Source of the DNA: Dehalococcoidia bacterium
Lineage (GTDB): Bacteria; Chloroflexota; Dehalococcoidia; SpSt-223
NCBI GenBank assembly: GCA_026003895.1
Contig: BPIC01000003.1
Location: 175,148 to 239,147, forward strand
Direction of reading: 5' to 3'
Length of the DNA: 64,000 nt
Below, piece after piece: positions 1 through 64,000 of the stretch. The notes under the pieces are model-generated. The model saw nothing but the letters and a program-made list of their open reading frames with translations. It was not told the DNA's origin and ran no database searches. The position numbers and the translations under genes were made by a program. The number at the start of each line of letters is the position of its first letter. Positions within the stretch are counted from its first letter, which is position 1.

Positions 1-347
1 TCTCGCTCCTCTTCCCGTGGCTCGAGTTGTTTCTGGGGCTGATGCTGATCACGGGCATGTTCACTCGCGCCGCTGCCTGGGCAGCCATCGGCCTCTTGCT
101 CCTGTTTTGCGTGCTCATCGCTCAGGCGCTGATCCGCGGGCTGTCGCTCGAAGACTGCGGCTGCTTCGGCGGCATCACCGAGGCCGTGCCGATGCTCACC
201 GTCGTCCTTGGCGGAACGTCACTTGGCTGGCACGACGTCGTCCGTGATCTGATCTACGCCCTCATCGCGCTGCCGGTGGCGCTGCGCGGCCGCACCGCCC
301 TTTCCGTCGATATATGGCGTGACGCGCAGACCGCTGGAGAGGGGTGA
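1..347 (+). CDS. MauE/DoxX-family integral membrane protein, C-terminal part (5' end upstream of window)
   Basis: The frame is open from nt 3 (SLLFPWLELFLGLMLITGMF...). Hydrophobic helices flank LEDCGCFGG, and the stop is TGA 345-347. The listed ORF 27..347 is only the part after an internal TTG. Confidence 0.55.
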   Translation, partial: SLLFPWLELFLGLMLITGMFTRAAAWAAIGLLLLFCVLIAQALIRGLSLEDCGCFGGITEAVPMLTVVLGGTSLGWHDVVRDLIYALIALPVALRGRTALSVDIWRDAQTAGEG

Positions 348-529
348 CCAACCTGCCCTCTGCCACGAGGGCGTTCGCCACCTGCGGCGAGCGCGGCCCA
401 TCGGACGGTCTCTTCCCCCAGCACGTGCATGCGCGAGCCGATTGAATTGACGCTCTTCCGCTCGCTCGCTATCCTCAGCTCGCCCGGAAGGGAGGCGCCA
501 TTCGTCCCGTTATCGCCCTGCTCATCCTG

Positions 530-1219
530 ATGGCCACAGCGGGCTGCACCCCGGCGGCGCGTCAGCCGATCGCAACTCTTCAGGCGACCGCCGCGGAACT
601 GGCGCGCGACCGCGCTGAAACGATGGCGGACCAGCTTGATGCCGCCCACCGCTACGCTAACAGCGTCGACAACCCTGACCTGCGCGATGCGGTCAATGCC
701 CTTGCTGCCGCGTGGCAGCGGCCCGATAGCCCCGGCGGCGTGCAGGTGCTGATCGAGCCAGTCCGCAACACCGAAGTCGCGCTCAATTTGAACGCACCGG
801 GACGCACCGTTAGACTGATCCCGACCGTCGATGGGGGGCGCGTCCGCTACCTCCTCCGGGTCGATACTCCCCGCTACCACGCCGAACTGCACGGTCCGGG
901 AGAATTGGCGCTCCACCTCTACGCTGCGGCGCTGATGCGCGACTGGTACGAAGTGAACCGTAGCAAGGGGCTGGACGGGCCGGCGCTTGTCGATGCGCTG
1001 GTCGCCGAGCCAGACGGGCTGATGGCCGCCTATTACCCCGCTTGGGAGACCGTGATCGACAAAGGGTATCGCCCCTTGCGCGCCGCCGACCGGTTGCCCG
1101 CGATTCCCCGGCTCGACGCCCTAGCCGAGGCGCGCGCCAGTTGCGCCCGCGCCGCCGACCGTGCCGCCTGCTGGCGGGCTGCTGTGCGTGGCTATCTCGG
1201 CTTGGTCGTTCGCCAATAG
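530..1219 (+). CDS. hypothetical protein, probable lipoprotein
   Basis: 229-codon ORF with no recognisable domain. The in-frame upstream extension (open from 446) reads RPVIALLILMATAGC, a lipoprotein-like signal peptide behind AAGGGAGG (488-495). The true start may lie upstream of ATG 530. Confidence 0.5.
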   Translation: MATAGCTPAARQPIATLQATAAELARDRAETMADQLDAAHRYANSVDNPDLRDAVNALAAAWQRPDSPGGVQVLIEPVRNTEVALNLNAPGRTVRLIPTVDGGRVRYLLRVDTPRYHAELHGPGELALHLYAAALMRDWYEVNRSKGLDGPALVDALVAEPDGLMAAYYPAWETVIDKGYRPLRAADRLPAIPRLDALAEARASCARAADRAACWRAAVRGYLGLVVRQ

Positions 1220-1597
1220 CCATCCGCAAGCATCTGGTCTCACGAGGGGGAACGGCCCGAAGGGCCGCGCCCAACGGCACGCAGGGGAAAGGCTCAATCG
1301 TCGCCTGCACGGGTTCCTTGGCCGAGTCACCGTTCCAGACTGGGAATGCGGGATCGGCTCGCACGCAGCGCCCGAGATGGTGCGTGTCCAGCTCCGTCGG
1401 CACAGCGGTTCCGCGATCGCCAACGGCACGGTCTCCCGAGGCGGGCGCAGCGCGAAAAATGGCGGTCCCCATCGCCCAATCCGATGCTTCGCCAGCCGAT
1501 CGCCCCGTCGTTTGCCAGCAACAGGGGCCCCGAGGCCGACCGATTTCTTGTCGGGGCCTAGAGCGGCTGCTAGACTGCGCCCGAACATTCCGCCCCC

Positions 1598-1819
1598 ATG
1601 GAACCTGGTGTGACGACTCCCACCCCGGCGACGCCGCGGCCGGTCGTGCCCGTCCGGCGCGGCATCTCGGTCGGCGACGGCTTTCGCTTCGGCTGCGGCT
1701 TCATCATCTCGCAGGTGGTCTTCGTGCTGCTCTGCATTATGGCCACATTGCTGACGCTGCTCGTGCTTCAAGCGCTCGGGCTGCTGCCGAACGTGAGCGC
1801 CTTGGTCCCGCCCGCGTAG
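1598..1819 (+). CDS. small hypothetical membrane protein (73 aa)
   Basis: Pro/Thr-rich N-terminus followed by one long hydrophobic helix (FIISQVVFVLLCIMATLLTLLVLQALGLL), with G/C-rich third codon positions. No clear SD sequence. Confidence 0.35.
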   Translation: MEPGVTTPTPATPRPVVPVRRGISVGDGFRFGCGFIISQVVFVLLCIMATLLTLLVLQALGLLPNVSALVPPA

Positions 1820-1823
1820 CCAC

Positions 1824-2969
1824 TTAGCCAACAAGCAAATACCACGCGTTGATCTGGCCGGCGAGGGCCGCCACCTCGCGCGCGAGAAGGAGCAGGTTCG
1901 GCCCGCCGCTCGGCACGACGTGGGCAAACAGTTGGTACTCGCGAAAGTGCGCCCGTTCACCGAGCGCGGCGGCCAACCGCCGCGATTCACTGACCGGTAC
2001 AAACGGATCGTTGACGTCGTGCATGATGAAGACCGGCGCGCGGATTGCCCCGACGCGCTCGAGCGGAGAGAGGCGATGGAGCCGCGCGAGGGCCTCGACG
2101 GGCAGGTCGCCAATCAGCGAATCGACCGTCGCTGGATCGCGCTCCTCGATGAGCCGCTGGACGAGCTGTCCTGCCGGCGACTGCCGGCCACTCTCGACCG
2201 GGATCGGATCAGCGGAGAGATAGGCCGCCTCGAGGGCATCGCGATCGGACGGCACGGGAACGGCATCGATCAGTTGGCGGCGGTAGGCGACGATGGCCAG
2301 ATCGCTTGGCTGCCAGGTCGGCCGGCCCGGCTCGAGTGTCGTAGCAGACCCGATCTGGCGCAACACATCGCGAGCGTCGGCGAAGCCACCAACGGTCTGG
2401 ACGAAGGCGACGTCCGGCGCGATCCGCTCGTCAGCTGCCGCCAAGAGCGCCAGCCCGCCGCCGACCGACAGGCCGAGGAAGCCGACGCGCCCCGGATCGA
2501 CCTCCGGTTGGCGACGAAGCGCCTCGAACGCGCCGACAAGCACATCGACCTCCTCCGGAACGATGTGGCCAGCGCGAAGCCGCGGAGATTCCGGCACGAG
2601 GACGACAAGGCCGGTGCGTGCCAGTCCGTCACCCAGCCGCCGGACAGCCGGATCGTCCAGCGGCGCGGGGTAGACCCCGAGCACCACGATAACCGCCGGC
2701 GACCGCCGCGCCAAGGCCGGAAGGTAAAGATCGCCGCGCTCGCTTTCGCCCCGCACCGTCCAGTTGAACGAACGCGCCGAGGGCGGTAGTGTCCAGCTGG
2801 TCGACGGCCGCAACGGCTGGAAGACAAGCACATCGGGCAGGAGAAGCGCAGTCCGCCCCGCCGCGAGCAGCGCCCGCGGCCCAACGCTGAAGCCCCACAG
2901 AAGGAGCGCGAGGCCGAGCGCGGCGCCCACGAGCGCAAGGCGGCGAGCGCAGCGCGATGAGGGAGACAT
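1824..2969 (-). CDS. alpha/beta hydrolase (dienelactone hydrolase / prolyl oligopeptidase-like)
   Basis: 381-aa ORF with an N-terminal signal/anchor (RLALVGAALGLALLLWG), a nucleophile elbow GLSVGG (G-x-S-x-G), and a C-terminal IMHDVNDPFVP...FAHVV region supplying Asp/His. Confidence 0.8.
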   Translation of the reverse strand: MSPSSRCARRLALVGAALGLALLLWGFSVGPRALLAAGRTALLLPDVLVFQPLRPSTSWTLPPSARSFNWTVRGESERGDLYLPALARRSPAVIVVLGVYPAPLDDPAVRRLGDGLARTGLVVLVPESPRLRAGHIVPEEVDVLVGAFEALRRQPEVDPGRVGFLGLSVGGGLALLAAADERIAPDVAFVQTVGGFADARDVLRQIGSATTLEPGRPTWQPSDLAIVAYRRQLIDAVPVPSDRDALEAAYLSADPIPVESGRQSPAGQLVQRLIEERDPATVDSLIGDLPVEALARLHRLSPLERVGAIRAPVFIMHDVNDPFVPVSESRRLAAALGERAHFREYQLFAHVVPSGGPNLLLLAREVAALAGQINAWYLLVG

Positions 2970-3223
2970 CCCAAGATTCTATTCGGCACTGGGCAACGGC
3001 ACGCCGGAACGTCGCCTCGCTGTTCCGAAGCTGTTCAGGGGAGCGGGCCTCGCTCGCCTCGCCAGCGGCATCGATCGGTGCGCGATGGTGCAAACCATGC
3101 AGCCGGGGTTACCCGCTGAGTCGGCGGACACGGAATCGACCGGACTTCGGCCTGAGCCTTTCCGCGTGCCGCCGGTCATCCGGCTAGGCGTCCCGTGGAG
3201 AGGAGAAAGGCAGCCGTGCTGCG

Positions 3224-3916
3224 TCAGGACGAATCGTTGGCCCGCTTGACGGCGCGCGCCCGGCTCTGTTGGATCGCGTAGCCAAGCGAGATCGCGCCGC
3301 CGACTGCGAGACCCGCGATCCAGGCGGCGGGCCCGTACTGCTCGGCGGCTGCGCCGAACAGATTGAGCAAGATCCACTGAGGCAGCCGCCCCACCACCAC
3401 GCCGATCAGGATCGCCCGGACCGGGGCGATGGTGAACCCAGCCGCGTAGTAGAGCGCATCACCGAGTGGCGGCAAGAAGACCGCGACCCAGACGACCGGT
3501 GAGCGCGCCGCGCCGACTCGGTCGATCGCGGCGAGGGCCGCGCCGTTCGCAAAGCGGCCAACAATCGGCCGGCCGAGCTTGCGGGCTAGGAAGATGGCCG
3601 CCGTCGCCCCGAGCGTCCCGCTGACGATGGTGAGCGCCAACCCGCCCCAAAACCCATACACATAGGCCGCCACGTAGGCGACCACCGAGTTTGGGATCGG
3701 CGCGATGACGATCTGGATGACGGAGAGCACAACTACAGCGAGGGGTCCAAGCGGGCCGAGGGCCAGCACCCAAGCGCGGAGCGCCTCAAGGTCGTCGCTC
3801 AGCCAGGCGAGCGAGCTGCGGAAGAGATAGGTGACGACCGCGCCACCGGCGAGCATCACGATGATGGCGGCCGGGAGCAGCAGATCAGCCCGGGCCAATC
3901 GGCGCACGAGGGGCAT
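3224..3916 (-). CDS. TVP38/TMEM64 (DedA-related) family membrane protein
   Basis: Multi-pass protein with the conserved block VIAPIPNSVVAYVAAYVYGFWGG...ATAAIFLARKLGRP. I moved the start to ATG 3914-3916 (MPLVRRLARADLLL), which is preceded by GGAG. The longer listed ORF to 4084 only adds an Arg-rich leader. Confidence 0.8.
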   Translation of the reverse strand: MPLVRRLARADLLLPAAIIVMLAGGAVVTYLFRSSLAWLSDDLEALRAWVLALGPLGPLAVVVLSVIQIVIAPIPNSVVAYVAAYVYGFWGGLALTIVSGTLGATAAIFLARKLGRPIVGRFANGAALAAIDRVGAARSPVVWVAVFLPPLGDALYYAAGFTIAPVRAILIGVVVGRLPQWILLNLFGAAAEQYGPAAWIAGLAVGGAISLGYAIQQSRARAVKRANDSS

Positions 3917-4094
3917 ACGGAGCTCCGAGTTCTGCCGCAACCGGCGGCCACAAGATTCGTTGTACATCGTTTGGAGTGATGGTCTCCTTCTGGTCGCTAT
4001 GGTAAGGTAGGCCCGCCCGCGGCCGGAAGAATGTCCGGCGAATCGCGCCTCGCCAGGCGCCTCTCGTGCCGGCTGGGCGGTCAAGGAGTGCCCG

Positions 4095-5808
4095 ATGCGT
4101 CATTGGTTGCGTCTCTTGCCGATCCTCCTGCTTGCCCTTCCGCTTGCTGGTCTGCCGCAGCCCAGTGCCCAAGCGCAAGCGCCGCTCGACTACCCCATCC
4201 CAGGGGGGCATTTCTACACCCAGGCCGATGGCACGGCCGGCGCCAGCGGACTCGGCTTTGCGGTGAGCGACGCCGACGGCATTCCCTTCCTCACCTATTA
4301 CACCCAGACGGGCGGCCCAAACGAGTGGGGCTACCCGGTGAGCCACCGCTTCATCTACCAAGGGTTCACCGTCCAGATCTTCCAGAAGGCTGGCTTTCAG
4401 TGGAACCCCGCGGCCGGCGGCGTTGCCTTCCTGAACATCTTCGATATCCTCCACGATGAAGGCTACGACGCGCAGCTTCAGCAGCAATACAGTGTTCCGC
4501 CGCCGGCCGCTTGGCCGCAGGACGCCGGCCAGCCGTTCTCTGTCGTTCAACAGAATCACCTCGCGGTGCTGAGCGCCAACCCGGCGATCCAGCAAGCCTT
4601 TCTCTCGAACCCGAACTGGCTGAACATCAATGGCCTGCCAATGGCGCCGATCGCCACCTACGGCAATGTCGCGGTCCTACGCGCCCAACGCTCCGTCTAC
4701 CAGCAGTGGCTGCAAGCCGTGCCATGGGCGGCGGCCGGCCAAGTGACGGTCGCCAACGGCGGCGACGTCGCTAAATCGCTTGGCCTGTGGCCGTCGTGGG
4801 CGGTGACCCCGCTTGCCGCGCAGCAAGCGCCGCTCTCAGCGATGACCGGGCCACTTGGTCCTCAGCCGACCGCCACGCCCAACCTCGCGGTGTGCAACGG
4901 CGATGAGCGGATCTCGTTCAACCCCGCCAACCCCAACCCGGGCCAGCAGGTTTCCATCCAAGTTACCTCGGCGCGCGCCTCGACCAATGTCAACCTTGTC
5001 GGACCGAATAACCCGGTCTTCCAAGGCGCTGGCGCGGGTGGACTCGGCACAGTGTGGAACTGGACGGTAACTGCCGGTCAGCCGGGCTCCTACGAATACG
5101 ACTTCTACATTGGGAGCACCCCCTGCGTGCGGGGCTTCTTGAACGTCGGCAGCGCCCCCGCGCCAACCGCGACGCCGACCGCCTGCAACGGCGATGAGGT
5201 GATGACCTTCAACCCACCGAACCCGAATGTGGGCCAGCAGTTCAGCATCGAAGTGACCTCGGCCCGCGCCTCGACCAACGTTGGCTTGAATGGCCCCTTC
5301 AACCCGAGTTTTGCTGGGGCAGCCGGCGGCGGACGCGGGACGATCTGGACGTGGAACGCCGTCCCGAACCAGCCGGGCTCTTTCACCTACACGTTCACGA
5401 TCAACGGGGGTGACCTGCGCGACTGGCACGATCGGCGTCAATCAGCCGGCCGTGCCAACCAATACACCAGTTCCACCGCCGCCCCAGGCGTGCACCGGCC
5501 AAGAGCGAATGAACTTCTTCCCGAACCCCGCCCAAGTTGGGCAGCCGGTGACGGTGAACGTCTCGAACGCCGCTCGCGGCATCACGCCGCAACTATCTGG
5601 CCCGTTCAACCCGGTCTACGAAGGGCCCGGGCCGGGCGGTACGGACTATTCGTGGCGGCTGACGCCGACCAACCCCGGGCAGGGCATCCAGTTCCGCTAC
5701 GTCGTGAACGAGATCCCCTGCACCACTGGCTTTCTCAATGTGAGCGGTCCCCCACCGAGCGCCCCCACGCCGACTCCTGATCCCGGCGGGCAGGGAATCG
5801 GCCGCTAG
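4095..5808 (+). CDS. secreted protein with three tandem ~97-aa Cys-pair repeats; as assembled, broken by a +1 frameshift at G5 run 5406-5410
   Basis: Signal peptide MRHWLRLLPILLLALPLAGLPQPSAQA. Repeats 1 and 2 are in the frame of ORF 4095..5780. Repeat 3 (QACTGQERMNFFPNP...CTTGFLNVSG) continues in the frame of ORF 5290..5808. Removing one G gives ...FTINGVTCATGTIGVNQ.... The N-terminal domain shares a GG..(W/F)G.P(V/L)(S/T)...VQ.FQ(K/R)A module with the 59201 protein. Confidence 0.7.
4875..5748 (+). repeat. three tandem in-gene repeats (period ~291-307 nt) encoding Ig-like modules
   Basis: The unit C(N/T)G(D/Q)E...F(N/F)P.NP..GQ...(I/V).V(T/S)(S/N)A...GP(N/F)NP.(F/Y).G...GG......W......PG...(Y/F).(F/Y)....C..GF(L)NV occurs three times. 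The first Cys codons are at 4893, 5184 and 5491. Confidence 0.75.
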
Positions 5809-5832
5809 CGCCGGGGCACGAGCGCACGCCTT

Positions 5833-5858
5833 CCCCCTTCTCCTGCAGGAGAAGGGGG
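5833..5858. terminator. bidirectional terminator hairpin between convergent genes
   Basis: Perfect 11-bp stem CCCCCTTCTCC / GGAGAAGGGGG with loop TGCA, lying between stop 5808 (+) and stop 5867 (-). There is no long T-tract. Confidence 0.55.
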
Positions 5859-5866
5859 ATATGTGT

Positions 5867-6460
5867 TTAGCGGCGTGGTGTCAAAACACGAGCGCGGTCG
5901 GCGGCGGAGAGCCTCGGAACGAGTGTGATGCCGGTCCGCTCGACGATGTCGAGCTTGTCGATGTCGGGGCCGTGCGCCTCGCCGCGTATCTTCTGGTCCG
6001 GCTGAAGGCTGCGCGTGGTCTCATGACGCAGGATGACGACGACGTTCGTCCGATCCACCAACGCAAACGGGAACTCGTGCCACGTTCCCAGCTTCATGGT
6101 GAAGCCCGCCGACCCGTCGAAGAGGAAGGCCCGCACCAATTCGAGATCCGGCGCCTCGGCGTCGTTGGGCGGCGCAAGAACGACCAGCATCGGCTTTCCG
6201 TCCAGCGGAATGAACGTCTGCGTGTGCTTGTAGTGGCGCTCCATGAAGCGCACCGTGAGCGGTCGGCGGTCGATCGCGGAGACGACGAGTTCGGTGTCTT
6301 CATCGGAACGAAACTGCACCGGGGCGTAGGTGCGGACCGCGCCATCATAGAAGGCGCTTGGTGTTCCGCTCGCCGGCGGCCCTGCCCCGAGAATTTCGCC
6401 GAAGGGAGCGACGCGCTCCGGCGTCGCCAGCTCAACCGGAATCTCGCGGACCGTCGCCAT
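5867..6460 (-). CDS. ureidoglycolate lyase (AllA) family protein
   Basis: FMERHYKHTQTFIPLDGKPMLVVLA...LVRAFLFDGSAGFTMKLGTWHEFPFAL aligns by eye with E. coli AllA [25 protein letters not shown]...[25 protein letters not shown]. Confidence 0.8.
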   Translation of the reverse strand: MATVREIPVELATPERVAPFGEILGAGPPASGTPSAFYDGAVRTYAPVQFRSDEDTELVVSAIDRRPLTVRFMERHYKHTQTFIPLDGKPMLVVLAPPNDAEAPDLELVRAFLFDGSAGFTMKLGTWHEFPFALVDRTNVVVILRHETTRSLQPDQKIRGEAHGPDIDKLDIVERTGITLVPRLSAADRARVLTPRR

Positions 6461-6496
6461 ACGCCCTCCTCGAGAGAAACAGTGTAGCGCGGCGCT

Positions 6497-9004
6497 TTAG
6501 CGGAGGGGGATGGCGGCCTCGGCAAGGCGCAGCGTCCAACCTTCGATGGGCGTGCCTGCCGTCTGGAGATGGCTGGCCAAATACGCCAACCGCCCCGTCT
6601 CCGGCCCCGCCGTCCGGAAGCGGTCCCGCAGGTAGTAGGGCGGGATGCTCTGATAGTGCAGCACCACCCGCACGCTCCCCGCTTGCGCCGCCACCTCACG
6701 CGGCACCACATACACCACCTCGTCGCTGCCGCTCCCATCGAAGTAGCGCTCGTCCCCAAACACCTCCTCGGGCTGCATGAACTCCGTCCCGGGCGTGTCG
6801 TTCTTCCACCCCTTCGGCAACAGCCGGTTGTCCTTCACGTTGTAGAACCGCGCCAGAAAGCTCGTGGTCAAGCGGAACTGGTCATCCAGCGTCCGCTCTT
6901 CGTAGATCTGGACGTGGTCTTGCTGGGTGATGCGCTGGTAGTGCGGCTGCCACGTGTCGGTGGCAAACTCGGTGGCGAGAGGAGCGCCGTCCGGACCAGT
7001 GATGACGCCGAGGGCGTTGGGCCGGCCACTCGCCCAGAGGACGCGCCCGCTGGCATCGAGGACGGTGAACTCGAGCCACGCGCGGCGAAAACCGACGCCG
7101 CTGGGAAGCTTGTGGCCCGCGAGGTTGGTCACGCGGACCGTCGTCTCGAGGCCGGCGTCGGTGAGACGCGTCCCAACGATCTCCAGCCGGGCACTCCCCG
7201 TCCGCGCAAGCTCGAGGCTCGACTCGGCAGCAGTCATCAGCGCGAGCGCGGTGTTGCGCGGCAACATCGTGTCGTCATTGGTCTCGATCCCGAGCAGGCC
7301 GCGGAACTGCTGGAACATCTGCATGACGAAGAGGTTGATACCAACGAGGGTGTGACGCGAGAACGGCTCGCGCTCCGTCAGAGTGATGAGCGGGTCTGGG
7401 GCGCGATTGTCGACTGCCGGGTAAAGGTTGTCCTCGATATTGGCGATCTTGGTGCGGAGCCGTTTGCCGTTGAAGGTCTGGGGCATGTGGCAACCTTGGC
7501 AGGTCTGGGCGGTCTTCGGGTCGATCGGCTCGATTTCATTCTGGTAGGCGCTGTTGCGCCATTCGAGGTAGGTCGCCTGCTCGACTTCGTATTCGATGGT
7601 CGGGTCGGTGGTGGGGTCGCCTTGGTAGCCCGTCGGCACTTTCGGCAGGATGACGGTGTGGCAGGAGCCGCAGAGAGCACTCGACGAGATCTGGCTCCCA
7701 AACTTCGGCGTGATGCCGAGCGCCTGCTCCATCGGGTACGTGATCACCTTCTCGTAGGGACCGTAGATCTCGGTCGGCGGGCCGACGTTGAAGTTGCCAC
7801 TGAAGCTTGCCTCGGACCCTAACCCTTCGGGCGTGACGTGGTGACAGACGGCGCAGGACACGCCGTCGCGGGCGAGTGCGCCGTAGATGGCGTTCGGACC
7901 GCTGGTGGCATAGACCATCTCATGCTGGAATGGCCCCTTGCCGTCGAGGTGGATCTGGCGCTGGCCCATCGCGCCGTGGCAGCGGTAGCAGAGGTTTTGG
8001 GTGAAGGCCGAGACCCCGGGGCGGTAGGTCGTCGTTTCGGCTTCGAGCTGGGCGTGGAAGACTGGGTCGCGCCCAGAGAGGCCCATCAGCGAGGCGCTCC
8101 ATTCGCCGTAGGGGGAAAGATTGCGTGCGCGACCGTCTGGACCCTGCACCTGCATGTTCGGCACGAGGTTGTCGAGAAGGTCGGTGGCATCGTGGCAGCC
8201 GAAGCACTGGTCGCTCGTGAGAAACTGACGGGGTCCGTTGGGCCCGGCAGGAACGTGGTCGAGGATATTCGGCGGCAAGGCGAGCGGATCGCGCGGCGGC
8301 ATCAGCCCGAAGAGGTCCAAGAACTGGCGATCGGGCTGCTGGAGCGGCGTGATCAGCATCCCGGCGAGATAGTCCTTGTCCATTCGATTCGGATGACGGC
8401 GATAGACGATCGTCGTGGTGTCTGCTGGGGTGTACCGATTGCCCGGACCTTCGATGTTGGCGAGGCTGGCGAAGGTGACCTCGCGGTCGTCGGCCGAGGC
8501 ATGGCAGGAGAGGCAGAAGTTGTATCCGAACTTGGCGGTCGGAGCCGTGGGATCGTCGAAGAAGTCGATGAGCCAGAACCAGCCGTCCCACGAACCGTCG
8601 CGCTGCTTCAGGATGGCGGTGTAGCCGATGAGTGTATCGCCCTGCGCCGGGTCAGCGGGGTATTGCTCCTTGACGATGATCGCGCCGTCGGGGATCTCGC
8701 CCTGCCGATTGTTCTTCAGCCACGCATACACCTCGGGCGAGTAGTAGAGGCGAACTCGGCCATGAGTCTCGAAGTCGAGTCCATCAACGACGGGGCCGGT
8801 CTGGCGGATGCGCTGGTCGCGCGGCCAGCTCCGATGGCAGCCAGCGTGGAGGAAGGCGGTGAAGCGCTCCTTGTCGGCGCCTGGCGGGTCGCACAGGTTC
8901 GGCGCGGCGCCAGTCGGTGGCGCGATGAGGAGTGCTCCGAGCGCCGCCGCCGCCATTGCAAGCGCCACAAGGGCGCCGATGCCGGTCAGCCGCGCTCCAA
9001 TCAT
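6497..9004 (-). CDS. multiheme c-type cytochrome (6 CXXCH), secreted, with cytochrome P460-like N-terminal region
   Basis: Signal peptide MIGARLTGIGALVALAMAAAALGALLIAPPTGA. Heme motifs are CLSCH, CFGCH, CYRCH, CAVCH, CGSCH and CQGCH. The start follows AAGGAG. Confidence 0.8.
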   Translation of the reverse strand: MIGARLTGIGALVALAMAAAALGALLIAPPTGAAPNLCDPPGADKERFTAFLHAGCHRSWPRDQRIRQTGPVVDGLDFETHGRVRLYYSPEVYAWLKNNRQGEIPDGAIIVKEQYPADPAQGDTLIGYTAILKQRDGSWDGWFWLIDFFDDPTAPTAKFGYNFCLSCHASADDREVTFASLANIEGPGNRYTPADTTTIVYRRHPNRMDKDYLAGMLITPLQQPDRQFLDLFGLMPPRDPLALPPNILDHVPAGPNGPRQFLTSDQCFGCHDATDLLDNLVPNMQVQGPDGRARNLSPYGEWSASLMGLSGRDPVFHAQLEAETTTYRPGVSAFTQNLCYRCHGAMGQRQIHLDGKGPFQHEMVYATSGPNAIYGALARDGVSCAVCHHVTPEGLGSEASFSGNFNVGPPTEIYGPYEKVITYPMEQALGITPKFGSQISSSALCGSCHTVILPKVPTGYQGDPTTDPTIEYEVEQATYLEWRNSAYQNEIEPIDPKTAQTCQGCHMPQTFNGKRLRTKIANIEDNLYPAVDNRAPDPLITLTEREPFSRHTLVGINLFVMQMFQQFRGLLGIETNDDTMLPRNTALALMTAAESSLELARTGSARLEIVGTRLTDAGLETTVRVTNLAGHKLPSGVGFRRAWLEFTVLDASGRVLWASGRPNALGVITGPDGAPLATEFATDTWQPHYQRITQQDHVQIYEERTLDDQFRLTTSFLARFYNVKDNRLLPKGWKNDTPGTEFMQPEEVFGDERYFDGSGSDEVVYVVPREVAAQAGSVRVVLHYQSIPPYYLRDRFRTAGPETGRLAYLASHLQTAGTPIEGWTLRLAEAAIPLR

Positions 9005-9070
9005 GGCGCTCCTTTCGCGCGCTGACCATAGGCGCTGATTGAACCACTGTCAACCGGGCCGCCGCGAACG

Positions 9071-9518
9071 CTACCCCGCTGACTGATTGAGCGACACCAG
9101 CGGCACCAGCTGGTTCCCCCCTCTGGGCACCGGCGTGCTCGTCGCCGGCGGGGTCGGACTCGGCGTGCTCGTCGCGTTCGGACCGACCGCCGGCGTGCTC
9201 GTCGCCGTCGGGCTCGGACTCGGCGTACTCGTCGCCGTCGGGGTCGGCGTCACCACAGCAAACGGCAGGCCATTCGAGACACTGTCCGCCGCCTGCCCAT
9301 ACTGCGCCGTCACCGTCACCGTCCCCGCCGTCAGGAGGTCGCTTGCCGGTATCGCCACCGAGAGCGTCGTGCTGTTCAGCACCGTGGGAGACCGGCCTGC
9401 AGCCGCCTAAAGCGCCGCCAGCGTGCGGAGCGGACCGGACATCGGCAAGCCCCGCGCAGACGGCTGCTGTTGTGACTGCCGCCGCGACGAGCGACGTCCA
9501 CCACCCGCGCCCCATCAC
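9071..9518 (-). pseudogene. small secreted protein (signal peptide + IPT/TIG-like strand region + Thr/Pro-rich repeats), apparently frameshifted
   Basis: GTG/ATG 9518/9515 follows GGGGAGGGG and encodes MMGRGWWTSLVAAAVTTAAVCAGLA. The protein-like sequence TLSVAIPASDLLTAGTVTVTAQYGQAADSVSNGLPFAVV plus (TSTPxxxPxA)x4 is in the +1 frame (listed ORF 9071..9382). That frame has an upstream stop at 9407-9409, so the shift must lie in 9383-9406. Confidence 0.35.
9116..9250 (-). repeat. 30-nt tandem repeat x4 (unit GGCGTGCTCGTCGCC... on + strand) encoding a TSTPxxxPxA linker
   Basis: Four consecutive 30-nt units, each starting GGCGT(G/A)CTCGTCGC. They translate on the minus strand to TSTPSPSPTA / TSTPAVGPNA / TSTPSPTPPA / TSTPVPRGG. 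Confidence 0.7.
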
Positions 9519-9717
9519 GTCGGCCCCTCCCCACCGCGTCGCAATGGGGGCGAGTCGAGGGTAGCGTCTCCGACCGCATCAAACGAGCGACGCTCTGTCC
9601 AGTCGCCTCGAGGAGCCGCGGTCTTGTGAAGGAGCGCCGCAAATGCGCGATGCGTGGGAGGGAGGCCGCGCTGTTGCCGTGAGGCGCCGATGGCGCGGCC
9701 CCAGCGATACGAGGAGG

Positions 9718-11205
9718 CTAGGGCGAGGGGGGTTCGTTTGCGGCATGGCGGCCGGCGATCCGGCCGAACACCATCGCCTCGGTGAGGAAGGTGCCGCCCT
9801 GATAGAGGTTTGATTGGGTAGAGCCGAGTTGGCCAGCTTCGTAGAGGCGAGGAATAGGCGCTCCGCTGGGTGTCAAGACCCGTGCTGAGGCATCACGCCG
9901 GCCGCCGCCCGTTGTGCTAACGACGGCAGGCACGATCGGGACGGCGTAGAAGGGAGGAACGACGATGGGGCGCATCGTGGCCGGAGCACGTCCGAAGTCG
10001 GGATCGGAGCCAGCCGCTGCTGCATCGTTAAACCGTTTGACCGTCGCCTCGAGGGCCGCCGGGTCGCGGCCAATCCGCACCGCCAGTTCGGCAAGCGTCG
10101 GCGCCTGCACGATCCAGCCGCGAGCCACCTCCGCGCTGTTGTCCTCGCTCCAGCGATAGCCCAGCATCGCGGTGTTCCAACCAAACCGGGCACTCGCGAA
10201 CCGGGCTTCGCGCCGGCAGGCGTCGTCCATGATGGTGTGGACGGGCAGGACAGTGGCGAGCGGCGAGTCGACCCAATGGCCGTGGACGAGACGGCGGAAA
10301 TGGTTGAACACGGCCGGCCGCCCCTCGGCCCAAAACCGTCGGTCGTCCTTCCCAATGTCGATCCAGCTCTTCCCGTTGAAGCTGATGTCGCGGAAAAACG
10401 CTGCCTCGTACTCGGGCACCTTGACGGCCGGCAGAAAGCCGCCGGTTTGGTTCGGTGTCCGTAAATGCCACATCGCCGCGCCCGCCTTCTGCAGCATCAG
10501 GAGACCGTCGCCGGTATTTGCCGGGGTGCTCAGCGCGTAGGCCTCGGCAACGCCAAAATAGTCACGGTGGAGTTGAAGATTGTTCTCGTAGCCGCCGCAG
10601 CACAGGATGACAGCGCGGCGCCCCCGGATGGCAAGCGTGGCCGCGCCCTCGCGGACCCGCACGCCTTGCACCTCAAGCGTCGCCGGGTCTTGGATCAGGT
10701 CAACCGCAGGCGAGTTGTAGCGGATGCGGACCGGACGCCGATCGAGTTGGGCCTTGAAGGCACGCCACAAGCCATAGGGGACCGGCGGCACCACACCGTA
10801 CCGGAAGCACGAGGCGCCAGGGAAATCCGGATACTCCACGCCAGCCGGCGCATCAGGAGCAATCTCGAGCGTATACCCCACCTCACGGACGAGCCGCGTG
10901 ATCCACTCCTCCAGTTCGACCCGGCCATGGCAAAACGCGAGCAGGACGTCCTCGGGCACGGGGTTTGGTTCATTCAAGGCCCGCTGGTAGGCGATCACGC
11001 CCGAGAGGTCGGTCGGAAGAAAGAGCATATTGCCGGCGCTGCGGCTCGCGCCTCCAGCGAACTCGGGCGGCATCTTCTCGACGATAAGGACGTCGAGCCT
11101 CGGGTCGGTGGCGAGCGCTTCGAGCGCCGCGCTCATGCCAGCAATGCCGAGCCCGACGACCACCACGTCGGCCTCGTCGGCCCACTCGCGCACGCTCAGC
11201 GCCAC
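9718..11205 (-). CDS. FAD-dependent oxidoreductase (FAD_binding_2; fumarate reductase / 3-ketosteroid dehydrogenase-like flavoprotein)
   Basis: N-terminal dinucleotide fold ADVVVVGLGIAGMSAALEA and C-terminal ...YEAGQLGSTQSNLYQGGTFLTEAMVFGRIAG, typical of this flavoprotein family. Confidence 0.8.
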   Translation of the reverse strand: MALSVREWADEADVVVVGLGIAGMSAALEALATDPRLDVLIVEKMPPEFAGGASRSAGNMLFLPTDLSGVIAYQRALNEPNPVPEDVLLAFCHGRVELEEWITRLVREVGYTLEIAPDAPAGVEYPDFPGASCFRYGVVPPVPYGLWRAFKAQLDRRPVRIRYNSPAVDLIQDPATLEVQGVRVREGAATLAIRGRRAVILCCGGYENNLQLHRDYFGVAEAYALSTPANTGDGLLMLQKAGAAMWHLRTPNQTGGFLPAVKVPEYEAAFFRDISFNGKSWIDIGKDDRRFWAEGRPAVFNHFRRLVHGHWVDSPLATVLPVHTIMDDACRREARFASARFGWNTAMLGYRWSEDNSAEVARGWIVQAPTLAELAVRIGRDPAALEATVKRFNDAAAAGSDPDFGRAPATMRPIVVPPFYAVPIVPAVVSTTGGGRRDASARVLTPSGAPIPRLYEAGQLGSTQSNLYQGGTFLTEAMVFGRIAGRHAANEPPSP

Positions 11206-11211
11206 CGCAGG

Positions 11212-12723
11212 TCAAAGAAACGGAGACGGTTGTCGGGGGTACCAGCGGTAGCCTTCCAGATCGCGATGGTGAGCGACATAGAAGCGCGACCAGCAGATTG
11301 GGATGACCGCCGCGTCGGCGTTCAGGATCGCTTGGGCACGGCGGACCGCCTCCTCCCAGCCCTCGCCCGCTTCGGCAATGCCACGCAGCGCGTCGTAGAG
11401 CGCCGGGTTATCGTAGGCGTAACGGACAAGCCGCATCCGACCGGGGCCAAAGTCGTGCATGATGGCGTAGATCGGGTCATAGACGCGATGGCCGCGCCCC
11501 GCCCCGGCTCGGAGCATCAGTGGCGCGAGGTTCGCCTTCGCCATCCCCACGAGGTCCGGTCGGCCACGCGACTGGCCGACGTCGATCGTCACCTCGATCC
11601 CAATCCGCGCCAACCCATCGGCGATCACCCGCGCCGCCACCTCGGCGCCGTCGCCGGCCTGCGCCACCAGCCTTGTCCGGATCGGGCCGACGCCGGCCTC
11701 GTCCAGCAGTCGCTTGGCACGATCAAGGTCCTCGTCGAACGGCCATTCGGCGGGGGCGTAGCCCGGGTTCTCGGGCTGCAGCCAGCTCTTCCAGCGCCGC
11801 GTAGCGCCGAGATAAGCCGTGGCGATCACCTCCTGATACGGGATGGCATGAGCCACGGCACGGCGGACGAGCACCTTGTCGAAAGGCGGTTCGGTCACAT
11901 CGAGATGCAGCGCTACACCGGGCGGGGTATCAGCGGGCGCAATCCGAAGCGACCGATCGGAGCGGAGCGCCACCGCCTCGTCGAGCGTCAGCCCAAGGAC
12001 GAGGTCGACCTCGCCACGACGCAGGGCGTCGATGGTTTCTCCGCGTTCACGAAAACAGCGAAGGCGCGCCTCGGGAATTGCCGCCGGTCCACGCCAATAG
12101 CCCTCCACGGCGCGGAGCACCAGTTCGTCCTCGGCGCGGCCGGCGAGCGTGTAGGGCCCGAAACCAGCGGGCCGCTCGGCGAGGAAGCCCTTTGCCCACG
12201 GGTCGGCCACGGTGCAGTGCGGCAAAACGGCGGCTGTGTCGTAGACGGAAGGCGTGCACTGTGCCATCGCCGCGGGCAGGGCCGGATTCGGGGCTTCGAG
12301 GTGAAACGCGATCGTCAGCCGGTCGAGCACTTCGATCGCTCGCTCGTCGGGGACCGACGAGACGCGCGCTACCCATTTGCCGACGTCGCGCAGCGCGAAG
12401 GCGCGCTCCCAGCCCCAGCGGACGTCTTCGGCAGTGAGCAGGTTGCCGGCGGCGCTCCGCACCCCATCGCGCAACCGAACGATCCACGTTCGCCGGTCGT
12501 CGCTCCACCACCACGCCTCGGCTAAGTCCGCGCGGAGCTGATGCCAGTCGACGCGCCGGACACCGTCCTCTCCGATCGTGCCACGCGGCGAGGTCAACTG
12601 GTCGTACATGTTCTGGAAGAGGTCGGCGCCGAGGTCATTGCGGAAGCCGGCCGGCTGCTCCATGTCGAAATTGGACGGGAGCGCCTCCACGCCGACCGTG
12701 ATGTGACGTCGCATAGCCAGCAT
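11212..12723 (-). CDS. family-5 (peptide/nickel-type) substrate-binding-protein homolog without a signal peptide
   Basis: SBP_bac_5-like over its whole length (WSDDRRTWIVRLRDGVRSAAGNLLTAEDVRWGWERA..., ...PALYDALR..., ...ICWSRFYVAHHRDLEGYRW). The likely start is ATG 12723 or 12714 (MLAMRRHITVGVE), and neither gives a hydrophobic leader. The gene is 6 nt upstream of the FAD oxidoreductase. Confidence 0.7.
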   Translation of the reverse strand: MLAMRRHITVGVEALPSNFDMEQPAGFRNDLGADLFQNMYDQLTSPRGTIGEDGVRRVDWHQLRADLAEAWWWSDDRRTWIVRLRDGVRSAAGNLLTAEDVRWGWERAFALRDVGKWVARVSSVPDERAIEVLDRLTIAFHLEAPNPALPAAMAQCTPSVYDTAAVLPHCTVADPWAKGFLAERPAGFGPYTLAGRAEDELVLRAVEGYWRGPAAIPEARLRCFRERGETIDALRRGEVDLVLGLTLDEAVALRSDRSLRIAPADTPPGVALHLDVTEPPFDKVLVRRAVAHAIPYQEVIATAYLGATRRWKSWLQPENPGYAPAEWPFDEDLDRAKRLLDEAGVGPIRTRLVAQAGDGAEVAARVIADGLARIGIEVTIDVGQSRGRPDLVGMAKANLAPLMLRAGAGRGHRVYDPIYAIMHDFGPGRMRLVRYAYDNPALYDALRGIAEAGEGWEEAVRRAQAILNADAAVIPICWSRFYVAHHRDLEGYRWYPRQPSPFL

Positions 12724-12857
12724 CCTGCCGGAACCCCGTTCCCCTGTCAAGCGAGGCCTGCGGTCGTCGAGGGCCTCTCGTGCCGCACCGCCCAAACCTT
12801 GTGTCGAACACGCCAAATCGCGTAGTAGAGAAACCAACGTTGGGATGTAGGAGCCTC

Positions 12858-13400
12858 ATGATTCGCCAAGAAGTAATCGCCTGCGACGACCAAGGACGGC
12901 CAACCGGAGCGTATGTGGACCGCGTCGAGGCGCACCGCGGCGCAGGACAGCGGCATCTTGCGATCGTCGTCCTGCTGCTTGATCCACGGGGGCGGGCGCT
13001 GTTGCAACGGCGTAAACACCCGCTCTTTGACGGCTTGTGGGACCTGACCGGGGCGACCCACCCGCTGCGTCGCCCCGGCGGACCGGACGAAACCCTCGAG
13101 GAGGCAGCCGAGCGTTGCCTCGACCAGGAATACGCCGTGACCGGTCGGGTCGACGATCTGCGCCCGATCGGCGGGTTTGCCTACTTCGCGCCGGATGGCG
13201 AGCACTGCGAGAACGAGTATTGCTATGTCGTCGCCGGCCGGCTCGTCGGGACGATCGCGGCCAAGGAGGCGGCAGCATACGAGATGCGCTGGCTGCCGCT
13301 CGCCGAGCTGCAGCACGAGCTGGACGCGGCCTCGGGAGCGTTCACGCCGTGGGCGATTGCGAGCAAGAGGATCATCGCCGGCCTCGCGGCGACCTCTTGA
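12858..13400 (+). CDS. isopentenyl-diphosphate isomerase (type 1)-like NUDIX-fold protein
   Basis: ATG 12858 follows GTAGGAG. Matches to E. coli Idi blocks: AHRGAGQRHLAIVV matches AHTADTRLHLAFSS, ENEYCYVV matches ENEVCPVF, and FTPWAI matches FSPWMV. The Idi catalytic Cys (SVCGHP) aligns to GATHP here. Confidence 0.65.
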   Translation: MIRQEVIACDDQGRPTGAYVDRVEAHRGAGQRHLAIVVLLLDPRGRALLQRRKHPLFDGLWDLTGATHPLRRPGGPDETLEEAAERCLDQEYAVTGRVDDLRPIGGFAYFAPDGEHCENEYCYVVAGRLVGTIAAKEAAAYEMRWLPLAELQHELDAASGAFTPWAIASKRIIAGLAATS

Positions 13401-13425
13401 CAAACGCCGTCAGGAGGAGTAGTCT
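13397..13425 (+). promoter_or_regulatory. sigma70-like promoter (TTGACA-17-TAGTCT)
   Basis: TTGACA at 13397-13402 overlaps the stop of the preceding gene. A 17-nt spacer follows, then TAGTCT at 13420-13425. The predicted TSS is near 13432. Confidence 0.4.
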
Positions 13426-13488
13426 GGTGCTGTAAGGTACAGGCGTTCCTCGGAGCGCCGAGTATCGACCGGCAAGGAGGCTCAGGTG

Positions 13489-13545
13489 ATGATGCCTCGC
13501 AAGACTCCGCTCTCGTTCTTCGGGAGATTTCAAGTCGACAGGTAA
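13489..13545 (+). CDS. 18-codon small ORF (MMPRKTPLSFFGRFQVDR) inside the candidate RNA
   Basis: AAGGAGG at 13474-13480 lies 5 nt before GTG 13486 and 8 nt before ATG 13489. The TAA at 13543-13545 is immediately followed by a long hairpin. Confidence 0.3.
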   Translation: MMPRKTPLSFFGRFQVDR

Positions 13546-13715
13546 CGCCCTACGCCACGGTGGTGTAGGGCGGTAGCCGGGAGCCCGCTTCGGGGGCGAC
13601 ACCGCAGCCGGCAGTCTCAATCGTCTTACGTGACGACCTTGCTGAGACGCCAAGCCGCCTCAGGCCCCGCGGTCAACGGGCTTTCGAAGCGGGATTTTGG
13701 AACCACGGATCGTTC

Positions 13716-13746
13716 GGGCGGCGCACTTGCGCCGCCCTTTCGTTTG
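13716..13746 (+). terminator. intrinsic terminator
   Basis: Perfect 9-bp GC stem GGGCGGCGC / GCGCCGCCC with loop ACTT, followed by TTTCGTTTG. Confidence 0.7.
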
Positions 13747-13753
13747 CCGCGCG

Positions 13754-13783
13754 TTGACGCTCTCCGCGGACCGCTCGTAGGAT
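13754..13783 (+). promoter_or_regulatory. sigma70-like promoter for npdG (TTGACG-18-TAGGAT)
   Basis: The hexamers and spacing sit directly after the terminator and about 30 nt before the GGAGACGGAG SD sequence of the 13812 gene. Confidence 0.4.
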
Positions 13784-13811
13784 CTCCCCACTTTTGGCCG
13801 GGAGACGGAGC

Positions 13812-14495
13812 ATGGCAGGTGCGCGGACGATTGCGGTGTTGGGCGGTACGGGCGATCAAGGCTACGGGCTGGCATTGCGCTGGGTGAAGGCGGGGGAGCA
13901 CGTTCTGATCGGCTCGCGCGTTGCTGAGCGCGCCGAGGAGGCGGCCCGCAACATCCGCGAGGCACTCGGCGGCCAAGGCACGATCGAGGGCCGCGAGAAC
14001 CCTGCCGCCGTCGCCGAGGCCGACATCGTCGTCGTTTCGGTGCCCTTTTCGGCGCAGGCCACGACGCTCAAGACCTGCCGTGATTCATTCCGCGAGGGAC
14101 AGATCCTGTGCGACCTCACCGTCGCCCTCGCGAGCAATATCGGCGGCCCCGCGACCCGCATGATCATTCCGCCGCAGGGTTCCGCTGCCGAGCAGGCAGC
14201 CGATTTGGTTCCGAAAGGCGTGAAAGTCGTCTCCGCGTTCCAAAATGTCTCCGCGGAAGCGCTTGCCAATCTCGACGAAGAGATCGAGTGCGATGTGATT
14301 GTCTGCGGCGCGAACGATGCCAAACCAGTGATTCGCGACCTCATTCACCACCTGCCCGGCGCCCGCTACGTCGACGGCGGGCCGCTTTACAACTCGCGCA
14401 TCGTCGAGTCGATCACTGCGCTGCTGATCGGCTTCAACATCCGCTATAAGGTGCCGCACAGCGGTATCCGCATCACTGGCATCCCGGCAGCGTAG
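13812..14495 (+). CDS. npdG: NADPH-dependent F420 reductase (F420H2:NADP+ oxidoreductase)
   Basis: MAGARTIAVLGGTGDQGYGLALRW Rossmann start, with ...VVVSVPF...AEQAA...VKVVSAFQNV...CDVIVCGAND..., typical of NpdG/Fno. The ATG follows GGAGACGGAG. Confidence 0.85.
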   Translation: MAGARTIAVLGGTGDQGYGLALRWVKAGEHVLIGSRVAERAEEAARNIREALGGQGTIEGRENPAAVAEADIVVVSVPFSAQATTLKTCRDSFREGQILCDLTVALASNIGGPATRMIIPPQGSAAEQAADLVPKGVKVVSAFQNVSAEALANLDEEIECDVIVCGANDAKPVIRDLIHHLPGARYVDGGPLYNSRIVESITALLIGFNIRYKVPHSGIRITGIPAA

Positions 14496-14665
14496 GGCGC
14501 ACCCGCGCCACGGGTCACCTGCTGTCCAAACGCATTACGGAGACGGGAACGCGCTGCATTCCTGAGGGGATCCGGATGCGTGTGCTCCCCACAGGCCGGG
14601 ACGCTCCGGCGTCGCTCTCCGGGGAGTGGTACGATCGCCGAAGCCGGCAGGGGAAGGGGGCAAGG

Positions 14666-15250
14666 GTGAGCAAGATCGGCCGCGCGATCACCAGCTATCT
14701 CGAACGGCAGGGGTGGGACGTCGAGCAGGACGGAGACGAGGAGATTTTCACCTTCGCGTGGCAGGGAGTCGGGCAGCAATATCACACCATCATCTCGGTC
14801 ACGCCCTTTGGCGAGCCGGCGATGTATGCCATCATGATTCGCTCGATGCTCCCGGTCGAAGCATCCAAGGCGCATGTCCCCAAGCTGCTCGACCTGATGA
14901 ACCGCATCAACGTTGCCTTTCCCTACGGGAATTTCGTCCTCGACACGATCAGCGAGAGCTATGCCCTAATGGCTGAGACCCAGTTGTTTCTACCAAATGA
15001 TTCGCTCAACCAGCCGCTCTTCGAACAGGTGCTTGACGCGTCGATGGAGATGGCAGAGTTTTATCAGCCCGCTTTCGACGGTGTCGTCACCAAGAAGATG
15101 ACGATCGATCAAGCGTTGGATCTCGTCCTGCAGGATGAGGCGCTCCTCGACGAGATCGAAGAGACAACAGCCAAGTCTGCCCCGCGAAACGCGCCCGACC
15201 GGCCGGAGCAGCCGGCGCCGCCGAAACGCGGCAAACGGGCGAACCGCTAG
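14666..15250 (+). CDS. YbjN-domain (putative sensory transduction / T3SS-chaperone-like) protein
   Basis: Starts at GTG after GGGGAAGGGGG. Sequence SKIGRAITSYLERQGWDVEQDGDEEIFTFAWQG...YAIMIRSMLPV...LLDLMNRINVAFPYGNFVLD is the YbjN pattern. The C-terminal tail is basic. Confidence 0.7.
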   Translation: MSKIGRAITSYLERQGWDVEQDGDEEIFTFAWQGVGQQYHTIISVTPFGEPAMYAIMIRSMLPVEASKAHVPKLLDLMNRINVAFPYGNFVLDTISESYALMAETQLFLPNDSLNQPLFEQVLDASMEMAEFYQPAFDGVVTKKMTIDQALDLVLQDEALLDEIEETTAKSAPRNAPDRPEQPAPPKRGKRANR

Positions 15251-16080
15251 AGCGATCGCGTTACCGGAACCGCCGCACCGCCGTTCCTCGCCGAAAGCGC
15301 AAGTCCCCCGCCGATGATGGCGATCGCCGCGAAAAGCGCGAGCCACGCGAGCGTGTTCGGCGCGGTCCAGATGACCCGGTTCAGTCCGATGTCGGTCTTG
15401 ACCAGCCCGACAATCGCGACCACACCGAGGGTAAACGCCGTCAGCCCGAGCGTCAGCCGCTCGAGGCGCGACCCGACGCGGCTCAGGATGAGCGATGCGA
15501 CGGCAAGGGTGAGGAAGTTCGCGCCATACATCCGGCCGTTGAAGGCGTCGATCGGCCAAGGCCACCAACTATTCGTTTCGAGCGGCGCGACGAGCATCGC
15601 GAGACCATACAGGCCGAGTGCCGCTGCCTGAATCAGGAGCAGCAGCCGCCAGAGAGGAGGTGTTGGCAAGGCACCCACCGGCGGCCAATGCCGATACCAC
15701 CAGAGATGGACCGCCGTGACCAGGGGCAGAGCAAGATAGAGCGCGAGCCAGACGTAGGTCCCAATGCGGTCCCACAGCAGCGAACCGAATCCGACGAGGG
15801 AGATGATGAGGACATAGCCGGTGAAGACCCCGATCATCGGCATCACCAAGCGGCCCGGGTTCCAGCGTCCGACCCACGCGAAGATGACGAGCGGGACCCA
15901 CGCGGCGAAGTAGGTCGCGCCGACGAACATCGCGTTGAACGGTGTCAGCGCCCACGGCCAGAAGGGCGTGACCAGCGCCGGCACGGTGTACAGCCCGGCG
16001 GCCCCGCCGACGACGATCACCTCGACCCACGTGAAGATCAGCACCAAAAGCGAGACGCGAGGGTTCTCCCGTTCCACCAT
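15247..16080 (-). CDS. integral membrane protein of unknown function (about 8 TM helices, Trp-rich)
   Basis: ATG 16080 (MVERENPRVSLLVLIFTWVEV...) follows GGAGGTG. The protein is continuously hydrophobic. The longer listed ORF to 16191 adds only a non-membrane leader. Confidence 0.65.
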   Translation of the reverse strand: MVERENPRVSLLVLIFTWVEVIVVGGAAGLYTVPALVTPFWPWALTPFNAMFVGATYFAAWVPLVIFAWVGRWNPGRLVMPMIGVFTGYVLIISLVGFGSLLWDRIGTYVWLALYLALPLVTAVHLWWYRHWPPVGALPTPPLWRLLLLIQAAALGLYGLAMLVAPLETNSWWPWPIDAFNGRMYGANFLTLAVASLILSRVGSRLERLTLGLTAFTLGVVAIVGLVKTDIGLNRVIWTAPNTLAWLALFAAIAIIGGGLALSARNGGAAVPVTRSL

Positions 16081-16178
16081 TGCCGCACCTCCGTCGTACC
16101 CCAATGAGCGTCCATGATACGCGCCCGCTCGTCCGGGTGTACCCTGCACCGATCGCGTCGTGAAAAAGGAGGACGGAG

Positions 16179-17579
16179 ATGGACCCCGCACGCGAGCAGC
16201 TCAGCTCGATCTCGCTGGTAGAGGCGCTGCGCGACCGCCGCTCGCGCCGCTTCGGAGCGGGAATGAGGATCCCGAGTGGTCCCTTTGCCTACTCGAGCGA
16301 TCAGCCTCCGCAGCCGCTCTCGGAAGAAGAGGAAGCGGCCCTTGTCTATGCCGCCGCCGGGATCACCGGGTACGCCCTCGCTGACCTCTCCTTTGGCCCA
16401 GAGCAAGGCGGAACCATGGTCGCTGCGCTCGTCGGCCGAACGGTCAGCAGCGCCGACGCGATCCAAAATGTCGCCCTCGTCGTCACCAATGACGAGGCAA
16501 CCTATCTGATCAAGCGGCCGGCCGACCTTTCCCCCGGCGACGTGGCCGAGGTGATCGCCCAGTCGCAGGCGGGCGAGTTGACGACGATCTACCGCCGGCT
16601 GCGGACGACGATCCGCGAGGGGCGCACCGCGCCGCCGCTCACCCCGCCGATCAATTTCACCGTCAATCACTGGTCGCTCTACGCGCCGGGCGGGACCTAT
16701 TTCTTGCCGATCGCCGACGTAACGCGTTTCTACATCAACGGCGTGATGGAAATGCTCGATGAAGGAATGGACCTGTTCATCGTCGACGAGCGAGCATCGT
16801 TCCGGCCGGCCGGGCTGCGACAGTTTGGCAAGAGCCGAGGCGGCCCGCTCCACGACAACCCCCAGGATCAGCGTATGGGCACCGTCGCCCAGGTCGAAAC
16901 GGTCATCGCCGAGATGCTCGCCATCGAGATCGGGATGATGCTCCAGAACTTGCACCTGATGGCGCAGGCGATCGGGCTAGGAGGATGGCCGAACTTCGCC
17001 CGTCACGACTCCGGCTGGTTTCGGGCGCTCGGGTTTCGGATGGCAACGATGCCGAGCTCGAAATACCTCGGATTCGGCCCGACGCTCGCCTGGCTGGCGC
17101 GAACTCTTCGGCGCGACATCGAGGTCGACTACCCGCTCGCCCTCGAAGTGAACGGAGAGCCACTACTCACACCGTATTGCCCTCCCTTCTACCCGTCGAT
17201 GCGCGACGCCGTCTTCGCCGTGGCCGAGGAGAAGTTCGGCGCCGACGGGATCTGGCGCGGCGGAGGGGTCCACAGCGCTTGGCGTGAGCCGGCGGCCGTC
17301 ACGGAGAAGATCCCTCGTCCCAACGAATCGGTCATCGAGGCGACGGCAGCCTATTGCCAATATCTCTACGACACCTACGGCCGCTTTCCCGTCTACCTCG
17401 CACCCTACCGCACCGTCCTCGGCTCCCAAGTCACCCATGTCGACACGGCATTCTACGACCGGTTCTTTCGACCCGAGGTGCTCTCACCGACCCAGCGCGA
17501 GCACCAGCGTCGCTGGCACCACACAACGTCATCGAGTGAGCAGCGGGAACCGCTTGCGACGCCAGACCACCCGTCCTAG
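16179..17579 (+). CDS. uncharacterised protein, nitroreductase-superfamily-like
   Basis: 466-aa ORF. The N-terminal SLVEALRDRRSRRFG resembles the nitroreductase-family RRSxRxF motif. The rest is unrecognised but protein-like. Confidence 0.55.
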   Translation: MDPAREQLSSISLVEALRDRRSRRFGAGMRIPSGPFAYSSDQPPQPLSEEEEAALVYAAAGITGYALADLSFGPEQGGTMVAALVGRTVSSADAIQNVALVVTNDEATYLIKRPADLSPGDVAEVIAQSQAGELTTIYRRLRTTIREGRTAPPLTPPINFTVNHWSLYAPGGTYFLPIADVTRFYINGVMEMLDEGMDLFIVDERASFRPAGLRQFGKSRGGPLHDNPQDQRMGTVAQVETVIAEMLAIEIGMMLQNLHLMAQAIGLGGWPNFARHDSGWFRALGFRMATMPSSKYLGFGPTLAWLARTLRRDIEVDYPLALEVNGEPLLTPYCPPFYPSMRDAVFAVAEEKFGADGIWRGGGVHSAWREPAAVTEKIPRPNESVIEATAAYCQYLYDTYGRFPVYLAPYRTVLGSQVTHVDTAFYDRFFRPEVLSPTQREHQRRWHHTTSSSEQREPLATPDHPS

Positions 17580-17588
17580 CATGCGGTC

Positions 17589-17969
17589 ATGCGGACGCTC
17601 CCTCTGACCGCGACCCAATTGATCTTGATCTTGACGCTGCCGCTCGTCGCCTATTTTGGCTACGGCGCAGCACGCAAAGCGATGGAGATCCACGAGCTGC
17701 GCGGCCGGGCCGAGCGGCTGCGCGTCGAAATCGATCAGCTCCAAGCTCGCCACCTCGAATTGACCCGCCAGCGCGACTACTTGAAAACCGAGCAGTACGT
17801 CGAACGGGTGGCCCGCGAAGAGCTTGGCTTCGTCAAGCCAACCGAGATCCCCATCGTGGTCGTGGTAAAACCCGACGCAGTCTCAACGCCGCGCACCGCC
17901 GCCGCGCCGCCGCCGGACCAGCGGAGCAATCCGCAGCGCTGGTGGGACGCGTTCTTCGGCGGCCGCTGA
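17589..17969 (+). CDS. ftsB: septum formation initiator (FtsB/DivIC family)
   Basis: One N-terminal TM helix, a coiled coil (RAERLRVEIDQLQARHLELTRQRDYLK), then the family signature EQYVERVAREELGFVKPTE. Confidence 0.75.
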   Translation: MRTLPLTATQLILILTLPLVAYFGYGAARKAMEIHELRGRAERLRVEIDQLQARHLELTRQRDYLKTEQYVERVAREELGFVKPTEIPIVVVVKPDAVSTPRTAAAPPPDQRSNPQRWWDAFFGGR

Positions 17970-18257
17970 GCGCCGCCTCCCTTCGCACATCGTCCGACCT
18001 GCCGTCTGGTGGCTCATCGTGCCCCAGCGGAACGCAACCTCCCGACGTTGTGACACACCAGTGGCAGGCCAGCTTGGCAACGTCGAACCCGGCTGTCGTG
18101 TTTCGGGAGCCTCGGCGACCAGCGCTAGCCGGTTCGGCAGCGTCACCGGCCTGACGGTAGCGCGAACCGCCGCTCTGCTGTATCTTGGAGGCATGCGACA
18201 AGGATCCGCTAGATATGGTATCTTGAGCAAGTGAGTAGGCGGCATGAGGAGCGAGCG

Positions 18258-19247
18258 ATGAGCGCAGTGCGAGAGATCGTCTATCTCGACCCCACGATCT
18301 TGATTCCCGATCCGAATGTGCGACGCCAAGAGGGTGATTTGCGTGGCCTGGCTGCCACGATTCGCGAATTTGGCGTGCTGGAGCCGCTCGGTGTGCGCAA
18401 GGTAGACGACTCCTATCGGCTGGTCTATGGCAACCGCCGCCGCGCCGCCGCGATCCTCGCAGGCCTGAAGGAAGTGCCCTGCATCATCCTTGAAGACCGC
18501 GCAGAAGACGACTACGTCATCCACCAACTCGTCGAGAATATGCAGCGTCGCCAACTTGGCGACATGGAGCAGGCAGAAGGGTTGGCGATGATCCGCCGCC
18601 GCCTTGCCCATCGTGATCCCCGGCTGACGGAAAGCGAGCTCGACGAGCGCGTTGGACGGCTCGTTGGCCTCTCGGCCCGCTCGGTGCAGCGCTACCTCCA
18701 GCTCCGCGAGCTGCCCGCCGAGGTGCGCGACCTCATCCAAGATGAAGAGCTGTCGGTCAGCCAGGCCCAGCACCTCCGCATCCTGCAGCATCCGCAACGC
18801 CAAATCGAGCTCGCCCGCGTGGCCGTCCAGTACGACTTATCCGCCGCTGCCGTGCGCGAGGCGGCCGAACAGATGGCGCGCCGGCGGACGCTGAGCGCGT
18901 TGGAGGCGATCTCGCTCGCCGGCCGCGTCCAACCGTTGCCGCTCACTGAAGAGGAGGCCCTCGCCGCCGAGGCCGAAAGCGAACCGATCGCCGAGGCCGC
19001 TCCCGACGAGAAGGGGAGTGAAGCCGCCGGGCCGTCTGTCGCACGGCCGCGATTCATCCGCGGCCTTGGCACCTTCGACGACGAGATCGAGCGCTTGCTG
19101 TACTCGGTCCACCAAGGGATGCTCGACCGCGCCATTCGACGGAGCCCAAAAGCACTCGACAACACGATCGAGCGAGTGCGGGGGCTGCTGATCGCCCTCG
19201 AACAGCGGGCCGCCCTGCTGCGCGAGCGCGGCCAAGGCGCGGCCTAG
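18258..19247 (+). CDS. ParB/Spo0J-like protein (ParB N-terminal domain + HTH); no adjacent ParA
   Basis: ATG follows GAGGAG. Sequence LIPDPNVRRQEGDLRGLAATIREFGVLEPLGVRK...YRLVYGNRRRAAAILAGL (GxRR arginine patch), then SARSVQRYLQLRELPAEVRDLI (HTH). Confidence 0.75.
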   Translation: MSAVREIVYLDPTILIPDPNVRRQEGDLRGLAATIREFGVLEPLGVRKVDDSYRLVYGNRRRAAAILAGLKEVPCIILEDRAEDDYVIHQLVENMQRRQLGDMEQAEGLAMIRRRLAHRDPRLTESELDERVGRLVGLSARSVQRYLQLRELPAEVRDLIQDEELSVSQAQHLRILQHPQRQIELARVAVQYDLSAAAVREAAEQMARRRTLSALEAISLAGRVQPLPLTEEEALAAEAESEPIAEAAPDEKGSEAAGPSVARPRFIRGLGTFDDEIERLLYSVHQGMLDRAIRRSPKALDNTIERVRGLLIALEQRAALLRERGQGAA

Positions 19248-19251
19248 GCAG

Positions 19252-20040
19252 GTGGACGCCGCGCGCGATGCCATTGGCGCGACGGCCGCCGAAGCGCGGG
19301 CGCTCATCCGCGCCGGCCGTTGGAGCGGGCTCACCGAAACCCTCGCCCAGCGCTTTGTCCACCTCGCGCCGGTCGTCGTCCCGGCCGACTGGGTCCTGCC
19401 GCTCCTCCAGTTCTGCATCCGCAACCCCAGCGCTGGGCCGATCCTCGAGCTGCTTGCGCCCGGCGACTGGGAAACCGGGCTCGCGCCCGGCGGGGACATC
19501 CGCACCGACGTCGTACGCTGGCAGATTTGGGAAGCGGGCAGGCTGACCGGCGAGGTCACCGACCTGCGTCCCGTTTGGCGCGAGGACCTCGTCACCGTTC
19601 TGCTCGGCACCTCGCACATCCTGGCCGGCCCGCTGAAGGCGGCGGGCATCTCGGCCGAGACGGTCGACAACCCCCGCCCGGCGATCTACCGCACCGCGCT
19701 GCCGACACAACCGGCAGGCCCGCTGAGCGGGCCGCACTTTGTCACCGTCAAGTTTGCTCGGCCGGAAGAGATCGCGACGATCTTCCGGGTAACGGGGCGC
19801 TACCCGGCGGGCCATGGGGCACCGATCCACGCCGGCGACCCGGCGCTCATCGGGGTCGACGGGGTACATCCGGCGTTTGGCTTTCCGCTCGAGGTGCCGG
19901 CCGGCCGAGTTCCTCTCTTTTGGCCATGCGGCTTCACCGTGCTCGAGGCGCTGCGCGCCGCGCGGCTGCCCTGGCTCGCCTGCCACGCGCCGGGTTGCAC
20001 CTTCATCGTCGATCTGCCGCCTGAGCGGCTGAGCGTCTAA
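19252..20040 (+). CDS. DUF1445 / putative hydro-lyase (D-glutamate cyclase-like) family protein
   Basis: LQFCIRNPSAGPILE...GGDIRTDVVRW...HGAPIHAGDPALIG...PLFWPCGFT match the family's FC.rNP..CPl / DiRtD / HGaPvHiGdP / PvFWACGvT blocks. Confidence 0.75.
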   Translation: MDAARDAIGATAAEARALIRAGRWSGLTETLAQRFVHLAPVVVPADWVLPLLQFCIRNPSAGPILELLAPGDWETGLAPGGDIRTDVVRWQIWEAGRLTGEVTDLRPVWREDLVTVLLGTSHILAGPLKAAGISAETVDNPRPAIYRTALPTQPAGPLSGPHFVTVKFARPEEIATIFRVTGRYPAGHGAPIHAGDPALIGVDGVHPAFGFPLEVPAGRVPLFWPCGFTVLEALRAARLPWLACHAPGCTFIVDLPPERLSV

Positions 20041-20125
20041 GCAGTCACGATGAACGCTGGCGAGCCTGCCGGGGCGGTGGTATCATCCAGCGGGCGCCGC
20101 GTGCGCCCGCTCTTGCGAGGAAAGC

Positions 20126-20350
20126 ATGACCCCGTACCTTCAAGCCGGCCAGATTGTCGCGTCGATCGCTCTGATCGTCGTCATCATGCTGCAATCGAAA
20201 AGCATGACCTTCTCCGGCACCTTCAGCAACGACTCGTCGATCTATCGCACGCGCCGTGGGCTCGATCGCACGCTCTTTCAGTTGACGATCGTCCTTTCCA
20301 TCGTGTTCCTGCTCTTTTCGATGCTGAGCGTGCGGTTCATCCAGTTGTAG
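20126..20350 (+). CDS. secG: preprotein translocase subunit SecG
   Basis: 74 aa, two TM helices, and the signature IALIVVIMLQSKS...G...R.RGLDRTLFQLT. Confidence 0.8.
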   Translation: MTPYLQAGQIVASIALIVVIMLQSKSMTFSGTFSNDSSIYRTRRGLDRTLFQLTIVLSIVFLLFSMLSVRFIQL

Positions 20351-20381
20351 GCGTGGCGGTCACCCAAACGAGCATCTTGCG

Positions 20382-22041
20382 ATGAACCCGGTGTTGCGCG
20401 CCCTGCGCTTGCCGATTCTGATTGCGGGTATCGGCTGCCTCGTCATCTCGGGCTCGGTGGCAGCGCTCGCCTTCACCCTCAGCACCGAGACCGAGCCCGA
20501 CCGCGGTGGCACCTTCGTCGAGGGGGTCGTGGGCAGCCCACTGAGCATCAACCCGATCCTTGCGAGCTTCAACGACGTCGACCGCGATCTCTGCGCCCTG
20601 CTCTTTACCGGTCTCATCCGGTTGAATGAGCGCGGCGAGCCGACGCCGGAACTGGCTGCCAAGTGGGAAATCGCCCCGGACGGCAAGACAGTCGTCGTCC
20701 AAATGCGACGTGACGCCCATTGGCACGACGGCACGCCGGTCGGAGCGCGGGATGTCGTCTTCACGATCCGTGCCATCCAAGACCCGAAGTTTCAGGGTGC
20801 GCCCGACCTTGCTGAGACGTGGAAAAACATTACGGTCGAACAGGTCGACGACTACACGGTCCGCTTCCGGCTGCGCGAGGGCTTCGCGCCCTTTATCACC
20901 AACCTGCAGGTGGGGTTGCTTCCGTACCACCTGTTGAAAGACGTGCCGGCCGAAGCGCTCCCCGATCACCCCTTCCGTGCCAACCCGGTCGGCAGCGGCC
21001 CGTGGAAGCTGCGCGAGGTCACCAACGAAGCGATTACCCTCGACGCCAACCTCGGGTATTACGGCCAGAAGCCCTATCTGCGCACCTTCCGAATGCGCTT
21101 CTATCCGAACCGCCAAGCGCTGCTCAACGCGCTCCGGCTTCGCGAAGTGCAAGCAGCCGCTGGCATCACCGACGCCGATCTCGTGCGAATCGGCAAGAAC
21201 AAGGACTATCGGGCCTACACCGCGCCGCGGGCGAGCTTCACCATCCTCTTTTTGAACAATCGCTCGACCTTCTTCCGTGACAAGGCCGTGCGTCAGGCGA
21301 TCGGCTACGCCCTCAATCGGCAGCGGATTGTCGAGGTTGCGGCCGGCGGAATGGGTATCGTCGCCGACACGCCGGTTCCTCCGGGCACGTGGGCGGCCGA
21401 TACGACGCTCCAGAAGCTTCAGCACGACCCAGACCGCGCTCGCATGCTGCTGAGCGAAGCCGGTTGGGCGCCAGGCGCGGACGGCACGCGCGAGAAGAAT
21501 GGCGAACGCTTTCGGTTCTCCCTGCTGACCAATGACGACCCGACGCGCATCGCTGCCGCCGAGGAGATCGCTCGCCAGCTCCGCCAAGTCGGTCTGCGCG
21601 CTGAGGTGTCGGCGAGCGGCTACAGCGGCTTGATCGAGCGGTTTCTCTCTCCTCGCCAGTTCGACGCCGTGCTGTTCGGACTCGATCCCGGCGGCGACCC
21701 GGATGGCTTTAGCAACTGGCATAGCTCCCAGGCGCGGCCTGGCGGCTTCAACTTTGTCTCCTATAGCAATCGCCGCGTCGACGACCTTCTGGAGAAGGCG
21801 CGCTCGTCGCCCGATCCGTTGGAACGCACCAAGGCGTATGCCGAGTTTCAAGCCATCTTCGCGGAGGACGTGCCGAGCGTCTTGCTCTACTATCCGCTCT
21901 CGTCCTACGTCGTCGATCGCGAGGTCAACGGCGTCACGCTCCGTCTTCTCTTCGAGCCATCCGACCCGCTTCCGCTCGCTACCAAACTGGTACGTCAAGA
22001 CGAAACGGAACATTCAGCTCGGGCTGCCCAAGATCGGGTGA
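20382..22041 (+). CDS. ABC transporter substrate-binding protein, family 5; as assembled, +1 frameshift at CCC 21965-21967
   Basis: Signal anchor MNPVLRALRLPILIAGIGCLVISG, with SBP_bac_5 blocks throughout. The expected family C-terminus PSD-RFRSLPNWYVKTK...* is in the frame of ORF 21703..22041. The listed 20382..22328 tail is Arg/Ala-rich read-through. Confidence 0.75.
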
Positions 22042-22152
22042 CCGCGCGGTTGGGGCAGCGGCCCACACCCGCACCGAGCCACGCTCAGCGCCCCTCCGTG
22101 CGTGGCGACCCGCTCGCCCTCGATGACGCTCCGTCTTGGGAAGGCTGGTTGG

Positions 22153-22785
22153 CTAGGCGACGGTCTGGACTTCAAGCGATTCGAGGCCGTGGATTCCCCG
22201 TCCCCCGAGACCATCGGAGGGAACGACCAGTTGGATCGGACCATCGTCGCCGAGCGGGCCGCCGTCGCGCTCCCAAGCCACCAGCGCTGGCACGCGGCCA
22301 TATTCGGGCGCGATCTCGGCAAGGCTGAGCACGGCGGCGCGTCCATCGCGGCCACGCGCGACGACGATCCCGCGGACGACGTCGCTGCAACCACCGCCCC
22401 CCCCGCCGGGCAGCGGCGCCTCGGTCACCAGCCCGTGGCGAACCAACAGGGTGTGGAGGAGCACGCCGTGATAGCGGTGGCGCTGGAAGCCGACGCTTGC
22501 GCCGTGCATCGCCTCGAGCGTCGTTGCCGGCAAGGCGAGGAGATCCCCCGGAGCAGCGAGGGCACGGACCATGCCTGGACCGCGCAGCACCAGCTCGGCG
22601 GCAACCGGCGCGTGAACGCCGAGCCGACCGGCTTCGCGGAAGCTCGCGAGGGCGCTTGCTTCGATCCGATACTGCCCACCCACCCGAATTGCAGGCAGCT
22701 CGCCGCGATGAATCAGCGCATAGACGGTAAAGCGCGAGACATTCAGCGCCCGCGCGACTTCCGACGGACGAAGTGTTGCCGGCAT
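22153..22785 (-). CDS. excisionase-type HTH DNA-binding protein fused to a molybdopterin-oxidoreductase-like domain
   Basis: ATG 22785 follows GGGAG. Sequence LRPSEVARALNVSRFTVYALIHRGELPAIRVGGQYRI is an excisionase/MerR-like HTH. The C-terminal ...GGPLGDDGPIQLVVPSDGLGGRGIHGLESLEV resembles the Mo-cofactor-binding domain ending (PlrlvvPg...k.l..iev). The gene is divergent from moeA. Confidence 0.6.
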   Translation of the reverse strand: MPATLRPSEVARALNVSRFTVYALIHRGELPAIRVGGQYRIEASALASFREAGRLGVHAPVAAELVLRGPGMVRALAAPGDLLALPATTLEAMHGASVGFQRHRYHGVLLHTLLVRHGLVTEAPLPGGGGGGCSDVVRGIVVARGRDGRAAVLSLAEIAPEYGRVPALVAWERDGGPLGDDGPIQLVVPSDGLGGRGIHGLESLEVQTVA

Positions 22786-22864
22786 CGAACTCCCGGAGAG
22801 TGGACCACCGTGGCCTGCCAAAATGATACTCTGAGCGCACGCCGTCGTTGCAGGAGTCGCCGCC

Positions 22865-24109
22865 ATGCCCACTGAGATTTCGCCCTACCCGATGGTTCCG
22901 GTCGACGACGCGCTCCGCATCATCCTGCGTCGCGTCGCGCCTCTGCCGGCGGAGCGAGTTGCTCGCCGAGACGCGCTCGGCCGGGTACTCGCCGAGCCGG
23001 TGATCGCAACCGAAGACCAGCCGCCCTTTGTCGCCTCCACCGTCGACGGCTTCGCCGTCCGCGCCGACGACGGGATCGCGCCGCGCCGGCTGCGCGGCGA
23101 CGTGCGGGCAGGGGCGAGCGGCAGACCGATCGGGCCGGGAGAGTGCGTCCGAATCATGACTGGAGCGCCGGTGCCCGCTGGCGCCGACGCAGTCGTGATG
23201 TTCGAGTGGGCCGAGCAGCGCGACGGCGTCGTGATCCCGGAAGCGCCGCCGAAACCGGGGGACAACGTGCGGCCGATCGGCTCGGATCTCCGCACCGGCG
23301 AGATGGTGATTCCTGCTGGTGCGCGGCTTGGCCCGGTGGAGATCGGGCTGCTTGCGACACTCGGAATCCGCGAAGTCGCCGTCCACCGCCGGCCCCGAGT
23401 CGCCGTCCTTACCACGGGCGACGAGATCGTGGATGCCGACGCGACCCCGTCTGGCCCGGCAATTCGCGATAGCAACGGGCCCACGGCGCTGGCCGCGCTC
23501 GCCGAGTGGGGCTTCGCCAGCGAGTTCCTCGGAATCGCACCAGACGTGGCCGAGGAGCAAGAAACCCTGATCCGGCGCGGCATCGAACGGGCCGATGTCG
23601 TGGTGACGAGCGGCGGCGTCTCAGTCGGCACGCACGACCTGATCAAGCCGATCTTTGCCAAGCTGGGCGAGCTGCACTTCGGCCGGATCGCCTTCAAGCC
23701 GGGGAAACCGCTCACCTTCGCCACCGTTGGCCAGACATTGCTCTTCGGCCTGCCGGGCAACCCGGTGTCAGCGTACGTCTGTCTAGCCCTGTTTGTTCGG
23801 CCAGCGCTGCGCCGGCTCGCCGGCGAAGAGGACGTCGTCCCGGTGCTCGTGGATGCAGTGGCGGGCGAGCCGCTGCGTCCCTCGCCCGACCGGCCGGACT
23901 ATCAACGTGCCATCGCCCGTTGGGAAGGCGGCCGCCTCGTTGTTCGCACGACCGGCCCGCAGGGCTCCTCCCGGTTGCGCTCCCTCGTTGGCGCGAACGC
24001 CCTCGTCGTCGTCCCGGCTGGCACGACGCCGCTACCCGCGGGTGCCCCGGTCGACGCGATCCTGCTCGGGCCGGTCGGCGGCGACCGCCTGCTCGGCGCA
24101 GAGGGATAG
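22865..24109 (+). CDS. moeA: molybdopterin molybdenumtransferase MoeA
   Basis: Blocks STVDGFAV, VRIMTGAPVPAGADAVVM, TTGDEIV, IRDSNG, VVTSGGVSVG, IAFKPGKPLTFA and GLPGNPVSAYV align with E. coli MoeA. Confidence 0.85.
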   Translation: MPTEISPYPMVPVDDALRIILRRVAPLPAERVARRDALGRVLAEPVIATEDQPPFVASTVDGFAVRADDGIAPRRLRGDVRAGASGRPIGPGECVRIMTGAPVPAGADAVVMFEWAEQRDGVVIPEAPPKPGDNVRPIGSDLRTGEMVIPAGARLGPVEIGLLATLGIREVAVHRRPRVAVLTTGDEIVDADATPSGPAIRDSNGPTALAALAEWGFASEFLGIAPDVAEEQETLIRRGIERADVVVTSGGVSVGTHDLIKPIFAKLGELHFGRIAFKPGKPLTFATVGQTLLFGLPGNPVSAYVCLALFVRPALRRLAGEEDVVPVLVDAVAGEPLRPSPDRPDYQRAIARWEGGRLVVRTTGPQGSSRLRSLVGANALVVVPAGTTPLPAGAPVDAILLGPVGGDRLLGAEG

Positions 24110-24113
24110 GTCC

Positions 24114-24713
24114 GTGCCGCACGGTCGCATCCCGGACGCGCTCCTCCTCGCCGCCGACGAGCTTGGCATTCGGCTCGAGATCCAGGGCGATCTCCTGCTC
24201 TGGGAGCCATCGCCCGGCGTGCGCCATCAGGAGGCAGTGGATGCGATTCGCGCCTCGATCGGGCCGGCTCTGGTGCCCGGCGGAGGCAATCACTGCGACT
24301 GCCGGCATTACGCCGATCTCTACGTGTGATTCCCCGATGGATCGCTCAAGCGGCCAGATATCAGCATCTTCTGACGCCGACCAGACGAAGACCTCGGAGC
24401 GGTGACGCTCATCCCGGCAGCCGTCGTCGAAATGCTGAACCCCGGCAGCGAACTGAAGGATCTGGAACTCGGCCCGCCCTTCTATCTGATGCACGGCGTC
24501 ACGGACGTCATTGTCTTCGATCCTGAGACAACGCTCGTCCTGCACCGGCGCATCAGCGAGACCGTCCGGCGCCAGTCGCCCGTGACGATCGATCTTGCCT
24601 GCGGTTGCCGGCTGACGGCGTACTCTCGGGGCGGTCCGACAATGCGCGGCCTCGCCTTGCCCACCTGCTGCGCTCATGGTCACGCTCGAGGCGGCGGGGG
24701 ATCGGGCGGGTGA
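24114..24713 (+). pseudogene. Uma2-family (DUF820) endonuclease interrupted by two in-frame TGA codons
   Basis: A single frame reads VPHGRIPDALLLAADELGIRLEIQGDLLLWEPSPGVRHQEAVD...HYADLYV*FPDGSLKRPDISIF*RRPDEDLGAVTLIPAAVVEMLNPGSELKDLE...GVTDVIVFDPE. The stops are at 24327-24329 and 24372-24374. The family blocks (El..G.l..mpsPg..Hq, PDisvf, P.lvvEvlsP) stay collinear across both stops. Confidence 0.65.
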
Positions 24714-24943
24714 TCGTCGCGAACGCTGACCGAGGCCGACACCTCGGTTGAGGTGGCGCGGCGGCTGCATCCTCATGGGGTACTGCCGGGTGGGGACGCC
24801 GTGGCCGTTCCGGGCCACGACGTACCGAACGATGCGCACGGCGTGCGAGCCACCGGGACGGGATCGCCTACAATGGTCGGGAACCGGGAGCGACATCCCT
24901 CCGTTGTTTCCTGCCGGACCATCTTGCCGCCAAGGAGGAACGT

Positions 24944-25666
24944 GTGGCGAGCATCTTCGACCGTATTTCCACCCTCATCCGGGCGAACCTCAACGCCGTG
25001 CTCGACCAAGCCGAGGACCCCGAGAAGGTGCTAGACCAGATCATTCGGGACATGCAGGGCGCCATCAACGATGCCCGCAGCCAAGTGGCCGAAATGATCG
25101 CGCGCGAGCGGATGCTCCGCGCCGATGTCGAAGACCATCGCAAGCTTGTGGCTGAATGGGAGCGCAAGGCCGAGCTTGCTCTCACCCGGAACATGGAAGA
25201 CCTCGCCCGCGAGGCTGTCCGGCGCAAGCTCGACTATCAGAAGACGCTCGAGTTGTCGCTCACCCAGTGGCAGACGCAGAACGAGGTCGTCGAACGGTTG
25301 AAAGCCGACCTCCAGATGCTTCAGAGCAAATACGAGAACGCCGTCCGTCAGCGCGATGCGCTGATCGCCCGTCATAAAGCCGCCCAAGCCCGCGAGCAGG
25401 TCACCCGCACCGTGCGCCAGTTTTCGGCGATCGACCCCACCAGCGAGCTCGCGCGGATGGAAGACCGCATCCGCCTTGCCGAGGCACGCGCCGAGGCGAA
25501 TCTGGAGTTGCAACAGGTCGACTATCGCGACCAGTTCGCCGCCCTCGAAGGCGACAGCGAACTCGAGGAGGAGATGGCACGGCTGCGCGCTCGCGTCCTC
25601 GGTCCCGCCGAGCAGCCAGCCGGGCAACTCGGCGCTCCCAAGTCCGACGGCGACACGAGCGCCTAA
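24944..25666 (+). CDS. pspA: PspA/IM30 family protein (phage shock protein A)
   Basis: GTG 24944 lies 5 nt after AAGGAGG. MASIFDRISTLIRANLNAVLDQAEDPEKVLDQIIRDMQ is the canonical PspA N-terminus, followed by long coiled coils. Confidence 0.85.
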   Translation: MASIFDRISTLIRANLNAVLDQAEDPEKVLDQIIRDMQGAINDARSQVAEMIARERMLRADVEDHRKLVAEWERKAELALTRNMEDLAREAVRRKLDYQKTLELSLTQWQTQNEVVERLKADLQMLQSKYENAVRQRDALIARHKAAQAREQVTRTVRQFSAIDPTSELARMEDRIRLAEARAEANLELQQVDYRDQFAALEGDSELEEEMARLRARVLGPAEQPAGQLGAPKSDGDTSA

Positions 25667-25722
25667 GGCCCCTCGTCGGGGGCGCCCCGCTCTCGCAGGA
25701 GCGGGCAGCTTGGGGGTGAGGA

Positions 25723-26679
25723 TTGACAGCTCGCTCGTCCAAAATCAAGCTGGGTGTCGGCCTGAATGCCGTGCCGGATCGCACGCCGGACCGATTCTGG
25801 AGCTGGATCGATCTCTGCGAGCGCGAAGGGATCGATTCGATCTGGATTTCGGACCGCGTCACCGGGCCGCAGCCAAGCCTCGAGCCGATTACGGCGTTCG
25901 CCGCCATCGCCGGCCGGACACGCCGTTTGAAGTTTGGGCCGAGCGTCCTCGTCCTGCCGCTCCGCCAGCCGGTCGTGCTCGCCAAGGAGGTCGCCACCGT
26001 CGACTTCCTCTCGAATGGCCGCATGCTGCTCGCCATCGGCGTCGGGCTCGACGATGAGCGCGAATGGCAGGCTTGCGGTGTTCCGAAGCGCGAGCGCGGC
26101 GGCCGCACCGACGAAGCGATCGTCCTGATGCGCCGGTTGTGGACGGAGGAGCGCGTCACCTTCAACGGCCGCTATTTTCAGACGGAGGACGTGGCCATCA
26201 TGCCCAAGCCGATTCAGCAGCCGGTGCCGATTTGGATCGGCGGTCACACCGAGGCAGCACTGCGGCGCACCGGCACGCTCGGCGATGGCTGGCTCCCGTC
26301 GTTCGTCACCCCCGAGGAATTTGCCGAAGGATTGGCGATGATCCACCGCTACGAGCGCGAGGCGAACCGCGAGATCGAAGAGGACCACTTCGGGACCTTC
26401 ATCCTCTACCATGTGGCGGGGAGCCGCGAGCAAGCGATCGAACGGGCCGGGCGCCACCTCGTGCGGCCAGCGCGCCTGCGCGACACCTCGCTCGATAAGA
26501 CCTACTACGCGCTCGGAACAGCGGCCGACGTCCGTAACGCCGTCGAGCAGTACCTCGCGGTCGGGGCAACCAAGTTCGTCATGCGCCCAGTTGGGCCGGT
26601 CGAAGGGATCGCCGAGCAGCTCGAGGCGTTGGGGCGCGACGTCATCCCCTCGTTCACCCCGCTCGCCGCGAGGAACTGA
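25723..26679 (+). CDS. LLM-class (luciferase-like) F420-dependent oxidoreductase
   Basis: TTG start after GGGGGTGAGGA. Blocks: GIDSIWISDRV, LKFGPSVLVLPLRQPVVLAKEVATVDFLSNGRMLLAIGVG, FNGRYF and PVPIWIGG. Confidence 0.8.
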   Translation: MTARSSKIKLGVGLNAVPDRTPDRFWSWIDLCEREGIDSIWISDRVTGPQPSLEPITAFAAIAGRTRRLKFGPSVLVLPLRQPVVLAKEVATVDFLSNGRMLLAIGVGLDDEREWQACGVPKRERGGRTDEAIVLMRRLWTEERVTFNGRYFQTEDVAIMPKPIQQPVPIWIGGHTEAALRRTGTLGDGWLPSFVTPEEFAEGLAMIHRYEREANREIEEDHFGTFILYHVAGSREQAIERAGRHLVRPARLRDTSLDKTYYALGTAADVRNAVEQYLAVGATKFVMRPVGPVEGIAEQLEALGRDVIPSFTPLAARN

Positions 26680-27452
26680 TGGACCACGTGCTGTACGAGC
26701 GCCAAGGACCGGTGGCGATCGCCACGCTTAACCGCCCCGAGAAGCGCAACGCTCTCGCTCTCCAGACCTACGCCGAGCTGAGCCTGATCGTCCGCGACGT
26801 CGAGGGTACGTCGGCCTTGCGAGCGCTGGTCATCACCGGCGCGGGCAGCGCCTTCTCGGGCGGCGCCGATATCGACGAAGTGCTCGACCTCGAGGAAACG
26901 GTCGAAGCGGCGATCGGCCGCTTCAAGCAGTCACACGCGTTCATCGCGCTGCTCCGGTCGCTGTCCAAGCCGGTGATCGCGGCAATCACCGGCGACGCGG
27001 CCGGGGCAGGCTGCTCGATCGCGCTCGCCGCCGACCTGCGGCTGATGGCTGAGACGGCCCGCATCGGCCTCACCTTCTCCCGCGTAGGGCTCGGGCCGGA
27101 CATGGGCGCAAGCTACTTCCTTCCCCGCCTCGTTGGGCTGGCGAAGGCGTACGAGTTGGCCTTTACCGGCGACCTGATCACGGCGGCTGAAGCAGAGCGG
27201 ATCGGCCTCGTGAACCGCGTCCTCCCCGCCGATCGTGTCCTGCCGGAAGCGATCGCGCTGGCGCAGCGGCTCGCCCGCGGCCCCGCGCTCGCGCTGTCGG
27301 TCGCCAAGCGCTCCCTCGAACGCGGGTTGCTGCTCGACTTGGACGATGTGCTGCACGAGGAAATCGTCAGCCAAAGCCTGCTCCTCAACAGCCGCGACGG
27401 CCGCGAGGGGCTGCGGTCGTTCCGCGAGAAACGGCGGCCGGACTTCGCATGA
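26679..27452 (+). CDS. enoyl-CoA hydratase/isomerase (crotonase) family protein
   Basis: NRPEKRNAL, LVITGAGSAFSGGADI, PVIAAITGDAAGAGCSIALAADLRL and FREKRRPDF. The start overlaps the LLM stop (TGATG). Confidence 0.85.
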   Translation: MDHVLYERQGPVAIATLNRPEKRNALALQTYAELSLIVRDVEGTSALRALVITGAGSAFSGGADIDEVLDLEETVEAAIGRFKQSHAFIALLRSLSKPVIAAITGDAAGAGCSIALAADLRLMAETARIGLTFSRVGLGPDMGASYFLPRLVGLAKAYELAFTGDLITAAEAERIGLVNRVLPADRVLPEAIALAQRLARGPALALSVAKRSLERGLLLDLDDVLHEEIVSQSLLLNSRDGREGLRSFREKRRPDFA

Positions 27453-28645
27453 AGCCGCGCATCCGTCCTCTCGACGCTCGGTGGGTGCGCCACGAGGGCG
27501 AGCAGGTGTTGCTGTTGCAGGACCGCCAAGGGTTCCTGCCAGGACCACTGCTCGCCCCAACGGCCATTGCGGTCCTCCTCTCCCTCTGCGACGGAACCCG
27601 TGATATCCCGACCTTGGCAACGGCCTTCCGGCTGCGCACTGGTGAGCCAATCAGCGTTGAGGAGGTCCAGCGCATTGTCGATGAGTTGGACGCCGCCTAT
27701 GTGTTCGAATCGGAGCGTTTCTTGGCCGCCCAAGCGGCCCAGCTTGCCGACTACCGATCGCAACCGTACCGGCCGCCCTACCACGCCGGCGCAGTCTATC
27801 CGGAGCGGGTAGACGACCTGCTCAGTCAGATCGCCGGTTGGTGTCCGCCGGCTGCGGATTCGCGCCACGACATCCGCGCGGTCATCAGCCCTCACATCGA
27901 CTACGCTCGTGGCGGACCAGTCTACGGAGCAACGTGGCAAGCGGCCGCGGCCGCGGCGCGCGCCGCGGACACCATCGTGATCTTTGGCACCGACCACACC
28001 GGCGGCCCCGGCCGGCTCACGTTTACCCGCCACGGCTATCGCACGCCGTTCGGCGTTCTCCCGCCCGACGGACCGACGATCGTCGCCGCAGCACGGGCGA
28101 TCGGCGAGGACGAGGCTTTCGCCGAGGAGATCCACCATCGCACCGAGCACTCGATCGAGTTGGCGGCGGTCTGGCTGCATTGGGCGCTCGAAGGGAAGCC
28201 GACGCCGATCGTGCCGATCCTCTGCGGTTCGTTCTACCCCTACACGGAAGGCGAGCGCGACCCCGCCGCCGACCGGAGCTTTGCCGCCGTGCTCGACGCG
28301 CTCCATACGGCGCTCGCCGGCAAGCGAGTCCTCGTCGTGGCGGCGGCCGATCTCGCTCACGTCGGGCCGGTGTTCGGTGATGGCCCATTCCGCGAGGCCG
28401 AGCTGGCGCGGCTGCGCGAGCAAGACGAGCGAACCTTGGAAGCGCTCTGCGCCGGCGACTACGAACAGTTCTTCGGCGACCTCCGCGCTGAGCGCGACGC
28501 CCGCAAATATTGCGGCCTGCCGCCAATCTACCTGACGCTGCGCTTCCTCGCCGAGAGCCGTGGCGACGTGCTGCGCTACGAGCAGTGCCCCGCCGACCCC
28601 GAGCAGACATCGTGGGTAAGCATCGCCGGCGCACTCCTGCGCTGA
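27449..28645 (+). CDS. MEMO1 / AmmeMemoRadiSam system protein B homolog with N-terminal PqqD-like domain
   Basis: Residues ~130-398 carry AVISPHIDYARGG...IVIFGTDH...EHSIE...VVAAADLAHVGP...KYCGLPPI (MEMO/AmmeMemoRadiSam-B blocks). Residues ~20-95, LLAPTAIAVLLSLCDGTRDIPTLATAFRLRTGEPISVEEVQRIVDELDAAYVFE, fit the PqqD pattern (Ln.ta..il.l.DG.rt..ei...l.......e.v..dv..fl..L). ATGA overlap with the upstream gene. Confidence 0.75.
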   Translation: MKPRIRPLDARWVRHEGEQVLLLQDRQGFLPGPLLAPTAIAVLLSLCDGTRDIPTLATAFRLRTGEPISVEEVQRIVDELDAAYVFESERFLAAQAAQLADYRSQPYRPPYHAGAVYPERVDDLLSQIAGWCPPAADSRHDIRAVISPHIDYARGGPVYGATWQAAAAAARAADTIVIFGTDHTGGPGRLTFTRHGYRTPFGVLPPDGPTIVAAARAIGEDEAFAEEIHHRTEHSIELAAVWLHWALEGKPTPIVPILCGSFYPYTEGERDPAADRSFAAVLDALHTALAGKRVLVVAAADLAHVGPVFGDGPFREAELARLREQDERTLEALCAGDYEQFFGDLRAERDARKYCGLPPIYLTLRFLAESRGDVLRYEQCPADPEQTSWVSIAGALLR

Positions 28646-28652
28646 GCCGCCC

Positions 28653-29693
28653 TCAGGCGGTGACGACGATCTTGCCGACCACGTCGCGCCGCTCCATCTT
28701 GCGCAGCCCCTCCGGCAGCGCTTCGAACGGGAAGACCGAGTCGATCACCGGAGTGAGAGCGCCTTGCGCCGTGAGATCGAGGATGTGACGCAACTCCGGT
28801 CGGGTCCAGGTCGCCGAACCATAGATCCGCCACTCTTTGGCAATTCCAGCAATCAGGTCGAGGCTCGCCGTCTTGCCAGACATGTAGCCTCCAAGGACCA
28901 GCCGGCCACGCGGGCGGAGCGTCAGCAATGCCGGGGGGATCGTCGCCGCGCCCGGAACGTCGTAGACCACGTCAACACCACGCCCGCCCGTGATCGCCAG
29001 CACGTGGCGAGTGAAATCGGGCTCCTCGCGGTGATCGATGACGTGTTGGACGCCCAGCTCGCGCAGCCGCCGCAACTTTTCCGGCGAGCCAGCGGTGCCA
29101 ATCACCCGCGCCCCCGCCAGCCGGGCCACCTGCACGCCGGCGACCCCGATCCCACTGGATGCTCCGGTGATCAGTACCCACTCACCGGCGCGCAGCGCGG
29201 CGTGGCGAATCAGCATGTGCCACGCCGTCGCTGCCGCCGTCGACAGCGCTGCCGCCGCTTCGAAACTCACCGGATCCGCCAGCGGAATGGCGAACTGCGC
29301 CGGGACGCGGGCGACCTCCTGATAGGCGCCGTCGACGGTGCGGCCGAACTGGCGACGCTGGAGACAGGTGTTTTCCCAGCCGTCGAGGCATTGGTCGCAG
29401 ACCCCACAGCTCCACCAATAGTGGACCGTGACTCGGTCGCCGACCGCGCGATCCGCAACGCGCTCGCCCACGGCAATCACCTCGCCAGCCGCTTCGATGC
29501 CCGGCGCCATCGGCAGCGTCCGCCCGTGGTGGTAGCCTTCCCATTCGCCATTGATCAGTTGAAGCTCTGAGCTATTCAGCCCGATCGCTCGAACGCGGAT
29601 TAGGACATCGTCCGGTCCGCACGCCGGCTCGGCAACCTCGTCCAGCCGGAGATTGTCGATCGAACCGACCGCGTGCAGCCGCCAAGCGCGCAT
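28653..29693 (-). CDS. zinc-binding alcohol dehydrogenase family (MDR) oxidoreductase
   Basis: GIEAAGEVIAVG and a structural-Zn Cys cluster CGVCDQCLDGWENTC. Cofactor loop LITGASSGIGVAGVQVARLAGARVIG. Confidence 0.8.
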   Translation of the reverse strand: MRAWRLHAVGSIDNLRLDEVAEPACGPDDVLIRVRAIGLNSSELQLINGEWEGYHHGRTLPMAPGIEAAGEVIAVGERVADRAVGDRVTVHYWWSCGVCDQCLDGWENTCLQRRQFGRTVDGAYQEVARVPAQFAIPLADPVSFEAAAALSTAAATAWHMLIRHAALRAGEWVLITGASSGIGVAGVQVARLAGARVIGTAGSPEKLRRLRELGVQHVIDHREEPDFTRHVLAITGGRGVDVVYDVPGAATIPPALLTLRPRGRLVLGGYMSGKTASLDLIAGIAKEWRIYGSATWTRPELRHILDLTAQGALTPVIDSVFPFEALPEGLRKMERRDVVGKIVVTA

Positions 29694-29696
29694 GGG

Positions 29697-32123
29697 CTAC
29701 CTCCGTTCGATGACGTTCGGACGCAAGAGGACGCGATCGGCCTCGACGCGTTCGCGCGCATAGGGCAAGCCGAGCCGCGCGAGGAGCTGCACCGCCCGGT
29801 CGAGCGGCGACCAAACCACGGGTTGGATCGCGAGGCGCTCGCCGGTGGTGCGATCGTACAATCCGACCGCGATTCGGTAGCCGCCGGCAGGAGCATTGGG
29901 GTCGATCGGGATGTCGTACCGGTCCTTGATCACCTCGCCGGCACGCCACGCCGTCGTCGGGTACGCTCCGAACACGGGCTGGCTGTCGCGCTGGCCATAC
30001 AGCGTCGTCGGCTCGCCGTCGTGGATCAGATGCGTGAAGACCGTCAAGTCGCGTTCGCCGTCGCGCAGCGCCTTCCAATAGAGCGTGACACCGAGCGTTT
30101 CGCCCGCGGCCGCGACCGGTTTGTCGATATCGTAGCCAACCAGCGCGATCGCGTCGCCGAAGATCGCTGGTGTGGTGTGGCGGAAGGGAAGCGACGCCTG
30201 ATCCTCGGGCCGGCCACGTTCGACTGTGACCATGCCGAGCACATGTTGGTCCGCCGCAGAACCGCCCGAAACCGGCTCGGGCATCACCGTCTCCCGCCGG
30301 TAGACTTGGAGGACAAGCGAGTAGATGCCGGGCGGTGTGGCCGGATCGAGGACGAGCCGATGGAAGATGGTGAACCGATCGCCGGGCTGCCAGTCGCGCG
30401 GTGGCGCCGGCGACAGATCGTGCGCCGCCCAGACGCTCGACCACGGACCAACAAGCTTGAGCGAAAACGAGAGGTCGCCCGGCGCGTCGCCCGCTCGTAC
30501 CAACCAGTCGACCGGAACGGTGATCGTCTCGCCGGCGCGGATCGTCCCGCGGAGCGCCGCGCCGGTCAACGTGAGGTGATGGCCGAAAGCGGGGCCGTCG
30601 CTCTCCCGGCGCGCCGGCAGGCTGGCAGCGTCATACGCCGTAAGCCCGCGCTGGCCAGCCGGCCCGGGGATATCCACCGCCGGCGCCACGGTGTCGAGCC
30701 CGGGCGGGCGGGCAAAGGCCGGAAAATAGACGAGGCCACCGTGGGCCGGAACGAGCAGCGCCTGCTGGCCATCGAACCAGCGCGCCGCCACGTCGCGCCC
30801 GGCGATCAAGTTCAGGTCGAGCGGGTCGAGGTCGTAGGGATACTCGCCCGCGAGCGTGGGTAGCTCGCGAAATTGCAGGCGCCGCGCAAGCGCAGCGTAG
30901 TCCGCCCGAAAGAAGGCGCGCTGCTCGGGCGACTCCGCCCAGCGGACGAAGAGGTCGTAGGCAGTGAGCGTGCCAAAGAGTGCGAGGCCGACGACGGCGG
31001 CGGGTGCCCCCACCCGCGCCGGAATGCGATCGGCGAGCCAATCGAGCGCAAGCGCTGGCAGGATGAAGACCACCGGTAGTGCGCCGATCGTCCGTAGGAA
31101 ATGGGGGCTCTCGCCCGAAATAAAGCCCGGCAGCAGCATCACCAGTAGCCAGAGCAGGATCATGAGCGAGGGAAACAGGCGCGGACCACGCCCAACCGCC
31201 CGGCCGACCGTGAGCGCCAGCCCACCGAGGAACAGGGCACCGGAGAGCGGGTCGAACACCGGCCGGCCCGCGAGGTTGTACTTCCACGAGTCGTCACCGT
31301 GGACGACGAACATGCCGAGGGTGTTCAGCGTGTCGCGCAGGAGGGGCCGAAAATCGCCTTCCAGCAGAATCGGCCGCAGGTCGTTCACCTGAGCAGAGCG
31401 GAGCGCGAAGGCATCGGGGTGCTCCCAGTAGTAGAGGGCGAGCGGGGAGAAGACGAGAGCGGCAAACGCGACAAGGACGACGAGGCCGCCCAGTGAGAGC
31501 GCGGGCCCATTCGCCCGCCTGCCGGTCCACCACGCGGCGGCCACCCAGCCAGCAAGCAGCAGCGGCACGAAGCGGCTCGAAAGGTAGGTGTACATCGTCG
31601 CGCCGAGCAAGGCTCCGCCCAGCGCATACCGCCCGAGGCCGCCACGGCAGACGGCGCGAAAGAAGGCAAGCGCTGCGAGCGAGAGGAAGAACGGAAGCGT
31701 CACGGCGCGAAAGGCGGTGTGGGAAACGTGCACTGGCCAATAGGCAAGCGCGACAAAGGCAGCGGCGAGCAGCGCGGTGCGCCGGCCGAAGAGATCGGCG
31801 GTGAGCCGGTAGACAGCAGCGACGGTGAGCAGGCCAAACGCCGCCGAAACGATCCGCGCGGGCCACACGCCGACACCGAACAGGGCAAACGAGCCGGCGA
31901 GCGTGTAGATATAGATCGGCTCGCGGCCGTTGCTGCGCTCGAAGAAGACGCGGTGCTCCCCGGCCAACACGTTCCGAGCGTCGAGGGCATAGGCAGCTTC
32001 GTCGTGTTGAAAGCCCGCCGGCAACTCGCCGATCTGTGCGAAGCGCAGCGCGGCGGCAGCAAGCAGAATTACCAGCAGCGCAGGAAGGGTATTGTCGCGG
32101 CGAACGACCGAGGGGGCGCCCAT
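29697..32123 (-). CDS. ArnT/PMT-like glycosyltransferase (GT39/GT83-type), multi-pass membrane protein with large C-terminal soluble domain
   Basis: N-terminal LRFAQIGELPAGFQHDEAAYALDA...REPIYIYT...GLLTVAAVYRLTADLFGRR pattern of dolichyl/undecaprenyl-phosphate-sugar transferases. More than 10 TM helices, then a ~350-aa extracytoplasmic region. Confidence 0.75.
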   Translation of the reverse strand: MGAPSVVRRDNTLPALLVILLAAAALRFAQIGELPAGFQHDEAAYALDARNVLAGEHRVFFERSNGREPIYIYTLAGSFALFGVGVWPARIVSAAFGLLTVAAVYRLTADLFGRRTALLAAAFVALAYWPVHVSHTAFRAVTLPFFLSLAALAFFRAVCRGGLGRYALGGALLGATMYTYLSSRFVPLLLAGWVAAAWWTGRRANGPALSLGGLVVLVAFAALVFSPLALYYWEHPDAFALRSAQVNDLRPILLEGDFRPLLRDTLNTLGMFVVHGDDSWKYNLAGRPVFDPLSGALFLGGLALTVGRAVGRGPRLFPSLMILLWLLVMLLPGFISGESPHFLRTIGALPVVFILPALALDWLADRIPARVGAPAAVVGLALFGTLTAYDLFVRWAESPEQRAFFRADYAALARRLQFRELPTLAGEYPYDLDPLDLNLIAGRDVAARWFDGQQALLVPAHGGLVYFPAFARPPGLDTVAPAVDIPGPAGQRGLTAYDAASLPARRESDGPAFGHHLTLTGAALRGTIRAGETITVPVDWLVRAGDAPGDLSFSLKLVGPWSSVWAAHDLSPAPPRDWQPGDRFTIFHRLVLDPATPPGIYSLVLQVYRRETVMPEPVSGGSAADQHVLGMVTVERGRPEDQASLPFRHTTPAIFGDAIALVGYDIDKPVAAAGETLGVTLYWKALRDGERDLTVFTHLIHDGEPTTLYGQRDSQPVFGAYPTTAWRAGEVIKDRYDIPIDPNAPAGGYRIAVGLYDRTTGERLAIQPVVWSPLDRAVQLLARLGLPYARERVEADRVLLRPNVIERR

Positions 32124-32167
32124 CGGTCAGGGATTCTAGCTGGCCATCGATCGCGGCTCGTCGCTTT

Positions 32168-32389
32168 TCAGCCGGTGGAGGGCGGCGTCCATTTCCAGCC
32201 GGTTTGCTCCTCCACCTCGCGCAGCTCCTGCCGCCGCCGCTCGACGAGGGCACGCGCCTTCTCCTCGACGCCCTCGCGGTTCAGGAGCAGCCCGATCTGG
32301 GTATTTCCGTGCCAGATCTGGACGTAGTCGCCATCAACGACGAGCCGGTAGTGCTCGCGCTGCTGATCTTCGGTCAGCGTCGGTTGCAT
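32168..32389 (-). CDS. small hypothetical protein (73 aa)
   Basis: ATG follows AAGGTGAGGG. Balanced composition (MQPTLTEDQQREHYRLVVDGDYVQIWHGNTQIGLLL...). No known domain. Confidence 0.45.
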   Translation of the reverse strand: MQPTLTEDQQREHYRLVVDGDYVQIWHGNTQIGLLLNREGVEEKARALVERRRQELREVEEQTGWKWTPPSTG

Positions 32390-32469
32390 AAGGAACCCTC
32401 ACCTTGGCCCCCTCCTTGCCGACTGGCCAGAAGAGGGGGAACGGTTGGGAGCAGTGTAGCGCAGTCGGT

Positions 32470-34158
32470 TCAGCCGTCGTTTTCTGCGCCGCTCAGTCGG
32501 CGGGCGATCAGCCGTGCCTCCTGGGCGCTGACACCGAACCGCTGGAGGGTAACGCGCGCCATCTCGGCGGCCGTTTCGAGTTCTCCGACAATGGCGACCG
32601 AGACACCACGCCCGAGGAGAAAGTCGCGCTCCTCGAGGTTGTGGGCGCGCGCGACGATGGTGAGCTGGGGGTTGACCTGACGGACATAGTCGACGATCCG
32701 GCGGGTCGTCAGCGCGTCGGGCACCGCGATGACGACGGCCCGTGCCCCCTTGAGTCCGAGCTGATCGAGCACAGCGGGGAGACCCGCGTCGCCGAGGAGG
32801 ACGGCGTCGCCGCGCTGGCGGCCGCGCTGGACGATGCGCTGGTCGAGATCCACGGCCGCCCAGCGCAAGCCACGCCGCTCAAGGACAACGGCGATCGCGC
32901 TGCCGATCTGCCCGAGGCCGCAGATGACGACGTGGCCGCGGAGCGGCGCGTCGGGCCCGCTCGGCGGGAGCGCAGCAAGCGCCGACGGCGGCAGACGGTC
33001 TTGCGCCCAGCGTCCCAAGAGTTTCGCAGCCCGGTACAGCGGCGCAACGAGAATGATGCTGAGCACCGAACCGGCAAGCATCACGTTGAACACGAGGCTA
33101 GAGACCGCCCCGAGGTCGAGGCCAACGCGAGCCATCAGAAACGAGAACTCAGCCGACTGGGCGAGCAGCGCCCCGCTCGGAATGGCGACAGCGAGCGGGG
33201 CACGCAGCGCCCACGCCAGACCAGCCGTGAGTGCGCCCTTGACGACGACGATGAGCGCCGCCGTGAGGACAACCAGCGGTAGGTAGTTCACGACAAAGAG
33301 GGGATCAACCAGCATCCCGACTGAGACGAAAAAGAGCCCGACAAAGAGATCGCGCAGCGGCACCGCCTCGCCGAGGATCTGGTAGGACAAGTCCGATTCG
33401 GCGATAACGACACCGGCGACGAACGCCCCAATTGCCAGCGACAGGCCAAACCACGACGCCAGCCAAGCGACCCCAAGCGCGACGGCGGCCACCGAGAGGA
33501 TAAACACCTCGCGACTCCCGAGCGCGGCAACCCGCAGGAACAGCCGCGGCAGCACCCACGAGCCCACCGGGAGAATGAGCACGAGGAAGAGCGCAGCCCG
33601 ACCGAGGGCGAGCGCGAGGTCTTCGAGCGGAGTGGCGCTGCCCGTAGCAAGGGCGCTCAGCACGACGACCAGAACAATGGTGCTCAGGTCCTGCACGGTC
33701 GACCAGGCGAGGGCGATCCGCCCTTCGGGGGCCCCGCTCGCGCCGCGCTCGTCGAGCACTTTGCTCAGCACCGTGCTCGACGAGTTCGAGAGGACCGCGC
33801 CGAAGAACAGCGCTTCGGTCGGCGTCCAGCCCAGCAGGTGGCCAACCAAGGCGCCAATGCCTACCATCGCCGCGACCTGCGCCACCCCGCCGCCAATCGC
33901 CAGCCGGCCGACGCGCCGCAAATCACGCAGGGACAGTTGGATCCCGACGGTAAACATCAAGAGGATGATGCCGATGTTGGCGAGCGCCTCGACCGTTTGG
34001 ACATCGCCGACGACCCCGGGGGTAAACGGGCTGATCGCCACGCCCGCAAGGAGGTAGCCGAGGATGATCGACAGACGCAGCCGGACGGCGAGCGCCGCGC
34101 CAACGATCGCGACGGCGAGCGCCAACGCCAGATTGACCAGCAGGCCCGATGCGTCCAC
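32470..34158 (-). CDS. monovalent cation:proton antiporter-2 (CPA2, KefB/KefC-like) with C-terminal TrkA-N/RCK domain
   Basis: Na_H_Exchanger membrane core (LGYLLAGVAISPF...) plus HVVICGLGQIGSAIAVVLE, a Rossmann-type RCK domain. Confidence 0.85.
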   Translation of the reverse strand: MDASGLLVNLALALAVAIVGAALAVRLRLSIILGYLLAGVAISPFTPGVVGDVQTVEALANIGIILLMFTVGIQLSLRDLRRVGRLAIGGGVAQVAAMVGIGALVGHLLGWTPTEALFFGAVLSNSSSTVLSKVLDERGASGAPEGRIALAWSTVQDLSTIVLVVVLSALATGSATPLEDLALALGRAALFLVLILPVGSWVLPRLFLRVAALGSREVFILSVAAVALGVAWLASWFGLSLAIGAFVAGVVIAESDLSYQILGEAVPLRDLFVGLFFVSVGMLVDPLFVVNYLPLVVLTAALIVVVKGALTAGLAWALRAPLAVAIPSGALLAQSAEFSFLMARVGLDLGAVSSLVFNVMLAGSVLSIILVAPLYRAAKLLGRWAQDRLPPSALAALPPSGPDAPLRGHVVICGLGQIGSAIAVVLERRGLRWAAVDLDQRIVQRGRQRGDAVLLGDAGLPAVLDQLGLKGARAVVIAVPDALTTRRIVDYVRQVNPQLTIVARAHNLEERDFLLGRGVSVAIVGELETAAEMARVTLQRFGVSAQEARLIARRLSGAENDG

Positions 34159-34429
34159 GCGCCTCTCTGCCGCGCCGATGTCCCTCTCGCGCTGACGCGA
34201 ACGGGCAGCACAATGCTACCGGATGACGCGCCGGGATCCCGCGCCTCGCAACTGACAATCGGCGGCATCCGAGGAACCGGAGAGCAGAGGGGAAGGCCCG
34301 GCGGGAGCGTGTGTATTCCGAGAGGGCGTCTCTCGCGACGCCCCTCGCTCCATCGCTCCCCGCCGTCAGGCCACTGCGGAGAGCAGGTTGATTCACCGCT
34401 CCATTGGCGCGGGCACGACGAAAACCGTC

Positions 34430-35020
34430 CTAGGAGCCGGCACTATCCACAAACACGGTCGGCGAGTAGAACGTCTCGCCGGAAGAGGACGCTGTGACAA
34501 ACACCGTCGCCTCTGCTGAGACCGTGCCACCGCAGTTGTCGGCCTGCACCCGGATCACGGTCTGCCCCGCGGTGCTGAACACATAGGTGGCGCTGGACGT
34601 GTTCTGCCCGAGGCTCGGCGCTGGCGTCCAGCTGTAGCCAATCGGCAGGGTGGCATCCGCTGGGCTGGGGGCCGCAGAGAACGCGGCCGGCTCATTGACG
34701 GCGACATTGCCGGGGCCGCTGATGCTGACACTGGCGAGCGCCGTGGTGCAGCTTGGCTGAACTCCCTGGCCACAGAGCAGTCCCGCGCAGAGAGTCACTT
34801 GGTTGCGGACGGTACCGGCGGCCGGCTGAGCCATGACGTTTTGCAGTCGGAGGCCGGGCGCCGTGAGGAGCCCGCCGCCGCCAGAAAGGACGTTCCGCGG
34901 AATCGATTCGCCGGCGGCGAAGGCGATGCCGCCGGCCAACAGGCCGAGCAGCACCAAGGGCGCGACCACCAACACCAGCCAGCGACTGCGAGGTAGCGAG
35001 CGGATGTGAGGAATCATCAC
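34430..35020 (-). CDS. secreted SGGGG-motif protein with C-terminal PKD-like domain (partner of 35043..36428)
   Basis: Signal anchor RSRWLVLVVAPLVLLGLLAGGIAFAAG. The motif NVLSGGGGLLTAPGLRLQNVMAQPAAGTVRNQVTLCAGLL is homologous to SVISGGGGRASGATYAVDVVIGQPFAGPTTSTNRSVFAGFL of ORF 45086. PKD-like ...VNEPAAFSAAPSP...YSWTPAP...ATYVFSTAGQTVIRVQADN. The start follows AAGGGAGA. Confidence 0.6.
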   Translation of the reverse strand: MMIPHIRSLPRSRWLVLVVAPLVLLGLLAGGIAFAAGESIPRNVLSGGGGLLTAPGLRLQNVMAQPAAGTVRNQVTLCAGLLCGQGVQPSCTTALASVSISGPGNVAVNEPAAFSAAPSPADATLPIGYSWTPAPSLGQNTSSATYVFSTAGQTVIRVQADNCGGTVSAEATVFVTASSSGETFYSPTVFVDSAGS

Positions 35021-35042
35021 GCGTCTCCCTTGTCACGTCTGG

Positions 35043-36428
35043 CTAGTTGCATGCCGTCGCCGCCGTACTGCCATTGCTCAGGGCTTGGAGTGAGGCGCCG
35101 AAATTGTGAACGCAGATCAGCCCGCCGGTGCCAGTGTGCTTCTGACCTGGGGAGTACCACACTTCGGAGGTCGCGACGCGGATGTTCTGAAAGAATGGGG
35201 CACTCCCGGACTCGAACGTGAACGCGCCTGCCGACAAGCCACCTTTGATCGACGAGGAGGTGATTTGTGGGTTGCCGGCGATCGACAAGGAGATCGCGCG
35301 AAAGTCGCCACAGATGAAGGAGCCATCGACTTGCGCGACCGAGCGGGAAAGGAACATACCGAAGCCGGTGCCGGTTGCACCGCTGCAGTTGTCGTTGAGA
35401 TCGGCGTTGGCGAGTCCGGCCACCAGCCGGCTGTTCTCGATTCGTGGGTAGTAGGATTGTATGCCATTGACGTTCGCAAACGCCGAGTTGACGACCGTTG
35501 CCCCGTGAGCGCGAAGCACGCTGTTCCTGATCAGCACTTCACCATCGCCGACGTACACCGCGGTATGTCCATTTCCGCCATTGCCACCGGCGGTGGCGTG
35601 GACGTTGTCGATCACGGTATTGCGCGATGTGCCAAAGGCGCCCACGGCAATCGAGCTTGCTGTCGCGCCGCTGTTGAACACGGCGATGTCACTCAGCGCC
35701 GACCAATCGTTCAGCAAGACGAGCGAGGCGGCGCCGCCGACGGTCGTCGCAGAGATCACACCCGTGATGATCGTCGTCGTCGGCCCAGAGCCCTTGACGT
35801 GAACGTATTCAGGAAGTGCAACGGTCTGCGTCTCGGTGTAGGTGCCAGGCGCAACCCAGACAAGGTAGCGGCGGCTCGACGACGCGTTTGTGATGCTCGC
35901 TGTCGCCGAATAGACCGACGTGTAGTCGCCACCGCTCTTGGCGACGGTGACGACGTATTGGTAGCCGCCGATCCCGCTCGGTTTGTCGGTGATGCCTGAC
36001 CACGGAACGCTCTGGGCTTGGAAGGCGTAGGGCACCGACGCAAGGCGTTGACGCGGCAGCGAGGTGAAGCCGCTCCCCGTATCGACGGCGACTCCGAGGT
36101 AGCGCGTGGTATCCGAGAAAAACGCGGCGCTGAGTGGCGAGATGCTTCCCAGCAGAACGCTGAAGAAGCCACTGCTCACTTGGACATTGTTCTGCGTCTC
36201 TTGCCAAAGCGGCGAGCCGCCAGTAGAGGTCTCGTAGAGCCCGAATCGCAGATTGACGGTTCCGCTGATCGGCTGGCCAGCGCTATCGGAGAGATAGCCT
36301 TGGTAGCTCATCAGCCCGGGGGCGCCGCTCTGGGTCACGAAGCCCTGGCCAAACGCAGTGATACCTGCGATAACGCCGACCGTCGTCGCGGCCGCGACGG
36401 CGGCAAGAAGGAGAGCGAGACGTAACAC
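35043..36428 (-). CDS. secreted fiber-like protein with right-handed parallel beta-helix C-terminal domain
   Basis: GTG 36428 follows GAGAGGAG, then signal VLRLALLLAAVAAATTVGVIAGITAFG. The N-terminal module SYQGYLSDSAGQPISGTVNLRFGLYETSTGGSPLW...PRQRLASVPYAFQA is paralogous to the 43803 protein. This is followed by VAKSGGDYTSVYSA...VAPGTYTE and repetitive Gly/Asn/Ser-rich beta-helix turns. Confidence 0.65.
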   Translation of the reverse strand: MLRLALLLAAVAAATTVGVIAGITAFGQGFVTQSGAPGLMSYQGYLSDSAGQPISGTVNLRFGLYETSTGGSPLWQETQNNVQVSSGFFSVLLGSISPLSAAFFSDTTRYLGVAVDTGSGFTSLPRQRLASVPYAFQAQSVPWSGITDKPSGIGGYQYVVTVAKSGGDYTSVYSATASITNASSSRRYLVWVAPGTYTETQTVALPEYVHVKGSGPTTTIITGVISATTVGGAASLVLLNDWSALSDIAVFNSGATASSIAVGAFGTSRNTVIDNVHATAGGNGGNGHTAVYVGDGEVLIRNSVLRAHGATVVNSAFANVNGIQSYYPRIENSRLVAGLANADLNDNCSGATGTGFGMFLSRSVAQVDGSFICGDFRAISLSIAGNPQITSSSIKGGLSAGAFTFESGSAPFFQNIRVATSEVWYSPGQKHTGTGGLICVHNFGASLQALSNGSTAATACN

Positions 36429-36618
36429 GGCGAGACTCCTCTCGTAGCGAGTTTCGCCCCGCGCCGGCCGACTAAGCGGCTCCCGCCCGCTTCTTTTTTG
36501 CAGGACGAATAGTTGGCCATTGTAGAGCCATCGCACGATCTGTCAAGCGCTCGACCGCGGGAGGACGCCCGACGCAACACGAGCGACGATCGCGGCTTCG
36601 CAGCGATGGCGTGCGAGG

Positions 36619-37134
36619 TTAGCGGCGGATGTTTTGGAGATCCCAGTCCGGGCGGATCTTCCGGCTGATTTCGCGGAAGTCTTGGCGCAACTCTTCGAGC
36701 GTCGGCCGACCCCAGAACCAATAGCCGTTGTAAATCTTGTGGATCGTCAGATCGGGGTAGAGGGTGAAACTATAGGGAATGATCGGGTCGTGACGGGGGT
36801 CGGACGTCTCCTGCAGGTCGAGTTGCCGCTGCACCTTGCGCTCGTAGTCACAGAGGAAAGGGAATTCCGCACCGAGGCCGGCGCGAAAGGCGGCGCTCAC
36901 CTCCGGCGGGTCGACGCTCATCACGAGCAGGTTGGTATACGCGACCTTAATTTCCTTATGGAGCTCGACGAGCCCCCGCAGCTCCTGCTGGCACTTCGGT
37001 CACCACCAGCCTCGATAGATGATCAGCGCGAGCGGGTCCTTGCCGGCGAAGTCGCTCAAGCGGCGAAGTGCGCCCGTGTGGTCGGGTACTTCGAAATCCG
37101 GAAACCTGCAGCCGACCTGAAGTTGCGGGATCAT
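36619..37134 (-). CDS. AhpC/TSA-redoxin (PRX-like) family thiol oxidoreductase with in-frame TGA at the first redox Cys: candidate selenoprotein (or nonsense pseudogene)
   Basis: ATG 37134 lies 4 nt after AGGAGG. Sequence MIPQLQVGCRFPDFEVPDHTGALRRLSDFAGKDPLALIIYRGWW[TGA 37002-37000]PKCQQELRGLVELHKEIKVAYTNLLVMSVDPPEV... is in frame with listed ORF 36619..36924. The family motif is YRG.WCP.C. Confidence 0.6.
36960..36985 (-). promoter_or_regulatory. SECIS-like hairpin downstream of the in-frame UGA
   Basis: The mRNA GGAGCUGCGGGGGCUCGUCGAGCUCC starts 14 nt after the UGA. It has a 6-bp lower stem GGAGCU/AGCUCC, a one-nucleotide bulge, a 3-bp upper stem (CGG/UCG, including one G-U pair) and a G-rich apical loop GGGCUCG. 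This was folded by eye only. Confidence 0.35.
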
Positions 37135-37231
37135 CCATCCTCCTGCGGGTGGCACATCAAGCGGATCCTAGCACGAGCGCACCGGGCCGCCCTCCCGTAT
37201 GATTGGTCGTAGCAGCCACCGAGGAGGGGCC

Positions 37232-37939
37232 GTGCCAAGCTCGCGCGTCCGCCGCGGCGACCACGGGGCGCCGCTCGGCCAGGCCGCCGAAGATTATTTG
37301 AAGGCGGTCTACAACTTGCAGGCAAACGGTCAAGAGGCGACGACCTCGGCCCTAGCCGGCGTGCTCGAAATCAGCGACGCCTCGGTGACGAGCATGAGCA
37401 AGCGGCTCGCTCAGCTAGGCCTCGTCGTCCACACGCGCTATCACGGCGTCGAGCTGACACCCGCCGGCCGCAAGATCGCCCTCGAGATCGTCCGCCACCA
37501 CCGCCTGCTCGAGCTCTACCTCGCCGAAGTGCTCGGCTATCGCTGGGACGAAGTGCATGCCGAGGCCGACCGGCTCGAGCATGTCATCTCGGAGGAGTTT
37601 GAAGAGCGGATCGACATTCTCCTTGGCCGGCCAACCGTCGATCCCCACGGCGATCCGATCCCGACGAAAGACCTTGAGCTCGTCGAGCCAAGCTTGATTC
37701 CCCTCTCCCGGCTCGATCCCGGGCGGCCGGCGGTGATCCAGCGTGTCAGCGACCGTGACCCGGCGTTGCTGCGTTACCTCGCCACGCTCGGCATGTTTCC
37801 CAGCGTCTCGGTCGTCGTCCGCGAACGCGCCCCTTTCGGCGGCCCGATTCACCTCCGCCTTGGCGACCGCGAGCATGCCGTCGGGCCTGAGCTCGCCGCG
37901 CAGGTCTTTGTCCGCCTCGTCGACGATGAGGAACCGTAG
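37232..37939 (+). CDS. DtxR/IdeR/MntR-family metal-dependent transcriptional regulator with C-terminal FeoA/SH3-like domain
   Basis: GTG follows GAGGAGG. AEDYLKAVYNLQ...TTSALAGVLEISDASVTSMSKRLAQLGLV (wHTH), HRLLELYL...W..VH.EADRLEH (metal sites), and a C-terminal RPAVIQRVSDRDPALLRYLATLGMFP. The gene is divergent from the redoxin gene. Confidence 0.85.
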   Translation: MPSSRVRRGDHGAPLGQAAEDYLKAVYNLQANGQEATTSALAGVLEISDASVTSMSKRLAQLGLVVHTRYHGVELTPAGRKIALEIVRHHRLLELYLAEVLGYRWDEVHAEADRLEHVISEEFEERIDILLGRPTVDPHGDPIPTKDLELVEPSLIPLSRLDPGRPAVIQRVSDRDPALLRYLATLGMFPSVSVVVRERAPFGGPIHLRLGDREHAVGPELAAQVFVRLVDDEEP

Positions 37940-38189
37940 GGCACTCAAGTGCACGTGCGCGACGCCGGCGCTCTCGCATCGCTGCGAAGCACCGCGAAAC
38001 GCGCGAGCCGCAGCACCGCCGCGCTGATCTCTGCCGTGCGCCGTCGCCGAGCGGCCTTCGTGCGCACCTCCGCTTCGCCGGCGAGGACCACGGAGCAAGG
38101 AAGGATGCCGGGAAGGCGCCCGCCCGGACGGCACGCCCGACCAGCAGCAGGTCCGCCCCCGGTTCCGGATGTGGAGGGGCGTGCCGCTG

Positions 38190-39215
38190 CTACTTGGTCG
38201 CGACGCGCATCGGCAGGAAGCTCTTCGGCGTGTAGCTCTCGATCACGTTGCCAAAGACGCGGCGGATCAGGCCGTGGAAGTCTGAATGGACGTAGTCGTC
38301 GGCATAGGGCTCGCCGCCGTCATCGCGGCGGGGTGACGTGTTCGGTCGGCGGGGGATATTGGTCGGGAAGTCCTCGACGATGAAGAGTCCACCGGGGCGG
38401 AGCAGCCGGTGGGCTTCGCGCACGATGCGCTCGCCGATCGCGAGCGGAACCTCATGAAACAGGATAAAGGCGTGGACGATGTCGAAGGACGCATCGGGGA
38501 AGCCGGTCGCCTCGGCGAGCGCCTGCTTGAAGTGCACCTCGAGCCCGATGTCGACGGCGCGTTTGTGGGCGTAGCGCACCATCGGTGCGCCCACATCGAT
38601 CCCCCACACCTCGGCCTCGGGGTAGCGCTCCTTGAATGCCGTCGCGGCCTGGCCGACCGAACAGCCGAGGTCAAGGATACGCCGGACGAGGCCATCTGCC
38701 GGCGCGGGCGACAAGCGCACGAGGGTGCGCTGCACCTGATCGTCGTCATTGCGGCTGAGAAAGAAGATCTTCGTTCCGTAGTGATAGATGTAGCCAGCCA
38801 AGGGATCGGCATGATAGTTGCCCGGCTGGATGTGAAACTCCACCGACGCGAAATAGTCGGGATAGACGAACGCGGGATCCCATTGGACGGAGCCCGGGCC
38901 GAGGCGATCGTAACGATCGAGCTCGGCAAGCAGCTCGTCTTTGCGCTTGCCGTAGGTCTCGATGACGCCCTGCCACATCATCTCCTGACTGGTGCGATAG
39001 AGGCGGCGGTTAACTGGACGAGGTGGCCCCCCGCTCAACATCGTGCGGAGGTCTTCGGCGCTGCCGGGCTGGTGGGTAGTGTCCCACTCGCGCGCCGCGG
39101 CCGGGCTCGTGCCCGAAAGAGCATTGAAAATGCGGATGCCCTCGACGAATTCGAGATAGGCTTCATCCTCGCGATCGGTAGCAGCGGGCATCGTGCCCAC
39201 GAAGCCGCGGTCCAT
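38190..39215 (-). CDS. class I SAM-dependent methyltransferase
   Basis: Motif I RILDLGCSVGQAA, post-I EVWGIDV, and motif II/III FDIVHAFILFHEV...LLRPGGLFIV. The likely start is ATG 39215, just after GGGAGGA. The listed ORF extends to TTG 39314. Confidence 0.75.
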   Translation of the reverse strand: MDRGFVGTMPAATDREDEAYLEFVEGIRIFNALSGTSPAAAREWDTTHQPGSAEDLRTMLSGGPPRPVNRRLYRTSQEMMWQGVIETYGKRKDELLAELDRYDRLGPGSVQWDPAFVYPDYFASVEFHIQPGNYHADPLAGYIYHYGTKIFFLSRNDDDQVQRTLVRLSPAPADGLVRRILDLGCSVGQAATAFKERYPEAEVWGIDVGAPMVRYAHKRAVDIGLEVHFKQALAEATGFPDASFDIVHAFILFHEVPLAIGERIVREAHRLLRPGGLFIVEDFPTNIPRRPNTSPRRDDGGEPYADDYVHSDFHGLIRRVFGNVIESYTPKSFLPMRVATK

Positions 39216-39346
39216 CCATCCTCCCGGCGGTCGTGCTGGCGCCATTGTACTCGCCAGTCGGCCCGTCGTTGGACGGTCATCTGGACATCGACGAGAAGTA
39301 CGGCGAGCGTACAATGAGAGCAGTTTGAGCGCGCCGGGAGGGTTCC

Positions 39347-40378
39347 GTGCATTTCAGCCTGTACATCAACCCGCAAACGAGCGGTCCCGACGACGACCTG
39401 AAGGTGATTCGCGCCGTCACGCAGCACATCGAGTATGCCGACCAGAATGGCTTTGACGCGGTCTATCTCACCGAGCACCATACGACCGGCTACAACGCCT
39501 TCGCCGATCCATTTGTGTTTGGCGCGTATCTGGCGAACCGAATCCGGCGGATGACGCTGGGCTTTTCGGTGGCGGTGCTGCCGTTCCATCACCCGCTGCG
39601 TTTCGCCACCCACTGCAATTTGCTCGACAACTTCTACGAGGGGCGATTCATCGCTGGCTTCGGCACCGGGAACAGCCCGCTCGAATATGAGGCGTTCGGC
39701 ATCCCGCTGGACGAAAAACGCGAGATCGTCAACGAGGCGATCGAGGTCGTGCTCGGCTGCTGGCGGGGCAACTATGAGCATCACGGCAAGTACTTCAATG
39801 TCAAAGTGGAGCGGATTATCCCCGCGCCCTACACCAAACCGCACCCGAAAGTGACCCGCGCTGTCACCAGCGACGAGTCGCTCGTCGACACGGCCCGCCG
39901 GGGCTGGCCGGTGCTGCTTGGCCGCTTTCCGGAGCAGCGCATCAAACAGTATGTCGACCGCTACCGCGAGGTGTTGGAAGCGAGCAATCATCCGGACGAC
40001 GTGATTCGCTCCTGCCTCGATTGGGTCACGGTGCTAAAACTGGTCTACCTCGCGGAGAGCGAAGAGCAGGCCTACGAGGAGCTGCGGCCGTCGCTCGTGC
40101 GCTATTTGATCCAAGCAGCGAAGGCGAACTCGTCCGACTACATCCTCGAGGAGCAGGCGAACGAGCAGGCTGACGAGTTCATCGCTCGCGCGATGCTCGT
40201 CGGGACGCCCAAGCAGGTGGCTGAGCGGATCGAGTCGTACGCGGCCGTCGGCGTCAGCAACATGATGATCTGGACCGCATTCGGGTCGATGCCCCACGAG
40301 CAGACGGTGCGGACGTTGCGGCTATTCGCCGAAGAGGTGATGCCGCACTTCCAGCGCGTCCCAGCCGGCGTGCGCTAA
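39347..40378 (+). CDS. LLM-class flavin/F420-dependent oxidoreductase
   Basis: GFDAVYLTEHH, MTLGFSVAVLPFHHPLRFA, GRFIAGFGTG, YFNV and KPHPKV blocks of luciferase-like monooxygenases. Confidence 0.8.
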   Translation: MHFSLYINPQTSGPDDDLKVIRAVTQHIEYADQNGFDAVYLTEHHTTGYNAFADPFVFGAYLANRIRRMTLGFSVAVLPFHHPLRFATHCNLLDNFYEGRFIAGFGTGNSPLEYEAFGIPLDEKREIVNEAIEVVLGCWRGNYEHHGKYFNVKVERIIPAPYTKPHPKVTRAVTSDESLVDTARRGWPVLLGRFPEQRIKQYVDRYREVLEASNHPDDVIRSCLDWVTVLKLVYLAESEEQAYEELRPSLVRYLIQAAKANSSDYILEEQANEQADEFIARAMLVGTPKQVAERIESYAAVGVSNMMIWTAFGSMPHEQTVRTLRLFAEEVMPHFQRVPAGVR

Positions 40379-40407
40379 TCCATCCCCACACGAAGAAAGG
40401 GACACCG

Positions 40408-41538
40408 ATGGACAAACGATTTGCCTCGCTGGCAGCCGTCTGGGTCGCCCTCGGCGTGCTGACGGTGCTTCTTCCTGTCGCGCCCACCGGTGCGCAACAA
40501 GGCGGCCAGTGGTTTGTTCCGCTGGCCCAGGTAAGCGGCGGAGCGGCGCCATCTCCGACGCCGACGACCGTCGCGCCGACTCCGACCGTGCCGCCGGCCA
40601 GCGGCGCTTGGGCGCCCGTCCCGAACACGCCGGCCGGGGTCGCGCTCTTCGCCGTCTCAAGCGCCGGCGGGCGCGCCTTTTGGGCGGTGGGCTCAGGCGG
40701 AACCGTGCTCCGTTCGACTGATCTCGGGGCAACGTGGACCTCGGTCAATGCCGGGACAAGCGCCGATCTCTACGGTGTCCGCTTTATCGATGAGCGGACG
40801 GGGGTGATCGCCGGCGTCGGCGGCACCATCCGGCGGACGACGGACGGCGGCGCGAGCTGGTCGACTCCGACCGGCGGCGGGGGCAACCTCGGCTTCATCT
40901 GGTTCGCGACGAACCAAGTGGGTTACATCGGCGGCGATGGCGGCACCATCCTGAAGACGACGGACGGCGGCGCAAGCTGGACGCGTCAGAACAGCGGGTT
41001 CGATCGCGACATCACCGGTATCCATTGCATCAGCGCAACGAACTGCTGGGCATCGGGCAGCAGCGATGGCGGCGGCGTGGTCTTGCAGACAACCGACGGC
41101 GGCGCAAGCTGGCAGCGCGTCGGCGACAACACCGGCTTCACACCGCTCGGGGCGGTCTGGTTCCTCAACGGGCGAACCGGGGTGGTGGGCGGTGATCCGA
41201 ACTTTGCCACCGGCCAGAGCAATATCTGGCGGACAACCGGCGGCGGCTCAAGCTGGACGCGCACGCCGACCGACATCTTCGGTCCTGCTGTCACCGGGTT
41301 CGCCTTCATCACCGAGACGGTCGGCTGGGCGTCAGCCGAGGAGCGAATCGTCCTTCAGACGACGGACGGCGGCGCAAGCTGGTCGACGGTTCTGCAGCAG
41401 CTCAAGACACCCGGCCAGAATCGCTGGCTCCACGCCATCGCCGCCGCGCCGAACGGCAGTGCCGTTGCGGTGGGGGCGGTCTATCCGGCGGATGGCAGCT
41501 TCACCCCGCTCGAATCGATCATCGTCCGCCGGCAGTAA
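40408..41538 (+). CDS. secreted BNR/Asp-box beta-propeller protein (Ycf48/Hcf136-like)
   Basis: Signal peptide and a Pro/Thr linker. Repeated (T/S)TDGGASW(S/T/Q) Asp-box motifs occur six or more times, spaced ~40-45 aa apart. Confidence 0.75.
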   Translation: MDKRFASLAAVWVALGVLTVLLPVAPTGAQQGGQWFVPLAQVSGGAAPSPTPTTVAPTPTVPPASGAWAPVPNTPAGVALFAVSSAGGRAFWAVGSGGTVLRSTDLGATWTSVNAGTSADLYGVRFIDERTGVIAGVGGTIRRTTDGGASWSTPTGGGGNLGFIWFATNQVGYIGGDGGTILKTTDGGASWTRQNSGFDRDITGIHCISATNCWASGSSDGGGVVLQTTDGGASWQRVGDNTGFTPLGAVWFLNGRTGVVGGDPNFATGQSNIWRTTGGGSSWTRTPTDIFGPAVTGFAFITETVGWASAEERIVLQTTDGGASWSTVLQQLKTPGQNRWLHAIAAAPNGSAVAVGAVYPADGSFTPLESIIVRRQ

Positions 41539-41711
41539 GCGGAGGCGCCCCTGCTCGGGGCTCCTCAGTCACCCCGCGCCAGAGACCCGCAGGAGCCAGT
41601 CACGGGGGGTCCTGCCTCCCAGTTGGGCAAGTTTCCCCTGCCCTCCATCGCGCGTGCGCCGTTGAGCAGGTGCGCGCGCCGCGCCGAAGCGAGCATCGGG
41701 AAGGAGAGCAG

Positions 41712-41867
41712 TTAGGCGGCCGGCCGCAAGTCGCGTGACACGAGGCGGACCCGGCGCTGCCCGGCGTCGCTGCGCTTCTCGCGCCAGCGTCCGTTCTTGC
41801 GACGCGAACGCGGTCGCCACCCACCACCGGGAGCGCGGACGAGCGGCCCGGTCGGTCCATTCGGCAT
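41712..41867 (-). CDS. possible small basic protein (51 aa, Arg-rich)
   Basis: ATG 41867 lies 7 nt after AAGGAG. Sequence MPNGPTGPLVRAPGGGWRPRSRRKNGRWREKRSDAGQRRVRLVSRDLRPAA. Its low complexity means it may be non-coding. Confidence 0.3.
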   Translation of the reverse strand: MPNGPTGPLVRAPGGGWRPRSRRKNGRWREKRSDAGQRRVRLVSRDLRPAA

Positions 41868-41882
41868 AGTCGTGCTCCTTAA

Positions 41883-41900
41883 CTCTACATAATTGTAGAG
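41883..41900. repeat. AT-rich 18-bp palindrome CTCTACA-TAAT-TGTAGAG
   Basis: The lowest-GC spot in its neighbourhood. It lies between the ABM gene stop (41969) and the SD sequence of the small ORF. The minus strand contains TACAAT. Confidence 0.4.
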
Positions 41901-41968
41901 CCAAGAGGAAGCGGCCCGCCACAAGACCGTGGGGCGACGCGGCGCTCACGAGCACGATCGGAGGAGGC

Positions 41969-42283
41969 TTAGGCCGGCTCCGCCACCTCGTCGAAAATCA
42001 GCTCGCACTCGTCGCGCTCCATCGCCACCTCGAAGACATCGGCCGGGCGATGCTGGGCGATAAGTGCTTTGAACTCTTCGCTCTCCATGAAGGCGTGCGC
42101 CTGCTCGTAGCTCTCCCAAGCGCTTTGGTAGAAGTAGAAGCGCGGATCGGTCCGGCTGTGGACCAGCGAGCGCTTGATGAAGCCCGGCGCTTTGCGCTGG
42201 AGCTGGCCTTCGGCGATCTTCCAAGCTTCGTACTGGGCATTGCCGCCCGGCTGTACCGTCGCTTTGACATGCAAGATCCACAT
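41969..42283 (-). CDS. antibiotic-biosynthesis-monooxygenase (ABM) domain protein
   Basis: ATG 42283 follows GGAGGA. Sequence MWILHVKATVQPGGNAQYEAWKIAEG...PGFIKRSLVHSRTDPRFYFYQSAWESYEQAHAFMESEEFKAL is the ferredoxin-like ABM pattern, at 104 aa. Confidence 0.7.
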   Translation of the reverse strand: MWILHVKATVQPGGNAQYEAWKIAEGQLQRKAPGFIKRSLVHSRTDPRFYFYQSAWESYEQAHAFMESEEFKALIAQHRPADVFEVAMERDECELIFDEVAEPA

Positions 42284-42600
42284 CTGCGTGCGTCCTCCGC
42301 GGTGGGGTAGCGAGATTGTCGCACGGGGTGGCCCGGCACGCTCGGCTGGCGCACGCGTTCGTGCCAACCGCCGTGTGCTCGGGATGACAAGCGACGTCTG
42401 CCGCGGCCTTCACGGCTTGTGAGATCGGCTAATGCGCCAACGCGGCGGGCGCGAGGTCCGTGCGCTCGAGCTCCAAGGCCCGGCGAGGGGGCATCCGCTC
42501 TTCATGGGTCTGCGCCCCCACCGCCATGGACAGGACGACAGGGCCTGCTTCCGGCCCGGCCGGTTGCAGCAGGCGGGCGATCCGACCGTATGCTTGCGGC

Positions 42601-43308
42601 ATGGATTTACAGCGCGTCTACTGGAGTTGGGAACAAACCCCGGACCTGCTGCGGCCGTCTGCGCCGGCGGCCGCCGCCATTCTCGGCATGGCGTGCCGGC
42701 CGATCGCGACCGACCGCCGGCAGGACGGCCAATTGATTGTTGTCATCGGCTGCTGGCTGCCGGGCTACGAGCAGTCCTTTCGTGACGAGGCGGTGCAGGC
42801 GTACCTGACGAATGCGCTTGAGACGGCGGTGGGCGAGCCGCTCGTCGTCGAGCTCGTGGACTGGCCAGTGGGCATGATCGCCGACGACTCGCCCGAGGTG
42901 GCTCGGGCGCACGAACTCATCGCTCGGGGTGGTGACCGCCTGTTCACCATCCCCCCGCCCAGTCCACTCGACAGCGAGGCGCTCGACGATGAGCTTCGCG
43001 CCGAGCTGGCGAAGTGCGAATCGGTGCTCGACCGGCTGCTGTTCGCCCGGCTGCTCGACGCCGGGCTCCGGCCGGTTTGTCAGTACCGCATCGGTGCGGT
43101 GCGGGTGGATTTCGCCTTTCCGTCGGCGCGGCTCGGCGTCGACGTTGAAGGGTGGACACCGCGTCCGGGCGCAGCCCAAGAGCGCGAAGCCGAGATGCTC
43201 GGGCATGGCTGGCGCTTCCTCGCGTTCTATGGCCGCGAGATCTACGAGGACGCCGCTGCTGCCGCCCACCAGATCGAGCGCATCGCCGGCAGGCGCGCCC
43301 GCCGCTAA
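42601..43308 (+). CDS. DUF559 / Vsr-like endonuclease-domain protein with unknown N-terminal domain
   Basis: C-terminal YRIGAVRVDFAFPSARLGVDVEGW...RE.EMLGHGWRFLAF matches the DUF559 core (yrvDFa.p..rlaiEvDG...R...L...GW.vlrf). Start chosen at ATG 42601, with a weak SD sequence. Confidence 0.55.
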   Translation: MDLQRVYWSWEQTPDLLRPSAPAAAAILGMACRPIATDRRQDGQLIVVIGCWLPGYEQSFRDEAVQAYLTNALETAVGEPLVVELVDWPVGMIADDSPEVARAHELIARGGDRLFTIPPPSPLDSEALDDELRAELAKCESVLDRLLFARLLDAGLRPVCQYRIGAVRVDFAFPSARLGVDVEGWTPRPGAAQEREAEMLGHGWRFLAFYGREIYEDAAAAAHQIERIAGRRARR

Positions 43309-43802
43309 GGCTCAGCCGCGAGGCGAGCGGACGCCGCCCACCGGCAGGGAGACCACCCGTCCGCCGACGATCATCACCTGAGCCTCACTCGCCTGCCGGC
43401 TGCCGTCGGTCGCGCCGAGGGTGATGGTGTGGGCGCCGGCTGAGGGCGACGACCACGAGGGCCGCCGTGAGCGACACGATGGTGGCGGGCGGCCCTGCCG
43501 AGCAGGCTGAGCGCCGCTCCCGCTGCGGCTGACCACCATCCGGCACGAAGAGACAGAGCGGCCATCGTACCTCCACGAGGCTTCCCTCTGAGGAGCGTGA
43601 GACCTGACGAGTCCGACGGCCCGCCTGCCGGGAACGGGCAAAGGGCAACCCAAACATCATTCCCCATTCGTCGCATGGTGGGTGTGTGTTGGATCACTCG
43701 CGGAGGGTGCTATTCGGTGTACTGTAGGCGTCACGGTCGCCGGCCACAGTCGCGGGGCGCACACGGGCTGCCCCGATCCACGCCGGCCACAGGAGGAGAC
43801 CC

Positions 43803-45089
43803 ATGGACGCTCGGCGATTGTTCCTTGGAGGTGCCTTCGGGCTTGCCGCCCTCGCGGTGGGCATGCTGTTGGGATCGACCTTGCCGGCGCTCGCCGCGCC
43901 CACGGGAGTCGTCTTGGCCGCGCCGGCCGCTGACGGCTTCACCTATCAAGGGCGCTTGACGAACGCCGTCGGGCAGCCCGTCGCGAACGGGACGTACAGC
44001 ATCACGCTGACCGCCTACGAGACGGCAACCGGCGGTACGCCGATTGCCACCTTCGCGAGTCCGGCAACGCAGGTGATAAATGGATTGTTCACCATCGTGG
44101 CGACGGGCTTCGCCGGCATCTTCGACGGACGGGACGTTTACATCGGCGTGACGGTCGGCAACGACCCTGAGCTGGCTCCTCGCCAGCGGGTGACGCCGGT
44201 GCCATATGCGTTCAGCCTGCGACCGTCGGCGGTTATCTCGGGTGAGGCCCCGGGGTTCGGCAACGCCATTCTGACGATCCGCAACAACACCCTCGTCACC
44301 GAGCCGGGCAATTCGCTCTACGCCTCGGCGGTGCATGGCACGGCGATCTCGGGCATTGCCGATGGAACGGGTGCGCCGGGCAGCGGCTTCCGGATCGACA
44401 CCGGCAGCGGCGTCTATGGCTTCTCGAACAGCCTGAATTACACCCGGACAGCCGGGGTCGAAGGCTACGGCATCAACACCACGGGGGTGCGCGCTGTCAG
44501 CTTCGCGACGCCGGCACAGCAGCCGGGCGCAGCGGGGTTGCTCGCCATCGGCGGCTCGCCCGGCAGTCAGTCGATCGCCATCCGCGCCGCCGGCAGCGGC
44601 CGCATCCAGAGCACAGCGAGCAGCACCATCTGGGCGAACGGCATGTCGGCGGTTTCCGAGCTGCCAGATGACATGACGATGTACGTCAATTCCGCCGAGC
44701 TGGGCGGGATCTTCATTCGGCCGACGACCGTCGGGGCGCTCCACTACATTCAGATCCCGATCGACCTGCCGGGCCAGTTGTATGGGCAGAACACAACAGT
44801 GAAATCGGTCAAGGTCTTCTACCGCTCGTCCAGCAGCAGCACGTTCATCGACTCGACCTACGTGCTGAACACCGCCGACACGTTTACGTCCAACATCATG
44901 CTGTTCGACGGCACCAACCGGAATGCGACGACGGACAGCTCGTACACGCTGACGCCCGCCACGCCGCCCTCGCTCAGCAACACCGTCGGCGGGGTCACGA
45001 TCCGGCTCGGGTTGAGCTACCCCACCGTCGGCTTTGGCTCCGAGTACATCAAGCTCGGCGGCATCGCCATCGAGCTCGGGCACGAATGA
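43803..45089 (+). CDS. secreted fiber-like protein, paralog of the 35043..36428 N-terminal module
   Basis: Signal MDARRLFLGGAFGLAALAVGMLLGSTLPALA. FTYQGRLTNAVGQPVANGTYSITLTAYETATGGTPI...PRQRVTPVPYAFSL is homologous to the other copy. The C-terminal half differs (Gly/Ser/Thr-rich, ending ...IKLGGIAIELGHE). Confidence 0.65.
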   Translation: MDARRLFLGGAFGLAALAVGMLLGSTLPALAAPTGVVLAAPAADGFTYQGRLTNAVGQPVANGTYSITLTAYETATGGTPIATFASPATQVINGLFTIVATGFAGIFDGRDVYIGVTVGNDPELAPRQRVTPVPYAFSLRPSAVISGEAPGFGNAILTIRNNTLVTEPGNSLYASAVHGTAISGIADGTGAPGSGFRIDTGSGVYGFSNSLNYTRTAGVEGYGINTTGVRAVSFATPAQQPGAAGLLAIGGSPGSQSIAIRAAGSGRIQSTASSTIWANGMSAVSELPDDMTMYVNSAELGGIFIRPTTVGALHYIQIPIDLPGQLYGQNTTVKSVKVFYRSSSSSTFIDSTYVLNTADTFTSNIMLFDGTNRNATTDSSYTLTPATPPSLSNTVGGVTIRLGLSYPTVGFGSEYIKLGGIAIELGHE

Positions 45090-45397
45090 CGGAGTCCACA
45101 ATGAAGGGACGAACCGCCTTTCTCTTCGGTGCCGTTGCGCTCGGCATCGTGCTGACAGCCCCGCGCCCCGGGCTGGAAGGTTCCGCGTGGCGCGAACCCA
45201 TTTGGAGTGTCATCAGTGGCGGCGGCGGCCGCGCTAGCGGTGCAACCTACGCCGTGGATGTGGTCATCGGCCAGCCCTTCGCCGGGCCGACGACGAGCAC
45301 GAACCGCAGCGTGTTCGCCGGCTTCCTGCAGAACTTCGGCCTCGAAAGCCTCACACAGTTCGCACCATTTCTCTCGAAGAACACGTCGGGCGGGTGA
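45086..45397 (+). CDS. small secreted SGGGG-motif protein (partner of 43803..45089)
   Basis: ATGA overlap with the upstream stop. Signal KGRTAFLFGAVALGIVLTA. The motif SVISGGGGRASGATYAVDVVIGQPFAGPTTSTNRSVFAGFL is shared with ORF 34430..35020. Confidence 0.55.
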   Translation: MTESTMKGRTAFLFGAVALGIVLTAPRPGLEGSAWREPIWSVISGGGGRASGATYAVDVVIGQPFAGPTTSTNRSVFAGFLQNFGLESLTQFAPFLSKNTSGG

Positions 45398-45508
45398 GGA
45401 ACTCTTCCCCTGCCTCGTGATCTCGGGCGAAGGGCGCCCACTGCTCCAAGCTCTTGGGGCGGTGCAGGCGAGGACGCGCCGAGCGTCGCGGCCTTCGCCC
45501 CCGCACAG

Positions 45509-45538
45509 AAAAGCGGCGGACCAGCTGGTCCGCCGCTT
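45509..45538 (-). terminator. intrinsic terminator of the 45563..47125 gene (hairpin shared with the convergent + strand operon)
   Basis: Perfect 12-bp stem AAGCGGCGGACC / GGTCCGCCGCTT with loop AGCT. On the minus strand it is followed by TTTTCTGTG. Confidence 0.65.
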
Positions 45539-45562
45539 CGGCGTCTCGCGGCGCGGGCGGGG

Positions 45563-47125
45563 TCACTCGATTTTGTAGACCTCGTCGTAGGTGAAGAACG
45601 CGGGGTTGTCCCAGACGAACCCGCGCACCTTGGCGCTGGTGATGTGGAAGACCGACGAGATGATCAGGTGGATGTGGGCGACGTCGTCGTAAAAGACGCG
45701 GACGGCTCGGCGCATCAACTCGCCGCGCTTGGCCACATCTGGCTCGCCATTCGCCTGCTGCATCAAGCGGTCGAACTCGGGATTGCACCACCAGTGCAAG
45801 GCGTTGTTGCAGCTATAAAGGCCTTGAGCGTGGCTCATGAAGCCGTTGGTGTCGCTCGTCGACTGGATGAAGATATCGCCCTTCACTTGGCCGTTGCGAC
45901 CGTAGTACTTATCGAGGAACGCGGCCAGTTCATAGGGCGTCACCGCGGCTTCGACGCCAACTTCCTTCAGGTCGGCTTGGATGGCGGTAGCGATGTTCGG
46001 GTTCACCGTTTGGGGCGTGAACTCGATGCCGACCGGCAGCTTGAAGCCGTTGGGGTAGCCTGCTTCCGCGAGCAGACGCTTCGCCATCGCCGGGTCGTAG
46101 ACCGGCTTGATGTCGTCGTTCCAGCCGGGGCTCCCGGGCACCGACAGTTGGCCAGTTGCGATGGCATAACCCTTGTAGAGGTTCTTGGCGATCCCTTCGT
46201 TGTTGACCGCGTAGTTAAGCGCCCAGCGGACGCGCTTGTCTTGCAGCGGCGTGTCGCGCATCTTCATCTCGGGCTGGGAGAGCAGTGCCGAGATGTTGCT
46301 CGTGGTGCGGTACTCCACCTTGGCATCGGTGCGAGCGATTTGCTCGACGATGTCCGGGCTGAGGAGGCCTTGAATGGCGTCGAGCTCGCCGGTGCGCAGA
46401 CCGCTTGCCATCTGCGTCTGCTCGGTGATCGAGCGGATCGTCAACTCCGTCGCGATCGGCTTGCGATAGGGATGCTCGGTGGCGCGCTTCTTAAAAATAG
46501 CAATGTCGTTCGCCCGGAACTCGACCAACTCGTAGGGTCCGGATCCAATCGGCTTGACGGCGAACCCGTTCTTGCCAACCGCGTTGTAGTAGTTCTTGGG
46601 CATAATCCAGGCGTAGAGCAGACCGGGAACGACGCTGGCATCCGGCACCCGAGTGGTCACATCGACCGTGTAGTCATCGACCATCTTCGCGCCAGTTAGG
46701 TTCGTCATCTGCGACATCTGGGGCATCCGTGTCTCGACGATCAAGTTCAAGGTGAACTCGACGTCGGCAGCGGTCAGCTTGTCGCCATTCGAGAACGTCA
46801 GGTCGCGGCGAAGGGTGAAGCGCCACGTCGTCGGGTCGGGCTGGGACCAGCGCTCAGCGGCGCGGGGCTGAACGTTGTACTTTCCGTCGACCCAAACCAT
46901 CGAATCGTAGATGGCGCTATAGAGCGCGATATTGGATGCAGACGATTCCGGGCTGAGCGTGGCCGGGAGCCCAATTTGGGCGACGCGGAGAGTTTGGTTG
47001 GCGGCACGGCGCTCTTGGGGCTGCTGTGCGCCGCCGGTCTGCGCCGGCGTGGTTTGGGGCGCCGGCGCGCACGCCGCAGCGACGAGCGCCGCGACCGCGA
47101 GCAGGCCGCCAAGACGACGAACCAT
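45563..47125 (-). CDS. ABC transporter substrate-binding lipoprotein, family 5 (peptide/nickel type)
   Basis: Lipoprotein signal MVRRLGGLLAVAALVAAAC, with SBP_bac_5 blocks throughout (TWRFTLRRDLTFSNGDKLTAADVEFTL..., ...NPAFFTYDEVYKIE end). Confidence 0.85.
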   Translation of the reverse strand: MVRRLGGLLAVAALVAAACAPAPQTTPAQTGGAQQPQERRAANQTLRVAQIGLPATLSPESSASNIALYSAIYDSMVWVDGKYNVQPRAAERWSQPDPTTWRFTLRRDLTFSNGDKLTAADVEFTLNLIVETRMPQMSQMTNLTGAKMVDDYTVDVTTRVPDASVVPGLLYAWIMPKNYYNAVGKNGFAVKPIGSGPYELVEFRANDIAIFKKRATEHPYRKPIATELTIRSITEQTQMASGLRTGELDAIQGLLSPDIVEQIARTDAKVEYRTTSNISALLSQPEMKMRDTPLQDKRVRWALNYAVNNEGIAKNLYKGYAIATGQLSVPGSPGWNDDIKPVYDPAMAKRLLAEAGYPNGFKLPVGIEFTPQTVNPNIATAIQADLKEVGVEAAVTPYELAAFLDKYYGRNGQVKGDIFIQSTSDTNGFMSHAQGLYSCNNALHWWCNPEFDRLMQQANGEPDVAKRGELMRRAVRVFYDDVAHIHLIISSVFHITSAKVRGFVWDNPAFFTYDEVYKIE

Positions 47126-47231
47126 ACGGTCCTCCTTGCGTTCTCTCCTCGATCACCGGGGACAGGGGTTCGAGGCGGGCTAGAACTCCGCGCCGGGAAA
47201 ACTGTCGTGCGGAACACCGGACGCTCAATGC

Positions 47232-47261
47232 TGTATATCGCTCACCGCGCTAGGCTGTCAA
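47232..47261 (-). promoter_or_regulatory. sigma70-like promoter (TTGACA-18-TATACA) for the 45563..47125 gene
   Basis: On the minus strand, TTGACA is at 47261-47256 and TATACA at 47237-47232, about 100 nt upstream of the start codon. The region is relatively AT-rich. Confidence 0.4.
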
Positions 47262-47275
47262 CGATTTTTTCGTCG

Positions 47276-48220
47276 CTAGAAGATCGCGATCGGGTTGACG
47301 GGCGACCCGGTGCCCCGTTCTAAGATCAGCGGCGCGATGACGAGCTGAAACTCCCAGCGCCCCCGTTCGGCGCACGCCGTCGCGAGCGCCTCCAGATCGG
47401 CGTTGTCGAGCAAATGCAGCCCAATGGCCACGATCCCGACGGTGTGAATGGGCAGCCCTTGGGGAGCTTCAAAGCCGGAAGGAGTGCAATCGCTGTAGTT
47501 GTCGCCGCCGAGAATCGCGATCTTCCGTTCGTGCAGCCAAGGGAGCGTCGTCCACTCGAGCCCGGCGAGCGGCAACATCGGGACCGGACCGGGGATCGGC
47601 GGGGGCGGCGGGGCGCCGGCTCGTACCCGGGCATGCCGGCCGGTGCGCACCAGCAGGAGATCCCCTTCGCCGACGGTGACACCTTCGGCCTGCTCGGCGC
47701 GTTCGAGATCCTCGACGGTGATCGCCTCGCCCGGCTCCAGCCAGTCCACGCCACGCAGCCGCGGAATGTCGAGGAGCACGCCGCGGCCGACGATCCCGCC
47801 GCGCACGGTGTCGATGGAGCCTGCGCCTGCGCCGCGCGCCGTCACCTTCGACGCCGGCACGCCGTTGAACATTCGGCCTTTGTAGAAAATGTGGCAGAGC
47901 GCATCTAGGTGCGTGATCGTCGGGCCGTGCGGCGCAAGGGCGAACCAATCGGTCGACCCGCTCGCGTTGTCGAGGTCGCCGTCGCTCAACATATGATGAA
48001 GAACGGGAAAGGGGTTCTGCGGCCCTGGTGTGGTCGCGAGGGGCAGGGCGCACGAAACCGCGACACCGTCGCGCACGAGGGAGGCGGCGCGACGAACGTG
48101 CTCCGGCCGCAGAAAGTTCAGTGCGCCGCGCTGGTCGTCCGGTCCCCAGCGTCCCCAATTCATGCACCGCTTGAAGAGGTCGTCGAGCGCTGCCTGCGAA
48201 AGGGAACGAGCCTGGGCCAT
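47276..48220 (-). CDS. cyclase-family protein (kynurenine formamidase-like fold)
   Basis: NWGRWGPDDQRGALN start, THLDALCH metal-site-like block and GVLLDIPR, typical of PF04199-type putative cyclases. Confidence 0.75.
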   Translation of the reverse strand: MAQARSLSQAALDDLFKRCMNWGRWGPDDQRGALNFLRPEHVRRAASLVRDGVAVSCALPLATTPGPQNPFPVLHHMLSDGDLDNASGSTDWFALAPHGPTITHLDALCHIFYKGRMFNGVPASKVTARGAGAGSIDTVRGGIVGRGVLLDIPRLRGVDWLEPGEAITVEDLERAEQAEGVTVGEGDLLLVRTGRHARVRAGAPPPPPIPGPVPMLPLAGLEWTTLPWLHERKIAILGGDNYSDCTPSGFEAPQGLPIHTVGIVAIGLHLLDNADLEALATACAERGRWEFQLVIAPLILERGTGSPVNPIAIF

Positions 48221-48280
48221 GGTCTTCCTCCGCGCCTAGCATAGCAGTCCCCTTTGTCGGAGCGTGCTACCCTCCCCCCG

Positions 48281-49051
48281 ATGCTTCGCTCGGTCATCGC
48301 CACCCGCTATGTCACTCCGCTGCGTGAGGGAGGATCGCTTCCCGGCCTCGTCGAGGCAGATGACGACGGGCTGTACGTCGTGAAGTTTCGCGGCGCAGGC
48401 CAAGGGCCGAAGGCGCTGATCGCCGAGCTGATCGCCGGCGAGATCGGCCGGGCGCTCGGCCTGCCGGTGCCCGAGCTCGTCTTCGTCGATCTCGATCCGG
48501 CGCTCGGCGCTGCCGAGCCGGATTTCGAAGTGAAGGCCCTGCTCGAACAGAGCCCCGGCCTCAACCTCGGGATCGACTTTCTGCCAGGCTCGCTTCCCTT
48601 TACGCCGGCAGTCCGTCCCGGCCCAGACCCACGCCTTGCTGCCGACGTCGTCTGGTTCGACGCGCTGGTGACGAACGTCGATCGGACCCCGCGCAACCCG
48701 AACCTGCTGATGTGGCATGGCCGACTCTGGCTGATCGATCATGGCGCGGCGCTCTACATTCATCACACGTGGCACGAGCCGGCCGTTCACGCTCGCCGGC
48801 CGTTCGCGCCAATCCGCGATCATGTCTTGCTTCCCTTCGCCAGCTCGATCGAGGAGGCGGACGCGCGGCTCGCGCCACGTCTCGACGAAGCTACCCTCGC
48901 GGGGATCGTCGCCGCCGTCCCCGACGAGTGGCTCGCCGGCCATGAAGCCGCCGACCCGGCCGAGCGACGCGAGGCGTATCTCGACTACCTGCTGGCGCGC
49001 CTCGCACCGCCACGCTCCTTTGTGCTGGAGGCCGAGCGTGCCAGAACGTAA
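48281..49051 (+). CDS. HipA-like kinase family protein (partner of DUF3037)
   Basis: RYVTPLREGGSLPGLVEADDDGLYVVKFRGAGQGPKALIAELIAGEIGRALGLPVPE, TNVDRTPRNPNLLMW and LWLIDHGAALYIHH (kinase catalytic-loop/DxG-like). I recognise this family as the usual neighbour of DUF3037. Confidence 0.6.
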   Translation: MLRSVIATRYVTPLREGGSLPGLVEADDDGLYVVKFRGAGQGPKALIAELIAGEIGRALGLPVPELVFVDLDPALGAAEPDFEVKALLEQSPGLNLGIDFLPGSLPFTPAVRPGPDPRLAADVVWFDALVTNVDRTPRNPNLLMWHGRLWLIDHGAALYIHHTWHEPAVHARRPFAPIRDHVLLPFASSIEEADARLAPRLDEATLAGIVAAVPDEWLAGHEAADPAERREAYLDYLLARLAPPRSFVLEAERART

Positions 49052-49469
49052 CGTCTTCCAATATGCTGTGCTGAAGGTGGTGCCCTCGATCGAGCGGGGC
49101 GAGTGCTTTAACGCTGGGGTGGTGCTGCTCTGCCGGCCACGCCGCTTCCTCGGCGCCCGCACCTGGCTCGATCGCCGATGTCTCGCTGCGCTCGCGCCGG
49201 CGTGCGATCCCGCTCGCGTCCAAGGGTATCTCGACGCCTTGGAGCGCATTGCCGCCGGTGATCCAGAGGCCGGGCCGATCGCCCGCCTTGATCCCGCCGA
49301 GCGATTTCATTGGCTCGTCTCGCCCTCAAGCACGATCGTTCAGCCCGGCCCGGTGCACAGCGGCCTCTGCGATGACCCGGCAGCGACGCTCGATCACCTC
49401 TTCGCGACCCTCGTCCAACGCCCGGCCACCGCGCCCGAACCGACCACGCCACCGCCTGCGCCGCCCTGA
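49038..49469 (+). CDS. DUF3037 domain protein
   Basis: GTG 49038 lies 6 nt after GGAGG and overlaps the kinase gene by 14 nt. FQYAVLKVVPSIERGECFNAGVVLLC is the DUF3037 N-terminal signature. Confidence 0.65.
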   Translation: MPERNVFQYAVLKVVPSIERGECFNAGVVLLCRPRRFLGARTWLDRRCLAALAPACDPARVQGYLDALERIAAGDPEAGPIARLDPAERFHWLVSPSSTIVQPGPVHSGLCDDPAATLDHLFATLVQRPATAPEPTTPPPAPP

Positions 49470-49491
49470 GCCGCAGCGAGGAGGGAACACC

Positions 49492-50760
49492 ATGGAGTAT
49501 TTGAAGCAGGCCCGTAAATCTCGCCAAGCCAGCCGCGAGGCGGTCGCCAGCCGCGTTGCCGAGATGCTGGAACGAATTCGCCGCGAAGGCGAATCCGCGG
49601 TGCGCGCCTTCTCGCGCGAGCTCGACGGCTGGGATCCTGCGCAGTTCCGCGTGTCCGACGAGGAGATCCGCGCCGCCCGCCAGCGACTGCCCCAATCGGT
49701 TATCGAGGATATCGACTTCTGTCAGCGCCAGGTTCGTCGGTTCGCCGAGGCGCAGCGCGACAGCCTCCGCCCGTTCGAGATCGAGACCGAGCCTGGCGTC
49801 GTTCTCGGCCAGACATTGATCCCGATCGCCAACGTCGGGGCCTACATTCCCGGCGGACGGTATCCACTGGTCGCCTCAGCGCACATGAGCATTCTCACCG
49901 CCAAGGTTGCCGGAGTGGACCGGGTGGTCGCCTGCACGCCGCCCGCCCGCGACGGAATCTATCCGGCGACACTCTATGCGATGGCGGCGGCCGGCGCAGA
50001 CGAGATCTACTGTCTCGGCGGCGTCCAAGCCCTTGGAGCCATGGTGTATGGCACGTCCGAGATTGCACCGGTCGACTTCTTGGTTGGACCGGGGAACGCC
50101 TACGTTGCCGAGGCGAAACGCCAACTGTTCGGCGAGGTCGGGATCGACCTGCTCGCTGGCCCGACCGAAATCATGGTGATCGCCGACGAGAGCGCTGATC
50201 CGGTGATCGTCGCGGGCGACTTGCTCGGCCAAGCCGAGCACGGCCCGGATTCGCCGGCCGTGCTGATCACCCGCTCGCGAGACCTCGGGAACGCCGTCAT
50301 CGCCGAGGCGAGCCGCCAGCTCGAAACGCTCCCCACCGCCGAGGTCGCCCGCGCCGCTTGGAACGACCTCGGGGAGGTGATCTACGCCGAGAGCGACGAG
50401 GAGGCCGTCGCCCTCGCGAACGACTGGGCGCCCGAGCACCTAGAAGTGCAAACGCGTCATCTCGACTGGTATCAGGCGCGGTTGAAAAACTACGGCTCCC
50501 TCTTTCTTGGCGAGCATTCAACGGTTGCCCATGGGGATAAGACGATCGGCACCAACCACATCTTGCCGACCGGCCGGGCGGCGCGCTACACCGGTGGCCT
50601 CTGGGTTGGCAAGTTTCTCAAGACGGTCACCTATCAGCGTGTCGATCGCCGGGGCGGCGAACTGATCGGGCCGGTCTGCTCGCGCCAATGCCGCCTCGAA
50701 GGGATGGAAGCCCACGCGGTTTCGGTCGATCTGCGCTTGGAAAAATACGCGCGGCGCTGA
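49492..50760 (+). CDS. hisD: histidinol dehydrogenase family protein (HisD-like paralog, not in a his operon)
   Basis: ATG follows GAGGAGGGA. Blocks: YIPGGRYPLVASAHM, GGVQALGAM, GPGNAYVAEAKR, GPTEI, QAEHGPDS, APEHLE and GDKTIGTNHILPT. Confidence 0.8.
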   Translation: MEYLKQARKSRQASREAVASRVAEMLERIRREGESAVRAFSRELDGWDPAQFRVSDEEIRAARQRLPQSVIEDIDFCQRQVRRFAEAQRDSLRPFEIETEPGVVLGQTLIPIANVGAYIPGGRYPLVASAHMSILTAKVAGVDRVVACTPPARDGIYPATLYAMAAAGADEIYCLGGVQALGAMVYGTSEIAPVDFLVGPGNAYVAEAKRQLFGEVGIDLLAGPTEIMVIADESADPVIVAGDLLGQAEHGPDSPAVLITRSRDLGNAVIAEASRQLETLPTAEVARAAWNDLGEVIYAESDEEAVALANDWAPEHLEVQTRHLDWYQARLKNYGSLFLGEHSTVAHGDKTIGTNHILPTGRAARYTGGLWVGKFLKTVTYQRVDRRGGELIGPVCSRQCRLEGMEAHAVSVDLRLEKYARR

Positions 50761-50772
50761 GGGCCGCCCCAG

Positions 50773-52164
50773 CTACCACACCGGCCAGCGGGTGAAGGGC
50801 GCGACTTCGTCGCCGAGCTCGGCCCGGGCGGCAACCTGCACCATCATCCGGTTCGCCTCGAGCACCACTTCCTCCTCGTCCCAGCGGAGATGGCGGCCGC
50901 CGCGGACGATCGCCTCGCCCGCGACATAGACGCTCTCGACTTCGGCGGGAGACGCGGCCAGCACGATGTTCGAGAGCCGGCCGGTCGGCGGGTTGAGCGC
51001 CGGCCGACGCGTATCGAGCAGGATGAAGTCGGCCGCCTTGCCAACCTCCAACGAGCCGATCTCCGTTTCGCGATGCAGGGCGCGCGCCCCACCGAGCGTG
51101 CCAAGCTCGATTGCTAGCTCCGGCGAGCCGAAAGAGGGGTCGAGGTGGTGCACGCGCTGAACCAGCAGGCTGACCTTCATCAGCTCGAAGAAATTGTGAC
51201 TGTCGTTCGGCTGGTCGATGCCGAGGCCGAGGCGAACGCCCGCTTCGAGCAGCGCGCCCAGCGGCGCAACGCCGGAAGCGATCAGCATGTTGTCGACCGG
51301 GCAGTACGCGACGCCGGCGCCGCGGCGCGCGAGGGCGGCAATCTCCTCACCGGACAGCCAGACCGGGTGAAAGCCGAGGAAGCGCGAGTCGAGCACGCCC
51401 CAGTCGTCGAGCAGCAGCAGCAGCGGTCGGCCGAAGCGTTCGACTGCGTGCTCGGCCGCCTCCCGGCTATAGGAGATGTGCATCGCAAAGTGGACACCGC
51501 GCGCCCGGCTCCAGCCGGCGAGCGCCTTGAGCAGGTCCTCTTCGACGCGGTGGAGCGCCTGCGCCTCGGCGCCGATCTCGATCCGGTCGCTCGACCAGCG
51601 GGCCGTGAGCCGATCGAGCTCCTCGAGTGCCCGGTCGATCGAATCGTGGTAGCGCGGATCGAGGAAGTCGGTGCGGTTTTGCGAGGCACGGGTGAACAGG
51701 CAGCGGGCGCCCGATTCAGTGATGGCGTGCAACGTGCCGTCGAGCATCTCCTCCTTGCCGGCGAGTGCCGGTTGGCTATCGGCGAAGGTCGTCACGCCCG
51801 ACTTTTGCATCTCAAGGATCGCGAGGCGGGCACCGGCGTAGCAGGCCGCTTCGTCCATCGCCTGACGCAGCCGAGTGGAGATCATCGCGGCCGCCGACCC
51901 GCCGACGTTCACGAAGCGGTCGGCACCGACGCCGCGGACGTACCCGCCGATCAGGTGGCTGTGGGCGCTGATGAAACCGGGAAGCACAACACGCTCGCTG
52001 GCATCGATCGTCTCATCAGCAGTCAGGTCGCAGTCGGCATCTCGACCAACAGCGACGATTCGGCCGTCCTTCACCGCGAGGTAGCCGCGTCGAAAGACCC
52101 GCCGCTCTGGATCGACGGTGATCGTCAGGCCGCCACGAACGAGCAGATCGACGTGTTCGGGCAT
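50773..52164 (-). CDS. amidohydrolase (chlorohydrolase / aminohydrolase, SsnA-MtaD-AtzA-like)
   Basis: PGFISAHSHL (HxH metal site), HFAMHISYS, GVAYCPVDN and GLGIDQPNDSHN. Confidence 0.8.
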   Translation of the reverse strand: MPEHVDLLVRGGLTITVDPERRVFRRGYLAVKDGRIVAVGRDADCDLTADETIDASERVVLPGFISAHSHLIGGYVRGVGADRFVNVGGSAAAMISTRLRQAMDEAACYAGARLAILEMQKSGVTTFADSQPALAGKEEMLDGTLHAITESGARCLFTRASQNRTDFLDPRYHDSIDRALEELDRLTARWSSDRIEIGAEAQALHRVEEDLLKALAGWSRARGVHFAMHISYSREAAEHAVERFGRPLLLLLDDWGVLDSRFLGFHPVWLSGEEIAALARRGAGVAYCPVDNMLIASGVAPLGALLEAGVRLGLGIDQPNDSHNFFELMKVSLLVQRVHHLDPSFGSPELAIELGTLGGARALHRETEIGSLEVGKAADFILLDTRRPALNPPTGRLSNIVLAASPAEVESVYVAGEAIVRGGRHLRWDEEEVVLEANRMMVQVAARAELGDEVAPFTRWPVW

Positions 52165-52226
52165 GGGTTCCTCCTTCCACGCGGCTGCAGCATAGCGCGC
52201 TATGATGGCCAGCGCGGAGGGGGAGC

Positions 52227-53315
52227 ATGAAGCTCAGTATCGGAACGACGCTCTGGCGAACCCAAGCCGACGGCGACACGCGGCCCAAGCACATTCTGGA
52301 GGACTGGCACAGCGAGATCGAGCACTTGCTCTGGCAGGCGCGGATGGCCGATGTTGGCGGCTTCGAGAATCTCTGGCTGACCGAACATCATTTCTCGCAT
52401 CACTCCTCGGCCAGTGCGCCCTCGGTCATTCTTGCCGCGATGGCATCGATCACCCGCCGTATTGGCCTCGCCTACGGGATCGCCCTCTTGCCAATGCACC
52501 ACCCGGTCTTGCTGGCGGAAGAGATGATGTGGGTCGACCACCTCAGCAAGGGCCGGCTGGTAGTTGGCGTCGGGCGCGGGCATACCAACATCGAGTTTGC
52601 CGCCTTCGGCGTAACCCACGAGACCGAGCGCGACTCCTTCGTCGAAGCGCTCACGATCATCACGACGGCGTTGCGCGGCGAGCCGGTCGAGTTCCAAGGC
52701 AAAATCTGGAAGACACCCTTCCTTTATATAACGCCAGGACCGTACCAGCGACCAAGTCCGCCGCTCCATATGGTGACGACTTCCGACTGGTCGATGCGTC
52801 AAGCAGTGGCGTTTCGAGCCGCGCCGATCTTGGGGATCGACGCGCCAGCGGTGCTCAAGCAGCAGATGGAGACCTTTCGGGCGTTGTGTGTCGAAGCTGG
52901 GCTGCCGGAGGAGACGATCGAGGATCTCGCCGGCCGGGCCAAGTGCACCCGCAAGATCTCGGTCTCCGACAGCCGCGCCGAAGCAGAGGAAGAGGTGTAC
53001 CGCGGGATGGCCGAGGCAGACGAGGCGTGGTTCCGCTACTCCAAGGCGGTGGGAGACCGCTCCTTTTTCGACCCTTGGACGCCCGCCACGGCGGACTCAT
53101 TCCGCGACGGATGGAAGTCCTCGACGCCAGGCAAGGACCTTGCCCACGTTATCAGCGGGACGCCCGATGACGTCGTGGACGCGCTGCGCGCCTTGGAAGA
53201 AGAGACGGGCATTCGCCATGTCTCGACCGGTGTTTCGAACCACGGAATGCGGCGCTCGTTCGCCGAGAAACAGATGAAGCTCTTCATCGAGGAGGTCATT
53301 CCGCGCCTCAGCTAG
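52227..53315 (+). CDS. LLM-class flavin-dependent oxidoreductase
   Basis: GFENLWLTEHHF, IGLAYGIALLPMHHPVLLAEE, GRLVVGVGRG and GKIWKTP. Confidence 0.8.
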   Translation: MKLSIGTTLWRTQADGDTRPKHILEDWHSEIEHLLWQARMADVGGFENLWLTEHHFSHHSSASAPSVILAAMASITRRIGLAYGIALLPMHHPVLLAEEMMWVDHLSKGRLVVGVGRGHTNIEFAAFGVTHETERDSFVEALTIITTALRGEPVEFQGKIWKTPFLYITPGPYQRPSPPLHMVTTSDWSMRQAVAFRAAPILGIDAPAVLKQQMETFRALCVEAGLPEETIEDLAGRAKCTRKISVSDSRAEAEEEVYRGMAEADEAWFRYSKAVGDRSFFDPWTPATADSFRDGWKSSTPGKDLAHVISGTPDDVVDALRALEEETGIRHVSTGVSNHGMRRSFAEKQMKLFIEEVIPRLS

Positions 53316-53384
53316 GCCGGACGGACTCCAGCGGTTTGGTATACTGACCCTCGCCCAGTCTTCCACGCTGCCCGAAAGGACCGA

Positions 53385-54089
53385 ATGACGCCGTATACGC
53401 TGCTGGTGTCGCTGCATATCCTGCTCATCGTCACCTGGCTGGGGATGGACATCGGCCTGTTCACCAGTTCGTTTTGGGTCCGAAACTCCAAGCTGTCGCC
53501 AGAGACCCGCTTGGCGATGGGGCGATTCGGCGGATTGATGGACATGGGGCCGCGCTCCAGCCTCGTGCTGATGCTTGGCGTTGGCATCCTCCTTTCCTAC
53601 TACGGGGGATGGGCCCTCGGCTGGCTGCCGCAACCGGTGATCTGGCTGATCATCGCGCTGCTGCTCGTCTGGCTGTGGGCGATCTGGCAGCAGTACCTCG
53701 CCGTCCACGACGCCTCCGCGGGGCACGACATCGGCCGGCGCGTGGTTTTCATGCGCCAGTTCCGCACCTTCGACATGTATCTGCGCCTCGCGATCGCCAT
53801 GGTGATGATCGGCCTCGGCGTCGCTAGCTTCTTCAACCTCCTTGGCCAGACCTATGGCTGGCTGAACACCAAGTTCATCCTGTTCGGGATCATCCTGCTG
53901 AACGGGGTCGCCATCCGCTTCGTCTCCGACGACTTTCCCATCGCGCTCGGTGAGATCGTCCGGCTCGGCTCGACGCCCGAACGCGAGCAGCGCCTGAATC
54001 GCGCCCTTTCGCGCGCCTATCCGTTCGTCCTCTTCCTGTGGAGCTTGATCGTCGTGCTGCTGGTACTCGGCGTCACCAAGCCGTTCTAG
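53385..54089 (+). CDS. integral membrane protein of unknown function (about 6 TM helices)
   Basis: Hydrophobic throughout (MTPYTLLVSLHILLIVTWLGMDIGLF...). Preceded by an extended -10 TGGTATACT at 53337-53345. Confidence 0.6.
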   Translation: MTPYTLLVSLHILLIVTWLGMDIGLFTSSFWVRNSKLSPETRLAMGRFGGLMDMGPRSSLVLMLGVGILLSYYGGWALGWLPQPVIWLIIALLLVWLWAIWQQYLAVHDASAGHDIGRRVVFMRQFRTFDMYLRLAIAMVMIGLGVASFFNLLGQTYGWLNTKFILFGIILLNGVAIRFVSDDFPIALGEIVRLGSTPEREQRLNRALSRAYPFVLFLWSLIVVLLVLGVTKPF

Positions 54090-54201
54090 TTCGGTAGGTT
54101 CGGGCGCCCTGCCTCGGCCGGGGCCGGCTGGCGCCTCACCCGGCTGAGGGGCTAAGCGACGTTTCCACGGCGCCTTTCCCACTCCGGCGATAGGCGGGAC
54201 G

Positions 54202-55170
54202 ATGAAGGCAGTTTACGTACGAGAGTTTGGCCCGATCGAGGCAATGGAGATCGTCGATCTGCCGGTGCCAATGCCGGGGCCAGGGCAAGTTTTGGTCCGC
54301 GTGAAGGCGTCCGGTATCAACTTTGCCGAAACGCGAATGCGCGCCGGCGACTATGGCGGGCAGACGGTTCCCTTCGTGATGGGCATGGAATCCGCCGGAA
54401 TTGTCGAGGCGGTCGCGCCGGACGTGACGGCCTTCCGGCCCGGAGACCGCGTGTTTGGGCGGGCGCGTGGCTCCCACGCCGAGTTCGTCGTCTTCGACGT
54501 GGCGCATCTCATGCCGTTGCCGGATCGGCTCAGCTTCGAAGAGGGCGCGGCGATCCCGGTCGGCTGGCTGACCGCTTGGCACGGCCTGATCACGCTCGCC
54601 GAGGTCCAACCGGGACAGCGTGTCCTGATCGAAGGGATCGCGAGCAGTGTCGGAAGCGCGGCGCTCCAAATCGCTCGCTGGCGTGGCGCATGGGTGGCTG
54701 GCACCGCCAGCCGTGACGAAAAGGTCGCCAAAGCGATCGAATGGGGTGCCAATGCCGCCTACAACTATCTCACCGACGATGTGCCAACGCGCCTCCGCGA
54801 GGAGACCGGCGGCCACGGCGCCGATGTCAGTATGTTGACGATCGGCGGCGAGCAGGGCGCAAAGACGGTGGCCGCGATGGGCGAGGACGGCACGGTGCTG
54901 CTGTTTGGAAGCACCGGCGGCCGGACGATGCCCCTCGATCTCAATATCGGCGCCCGCAATCTCCGGCTGCTGAGCTTCAGCATCACCTCGAGCAAGCGCT
55001 TCCTGCCCGAGACGATGGAGACGTTCAAACGCGTCGCGATCCCGCTCTTCGCCAACGGGCTGTTTAAGCCGGTGGTCGATCGGGTGCTGCCGCTCGACCA
55101 CGTCTACGAGGCGCACCGGCTGGTCGCGGACCGATCTCATTTTGGGAAGATCTTGCTCCGCGTGCCGTAG
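54202..55170 (+). CDS. NADPH:quinone oxidoreductase (MDR/zeta-crystallin family)
   Basis: MKAVYVREFGP...GQVLVRVKASGINFAE, PFVMGMESAGIVEAVG-like block, cofactor loop VLIEGIASSVGSAALQIAR, and the ending GKILLRVP. Confidence 0.85.
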   Translation: MKAVYVREFGPIEAMEIVDLPVPMPGPGQVLVRVKASGINFAETRMRAGDYGGQTVPFVMGMESAGIVEAVAPDVTAFRPGDRVFGRARGSHAEFVVFDVAHLMPLPDRLSFEEGAAIPVGWLTAWHGLITLAEVQPGQRVLIEGIASSVGSAALQIARWRGAWVAGTASRDEKVAKAIEWGANAAYNYLTDDVPTRLREETGGHGADVSMLTIGGEQGAKTVAAMGEDGTVLLFGSTGGRTMPLDLNIGARNLRLLSFSITSSKRFLPETMETFKRVAIPLFANGLFKPVVDRVLPLDHVYEAHRLVADRSHFGKILLRVP

Positions 55171-55667
55171 GGCGGCACGAGGCGAACCACGCGAACGGCT
55201 CGACTTGGGGCGACGGCCCAGCCTGGGGAGGACGCGCTGCGGGGGGTTGCTATCCTCCTGCCGTCGAACCGCCCGCTGCCGGCGGTGACGCTGGCCGATC
55301 TGCCTGCCACGTCCGGCTGCTGGTGAGCGGGTGGCGATCGGCGGACGCTGCAGCCATTTGGTTGCTGTTCCCCCGGCGACTACCGCGTCATCCTCACCGT
55401 GCTTGCGCTCGAGGACAGCGGGGTCCCCGCGTCCGATGCCCGTTCGACCGGATAACCTCGTGCGACAACGGCAGCGCTGAAACGCTCCTTCGCCGCCGCC
55501 GGTATTTTCTCCGGCGATGAGCTTCGGACGCCAGCTACGTCCTCAGGATGACGGCCTCGTGCGCCTACGCCCCGGGGATGAGCGCGAAATGTCACCACCG
55601 GCTGGATGTTGCGGCTCGCCGCCGTCCCTATGCTTGCCGGGACAGAGTGTCGGCAGGAGGCGCGTTG

Positions 55668-57199
55668 ATGGTGAGTGGATCCTCGTCCGACGGTCGGGTG
55701 AGCGGCCGTCGGAGGAGATGGCGGCTGGTGGCAGGGCTCCTTGTGAGCGTGGGTAGCAGTGGGGGTTGGGGCGAGCCTCCTCATTCCGCGGCTCATGCCG
55801 CAAACGGCGACGCCAACCATGCAGAGCGCAACCGTGCAACGCGGGGCCATCGCTCAGACGGTGATGATGTCGGGAAGTACGGCGCCGGGTGGACAAGCGA
55901 ACCTCTCGTTCGGCACGAACGGCCGGCTGGCAGAGGTGTTTGTCAAAGTTGGAGACGAGGTGACAGCCGGCCAGCCGCTGGCGAAGCTCGACACGGGAGA
56001 CCTCGAGCTGGCGCTTCGCCAAGCGCGAGCCAGCCTCGCCTCAGCACAAGCCAACGCCGCGGAGACGAGCGCCGGACCGAAGGCGTCGGAGCTTGCGAGC
56101 GCGGCGAGCGCCGTCACGTCGGCAGAGGCGAATTTGGTCAAGGCCCGGTCCGACTTGGAGGCGCTAACGCGGCCCAAGTCGGCAGACGAGGTGGCGAGCG
56201 CGGCGGCAGCGCTCGAGAAGGCGCGCGCCGCGCTGCAGGACGCTCAGACTGCCTACGACCGAGTGGCGTGGCGAAACGACGCCTCGGCGACGAGCCAAGC
56301 GGTCACGCTCCAAACGGCCACCGCCGACTATCAGGCGGCGCTTGCCGCCTACAACCTCGCGATTGCGCCGCCAAAGCCCAACGAAGTCGCTGCCGCTGAG
56401 GCGGCCGTGCGCACTGCGACCGACGCGCTCGAATCGGCGAAGGTGAAATTGGCAGAAGTGCAGGCGGGCCCCACCTCGGGGACCATTGCGTCGGCGCGCG
56501 CCTCGGTTGAGCAAGCCGCGGTCGCCGTCGCCACCGCCGAACGGAATCTCCAAAACGCGACCCTCCTTGCCCCGTTTGCCGGCCGCATTGCCGCAGTCAA
56601 TTTTCGCCCGGGGGGAAACGGTCTCCGGAGCGCTGCTTACCCTCGTCGATACTCGCTCGACGCGCTTCGAGGGCGTCGTCGATGAGCAAAACGCGCCGCG
56701 TGTCAAGGTGGGGCAGGAAGCGACGGTCTCATTCTCTTCGCTGGCAGGGACAGTCTATCGAGGCACGATCCAGAGCATTGCGCCGACCGCGACCGTGGTA
56801 AACGGCGTTTCCACCTACAGCGTCGTCATCGCGCTGGATACGAAGGGCGAAGAGCTGCTTGGCGGACTGTCAGGCACGGCGCAGATCCTAGTCCAACGGA
56901 AAACCGATGCCCTGCTGGTCCCGACGTGGGCCGTCCAATCGAGTGGTGGCCGCCGCGCCGTAACCGTCCGGCAGCCGGACGGCACGACAGAGACGCGCGA
57001 GGTGCAGGTGGGCATCTCCGACGGATTGCAGACCGAAATTGTAAGCGGGGTGCGGGAAGGCGAGGTCGTGGTGGCCACGACGGCGGGGACGACGCGAACC
57101 ACGGCGACGACGGGTGGCGGATCGCCTCCGGTCGTCGTGCCCGTGCCGGGTGGCGGACCACCCGCAGGAGGCGGTCGTCCACCGGGAGGCGGCGGCTGA
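55668..57199 (+). CDS. efflux transporter periplasmic adaptor (HlyD/MacA family); as assembled, two +1 frameshifts (G5 55761-55765, G6 56610-56615)
   Basis: ATG 55668 lies 7 nt after AGGAGG. The TM anchor [18 protein letters not shown]|VGASLLIP spans frames 0 and 1. Lipoyl/coiled-coil blocks ([24 protein letters not shown]; long Ala-rich hairpin) follow. [15 protein letters not shown]|[12 protein letters not shown]... continues in the frame of ORF 56486..57199. Removing one G at each run restores one 509-aa protein. Confidence 0.7.
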
Positions 57200-57933
57200 T
57201 GGGCGCCCCGGTTCTCGACGTCGAGAATGTCACCAAGCACTATCAACTCGGCGCCGAACGGGTGGAAGCCTTGCGGGGCGTCAGTTTCCGCGTCGAACGA
57301 GGCGAACTCATCGCGATTATGGGCCCGTCTGGCTCTGGCAAGTCGACGTTGATGAACATCCTCGGCTGTCTCGACCAGCCGACGTCCGGCAGCTATCGGC
57401 TCGATGGGATCGAGACGAGCCGACTGAGCGATTCCGAGCTTGCCCGAGTTCGCGGGCGAAAGATTGGGTTTGTCTTTCAGGGCTTCAACTTGTTGAAGCG
57501 TGTGCCCGCAATCGAGCAAGTGGAATTGCCGCTGGTCTATCTCGGTGTAGCAGACCGCCGGGAGCGGGCCCGCGCCGCGCTCGCCGCAGTCGGCCTCGCC
57601 GATCGCGCCAACCACAGGCCGACGGAGCTCTCTGGCGGGCAGCAACAGCGAATCGCGATCGCGCGGGCGCTGGTCAGCGAGCCGAGCCTGATCCTCGCCG
57701 ACGAGCCCACCGGCAACCTCGACACGAAGACGAGCGAGGAGATCATGGCCATCTTCCAAGCGCTCAATCGCGAGCGCGGGATCACGATTGTCTTTGTGAC
57801 CCACGAGCCCGATATTGCGCGCCACACCCGGCGCATCGTGACCATCCGCGATGGCCGGCTGGTCTCCGATGAGCCAGTCGACGCTCCGCTCGTCGCACGG
57901 GACCTTCTCACGACGCTGGCGGTCGCCCCATGA
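57199..57933 (+). CDS. macB: ABC transporter ATP-binding protein (MacB/LolD type)
   Basis: Walker [11 protein letters not shown]-loop, signature [15 protein letters not shown], Walker [13 protein letters not shown]. The start overlaps the adaptor stop (TGATG). Confidence 0.9.
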
Positions 57934-59198
57934 GAGTGGTGGAGTCATTGCGGATCGCGCTGCGGGCGCTCAGTGCAAACAAGCTGCGCGCCTCCTTGAC
58001 CATGCTGGGCATGATCATTGGGGTGGCCTCGGTGATCATCTTGCTGGCGATTGGGCGAGGAACGCAAGCGAGCATCACCGAGCGGATCCGCAGTGCGGGA
58101 ACGAACGTGCTCTATATCTCGCCAGGGGCCACCCAGCAAGGTGGAGTACGTCAAGCAGCCGGCACCCAACAGACGCTGACGTACGAGGACGCGAAACTGC
58201 TCGCCCAGCCCGGCGCCGTGCCGCAGCTCGTTGGGGTTGCCCCGCAAGCGTCGGCCACGCGCCAAGTGATCGCGGGTGGACAGAACGTCTCGACGCGTGT
58301 TGTCGGCACAACGCCCGACTATCAACGCGTGCAGAACGCCACGGTGGCGAGCGGGCGCTTCTTCGACGCCGAAGATCTCGATTCCGCAGCCGCTGTGGCG
58401 GTGATCGGGCAGACCGTCGCGACCAACCTCTTTGGCGGGAGCAACCCGGTTGGGCAGACGATCGAGATTGGGCTGACGAACCGGCGCGTTGCGCTTCAGG
58501 TGATCGGAGTGTTGCAGGCACAAGGTGGGCAAGCGTTTGGCAATGCCGACGACGTGGTGCTGCTACCGATCGAGACGCTCTTTCGGCGGGTGGCGGTGAC
58601 ACGCACGCCGAGCGGCCGGCAGGTCGTGAACCAGATCAATGTCTCCCTGGCCAATGAGCAATTGGCGACCCGAGAAGCGGCGATCGCCCGGATCACCGCC
58701 TTGCTGCGCGCCAGTCACAACGTCGCCGAGAATGACTTTACCATTCAGAGTCAGGACCAGCTGCTGGAGACGGTGTCGCAGGTGACCGGGACGCTCACGT
58801 TGTTCCTTGGCGCGGTTGCCGGGATCTCGCTCGTCGTGGGAGGAATCGGCATCATGAACATCATGATCGTCTCGGTGACGGAGCGGACTCGCGAGATCGG
58901 CATCCGGAAAGCCGTCGGCGCCACACGACTGGACATTCTCCTGCAATTTCTCGTCGAAGCGCTCACGGTCAGCGCGATCGGCGGCGGGATTGGAGTCGTC
59001 CTCGGCGTGGTGGTTGCCCGCTTCGCCGGCGGGCTGCCTGGTTTGGGGCCAGGCTCGGGCAGCGCGAGCGCCTTGGTCACGCCCGACTCGATCGTCCTAG
59101 CGCTCGGGGTATCACTCGCCGTCGGCCTGTTTTTCGGAATCTATCCTGCGTTCACCGCCTCGCGGTTGCGGCCGATCGAGGCGCTGCGGTACGAATAG
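57930..59198 (+). CDS. ABC transporter permease (MacB/FtsX family)
   Basis: N-terminal MacB_PCD region and C-terminal FtsX block [38 protein letters not shown] overlap with the ATPase gene. Confidence 0.9.
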
Positions 59199-59200
59199 CC

Positions 59201-60709
59201 ATGCGTCGAATCGTTCTGCTCGTCACGACGCTCGTGATCGCCGGTGCTACCCTCATCCCGGCAGGAGGGGCGCTCACGCAAGAGCTGTTCCGCTACTACC
59301 CGGAAACGGGGCATTACGTGAAGGGGGACTGGCTGGCGTGGTACCTCGCCCATGGGGGTCCAGAGCGCATCGGCGCCCCGCGGACCGAGGATTTCAAGGA
59401 GCTTGACCGGCTTGTCCAATATTTCCGGACAATCCGGCTGGAATGGGATTGTGGGCCGGACGGCCGCCAGCCTTGCCGGCTGCGACCGGGGACGCTCGGC
59501 GAGCAGATTCTGGGACGCTCGCTTGATCTGACGCCCGACCGGCAGAGTGCTGGCGTGCGCATCGGAGACACCCGCGTCTTCGCCGAGGTGGGACTCAGTG
59601 TCTCGGGGGAGTTCCTCGCCGTCTTTGACGAATTGGGTGGGGTCGAGTTCTTTGGGCTGCCGCTCACGGGGGAAGTCGTGGAGGCCGGCCAGACCGTGCA
59701 ATGGTTCCAGCGGGCGCGCCTACAGCGCGACGCCGATGGGGTCGTGCGTCTTTCGCGGCTGGGCGACTATTGGATCGATACGTTGAAGCGGGTTCCGCTC
59801 ATTGCGACATTGCGGCAGCCGCCGCCGGCCCCGGCACCGGCGCTGCCAGTCGCCGGCCCGACGCTCTCTGGGCACATCGCCTATCGCTCCGCCGCGGGAG
59901 AGATCATTCTCGTTTCGCTCGCTGATGGAACAGAGCGCGTGGTGGGCGCGGGCGCCGAGCCCGCGCTCTCGCCGGATGGGACACGGATCGCATACGTCCG
60001 AACGGGAGAGCAGCCCGGCGTCTGGGTGATCGACCTCCGGACGGGGAACGAAGAGCGCGTGGCAACCGACGCTGGCGTGCGCAGCCCGGTCTGGTCGCCC
60101 GATGGGACACGCCTTGCGATGTTGCGATCGAAGCAGGATCCGGTCCGGGGCGTCAACCCGGTGACGCGCCGTCCCGGTTGGTTCCTCGAAGATCATTACA
60201 GTGTGATGGTCGTCGACGTTGCGACACGGACGACAACGGACTTGCCGAGCCTGACGTTTAGCTCCTTTCCGAGTTGGTCGTCCGATGGAACGCGGATCGT
60301 CTTCGACGGCAACACGGGGCTGTATCTGATTCCGACCGACGGCACGGGCGTGCCGACGGTGATCCCGAACACGAACCGGCTGACGAGCCAACCGGCGTGG
60401 TCCCCCGATGGTCAGCGCCTCGCGCTGGTCTATAAGCGGAATGACAACGTCGATCTGGCGATCATGAATGTCGATGGCACGGGCTTTCAGCTCCTGACGG
60501 AGAGTCCGCGGACCACGCGGCAGAGCAACAACGTTGCGCCGGTGTGGTCGCCGGATGGCCGCTGGATCGCGTTCCTCTCGGACCGCGACGGCGCTTGGCA
60601 GGTGTACGCCATCGATCCCGAGACGCGGGTAATCCGGCCGCTGCTTGCCCACGACCTCGGTGTTGCCTTCACGTTTGCCGACGAGCGCGCCCTCAGTTGG
60701 AGCCGCTAG
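59201..60709 (+). CDS. secreted TolB-like PD40 beta-propeller protein with N-terminal GG..FG.P module
   Basis: Signal MRRIVLLVTTLVIAGATLIPAGGA. PD40 repeats: SPDGTRIAY, WSPDGTRLAM, WSSDGTRIVF, WSPDGQRLAL and WSPDGRWIAF. N-terminal ...LGGVEFFGLPLTGEVVEAGQTVQWFQRARLQ resembles the N-terminal domain of the 4095 protein. Confidence 0.7.
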   Translation: MRRIVLLVTTLVIAGATLIPAGGALTQELFRYYPETGHYVKGDWLAWYLAHGGPERIGAPRTEDFKELDRLVQYFRTIRLEWDCGPDGRQPCRLRPGTLGEQILGRSLDLTPDRQSAGVRIGDTRVFAEVGLSVSGEFLAVFDELGGVEFFGLPLTGEVVEAGQTVQWFQRARLQRDADGVVRLSRLGDYWIDTLKRVPLIATLRQPPPAPAPALPVAGPTLSGHIAYRSAAGEIILVSLADGTERVVGAGAEPALSPDGTRIAYVRTGEQPGVWVIDLRTGNEERVATDAGVRSPVWSPDGTRLAMLRSKQDPVRGVNPVTRRPGWFLEDHYSVMVVDVATRTTTDLPSLTFSSFPSWSSDGTRIVFDGNTGLYLIPTDGTGVPTVIPNTNRLTSQPAWSPDGQRLALVYKRNDNVDLAIMNVDGTGFQLLTESPRTTRQSNNVAPVWSPDGRWIAFLSDRDGAWQVYAIDPETRVIRPLLAHDLGVAFTFADERALSWSR

Positions 60710-60782
60710 GCCGCTGACAAGCAGCCTGCCGTTCGGCGCGGTACGATGCTCGCCGCAAACCGATCAGTCAGAAGGAGGCAAC

Positions 60783-61772
60783 ATGACGATGATCATCGAC
60801 GTCCATCGGCACCTGTGGGGATTTGACTGGTTCCCGCCCAGCCATCTCCGGTCTGGCGCGGAGGAGCGAGCACGGGCGACGAACCGCACGGTCGAGCAGG
60901 TGCTCGAGCGCATTCGCCAATCGCCGACGATGGACGAGACGGGCGAGGGCGCGATTCGAGAGATGGAGCAGTATGGGATCGACGTCTCGGTCATCCAGAC
61001 GCTCGATTGGGGCTATGCCTACGGGCCGGAGGAGGACTCCATCGTCCCCGTGGAAGAGTTCAACCGCAAGACGCTGGCGGTCTGCAAGAAGTATCCCGGC
61101 AGGTTGTACGCGATGGCGGGGATTGACCCGCGCCGGCCACGGGCAGTGAAGCTCTTCGAGGAAATGGTCGTCGAGCATGGCGCGGTTGGGCTGAAGGTCT
61201 ATCCCCCCTGCGGGTTCCAGCCGAACGATGAGATTTGCTGGCCGATATATAAGAAGGCGATCGAGCTCGATGTGCCGGTGCTGATCCACACTGGGGGCGT
61301 CGGATCTCGCCTCGCCAAGACGCGCTGGACGTGGCCAGAGTGGGTCGAAGAAGTCGGGGTGATGTTCCCCGAGTTACGCATCATGATGGGCCACACGAAT
61401 CTGCAAACCCCCTTTGAGACCGGGGCCTATTGGCGGGGGCTGACAGCAGCGCGCAGCAAGCCCAACATCTACCTCTACCTCTGTGACTGGCAGGTGTTGG
61501 GCGCGGTGAAAGAGGAAAATATCCCCGAATTGCTGCGGGTGATCCGCGTCTTTCTAGACACGGTGGGCCCGTATCGGATTGTCTGGGGCACGGATTTGCC
61601 GCAAACCGGCGTCGGGCGCAAAGCACAGCACGAGACCCAGACCTGGACCGATATCTTCAAGAACCTGCCGGAGTGGGGCGAGAAGTACGGCATCCGCTTC
61701 ACGGAAGAAGAGCGGGACGGGATCTGTCACCTCGCCGCCAAGCGCGTTTTCAGCAACATCTTCAAGGAGTAA
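60783..61772 (+). CDS. amidohydrolase-2 family metal-dependent hydrolase (ACMSD-like TIM barrel)
   Basis: ATG follows GAAGGAGG. MTMIIDVHRHLW (HxH), GLKVYP, VPVLIHTG, MGHT and WGTDLP. Confidence 0.8.
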   Translation: MTMIIDVHRHLWGFDWFPPSHLRSGAEERARATNRTVEQVLERIRQSPTMDETGEGAIREMEQYGIDVSVIQTLDWGYAYGPEEDSIVPVEEFNRKTLAVCKKYPGRLYAMAGIDPRRPRAVKLFEEMVVEHGAVGLKVYPPCGFQPNDEICWPIYKKAIELDVPVLIHTGGVGSRLAKTRWTWPEWVEEVGVMFPELRIMMGHTNLQTPFETGAYWRGLTAARSKPNIYLYLCDWQVLGAVKEENIPELLRVIRVFLDTVGPYRIVWGTDLPQTGVGRKAQHETQTWTDIFKNLPEWGEKYGIRFTEEERDGICHLAAKRVFSNIFKE

Positions 61773-61844
61773 GTCGCACTCGCTCTCTCGCGCTGGAAGA
61801 ACCTGTGAACGGTCACTCGCAGCATTCCGCGATGGGAGGAAGTG

Positions 61845-64000
61845 ATGGCGTACGCGCACTCGAAGAACGCTGCCGGGGTGCGGCAGGATCTGGCCGCCCA
61901 TTTGCAGGCAGTCGCGGCGTTGGCGCGGGAGTTTGCCGAGCCATTCGGCGGTGGCGACCTCGCCTACGTCGCTGGCCTCTGGCATGACCTCGGCAAGTTC
62001 CACCCGGCATGGCAAGACTATCTCCTGCAGTCGGAAGCCGAAGAAGAAGCGGCCAAACGCGAGGGACGGAAAGCGCGACGGTTTCGCGCGCCGGACCACA
62101 AGGGGGCCGGGGCGCTCTTGGCAGCCGAGCAAGGGGTTCAGCCGGCTGCACTGCTCATCCAAGCGCATCACGGTGGGCTGAGGGCGCAGGGGGAATTTCG
62201 GGTATGGCTAAAGCAGCAGGGGACACGGCCAGAGACGAATGAGGCGCTGGCTCGGGCGCGCGAGGCGCTGGCTGAGCTCGTCCCACGACAGTCGATCCAG
62301 TTGCCAGACTCGGCACGGCGCGATGCTCTGGCCGCCGAGCTGTTTCTCCGCATGGTCTACGCGGCGTTGGTCGATGCCGATTCGATCGACACCGAGCGCC
62401 ACCGCGAGCCAACGCGGGCCGAGGTGCGGACCGGCTGGCTGCCGCTTGCCACGCTTTGGGAGCGCCTCGCGCGCGACCAGGAGCAGCTGGTTGCCAGCGC
62501 TGCGGACACGCCGGTCAACCGGGTGCGGCGGGAGGTCTATGAGGCGTGCCTTGCCGCTGCTGAGGAACCACCCGGCCTGTTTCGTTTGGCGGTGCCGACC
62601 GGCGGCGGGAAGACGCGGTCGGGGATGGCGTTTGCGCTGCAGCATGCCTTGCGGCATGGGCTGCGTCGTGTCATCGTGGCGGTGCCGTACATCAGCATCA
62701 CCGAGCAGACGGCGGCGGTCTACCGCGCGATCTTCGAGCGCGAGCTAAGCGACCGGGCGGTGCTGGAGCACCATAGCGCCCTCGAGTTGCCCGAGGCAGA
62801 GGAGGAGGAAGGGGATGAGTGGAGCCTCTGGCAGCGACTGGCTGCGGAGAACTGGGATGCGCCCGTCGTTGTGACGACGACAGTCCAACTCTTCGAGAGC
62901 CTGTTTGCGAGCGGGCGATCGAAAACGCAGAAAGTGCATCGACTGGCGCAGAGCGTGATCCTCCTCGATGAGGCGCAAGCGCTTCCGGTGCCGCTCCTCA
63001 CGCCTGTGCTGGATGTGCTGCGCGAGCTGGTGACGCACTACGGCGCGACGGTGGTGCTCTCGACTGCGACCCAACCTGCCTTCGAGATGCTGCCGGTCTT
63101 TCGGGATTTGGAGGCGCGGGAGATCGGGGCGGACCCGCAACGCTGGTTCGCGGCGTTACGACGGGTGCGCTACGAGTGGCGGCGTGAGCCGCTTGGCTGG
63201 GACGCGATTGCGGCGATCCTCCGCGAGACGCCGCAGGCGCTCGCGGTCGTCAATACGAAGAACGATGCGCTGGCGCTGCTCGATGCGCTCGACGACCGAG
63301 AGGCGCTCCATCTCTCGACGCTGCTGTGCGGGGCACATCGGCAGGACACGATCGAGGAGATTGGGCGGCGGCTCCGGGCTGGAGAGCCCTGCCGGGTTGT
63401 GTCCACCCAAGTGGTCGAGGCGGGGATTGATCTCGACTTTCCGCTGGTGGTGCGCGCGTTCGGGCCGCTGGACTCGGTGATCCAAGCGGCGGGGCGCTGC
63501 AATCGCGAAGGCCGGTTGGCGGAAGGGCGAGTTGTGGTAGTGGAGCCGGCGGAGGGGAAGCTTCCCCCGGGCGCCTATCGCACGGCAGCAGGGGTGACCG
63601 CGGCGGTCATCGGTGATCAGCCCGTCGATCCGAACGACCCGGCGGTGGCGCGGCGCTACTACGAGCATCTCTTTCGAGTGGTCGAGCCGGTGACCGACGC
63701 TAAAGAGGTCCAACCGGAGCGGCGTAACCTCAACTTCCCGGAGACAGCGAAGCGCTTTCGCATGATTGACGACGACACCGAGGCGGTCGTGATTACGACC
63801 TATGGCACGGCGGAGGAGCAAGCGCGGGTGCGGGCGTTGGTGGAGGAGCTGCGGACGCGCCAAGGGAACCCACGCGAGACTCTGCGGGCGTTGCAGCCAT
63901 TCATCGTCAATCTGCGGCGTCGCGCGGCGGACACGGTGCGGCACTTCATCGTTCCGATCGTCGACGGGGTCGGCGAATGGATCCGGCCGGACGGCTACGA
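61845..64000 (+). CDS. cas3: CRISPR-associated helicase/nuclease Cas3 (N-terminal HD domain + SF2 helicase), 3' end beyond window
   Basis: ATG 61845 follows GGGAGGA. The frame stays open for all 718 codons to the window edge, which is why it is missing from the stop-delimited ORF track. HD domain: AAHLQAV...LWHDLGKF...PDHKGAG...IQAHHGGL...VDADSIDTE. Helicase: motif I VPTGGGKT, II LLDEAQ, III STAT, VI VIQAAGRCNREG. Confidence 0.85.
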   Translation, partial: MAYAHSKNAAGVRQDLAAHLQAVAALAREFAEPFGGGDLAYVAGLWHDLGKFHPAWQDYLLQSEAEEEAAKREGRKARRFRAPDHKGAGALLAAEQGVQPAALLIQAHHGGLRAQGEFRVWLKQQGTRPETNEALARAREALAELVPRQSIQLPDSARRDALAAELFLRMVYAALVDADSIDTERHREPTRAEVRTGWLPLATLWERLARDQEQLVASAADTPVNRVRREVYEACLAAAEEPPGLFRLAVPTGGGKTRSGMAFALQHALRHGLRRVIVAVPYISITEQTAAVYRAIFERELSDRAVLEHHSALELPEAEEEEGDEWSLWQRLAAENWDAPVVVTTTVQLFESLFASGRSKTQKVHRLAQSVILLDEAQALPVPLLTPVLDVLRELVTHYGATVVLSTATQPAFEMLPVFRDLEAREIGADPQRWFAALRRVRYEWRREPLGWDAIAAILRETPQALAVVNTKNDALALLDALDDREALHLSTLLCGAHRQDTIEEIGRRLRAGEPCRVVSTQVVEAGIDLDFPLVVRAFGPLDSVIQAAGRCNREGRLAEGRVVVVEPAEGKLPPGAYRTAAGVTAAVIGDQPVDPNDPAVARRYYEHLFRVVEPVTDAKEVQPERRNLNFPETAKRFRMIDDDTEAVVITTYGTAEEQARVRALVEELRTRQGNPRETLRALQPFIVNLRRRAADTVRHFIVPIVDGVGEWIRPDGY

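Follow-up and report, generated by a model that had tools for sequence, protein, structure and literature searches.

A putative micropeptide gene within a structured transcription unit upstream of npdG in an uncultured Dehalococcoidia lineage

Introduction

What is encoded, if anything, in the 411 nt that separate the end of a NUDIX open reading frame (13400) from the ATG of npdG (13812)? The question concerns one gap in a window of 64,000 nt, the whole stretch of DNA that was analysed here. The first-pass annotation described the gap as a transcription unit of its own, carrying an ORF of 18 codons, and offered three readings of it: a dual-function RNA, a micropeptide gene, or a leader peptide controlling npdG by read-through. 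To our knowledge, genes for peptides of fewer than 30 residues escape every annotation pipeline, very few are known outside model bacteria, and we know of none in Dehalococcoidia. Here, related copies of the unit were collected and compared in order to choose between these readings.

Layout of the unit

The promoter, Shine-Dalgarno (SD) sequence, ORF, stop hairpin, terminator and npdG promoter were all found at the coordinates at which they had first been placed, and all lie on the + strand. Promoter P1, read from the sequence, spans 13397-13425, with TTGACA at 13397-13402, a 17-nt spacer, and TAGTCT at 13420-13425. The TGA stop codon of the NUDIX gene (13398-13400) sits within its -35 hexamer. 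P1 is followed by a 5'-proximal stem-loop at 13436-13466, seen in the minimum free energy (MFE) fold and having as its core GGCGUUC-CUCG-GAGCGCC (13442-13459), and then by the SD sequence AAGGAGG (13474-13480), which in local folds is sequestered by a hairpin at 13477-13498. The start region contains a GTG at 13486 and an ATG-ATG pair at 13489 and 13492; the GTG is in frame and could add one Met. From the first ATG, 18 codons plus TAA (13489-13545) encode MMPRKTPLSFFGRFQVDR, an assignment based on conservation across copies. The next nucleotide begins a hairpin with a 12-bp stem (13546-13572), formed by CGCCCUACGCCA and UGGUGUAGGGCG and including a conserved G.U pair, and after this comes a branched 3' domain (13576-13701), defined by the consensus fold of six genus-clade copies. 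The unit closes with an intrinsic terminator at 13716-13746, identified by a terminator scan, which consists of a 9-bp all-GC hairpin (GGGCGGCGC-ACUU-GCGCCGCCC) and a T-rich tail (UUUCGUUUG). Beyond it lies P2, the promoter of npdG (13754-13783; TTGACG, an 18-nt spacer and TAGGAT), which was the sole promoter-like match of the promoter scan within 12500-14800, where 0.1 were expected. The generic promoter scan overlooked P1 because TAGTCT agrees with TATAAT at only three of its six positions.

All three of these signals are held in place across the related copies. In each of the nine independent units TTGAC(A/T), a 17-18-nt spacer and TAnnnT recur at a matching position, 52-63 nt ahead of the start codon. 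The form TTGACA-17-TAnnnT is counted in eight of the nine, the deviants being L070, whose spacer is 18 nt, and L072, which has TTGACT. A terminator with a 9-12-bp GC stem and a T tail is found 159-171 nt past the stop codon, again in nine of nine, and an RNAalifold-type comparison of congeners reveals compensatory changes in its stem. In every npdG-linked copy TTGACG-18-TAnnn(T/A) follows 200-215 nt past the micro-ORF stop. The proposal that the unit is self-contained is borne out by the conserved positions of P1, the terminator and the separate npdG promoter, and by the congener G002, in which the P1-to-terminator unit is located elsewhere and npdG has kept its own promoter, in the degenerate form TTGCCC-18-TAGGAT.

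The first-pass annotation had also noted none of the signature sequences of tmRNA, RNase P, SRP, TPP, cobalamin or T-box RNAs. A cmscan search against Rfam 15 gave no matches at the gathering threshold in the whole window, and for 13300-13900, with E values up to 10, only matches of 10-17 bits, far under threshold. Most of these fall on the terminator hairpin and its 3' flank (13663-13807); the others are ASpks at 13434-13503 (- strand) and L31-Actinobacteria at 13340-13394. A search of relatives found the unit conserved, and neither a lack of conservation nor an Rfam match counts against it.

Distribution and synteny with npdG

The ten copies found come from three genomes of the same genus, five metagenome/MAG contigs, and one contig (L070) with two tandem copies; the metagenome/MAG contigs were reached via npdG homologues. 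They represent about seven effective lineages, all uncultured, and in none of the ten do the source records call a gene. Conservation of the whole unit in ten copies, which represent seven lineages or more, places it far beyond chance. From this sequence comparison we lean towards regarding it as an independent small gene lacking annotation, expressed as a folded RNA of about 320-330 nt.

DNA was available for eight lineages of the npdG clade, as bounded at 70% identity or more; each carries the unit, and in seven of the eight it is directly upstream of npdG. Among the loci examined, no unit accompanies an npdG of 61% identity or less. The npdG-linked copies have four different upstream neighbours, and both outer flanks change. 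The congener G003 has neither npdG nor the unit. The link with npdG is drawn from exactly these two observations: the place upstream of npdG is kept while both outer neighbours change, and both are absent from one congener. G002 has the unit ahead of a gene for a 2-oxoacid dehydrogenase E2, with npdG and its promoter on another contig; in L070 two tandem modules stand ahead of npdG, with no terminator between them.

Further copies were sought widely. BLAST, pattern scans with the hairpin and the 3' block, and model R1 (SD to 3' domain) all find a single copy in the 4.0-Mb assembly to which the window belongs, and a repeat or mobile element of the REP/MITE type was rejected on the grounds that there is one copy per own genome. 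Across 400 Dehalococcoidia genomes, model R1 matches in the genus only, and model R2 (SD, ORF and hairpin, built from the ten copies) gives weak matches of 20-32 bits, none of them with an RFQVD-like ORF. A peptide profile run against 400 Chloroflexota genomes returned noise only. The back-translated peptide pattern, searched in all GTDB species, found G002 only, and the hairpin pattern gave one true match (L040) and three chance matches in a metagenome collection. The best reading of these searches is a small gene that appears to be restricted to this uncultured Dehalococcoidia lineage.

Comparative evidence for translation

The suggestion of a micropeptide gene is strongly supported by the way in which the ORF has changed. 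All ten copies encode 18-20 amino acids, every change in length being of whole codons, with the consensus M-x(1-3)-PRK-x-P-L-x-x-(L/F)-x-R-(F/L)-Q-(V/I)-D-x. The stop is fixed in position and varies in codon (TAA in four copies, TAG in four, TGA in one). The one remaining copy, L070_2 of the tandem pair, has TCA in place of the stop, and a 36-residue product is expected from it; a free exact C-terminus may thus be dispensable, or this copy may be decaying. Nowhere is the unit better conserved than in the ORF, with 82-88% nucleotide identity against 52-62% elsewhere, and in comparisons across the copies no other reading frame is conserved on either strand. Over a small sample of 16 aligned codons, pS is 0.24-0.68 and pN 0-0.11 among the closer relatives (the genus clade and L069), with 0.67 and 0.06 for G002 against L069; for the most distant pairs the values are 0.6-0.75 and 0.23-0.36. 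Arg is preserved even through a first-position change, from AGA to CGA. The SD lies 5-12 nt ahead of the ATG, and 5-9 nt ahead in four of the five distinct SD arrangements; the spacing of 12 nt belongs to the genus copies starting at the first ATG. Read-through of the stop codon into the open downstream frame was ruled out, indels in relatives disrupting that frame.

To judge from these substitutions, purifying selection acts on the amino-acid sequence of the ORF. MMPRKTPLSFFGRFQVDR would be an 18-residue basic peptide, and it seems to us rather likely that it belongs to a new family of 18-20 residues, with the consensus PRK-x-P-L...R-F-Q-V-D-R. Its C-terminal half is probably amphipathic.

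Constraint on the RNA

The ORF carries more than a coding signal. The SD pairs with codons 3-4 (CCU CGC, which includes the anti-SD CCUC), so that the start codons come to lie in the loop and 3' arm of the hairpin, for which local folding yields -11 to -18 kcal/mol. Pairing of GGAGG with CCUC is kept in eight of the ten folded copies, namely the six of the genus clade, L070_1 and L072 (with CCCC in L072). The CCUC of L069 has its partner in a GAGG lying upstream and not in the start-proximal SD, and the MFE fold of L070_2 is without SD-CCUC pairing; in the alignment 82% of cells are paired. CCU makes up 6.9% of the Pro codons of the genome, yet nine of the ten copies use it here. AGA, at 1.1% of the genome's Arg codons, is likewise retained in nine of ten, and the final codon is AGG or AGA in eight. 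The nucleotide string CGG-AGA-UUU-CAR-GUC-GAC-AGG within the ORF is near-invariant. The frozen rare codons and this string show a constraint at the level of the RNA, or of decoding rate, beyond that of coding. Such a constraint would suit a cis-acting regulatory ORF equally well as it would a free peptide.

In the 5' hairpin, RNAalifold identifies compensatory changes at pairs 16-19/32-35 among three congeners, and an equivalent hairpin of other sequence appears in the folds of the window, L065, G001, L040, G002, L070_1 and L072; in L071 and L069 it is short or rearranged. The post-stop hairpin is gapless, has 11-12 bp, and begins 0-1 nt past the stop in nine of ten copies, that of L070_2 needing one bulged base when paired by hand. 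In the genus clade its stem is invariant and its loop variable, and in L069, L070 and L072 the stem has been rebuilt with different bases. Five of its eleven pairs have changed on both sides, giving a covariation score that was reached by none of 500 shuffles.

Folding the 322-nt transcript as a whole and comparing it with shuffled sequences gave z = -5.4 on the + strand and -3.9 on the - strand, a high score that stems from three perfect hairpins. The remaining length, which the first-pass annotation had described as some 170 nt of GC-rich stems, needs a more careful statement: the region does fold, and is branched in the genus clade, but its stability is no better than that of shuffled sequence (z between -1.7 and +0.9 in nine of ten copies for the 138 nt past the hairpin). 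A 3' region that is a stable fold per se was rejected for that reason. In the genus clade the 3' domain has an outer stem, also named P1 and distinct from the promoter (CCCG...CGGGGG / CUUUCG...CGGG), a stem P2 (CG + ACCGC / GCGGU + CG), a hairpin P3 that is long and variable, and a short one, P4, with nearly invariant junctions GGGGGCGACACCGCAG and ACGCGGUCAACG(A/G)GC. In its alignment 89% of cells are paired, against 34-41% with the partners slid, and four pairs have changed on both sides. Model R3, of this domain, scores 111-132 bits in the six genus-clade copies and 13.9 bits (E 0.026) in L069, at the correct position, and finds no match in L070 or L072. Going by this model, the domain of about 125 nt is conserved within the genus clade only. 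A riboswitch was considered and rejected: R3 detects the domain in the genus clade (with the low score in L069), there is no alternative pairing that could serve as an expression platform, and the domain is placed downstream of the ORF, with another promoter to follow. Literature searches on F420 riboswitches and on small proteins of Chloroflexi found nothing relevant.

Proposed function

Taken as a micropeptide gene, the unit would work as follows. P1, a strong promoter of the sigma-70 type, would produce a transcript of about 320-330 nt running to the terminator at 13716-13746, of which the main product would be MMPRKTPLSFFGRFQVDR. Translation would be gated, the SD being paired with codons 3-4 (CCU CG) and initiation requiring the hairpin to open. 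Ribosomes would probably slow at the end of the ORF, where AGA and AGG, the rarest Arg codons of the genome, run into the 12-bp GC hairpin. The mRNA may owe its shape and stability to the 5' stem-loop and the post-stop hairpin, together with the terminator and the folded 3' region, which is constant in length. Synteny and the one joint absence suggest that the role of the peptide is tied to Fno, the F420H2:NADP+ oxidoreductase that is the product of npdG; its most likely form would be that of a small partner or modulator of Fno, or of a co-regulated product.

Alternative explanations

The strongest competitor, although we think it unlikely, is that the ORF acts in cis, such that the nascent chain or the act of translation is what matters: ribosomes would pause at AGA/AGG and the stop, possibly in response to a metabolite, and the pause would govern how stable the transcript is, or how much transcription continues beyond the terminator into npdG. 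The devices nearest to this are TnaC, MgtL and the ermC leader. Much of the layout is consistent with this. The unit is co-oriented with npdG and upstream of it in seven of eight lineages despite changing flanks; a peptide of 18-20 residues fits wholly inside the exit tunnel; its most conserved part is the C-terminus beside the stop, where the rare Arg codons are conserved; and, with the hairpin starting 0-1 nt past the stop, a terminating ribosome must melt it. The tandem modules of L070, with nothing to terminate transcription between them, fit as well, as does the relocated unit of G002, which is about 60 nt from the next gene and has no match to the P2 pattern TTGACG-18-TAnnnT before it.

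Other observations stand against this. No conserved alternative pairing was found for the terminator arms or for the freed 3' arm of the post-stop hairpin: when the 3' arm of the terminator was removed in silico, the 5' arm was left unpaired or found different weak partners in each lineage, and when the post-stop hairpin was opened, the downstream 3' fold was unchanged. The 159-171 nt between stop and terminator are too long for classical ribosome-coupled attenuation, the conserved promoter of npdG lies directly past the terminator, a sequestered SD is unusual where prompt translation is needed, and the N-terminal PRK-x-P-L is conserved as well as the C-terminus. An attenuator of the trp/his/phe type was rejected, there being no terminator/antiterminator alternative, no conserved codon run and an independent npdG promoter; no run of codons for one amino acid is conserved among the copies, and Phe-Phe is confined to the copies of the window, L071 and L065. 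The original suggestion of a leader peptide or attenuator acting on npdG by read-through is thus unsupported in its classical form, since the terminator has no competing pairing and npdG is served by a conserved promoter of its own. A looser functional link is nevertheless kept alive, as far as synteny can indicate one, by the unit's lasting place ahead of npdG.

A more specific version, which we put forward as a long shot, is a new class of sensory leader, in which the nascent peptide PRK-x-P-L...R-F-Q-V-D-R, decoded by way of the rarest Arg codons right up to the stop hairpin, would stall the ribosome in response to a small molecule linked to deazaflavin or NADPH redox state, and thereby set the fate of the transcript and the level of Fno. 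The level of Fno would be set via read-through, or by local effects on the adjacent promoter. We know of no similarity of the peptide to known arrest motifs. If true, it would add a new arrest peptide and give F420 metabolism its first known regulatory device.

It is also improbable, in our judgement, that the unit is a dual-function RNA, whose 3' domain of about 125 nt, together with the terminator, acts in trans as well, either as part of the whole RNA or after processing, by base-pairing or by binding a protein. In favour of this are, for the genus-clade domain, its near-invariant junctions, its re-paired distal stem, its common branched fold and its R3 scores of 111-132 bits; the distance from stop to terminator is constant in all lineages (159-171 nt), and the post-stop hairpin could serve to mark the boundary of processing or to protect it. 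However, the domain is unrecognisable in L070 and L072 and weak in L069 (13.9 bits), where the ORF can still be recognised, its folding energy is no better than that of shuffles, and nothing similar was found elsewhere in 400 Dehalococcoidia genomes or in its own genome. Pairing in trans with the 5' leader of npdG was rejected: the complementarity is within shuffled controls (z -0.25 to +1.5), with duplex energies no better than those of shuffled targets, and the sites differ in every lineage with no common site. No conserved single-stranded seed could be defined.

It is very doubtful that the unit is a type I toxin-like module, that is, an mRNA under tight repression that encodes a small, harmful peptide. 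The SD held in a hairpin, the compact mRNA with 5' and 3' hairpins, and the very short, cationic peptide recall such modules, but the peptide has no hydrophobic transmembrane stretch, the scan around the unit found no promoter- or terminator-like sites on the minus strand from which an antisense RNA could be made, and the gene has one copy and keeps synteny with a redox gene of the housekeeping kind, being neither patchy nor mobile. Finally, a purely non-coding structured RNA with a fortuitous ORF is scarcely credible: the RNA is GC-rich, with three strong hairpins and some frozen synonymous sites (AGA, CCU and GAC), but the variable sites show codon periodicity and are mostly synonymous, and this idea sits badly with the whole-codon indels, the three stop codons at one position, the Arg kept through AGA to CGA, and the SD kept at 5-9 nt in four of five arrangements.

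Comparison with known systems

The micropeptide gene upstream of npdG appears to have unusually clean comparative support for translation. The RNA features stacked upon it (a sequestered SD, frozen rare codons, a stop hairpin and a 3' region of fixed length) point to controlled translation, and its steady association with npdG offers a concrete and testable starting point for asking how bacteria, in which little is known of such regulation, tune F420 reduction. It can be compared with four kinds of known system.

Dual-function small RNAs include SgrS/SgrT, RNAIII/delta-haemolysin (hld), SR1/SR1P, Spot 42/SpfP and AzuCR/AzuC, to which small RNAs derived from 3' UTRs may be added. The npdG unit resembles these in being a stand-alone transcript of 200-500 nt with its own promoter and intrinsic terminator, in having an ORF of 15-45 codons whose SD is in secondary structure, and in that both RNA and peptide are conserved. 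Unlike them, it has no pairing seed or target that could be found, its RNA outside the ORF is conserved in one genus-level clade only, and it has no kinship with them by sequence or in Rfam.

Leader peptides include TnaC, of 24 amino acids, which arrests at its stop codon, MgtL, of 17 amino acids, the trpL and pheL attenuators, and the ermC leader. Here the likeness is in a very short, co-oriented upstream ORF, a C-terminus conserved at the stop, and a hairpin and terminator before the gene. The differences are that there is no antiterminator alternative, that the terminator is about 165 nt away, and that npdG has its own promoter.

The type I toxin mRNAs, such as hok and tisB, share with the unit an occluded SD and a compact, highly paired mRNA; its peptide, however, is not hydrophobic, and it shows no antisense signals and no patchy or mobile distribution.

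Lastly, there are micropeptides that tune an enzyme or transporter: CydX (cytochrome bd), KdpF (KdpABC), AzuC (GlpD), MgtS and AcrZ. Most of these are membrane peptides, whereas MMPRKTPLSFFGRFQVDR is predicted to be soluble and basic, and the npdG unit has its own promoter and terminator and is not a cistron of its partner's operon. It is like them in encoding a peptide of fewer than 50 amino acids, likely to form a short amphipathic helix, from a gene beside that of its presumed partner.

Layout of the transcription unit

The NUDIX (idi-like) gene ends at 13400 and the npdG ATG lies at 13812. The first-pass annotation described a short transcription unit in this gap, and reading of the sequence together with a promoter/terminator scan confirmed all of its elements. 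They comprise a promoter (13397-13425, TTGACA-17-TAGTCT), a Shine-Dalgarno (SD) sequence AAGGAGG (13474-13480), possible start codons GTG (13486) and ATG-ATG (13489/13492), an 18-codon micro-ORF encoding MMPRKTPLSFFGRFQVDR with its TAA at 13543-13545, a 12-bp post-stop hairpin (13546-13572) whose first base directly follows the TAA, and a terminator with a 9-bp all-GC stem and a T-rich tail (13716-13746), after which comes the npdG promoter (13754-13783, TTGACG-18-TAGGAT). The TGA stop of the NUDIX gene (13398-13400) is inside the -35 hexamer TTGACA (13397-13402) of the micro-ORF promoter. Contigs L065 and L071 show this overlap too, and the two genes are thus packed with zero spacing.

The 322-nt RNA is much more stable than its shuffles (z = -5.4 on the plus strand, -3.9 on the minus strand), because of three perfect hairpins. 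Rfam gave no family at the gathering threshold, and at E up to 10 only noise, mostly at the terminator hairpin or flanking it.

Copies and distribution

The source lineage is uncultured Dehalococcoidia, with MAG STL-CHL33 as one congener. The 4.0-Mb source assembly contains one copy of the unit region. Of three congeners, two gave BLASTN matches to it at 71-75% identity; a pattern scan added one further copy in a metagenome. No additional unit was found with a covariance model over 400 Dehalococcoidia genomes, a peptide profile had no match over 400 Chloroflexota genomes, and a back-translated peptide pattern run over all GTDB species found nothing except the congener. Most copies were reached indirectly, by searching for npdG protein homologues and inspecting their contigs. 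Wherever npdG was at least 70% identical, on contigs with DNA on hand (L071, L065, L069, L070 and L072; L066-68 are duplicates of L065), the unit was present in the upstream gap; contigs with npdG at or below 61% identity had neither gap nor unit. L070 carries two copies in tandem. The unit is therefore conserved in relatives, as the annotation had proposed to check, with a total of ten copies in about seven effective lineages.

Evidence for translation of the micro-ORF

The ORF is the best-conserved segment (82-88% nucleotide identity, against 52-62% for the rest of the unit). Besides the window, the genus clade encodes MMMPRKTPLSFFGRFQVDR (L071 and L065, stop TAG), MMTPRKTPLSVFGRFQVDR (congener G001 and L040, TAA) and MMPRKTPLSALRRFQVDR (congener G002, TAA); the more distant copies encode MLVPRKTPLSVLRRFQVDS (L069, TAG), MFPRSKRMAVLRRFQIDR (L070_1, the first tandem copy, TGA), MLQAPRKMTMAMLRRFQVDR (L070_2, the second) and MFPRKKPLVGLERLQVDG (L072, TAG). 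Length changes involve whole codons only, near the N-terminus. The stop has a fixed position, replaced by TCA in L070_2, yet TAA, TAG and TGA all occur. In the genus clade and L069, pS is 0.24-0.68 and pN 0-0.11, and pS is still well over pN in the most distant pairs. A search on both strands for a conserved alternative frame found none. We consider that these comparative data support translation of the micro-ORF well, which bears out the micropeptide option among those first put forward. That the RNA is non-coding only is scarcely credible, given that pS exceeds pN and that one conserved Arg is kept through a first-position change from AGA to CGA, for which selection on the amino acid is the sole explanation.

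In L070:380-1110 (GCA_025055955.1, JANWWD010000064.1), the tandem modules lie before npdG behind a single promoter, and no terminator separates them. The first module is intact, whereas the second has TCA in place of the stop and its frame continues for 16 codons through its own hairpin; it represents a duplicate in decay or else a longer variant.

RNA features related to translation

The unit promoter, TTGAC(A/T) with a 17-18-nt spacer and TAnnnT, is found in 9/9 independent units. It is followed by a leader of 52-63 nt, which starts with a stem-loop whose sequence differs by lineage. The SD pairs with codons 3-4 in a GGAGG:CCUC hairpin in eight of the ten folded copies (CCCC in L072), with a local energy of -11 to -18 kcal/mol; the CCUC of L069 finds its partner in a GAGG upstream, and L070_2 folds without the hairpin. 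The Pro codon in the anti-SD is CCU in 9/10 copies, CCU being only 6.9% of Pro codons here.

At the other end, nine of ten copies use AGA, which makes up 1.1% of Arg codons genome-wide, for the Arg six codons before the stop, and eight have AGG or AGA as their final codon; tRNA-Arg(UCU) and tRNA-Arg(CCU) have one gene each. The string AGA-UUU-CAR-GUY-GAC-AGR (13525-13542), whose purine runs GGAG and AGG are SD-like, is nearly frozen across lineages, with turnover at other synonymous sites, and coding alone is insufficient to explain it. The post-stop hairpin is gapless, of 11-12 bp, and starts 0-1 nt after the stop in 9/10 copies; in L070_2 the arms pair only with one bulged base. In the genus clade the stem is invariant and the loop variable, and in L069, L070 and L072 the stem is rebuilt from other bases with a G.U pair kept (5/11 pairs changed on both sides; the covariation score was reached by 0/500 shuffles). 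Both the freezing of rare codons and the placement of a hairpin at the stop suggest that the ribosome is deliberately slowed as it reaches the end of the ORF. Such slowing could stabilise the mRNA, as in the ermC leader, or could have a sensing role.

The 3' domain

The further GC-rich stems initially noted downstream held up in part. In 9/10 copies, the 138 nt that follow the post-stop hairpin show no stability beyond that of shuffles, but within the genus clade this region folds into a common structure: in all six copies, 13576-13701 forms a branched fold with almost invariant stems P1 and P2, a long hairpin P3 whose distal stem is species-specific in sequence with pairing kept, and a short P4. 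The consensus has 89% of cells paired, compared with 34-41% once the partners are slid, and double changes occur at four pairs. When modelled on its own, the domain is recognised with 111-132 bits in the six copies and only 13.9 bits (E 0.026), in the correct place, in L069, with no match in L070 or L072. The domain is thus real at genus level and fast-evolving, unlike a metabolite-binding aptamer. The stop-to-terminator distance is 159-171 nt in 9/9 units.

Relationship to npdG

In G002 the whole unit, from promoter through terminator, precedes a 2-oxoacid dehydrogenase E2 gene (L010/L038, JAXLWW010000021.1, about 5630-5935, minus strand; L043:1081-1509 is also cited for this arrangement), while npdG is on a separate contig, preceded by a 430-nt gap that contains a degenerate promoter (TTGCCC-18-TAGGAT). 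The unit can thus be separated as a gene of its own, in agreement with the original description of it as self-contained. It lies there about 60 nt before the E2 gene and downstream of a Tat-signal protein without a Pfam match.

The unit is nevertheless immediately upstream of npdG in seven of eight lineages. Its other flank varies (NUDIX gene, divergent FAD oxidase, alpha/beta hydrolase or one further gene), as does the gene downstream of npdG. It is restricted to a single npdG clade, and congener G003 (96% complete) has neither the unit nor an npdG/Fno homologue (E <= 1e-10). From these few lineages we infer that the link probably exceeds what simple gene-order inheritance would give.

A classical attenuator requires a choice between terminator and antiterminator. 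When the terminator 3' arm was omitted, the 5' arm was unpaired or found weak partners differing by lineage; removal of the 5' arm of the post-stop hairpin, mimicking a terminating ribosome, left the downstream fold unchanged. The terminator is about 165 nt past the stop, and a conserved promoter (TTGACG-18-TAnnnT) stands behind it in every npdG-linked copy; npdG is therefore not simply controlled by read-through, and the attenuator suggested earlier, with no conserved alternative pairing, is not upheld in its classical form.

The unit lacks the defining properties of both attenuator and riboswitch families.

The npdG promoter site (13747-13790, with equivalents in L065, L071, L009, L069, L070 and L072) shares across all lineages the -35 variant TTGACG(C) and an unusual spacer fixed at 18 nt, and always lies within about 10-25 nt of the T tail of the upstream terminator. 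This tight packing may matter in itself, via insulation or local coupling.

Interpretation and comparison with known systems

The unit is most likely an independent, translationally gated micropeptide gene. On balance we favour a product acting as a free peptide, predicted to be short and basic, probably with a PRK-x-P turn leading into an amphipathic helix, and probably working with or alongside Fno, the npdG product. A purely cis-acting regulatory ORF is unlikely. An additional trans-acting role of the RNA is less likely again, and a toxin-like module is very improbable. Pairing of the RNA with the npdG leader was no better than with shuffled targets.

The unit offers a clean comparative case for translation, and its link to F420 reduction is open to test. 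A bacterial micropeptide gene carried by a structured RNA, it is confined to one small clade of uncultured bacteria and falls outside all catalogued RNA and protein families; in layout it is similar to small-protein-encoding sRNAs and leader peptides.

Follow-up and report, generated by a model that had tools for sequence, protein, structure and literature searches.

The window analysed here, a 64-kb (64,000-nucleotide) stretch of DNA from a Dehalococcoidia bacterium, carries on its minus strand, at 37134..36619, an open reading frame for a full-length protein of the AhpC/TSA fold, interrupted by a single in-frame TGA at the column of the catalytic cysteine. From its ATG the frame runs through 44 sense codons to the TGA and through a further 126 to a TAA, contains no frameshift and no stop beyond the one TGA, and translates as MIPQ...YRGWW*PKCQQELRGL..., the asterisk standing for the TGA. 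A first-pass annotation of the same DNA had described this layout of an ATG, an AGGAGG 4 nt upstream, 44 codons and a TGA, and every coordinate and count in it proved correct on retranslation. The elements of the gene, with selenocysteine (Sec) written as U, and its divergent neighbour are as follows.

36619..37134, minus strand: predicted complete selenoprotein gene, 171 codons plus TAA, encoding a redoxin of the Prx/BCP fold with a U45-P-K-C48 centre
37139..37144, minus strand: Shine-Dalgarno sequence AGGAGG, with a 4-nt spacer to the redoxin ATG
37134..37132, minus strand: start codon ATG of the redoxin gene
37000..37002, minus strand: in-frame UGA, the predicted Sec codon for residue 45, aligned with the invariant Cys of 246 homologs
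36991..36993, minus strand: UGC for Cys48, the predicted resolving Cys at +3 from Sec, in the Prx peroxidatic Cys position in alignments with PDB structures
36621..36619, minus strand: stop codon TAA of the redoxin gene
37199..37939, plus strand: MntR/DtxR-family metal-dependent regulator (Pfam Fe_dep_repress, Fe_dep_repr_C and FeoA), divergent from the redoxin gene

When Cys is substituted for the stop, the Pfam AhpC-TSA profile (PF00578) matches residues 7-131 over positions 1-121 of its 124 (E = 1.5e-20). The match is continuous across the TGA, in agreement with the first-pass description of the product as a full-length AhpC/TSA-redoxin, and Pfam Redoxin (PF08534) also matches the joined sequence. 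TGA is an ordinary stop codon in this organism, ending 10 of the 31 other Pfam-supported open reading frames in the window, and a scan of the window for further in-frame TGA candidates gave only adjacent genes sharing a frame.

A 64-bp intergenic region separates the redoxin gene from the MntR-like gene, whose product scores 213.6 bits against the NCBIfam MntR model, under the 350-bit cutoff. The same pairing is found on four contigs from relatives (L201, L202, L203 and L215), and its conservation suggests that the MntR-like neighbour may place the redoxin under metal- or oxidative-stress-linked regulation. On the other side of the gene, a pectinesterase-like ORF of 497 aa (35043-36536) and a PKD-domain ORF (34430-35020), both within 34430-36546 on the minus strand, lie between the redoxin gene and a Na+/H+ exchanger gene in the window only, preceded by a near-consensus sigma-70-like promoter (TTGACA-16-TACAAT, 11 of 12 matches, 36546..36519); in L201, L215 and L216 the exchanger directly follows the redoxin gene. 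Gene order from 22.8 to 42 kb of the window is largely syntenic with that in L201 and L215. Elsewhere the window encodes an 850-aa protein with a cytochrome P460 domain and CXXCH haem-binding motifs (6497-9049, minus strand), three luciferase-like monooxygenase paralogs and three family-5 solute-binding proteins (coordinates listed: 39329-40378, 25720-26679 and 52206-53315 (+)), and a Cas3 with HD nuclease, DEAD helicase and Cas3 C-terminal domains (61809-63998, plus strand) that exits the window end, beyond which a CRISPR-Cas locus probably continues.

Entry GIW07143.1 of Dehalococcoidia bacterium KatS3mg060, a "hypothetical protein", covers the last 100 residues of the redoxin, and the HisD encoded in the window shows 100% identity to GIW07158.1 from that MAG. 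Other members of the family have been deposited in similarly truncated form as "hypothetical protein" or "peroxiredoxin family protein", among them MCS6803315.1 and GEU73_10130 (L206 10001-10384, WHTR01000050.1), and the misannotation of the family is systematic. In every relative, gene callers give a 44-aa ORF followed by one of 100-133 aa, just as they would if the locus made two products, a 44-residue peptide ended by the UGA and a polypeptide of the C-terminal 100-126 residues translated from an internal start. We consider such a division highly improbable, as the internal start varies (GTG or ATG at codons 71/72, or elsewhere) and is unconserved across clades, the modelled fold cannot be reached by a fragment that lacks the first beta-strands and the turn of the active site, and the 44 codons correspond to a conserved N-terminal part of the AhpC-TSA domain.

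The joined sequence, used as a query against the protein collection, returned thousands of full-length homologs, the best of the Cys forms being 60-66% identical, alignable end to end, and carrying Cys at the TGA column in every case. A query with the C-terminal part only returned shorter and closer proteins, at 77-97% identity, and on the contigs of these relatives a called 44-residue ORF ending in TGA sits ahead of each. All nine of the close-relative contigs (L201-L205 and L215-L218), which come from independent samples, share the 44 codons, the TGA and the remainder of the gene. The first-pass annotation had set against its own reading the possibility of close relatives that carry TGC and lack the hairpin discussed below; in nine of nine the codon is TGA and the hairpin is kept. 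Pairwise Nei-Gojobori comparison of the five distinct sequences (window, L201, L202, L204 and L205) gave dN/dS of 0.07-0.44 for codons 1-44, before the TGA, and of 0.04-0.22 for codons 46-170, after it, with dS of at least 0.7 throughout and often saturated. Both sides of the TGA are under purifying selection.

These observations bear directly on the alternative raised in the first-pass annotation, namely that a nonsense mutation or sequencing error has turned TGC into TGA in an ordinary Cys redoxin. The presence in GenBank of just a 100-residue "hypothetical protein" would be in keeping with a pseudogene, as would the absence of Sec machinery from the window. A pseudogene or an assembly error is nonetheless untenable, because the TGA recurs in nine contigs and dN/dS is low in both halves of the gene (0.04-0.44) at dS of at least 0.7. 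The identical TGA appears in assemblies made independently from several samples, as well as in over 100 divergent homologs, and the frameshifts and additional stops of a decaying gene are absent. The alternative is thus effectively refuted, and the probability that we leave to it is next to nothing; the gene is better regarded as an intact one in which the TGA has been maintained.

The wider family was sampled in metagenomes with the degenerate DNA pattern G-[aromatic]-W-TGA-P-K-C-Q, which matched at least 120 stretches; among the matches listed, at least 109 encode complete homologs with the TGA at the redox column. This pattern, which demands U-P-K-C-Q, supplied the majority of the distant Sec forms, over 100 in number, so that the uniformity of their motif is partly built in. 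Sec forms found without it are L004, from a Binatia MAG, L206, from a Chloroflexi MAG, and L207 and L208, both with U-P-K-E, while a scan of genome contigs gave relatives all at 55% identity or less, just one of them a Sec form. The U45 column accordingly holds Cys in 246 homologs and TGA in the Sec forms, close and distant alike, which is the Cys/Sec alternation that the first-pass annotation had proposed to look for at this position.

The same annotation had placed the TGA at the first Cys of a WCPxC motif. The conserved Cys column is as it described, but the CxxC motif is not, for the Cys homologs read C-P-K-E or C-P-K-D in 246 of 246 cases and are monothiol. A Cys at +3 occurs in none of these 246 Cys forms and is present in the UPKC Sec clade. 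Strict covariation between Sec and the +3 Cys was considered and rejected, as the metagenome pattern demanded UPKC and two Sec forms, L207 (5993-5995) and L208 (1074-1076), are U-P-K-E and have no +3 Cys. In a neighbour-joining tree of 293 sequences, constructed without bootstrap support, the UPKC Sec forms fall in one clade of 89, with a short branch at its base for the window group; L207 and L208 each group with Cys forms instead, L207 as sister to P0001. This topology suggests, provisionally, at least three Sec lineages. L207 and L208 have the appearance of independent Cys/Sec switches. The window redoxin itself is about as similar to the best Cys form (65%) as to the best of the Sec forms that lie beyond its group (64%). 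The L207 contig also carries, at 8774-14038, TIR-, SLATT- and DUF4231-domain genes clustered in what resembles an anti-phage defence island.

Decoding of UGA as Sec in bacteria calls for a SECIS hairpin, for which a published model allows 3-9 nt in the loop and 4-16 bp in the stem, asks for a G within the first two loop positions, usually then G or U, and sets a distance of 16-37 nt from the UGA to the loop and an energy no higher than -7.5 kcal/mol (PMC13188914). Two overlapping hairpins downstream of the UGA have to be compared.

36960..36976, minus strand: best-supported candidate SECIS core, GGGGCUC-GUC-GAGCUCC, seven base pairs capped by a GUC triloop, spanning nt 27-43 with the U of the UGA as nt 1
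36960..36985, minus strand: 6+3-bp bulged hairpin proposed in the first-pass annotation, 26 nt, which the window's own sequence adopts at minimum energy

The first-pass proposal of a SECIS-like hairpin downstream of the UGA holds for the first of these structures and fails for the second. The 26-nt bulged form starts 14 nt past the UGA and has an energy of -11.8 kcal/mol, which 34 of 200 dinucleotide shuffles match (z = -0.94). Mutations have altered its 5' arm in L202 and in L201, a relative of 97% identity; not above chance on its own and unconserved in the 5' arm, it was rejected as the SECIS. A 4-bp hairpin at nt 13-24 was likewise rejected as the SECIS of the window, being broken in L201. 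The 7-bp hairpin at 36976..36960, which has its 3' arm in common with the bulged form so that the two are mutually exclusive, folds to -9.4 kcal/mol (z = -2.96, with none of 200 shuffles equal to it) and agrees with every constraint of the published model, with a spacing of 30 nt, a stem of 7 bp and a GUC loop.

It is this 7-bp stem, with a GUN triloop, that is conserved across the close relatives, every one of which retains 7 of 7 pairs, while L207 has six. Among Cys-form genes 7 of 7 pairs are found in just 2 of 79, so that the hairpin, which was expected to be kept only where there is a TGA, is kept in all close relatives with TGA and yet appears in two Cys genes. Some of the Cys-form genes encode the same peptide, GLVELH, and many nearly the same (EGLVELH or EGLVQLH), and they are still mostly unpaired. 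The energy of the region is -9.8 kcal/mol in the window clade versus -4.2 kcal/mol in the Cys forms; of the two nearest Cys forms for which DNA was compared, one, L210, also folds well here, to -11.6 kcal/mol, in a different structure. Compensatory changes are seen at pair 30-40 (G-C to A-U in L202) and at pair 28-42 (G-C to C-G in L207), and several pairs of the stem switch among G-C, G-U and A-U. The covariation score of the hairpin was reached by 53 of 500 shuffles of the seven sequences and is not significant, and the covariation argument in the window clade is no more than suggestive. Across the five distinct relatives, codons 47-60 show the least synonymous variation, 0.13-0.22 versus 0.48 elsewhere, and the third-position nucleotide of the hairpin loop is free to vary. 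Folding of the whole region showed a modest shift (mean z of -0.61 in Sec forms versus +0.09 in Cys forms), to which we give no weight, and Rfam searches at gathering or permissive thresholds returned zero relevant families. On this comparative evidence the stem at 36976..36960 is the most likely SECIS of the redoxin gene.

Two large Sec clades possess a different hairpin, at nt 13-30 and hence 14 nt nearer the UGA, with loops of AGUU, AGUUGC or AGGUCC. Its 5-bp core is paired in all 34 distinct sequences, and where Val gives way to Thr (GUG to ACG), CGC has changed synonymously to CGU, the two changes together converting a G-C pair to A-U and restoring the pairing. All 38 of 38 sequences of these clades share one codon at each of codons 5-8, in comparison with 30-57% minor-codon use in the flanking codons. 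The comparative evidence for a SECIS is stronger in the larger Sec clades than in the window clade. The hairpin of L207 and L208, at nt 26/27-43, is in the same place as that of the window clade.

None of the roughly 40 larger ORFs scanned in the 64-kb window is selA, selB or selD, the window contains no tRNA gene, and ARAGORN found no tRNA-Sec on any of the compared loci. Sec decoding and tRNA-Sec do occur in Chloroflexi (PMC1794560; PMC5389517), and the Sec trait is plausible in this organism for that reason, which is no proof of it. The sequence alone cannot distinguish which amino acid is inserted, and the UGA might be recoded as a residue other than Sec, either Cys, by an opal-suppressing tRNA-Cys of the selC* type, or Trp or Arg, by a near-cognate tRNA. 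Some bacteria do have a selC* tRNA-Cys(UCA) that mimics tRNA-Sec, with dedicated SelB copies, although the reports concern mainly delta-proteobacteria and a few other groups, in genomes with the full Sec apparatus (PMC5389517). The conserved hairpin with its G-U loop fits SelB-dependent decoding under the published model (PMC13188914), the resolving Cys gained solely in UGA forms corresponds to the usual chemistry of selenenylsulfide centres, and leaky read-through would leave the constraint on downstream synonymous sites unexplained. Insertion of another residue is in our judgement unlikely, if less remote than the two alternatives weighed above.

We conclude that the locus is very probably one intact gene for a Sec-containing thiol/selenol oxidoreductase of the peroxiredoxin fold, in which UGA is read as Sec. 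The conservation of the TGA, the selection on both sides of it, the Cys/Sec alternation and the synonymous constraint all back the central claim of the first-pass annotation, a redoxin with a UGA-encoded Sec and a downstream SECIS. Translation would begin at the ATG at 37134, and at the UGA (37002..37000) the ribosome would insert Sec rather than terminate, with a SelB-type elongation factor carrying Sec-tRNA(Sec) brought in by a hairpin in the coding part of the mRNA, most likely the 7-bp stem with the GUC loop at 36976..36960, 30 nt past the UGA.

The probable function can be approached through the structure of the family. P0006, the closest Cys homolog, stands in for the window protein in an AlphaFold model (pLDDT 93.8); there the redox Cys starts helix alpha-1, and the model superposes on the structures of BCP, AhpE and ResA with TM-scores of 0.7-0.85 (0.78-0.85 for BCP and AhpE). 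In alignments with PDB sequences, W-U-P-K-C lines up with W-C-P-H-C of ResA, and against T-P-G-C of Mycobacterium tuberculosis BcpB U45 falls on the Thr and C48 on the peroxidatic Cys. The redoxin is without a signal or membrane anchor and has a conserved C-terminal extension, YNGYWFWGRP...RPDWDL. The Cys forms are monothiol proteins whose Cys occupies the first-Cys position of thioredoxin, and are not canonical peroxiredoxins. In the window protein Sec45 would sit at the N-terminus of helix alpha-1, where thioredoxin has the first Cys of its CxxC, with Cys48 one helical turn beyond it in the peroxidatic position of peroxiredoxins. From the chemistry of the family, Sec45 is likely to act as the nucleophile on an oxidised substrate, which may be a peroxide, a disulfide or a sulfenic acid, after which Cys48 would resolve the Sec45 intermediate as a selenenylsulfide that a cellular reductant would then reduce.

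The redoxin gene leaves the understanding of Sec decoding unchanged. Its interest lies in the more than 100 metagenomic copies that have been mis-called, through which selenium use in Dehalococcoidia-type bacteria of soil and subsurface would have been under-counted, and in the side-by-side occurrence of Cys and Sec forms, a resolving Cys confined to Sec forms, and two SECIS positions, which make the family useful for studying how a Sec codon is acquired. We also put forward, tentatively and judging it slightly less probable than its opposite, that these sequences form an uncatalogued subfamily of Prx-fold selenoproteins, widespread in soil and the subsurface and ranging over MAGs labelled Dehalococcoidia, Chloroflexi and Binatia and many unbinned contigs. 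Under this proposal Sec would have arisen, or been kept, in at least three lineages with monothiol C-P-K-E/D ancestors, the main clade would have acquired, together with Sec, a resolving Cys in the peroxidatic position, and the SECIS would have moved by about 14 nt, the hairpin loop starting at nt 20 in one set of Sec clades and at nt 34 in the window clade. If true, it would offer a compact natural system for the co-evolution of a SECIS and a Sec/Cys pair within a coding sequence.

Prx-like UxxC selenoproteins with the PF00578 domain have been catalogued since 2004-2008 and known for some twenty years. The published classes include the "Prx-like thiol:disulfide oxidoreductase" selenoproteins (PF00578, UxxC or UxxU), represented by Geobacter sulfurreducens WP_010940744.1, "Prx-like 1" (pfam00578, UxxC), with 225 GOS sequences, and the "Redoxin family protein" class (PF08534, UxxC) (PMC2398784; PMC13188914). 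The window redoxin combines a PF00578 domain (at the E-value given above, 1.5e-20) with a U-P-K-C motif, as in the definition of the Prx-like class, and by domain and motif it fits an unannotated member of this known UxxC class. The two have in common PF00578 together with PF08534, Sec as the first residue of UxxC, widespread Cys homologs and a SECIS within the coding sequence, and for the published class as well a repeated origin of Sec forms from Cys forms has been inferred (PMC2398784, PMC13188914, PMC1794560). The family described here differs in that its Cys forms are C-P-K-E/D and two of its Sec lineages U-P-K-E, and in its host, a Dehalococcoidia MAG as opposed to the typical delta-proteobacteria and Clostridia, the comparison being by description of domain and motif. 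It differs also in that the database entries found for it are truncated and unflagged as selenoproteins, and in that the redoxin falls below every NCBIfam cutoff.

No NCBIfam model matches the window redoxin at its cutoff, ResA (NF002854) reaching 34.4 of 170 bits and PrxU (NF040737) 19 of 270. The best score is that of the SelL-related redox protein (NF040769), which is likewise Prx-like and selenoprotein-related, but with 43.7 bits against a cutoff of 120 and a match confined to residues 11-111 the redoxin is no member of that family. With the ResA/TlpA-type CxxC oxidoreductases it shares the alignment of W-C-P-H-C with W-U-P-K-C and a similar structure; in contrast to them it has neither signal nor anchor and carries the C-terminal extension, and identity is only about 20%. 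Canonical peroxiredoxins, including the TxxU selenoprotein PrxU of Eubacterium acidaminophilum, share with it the Pfam AhpC-TSA domain and the fold, as the TM-scores to BCP and AhpE show, but in them the redox residue is the last of PxxxTxxC/U, whereas here Sec stands at the position of the Thr and the redoxin lacks the PxxxTxxC(U) active site. The peroxidatic position of those enzymes is here taken by Cys48, and in all of the Cys homologs by Glu or Asp.
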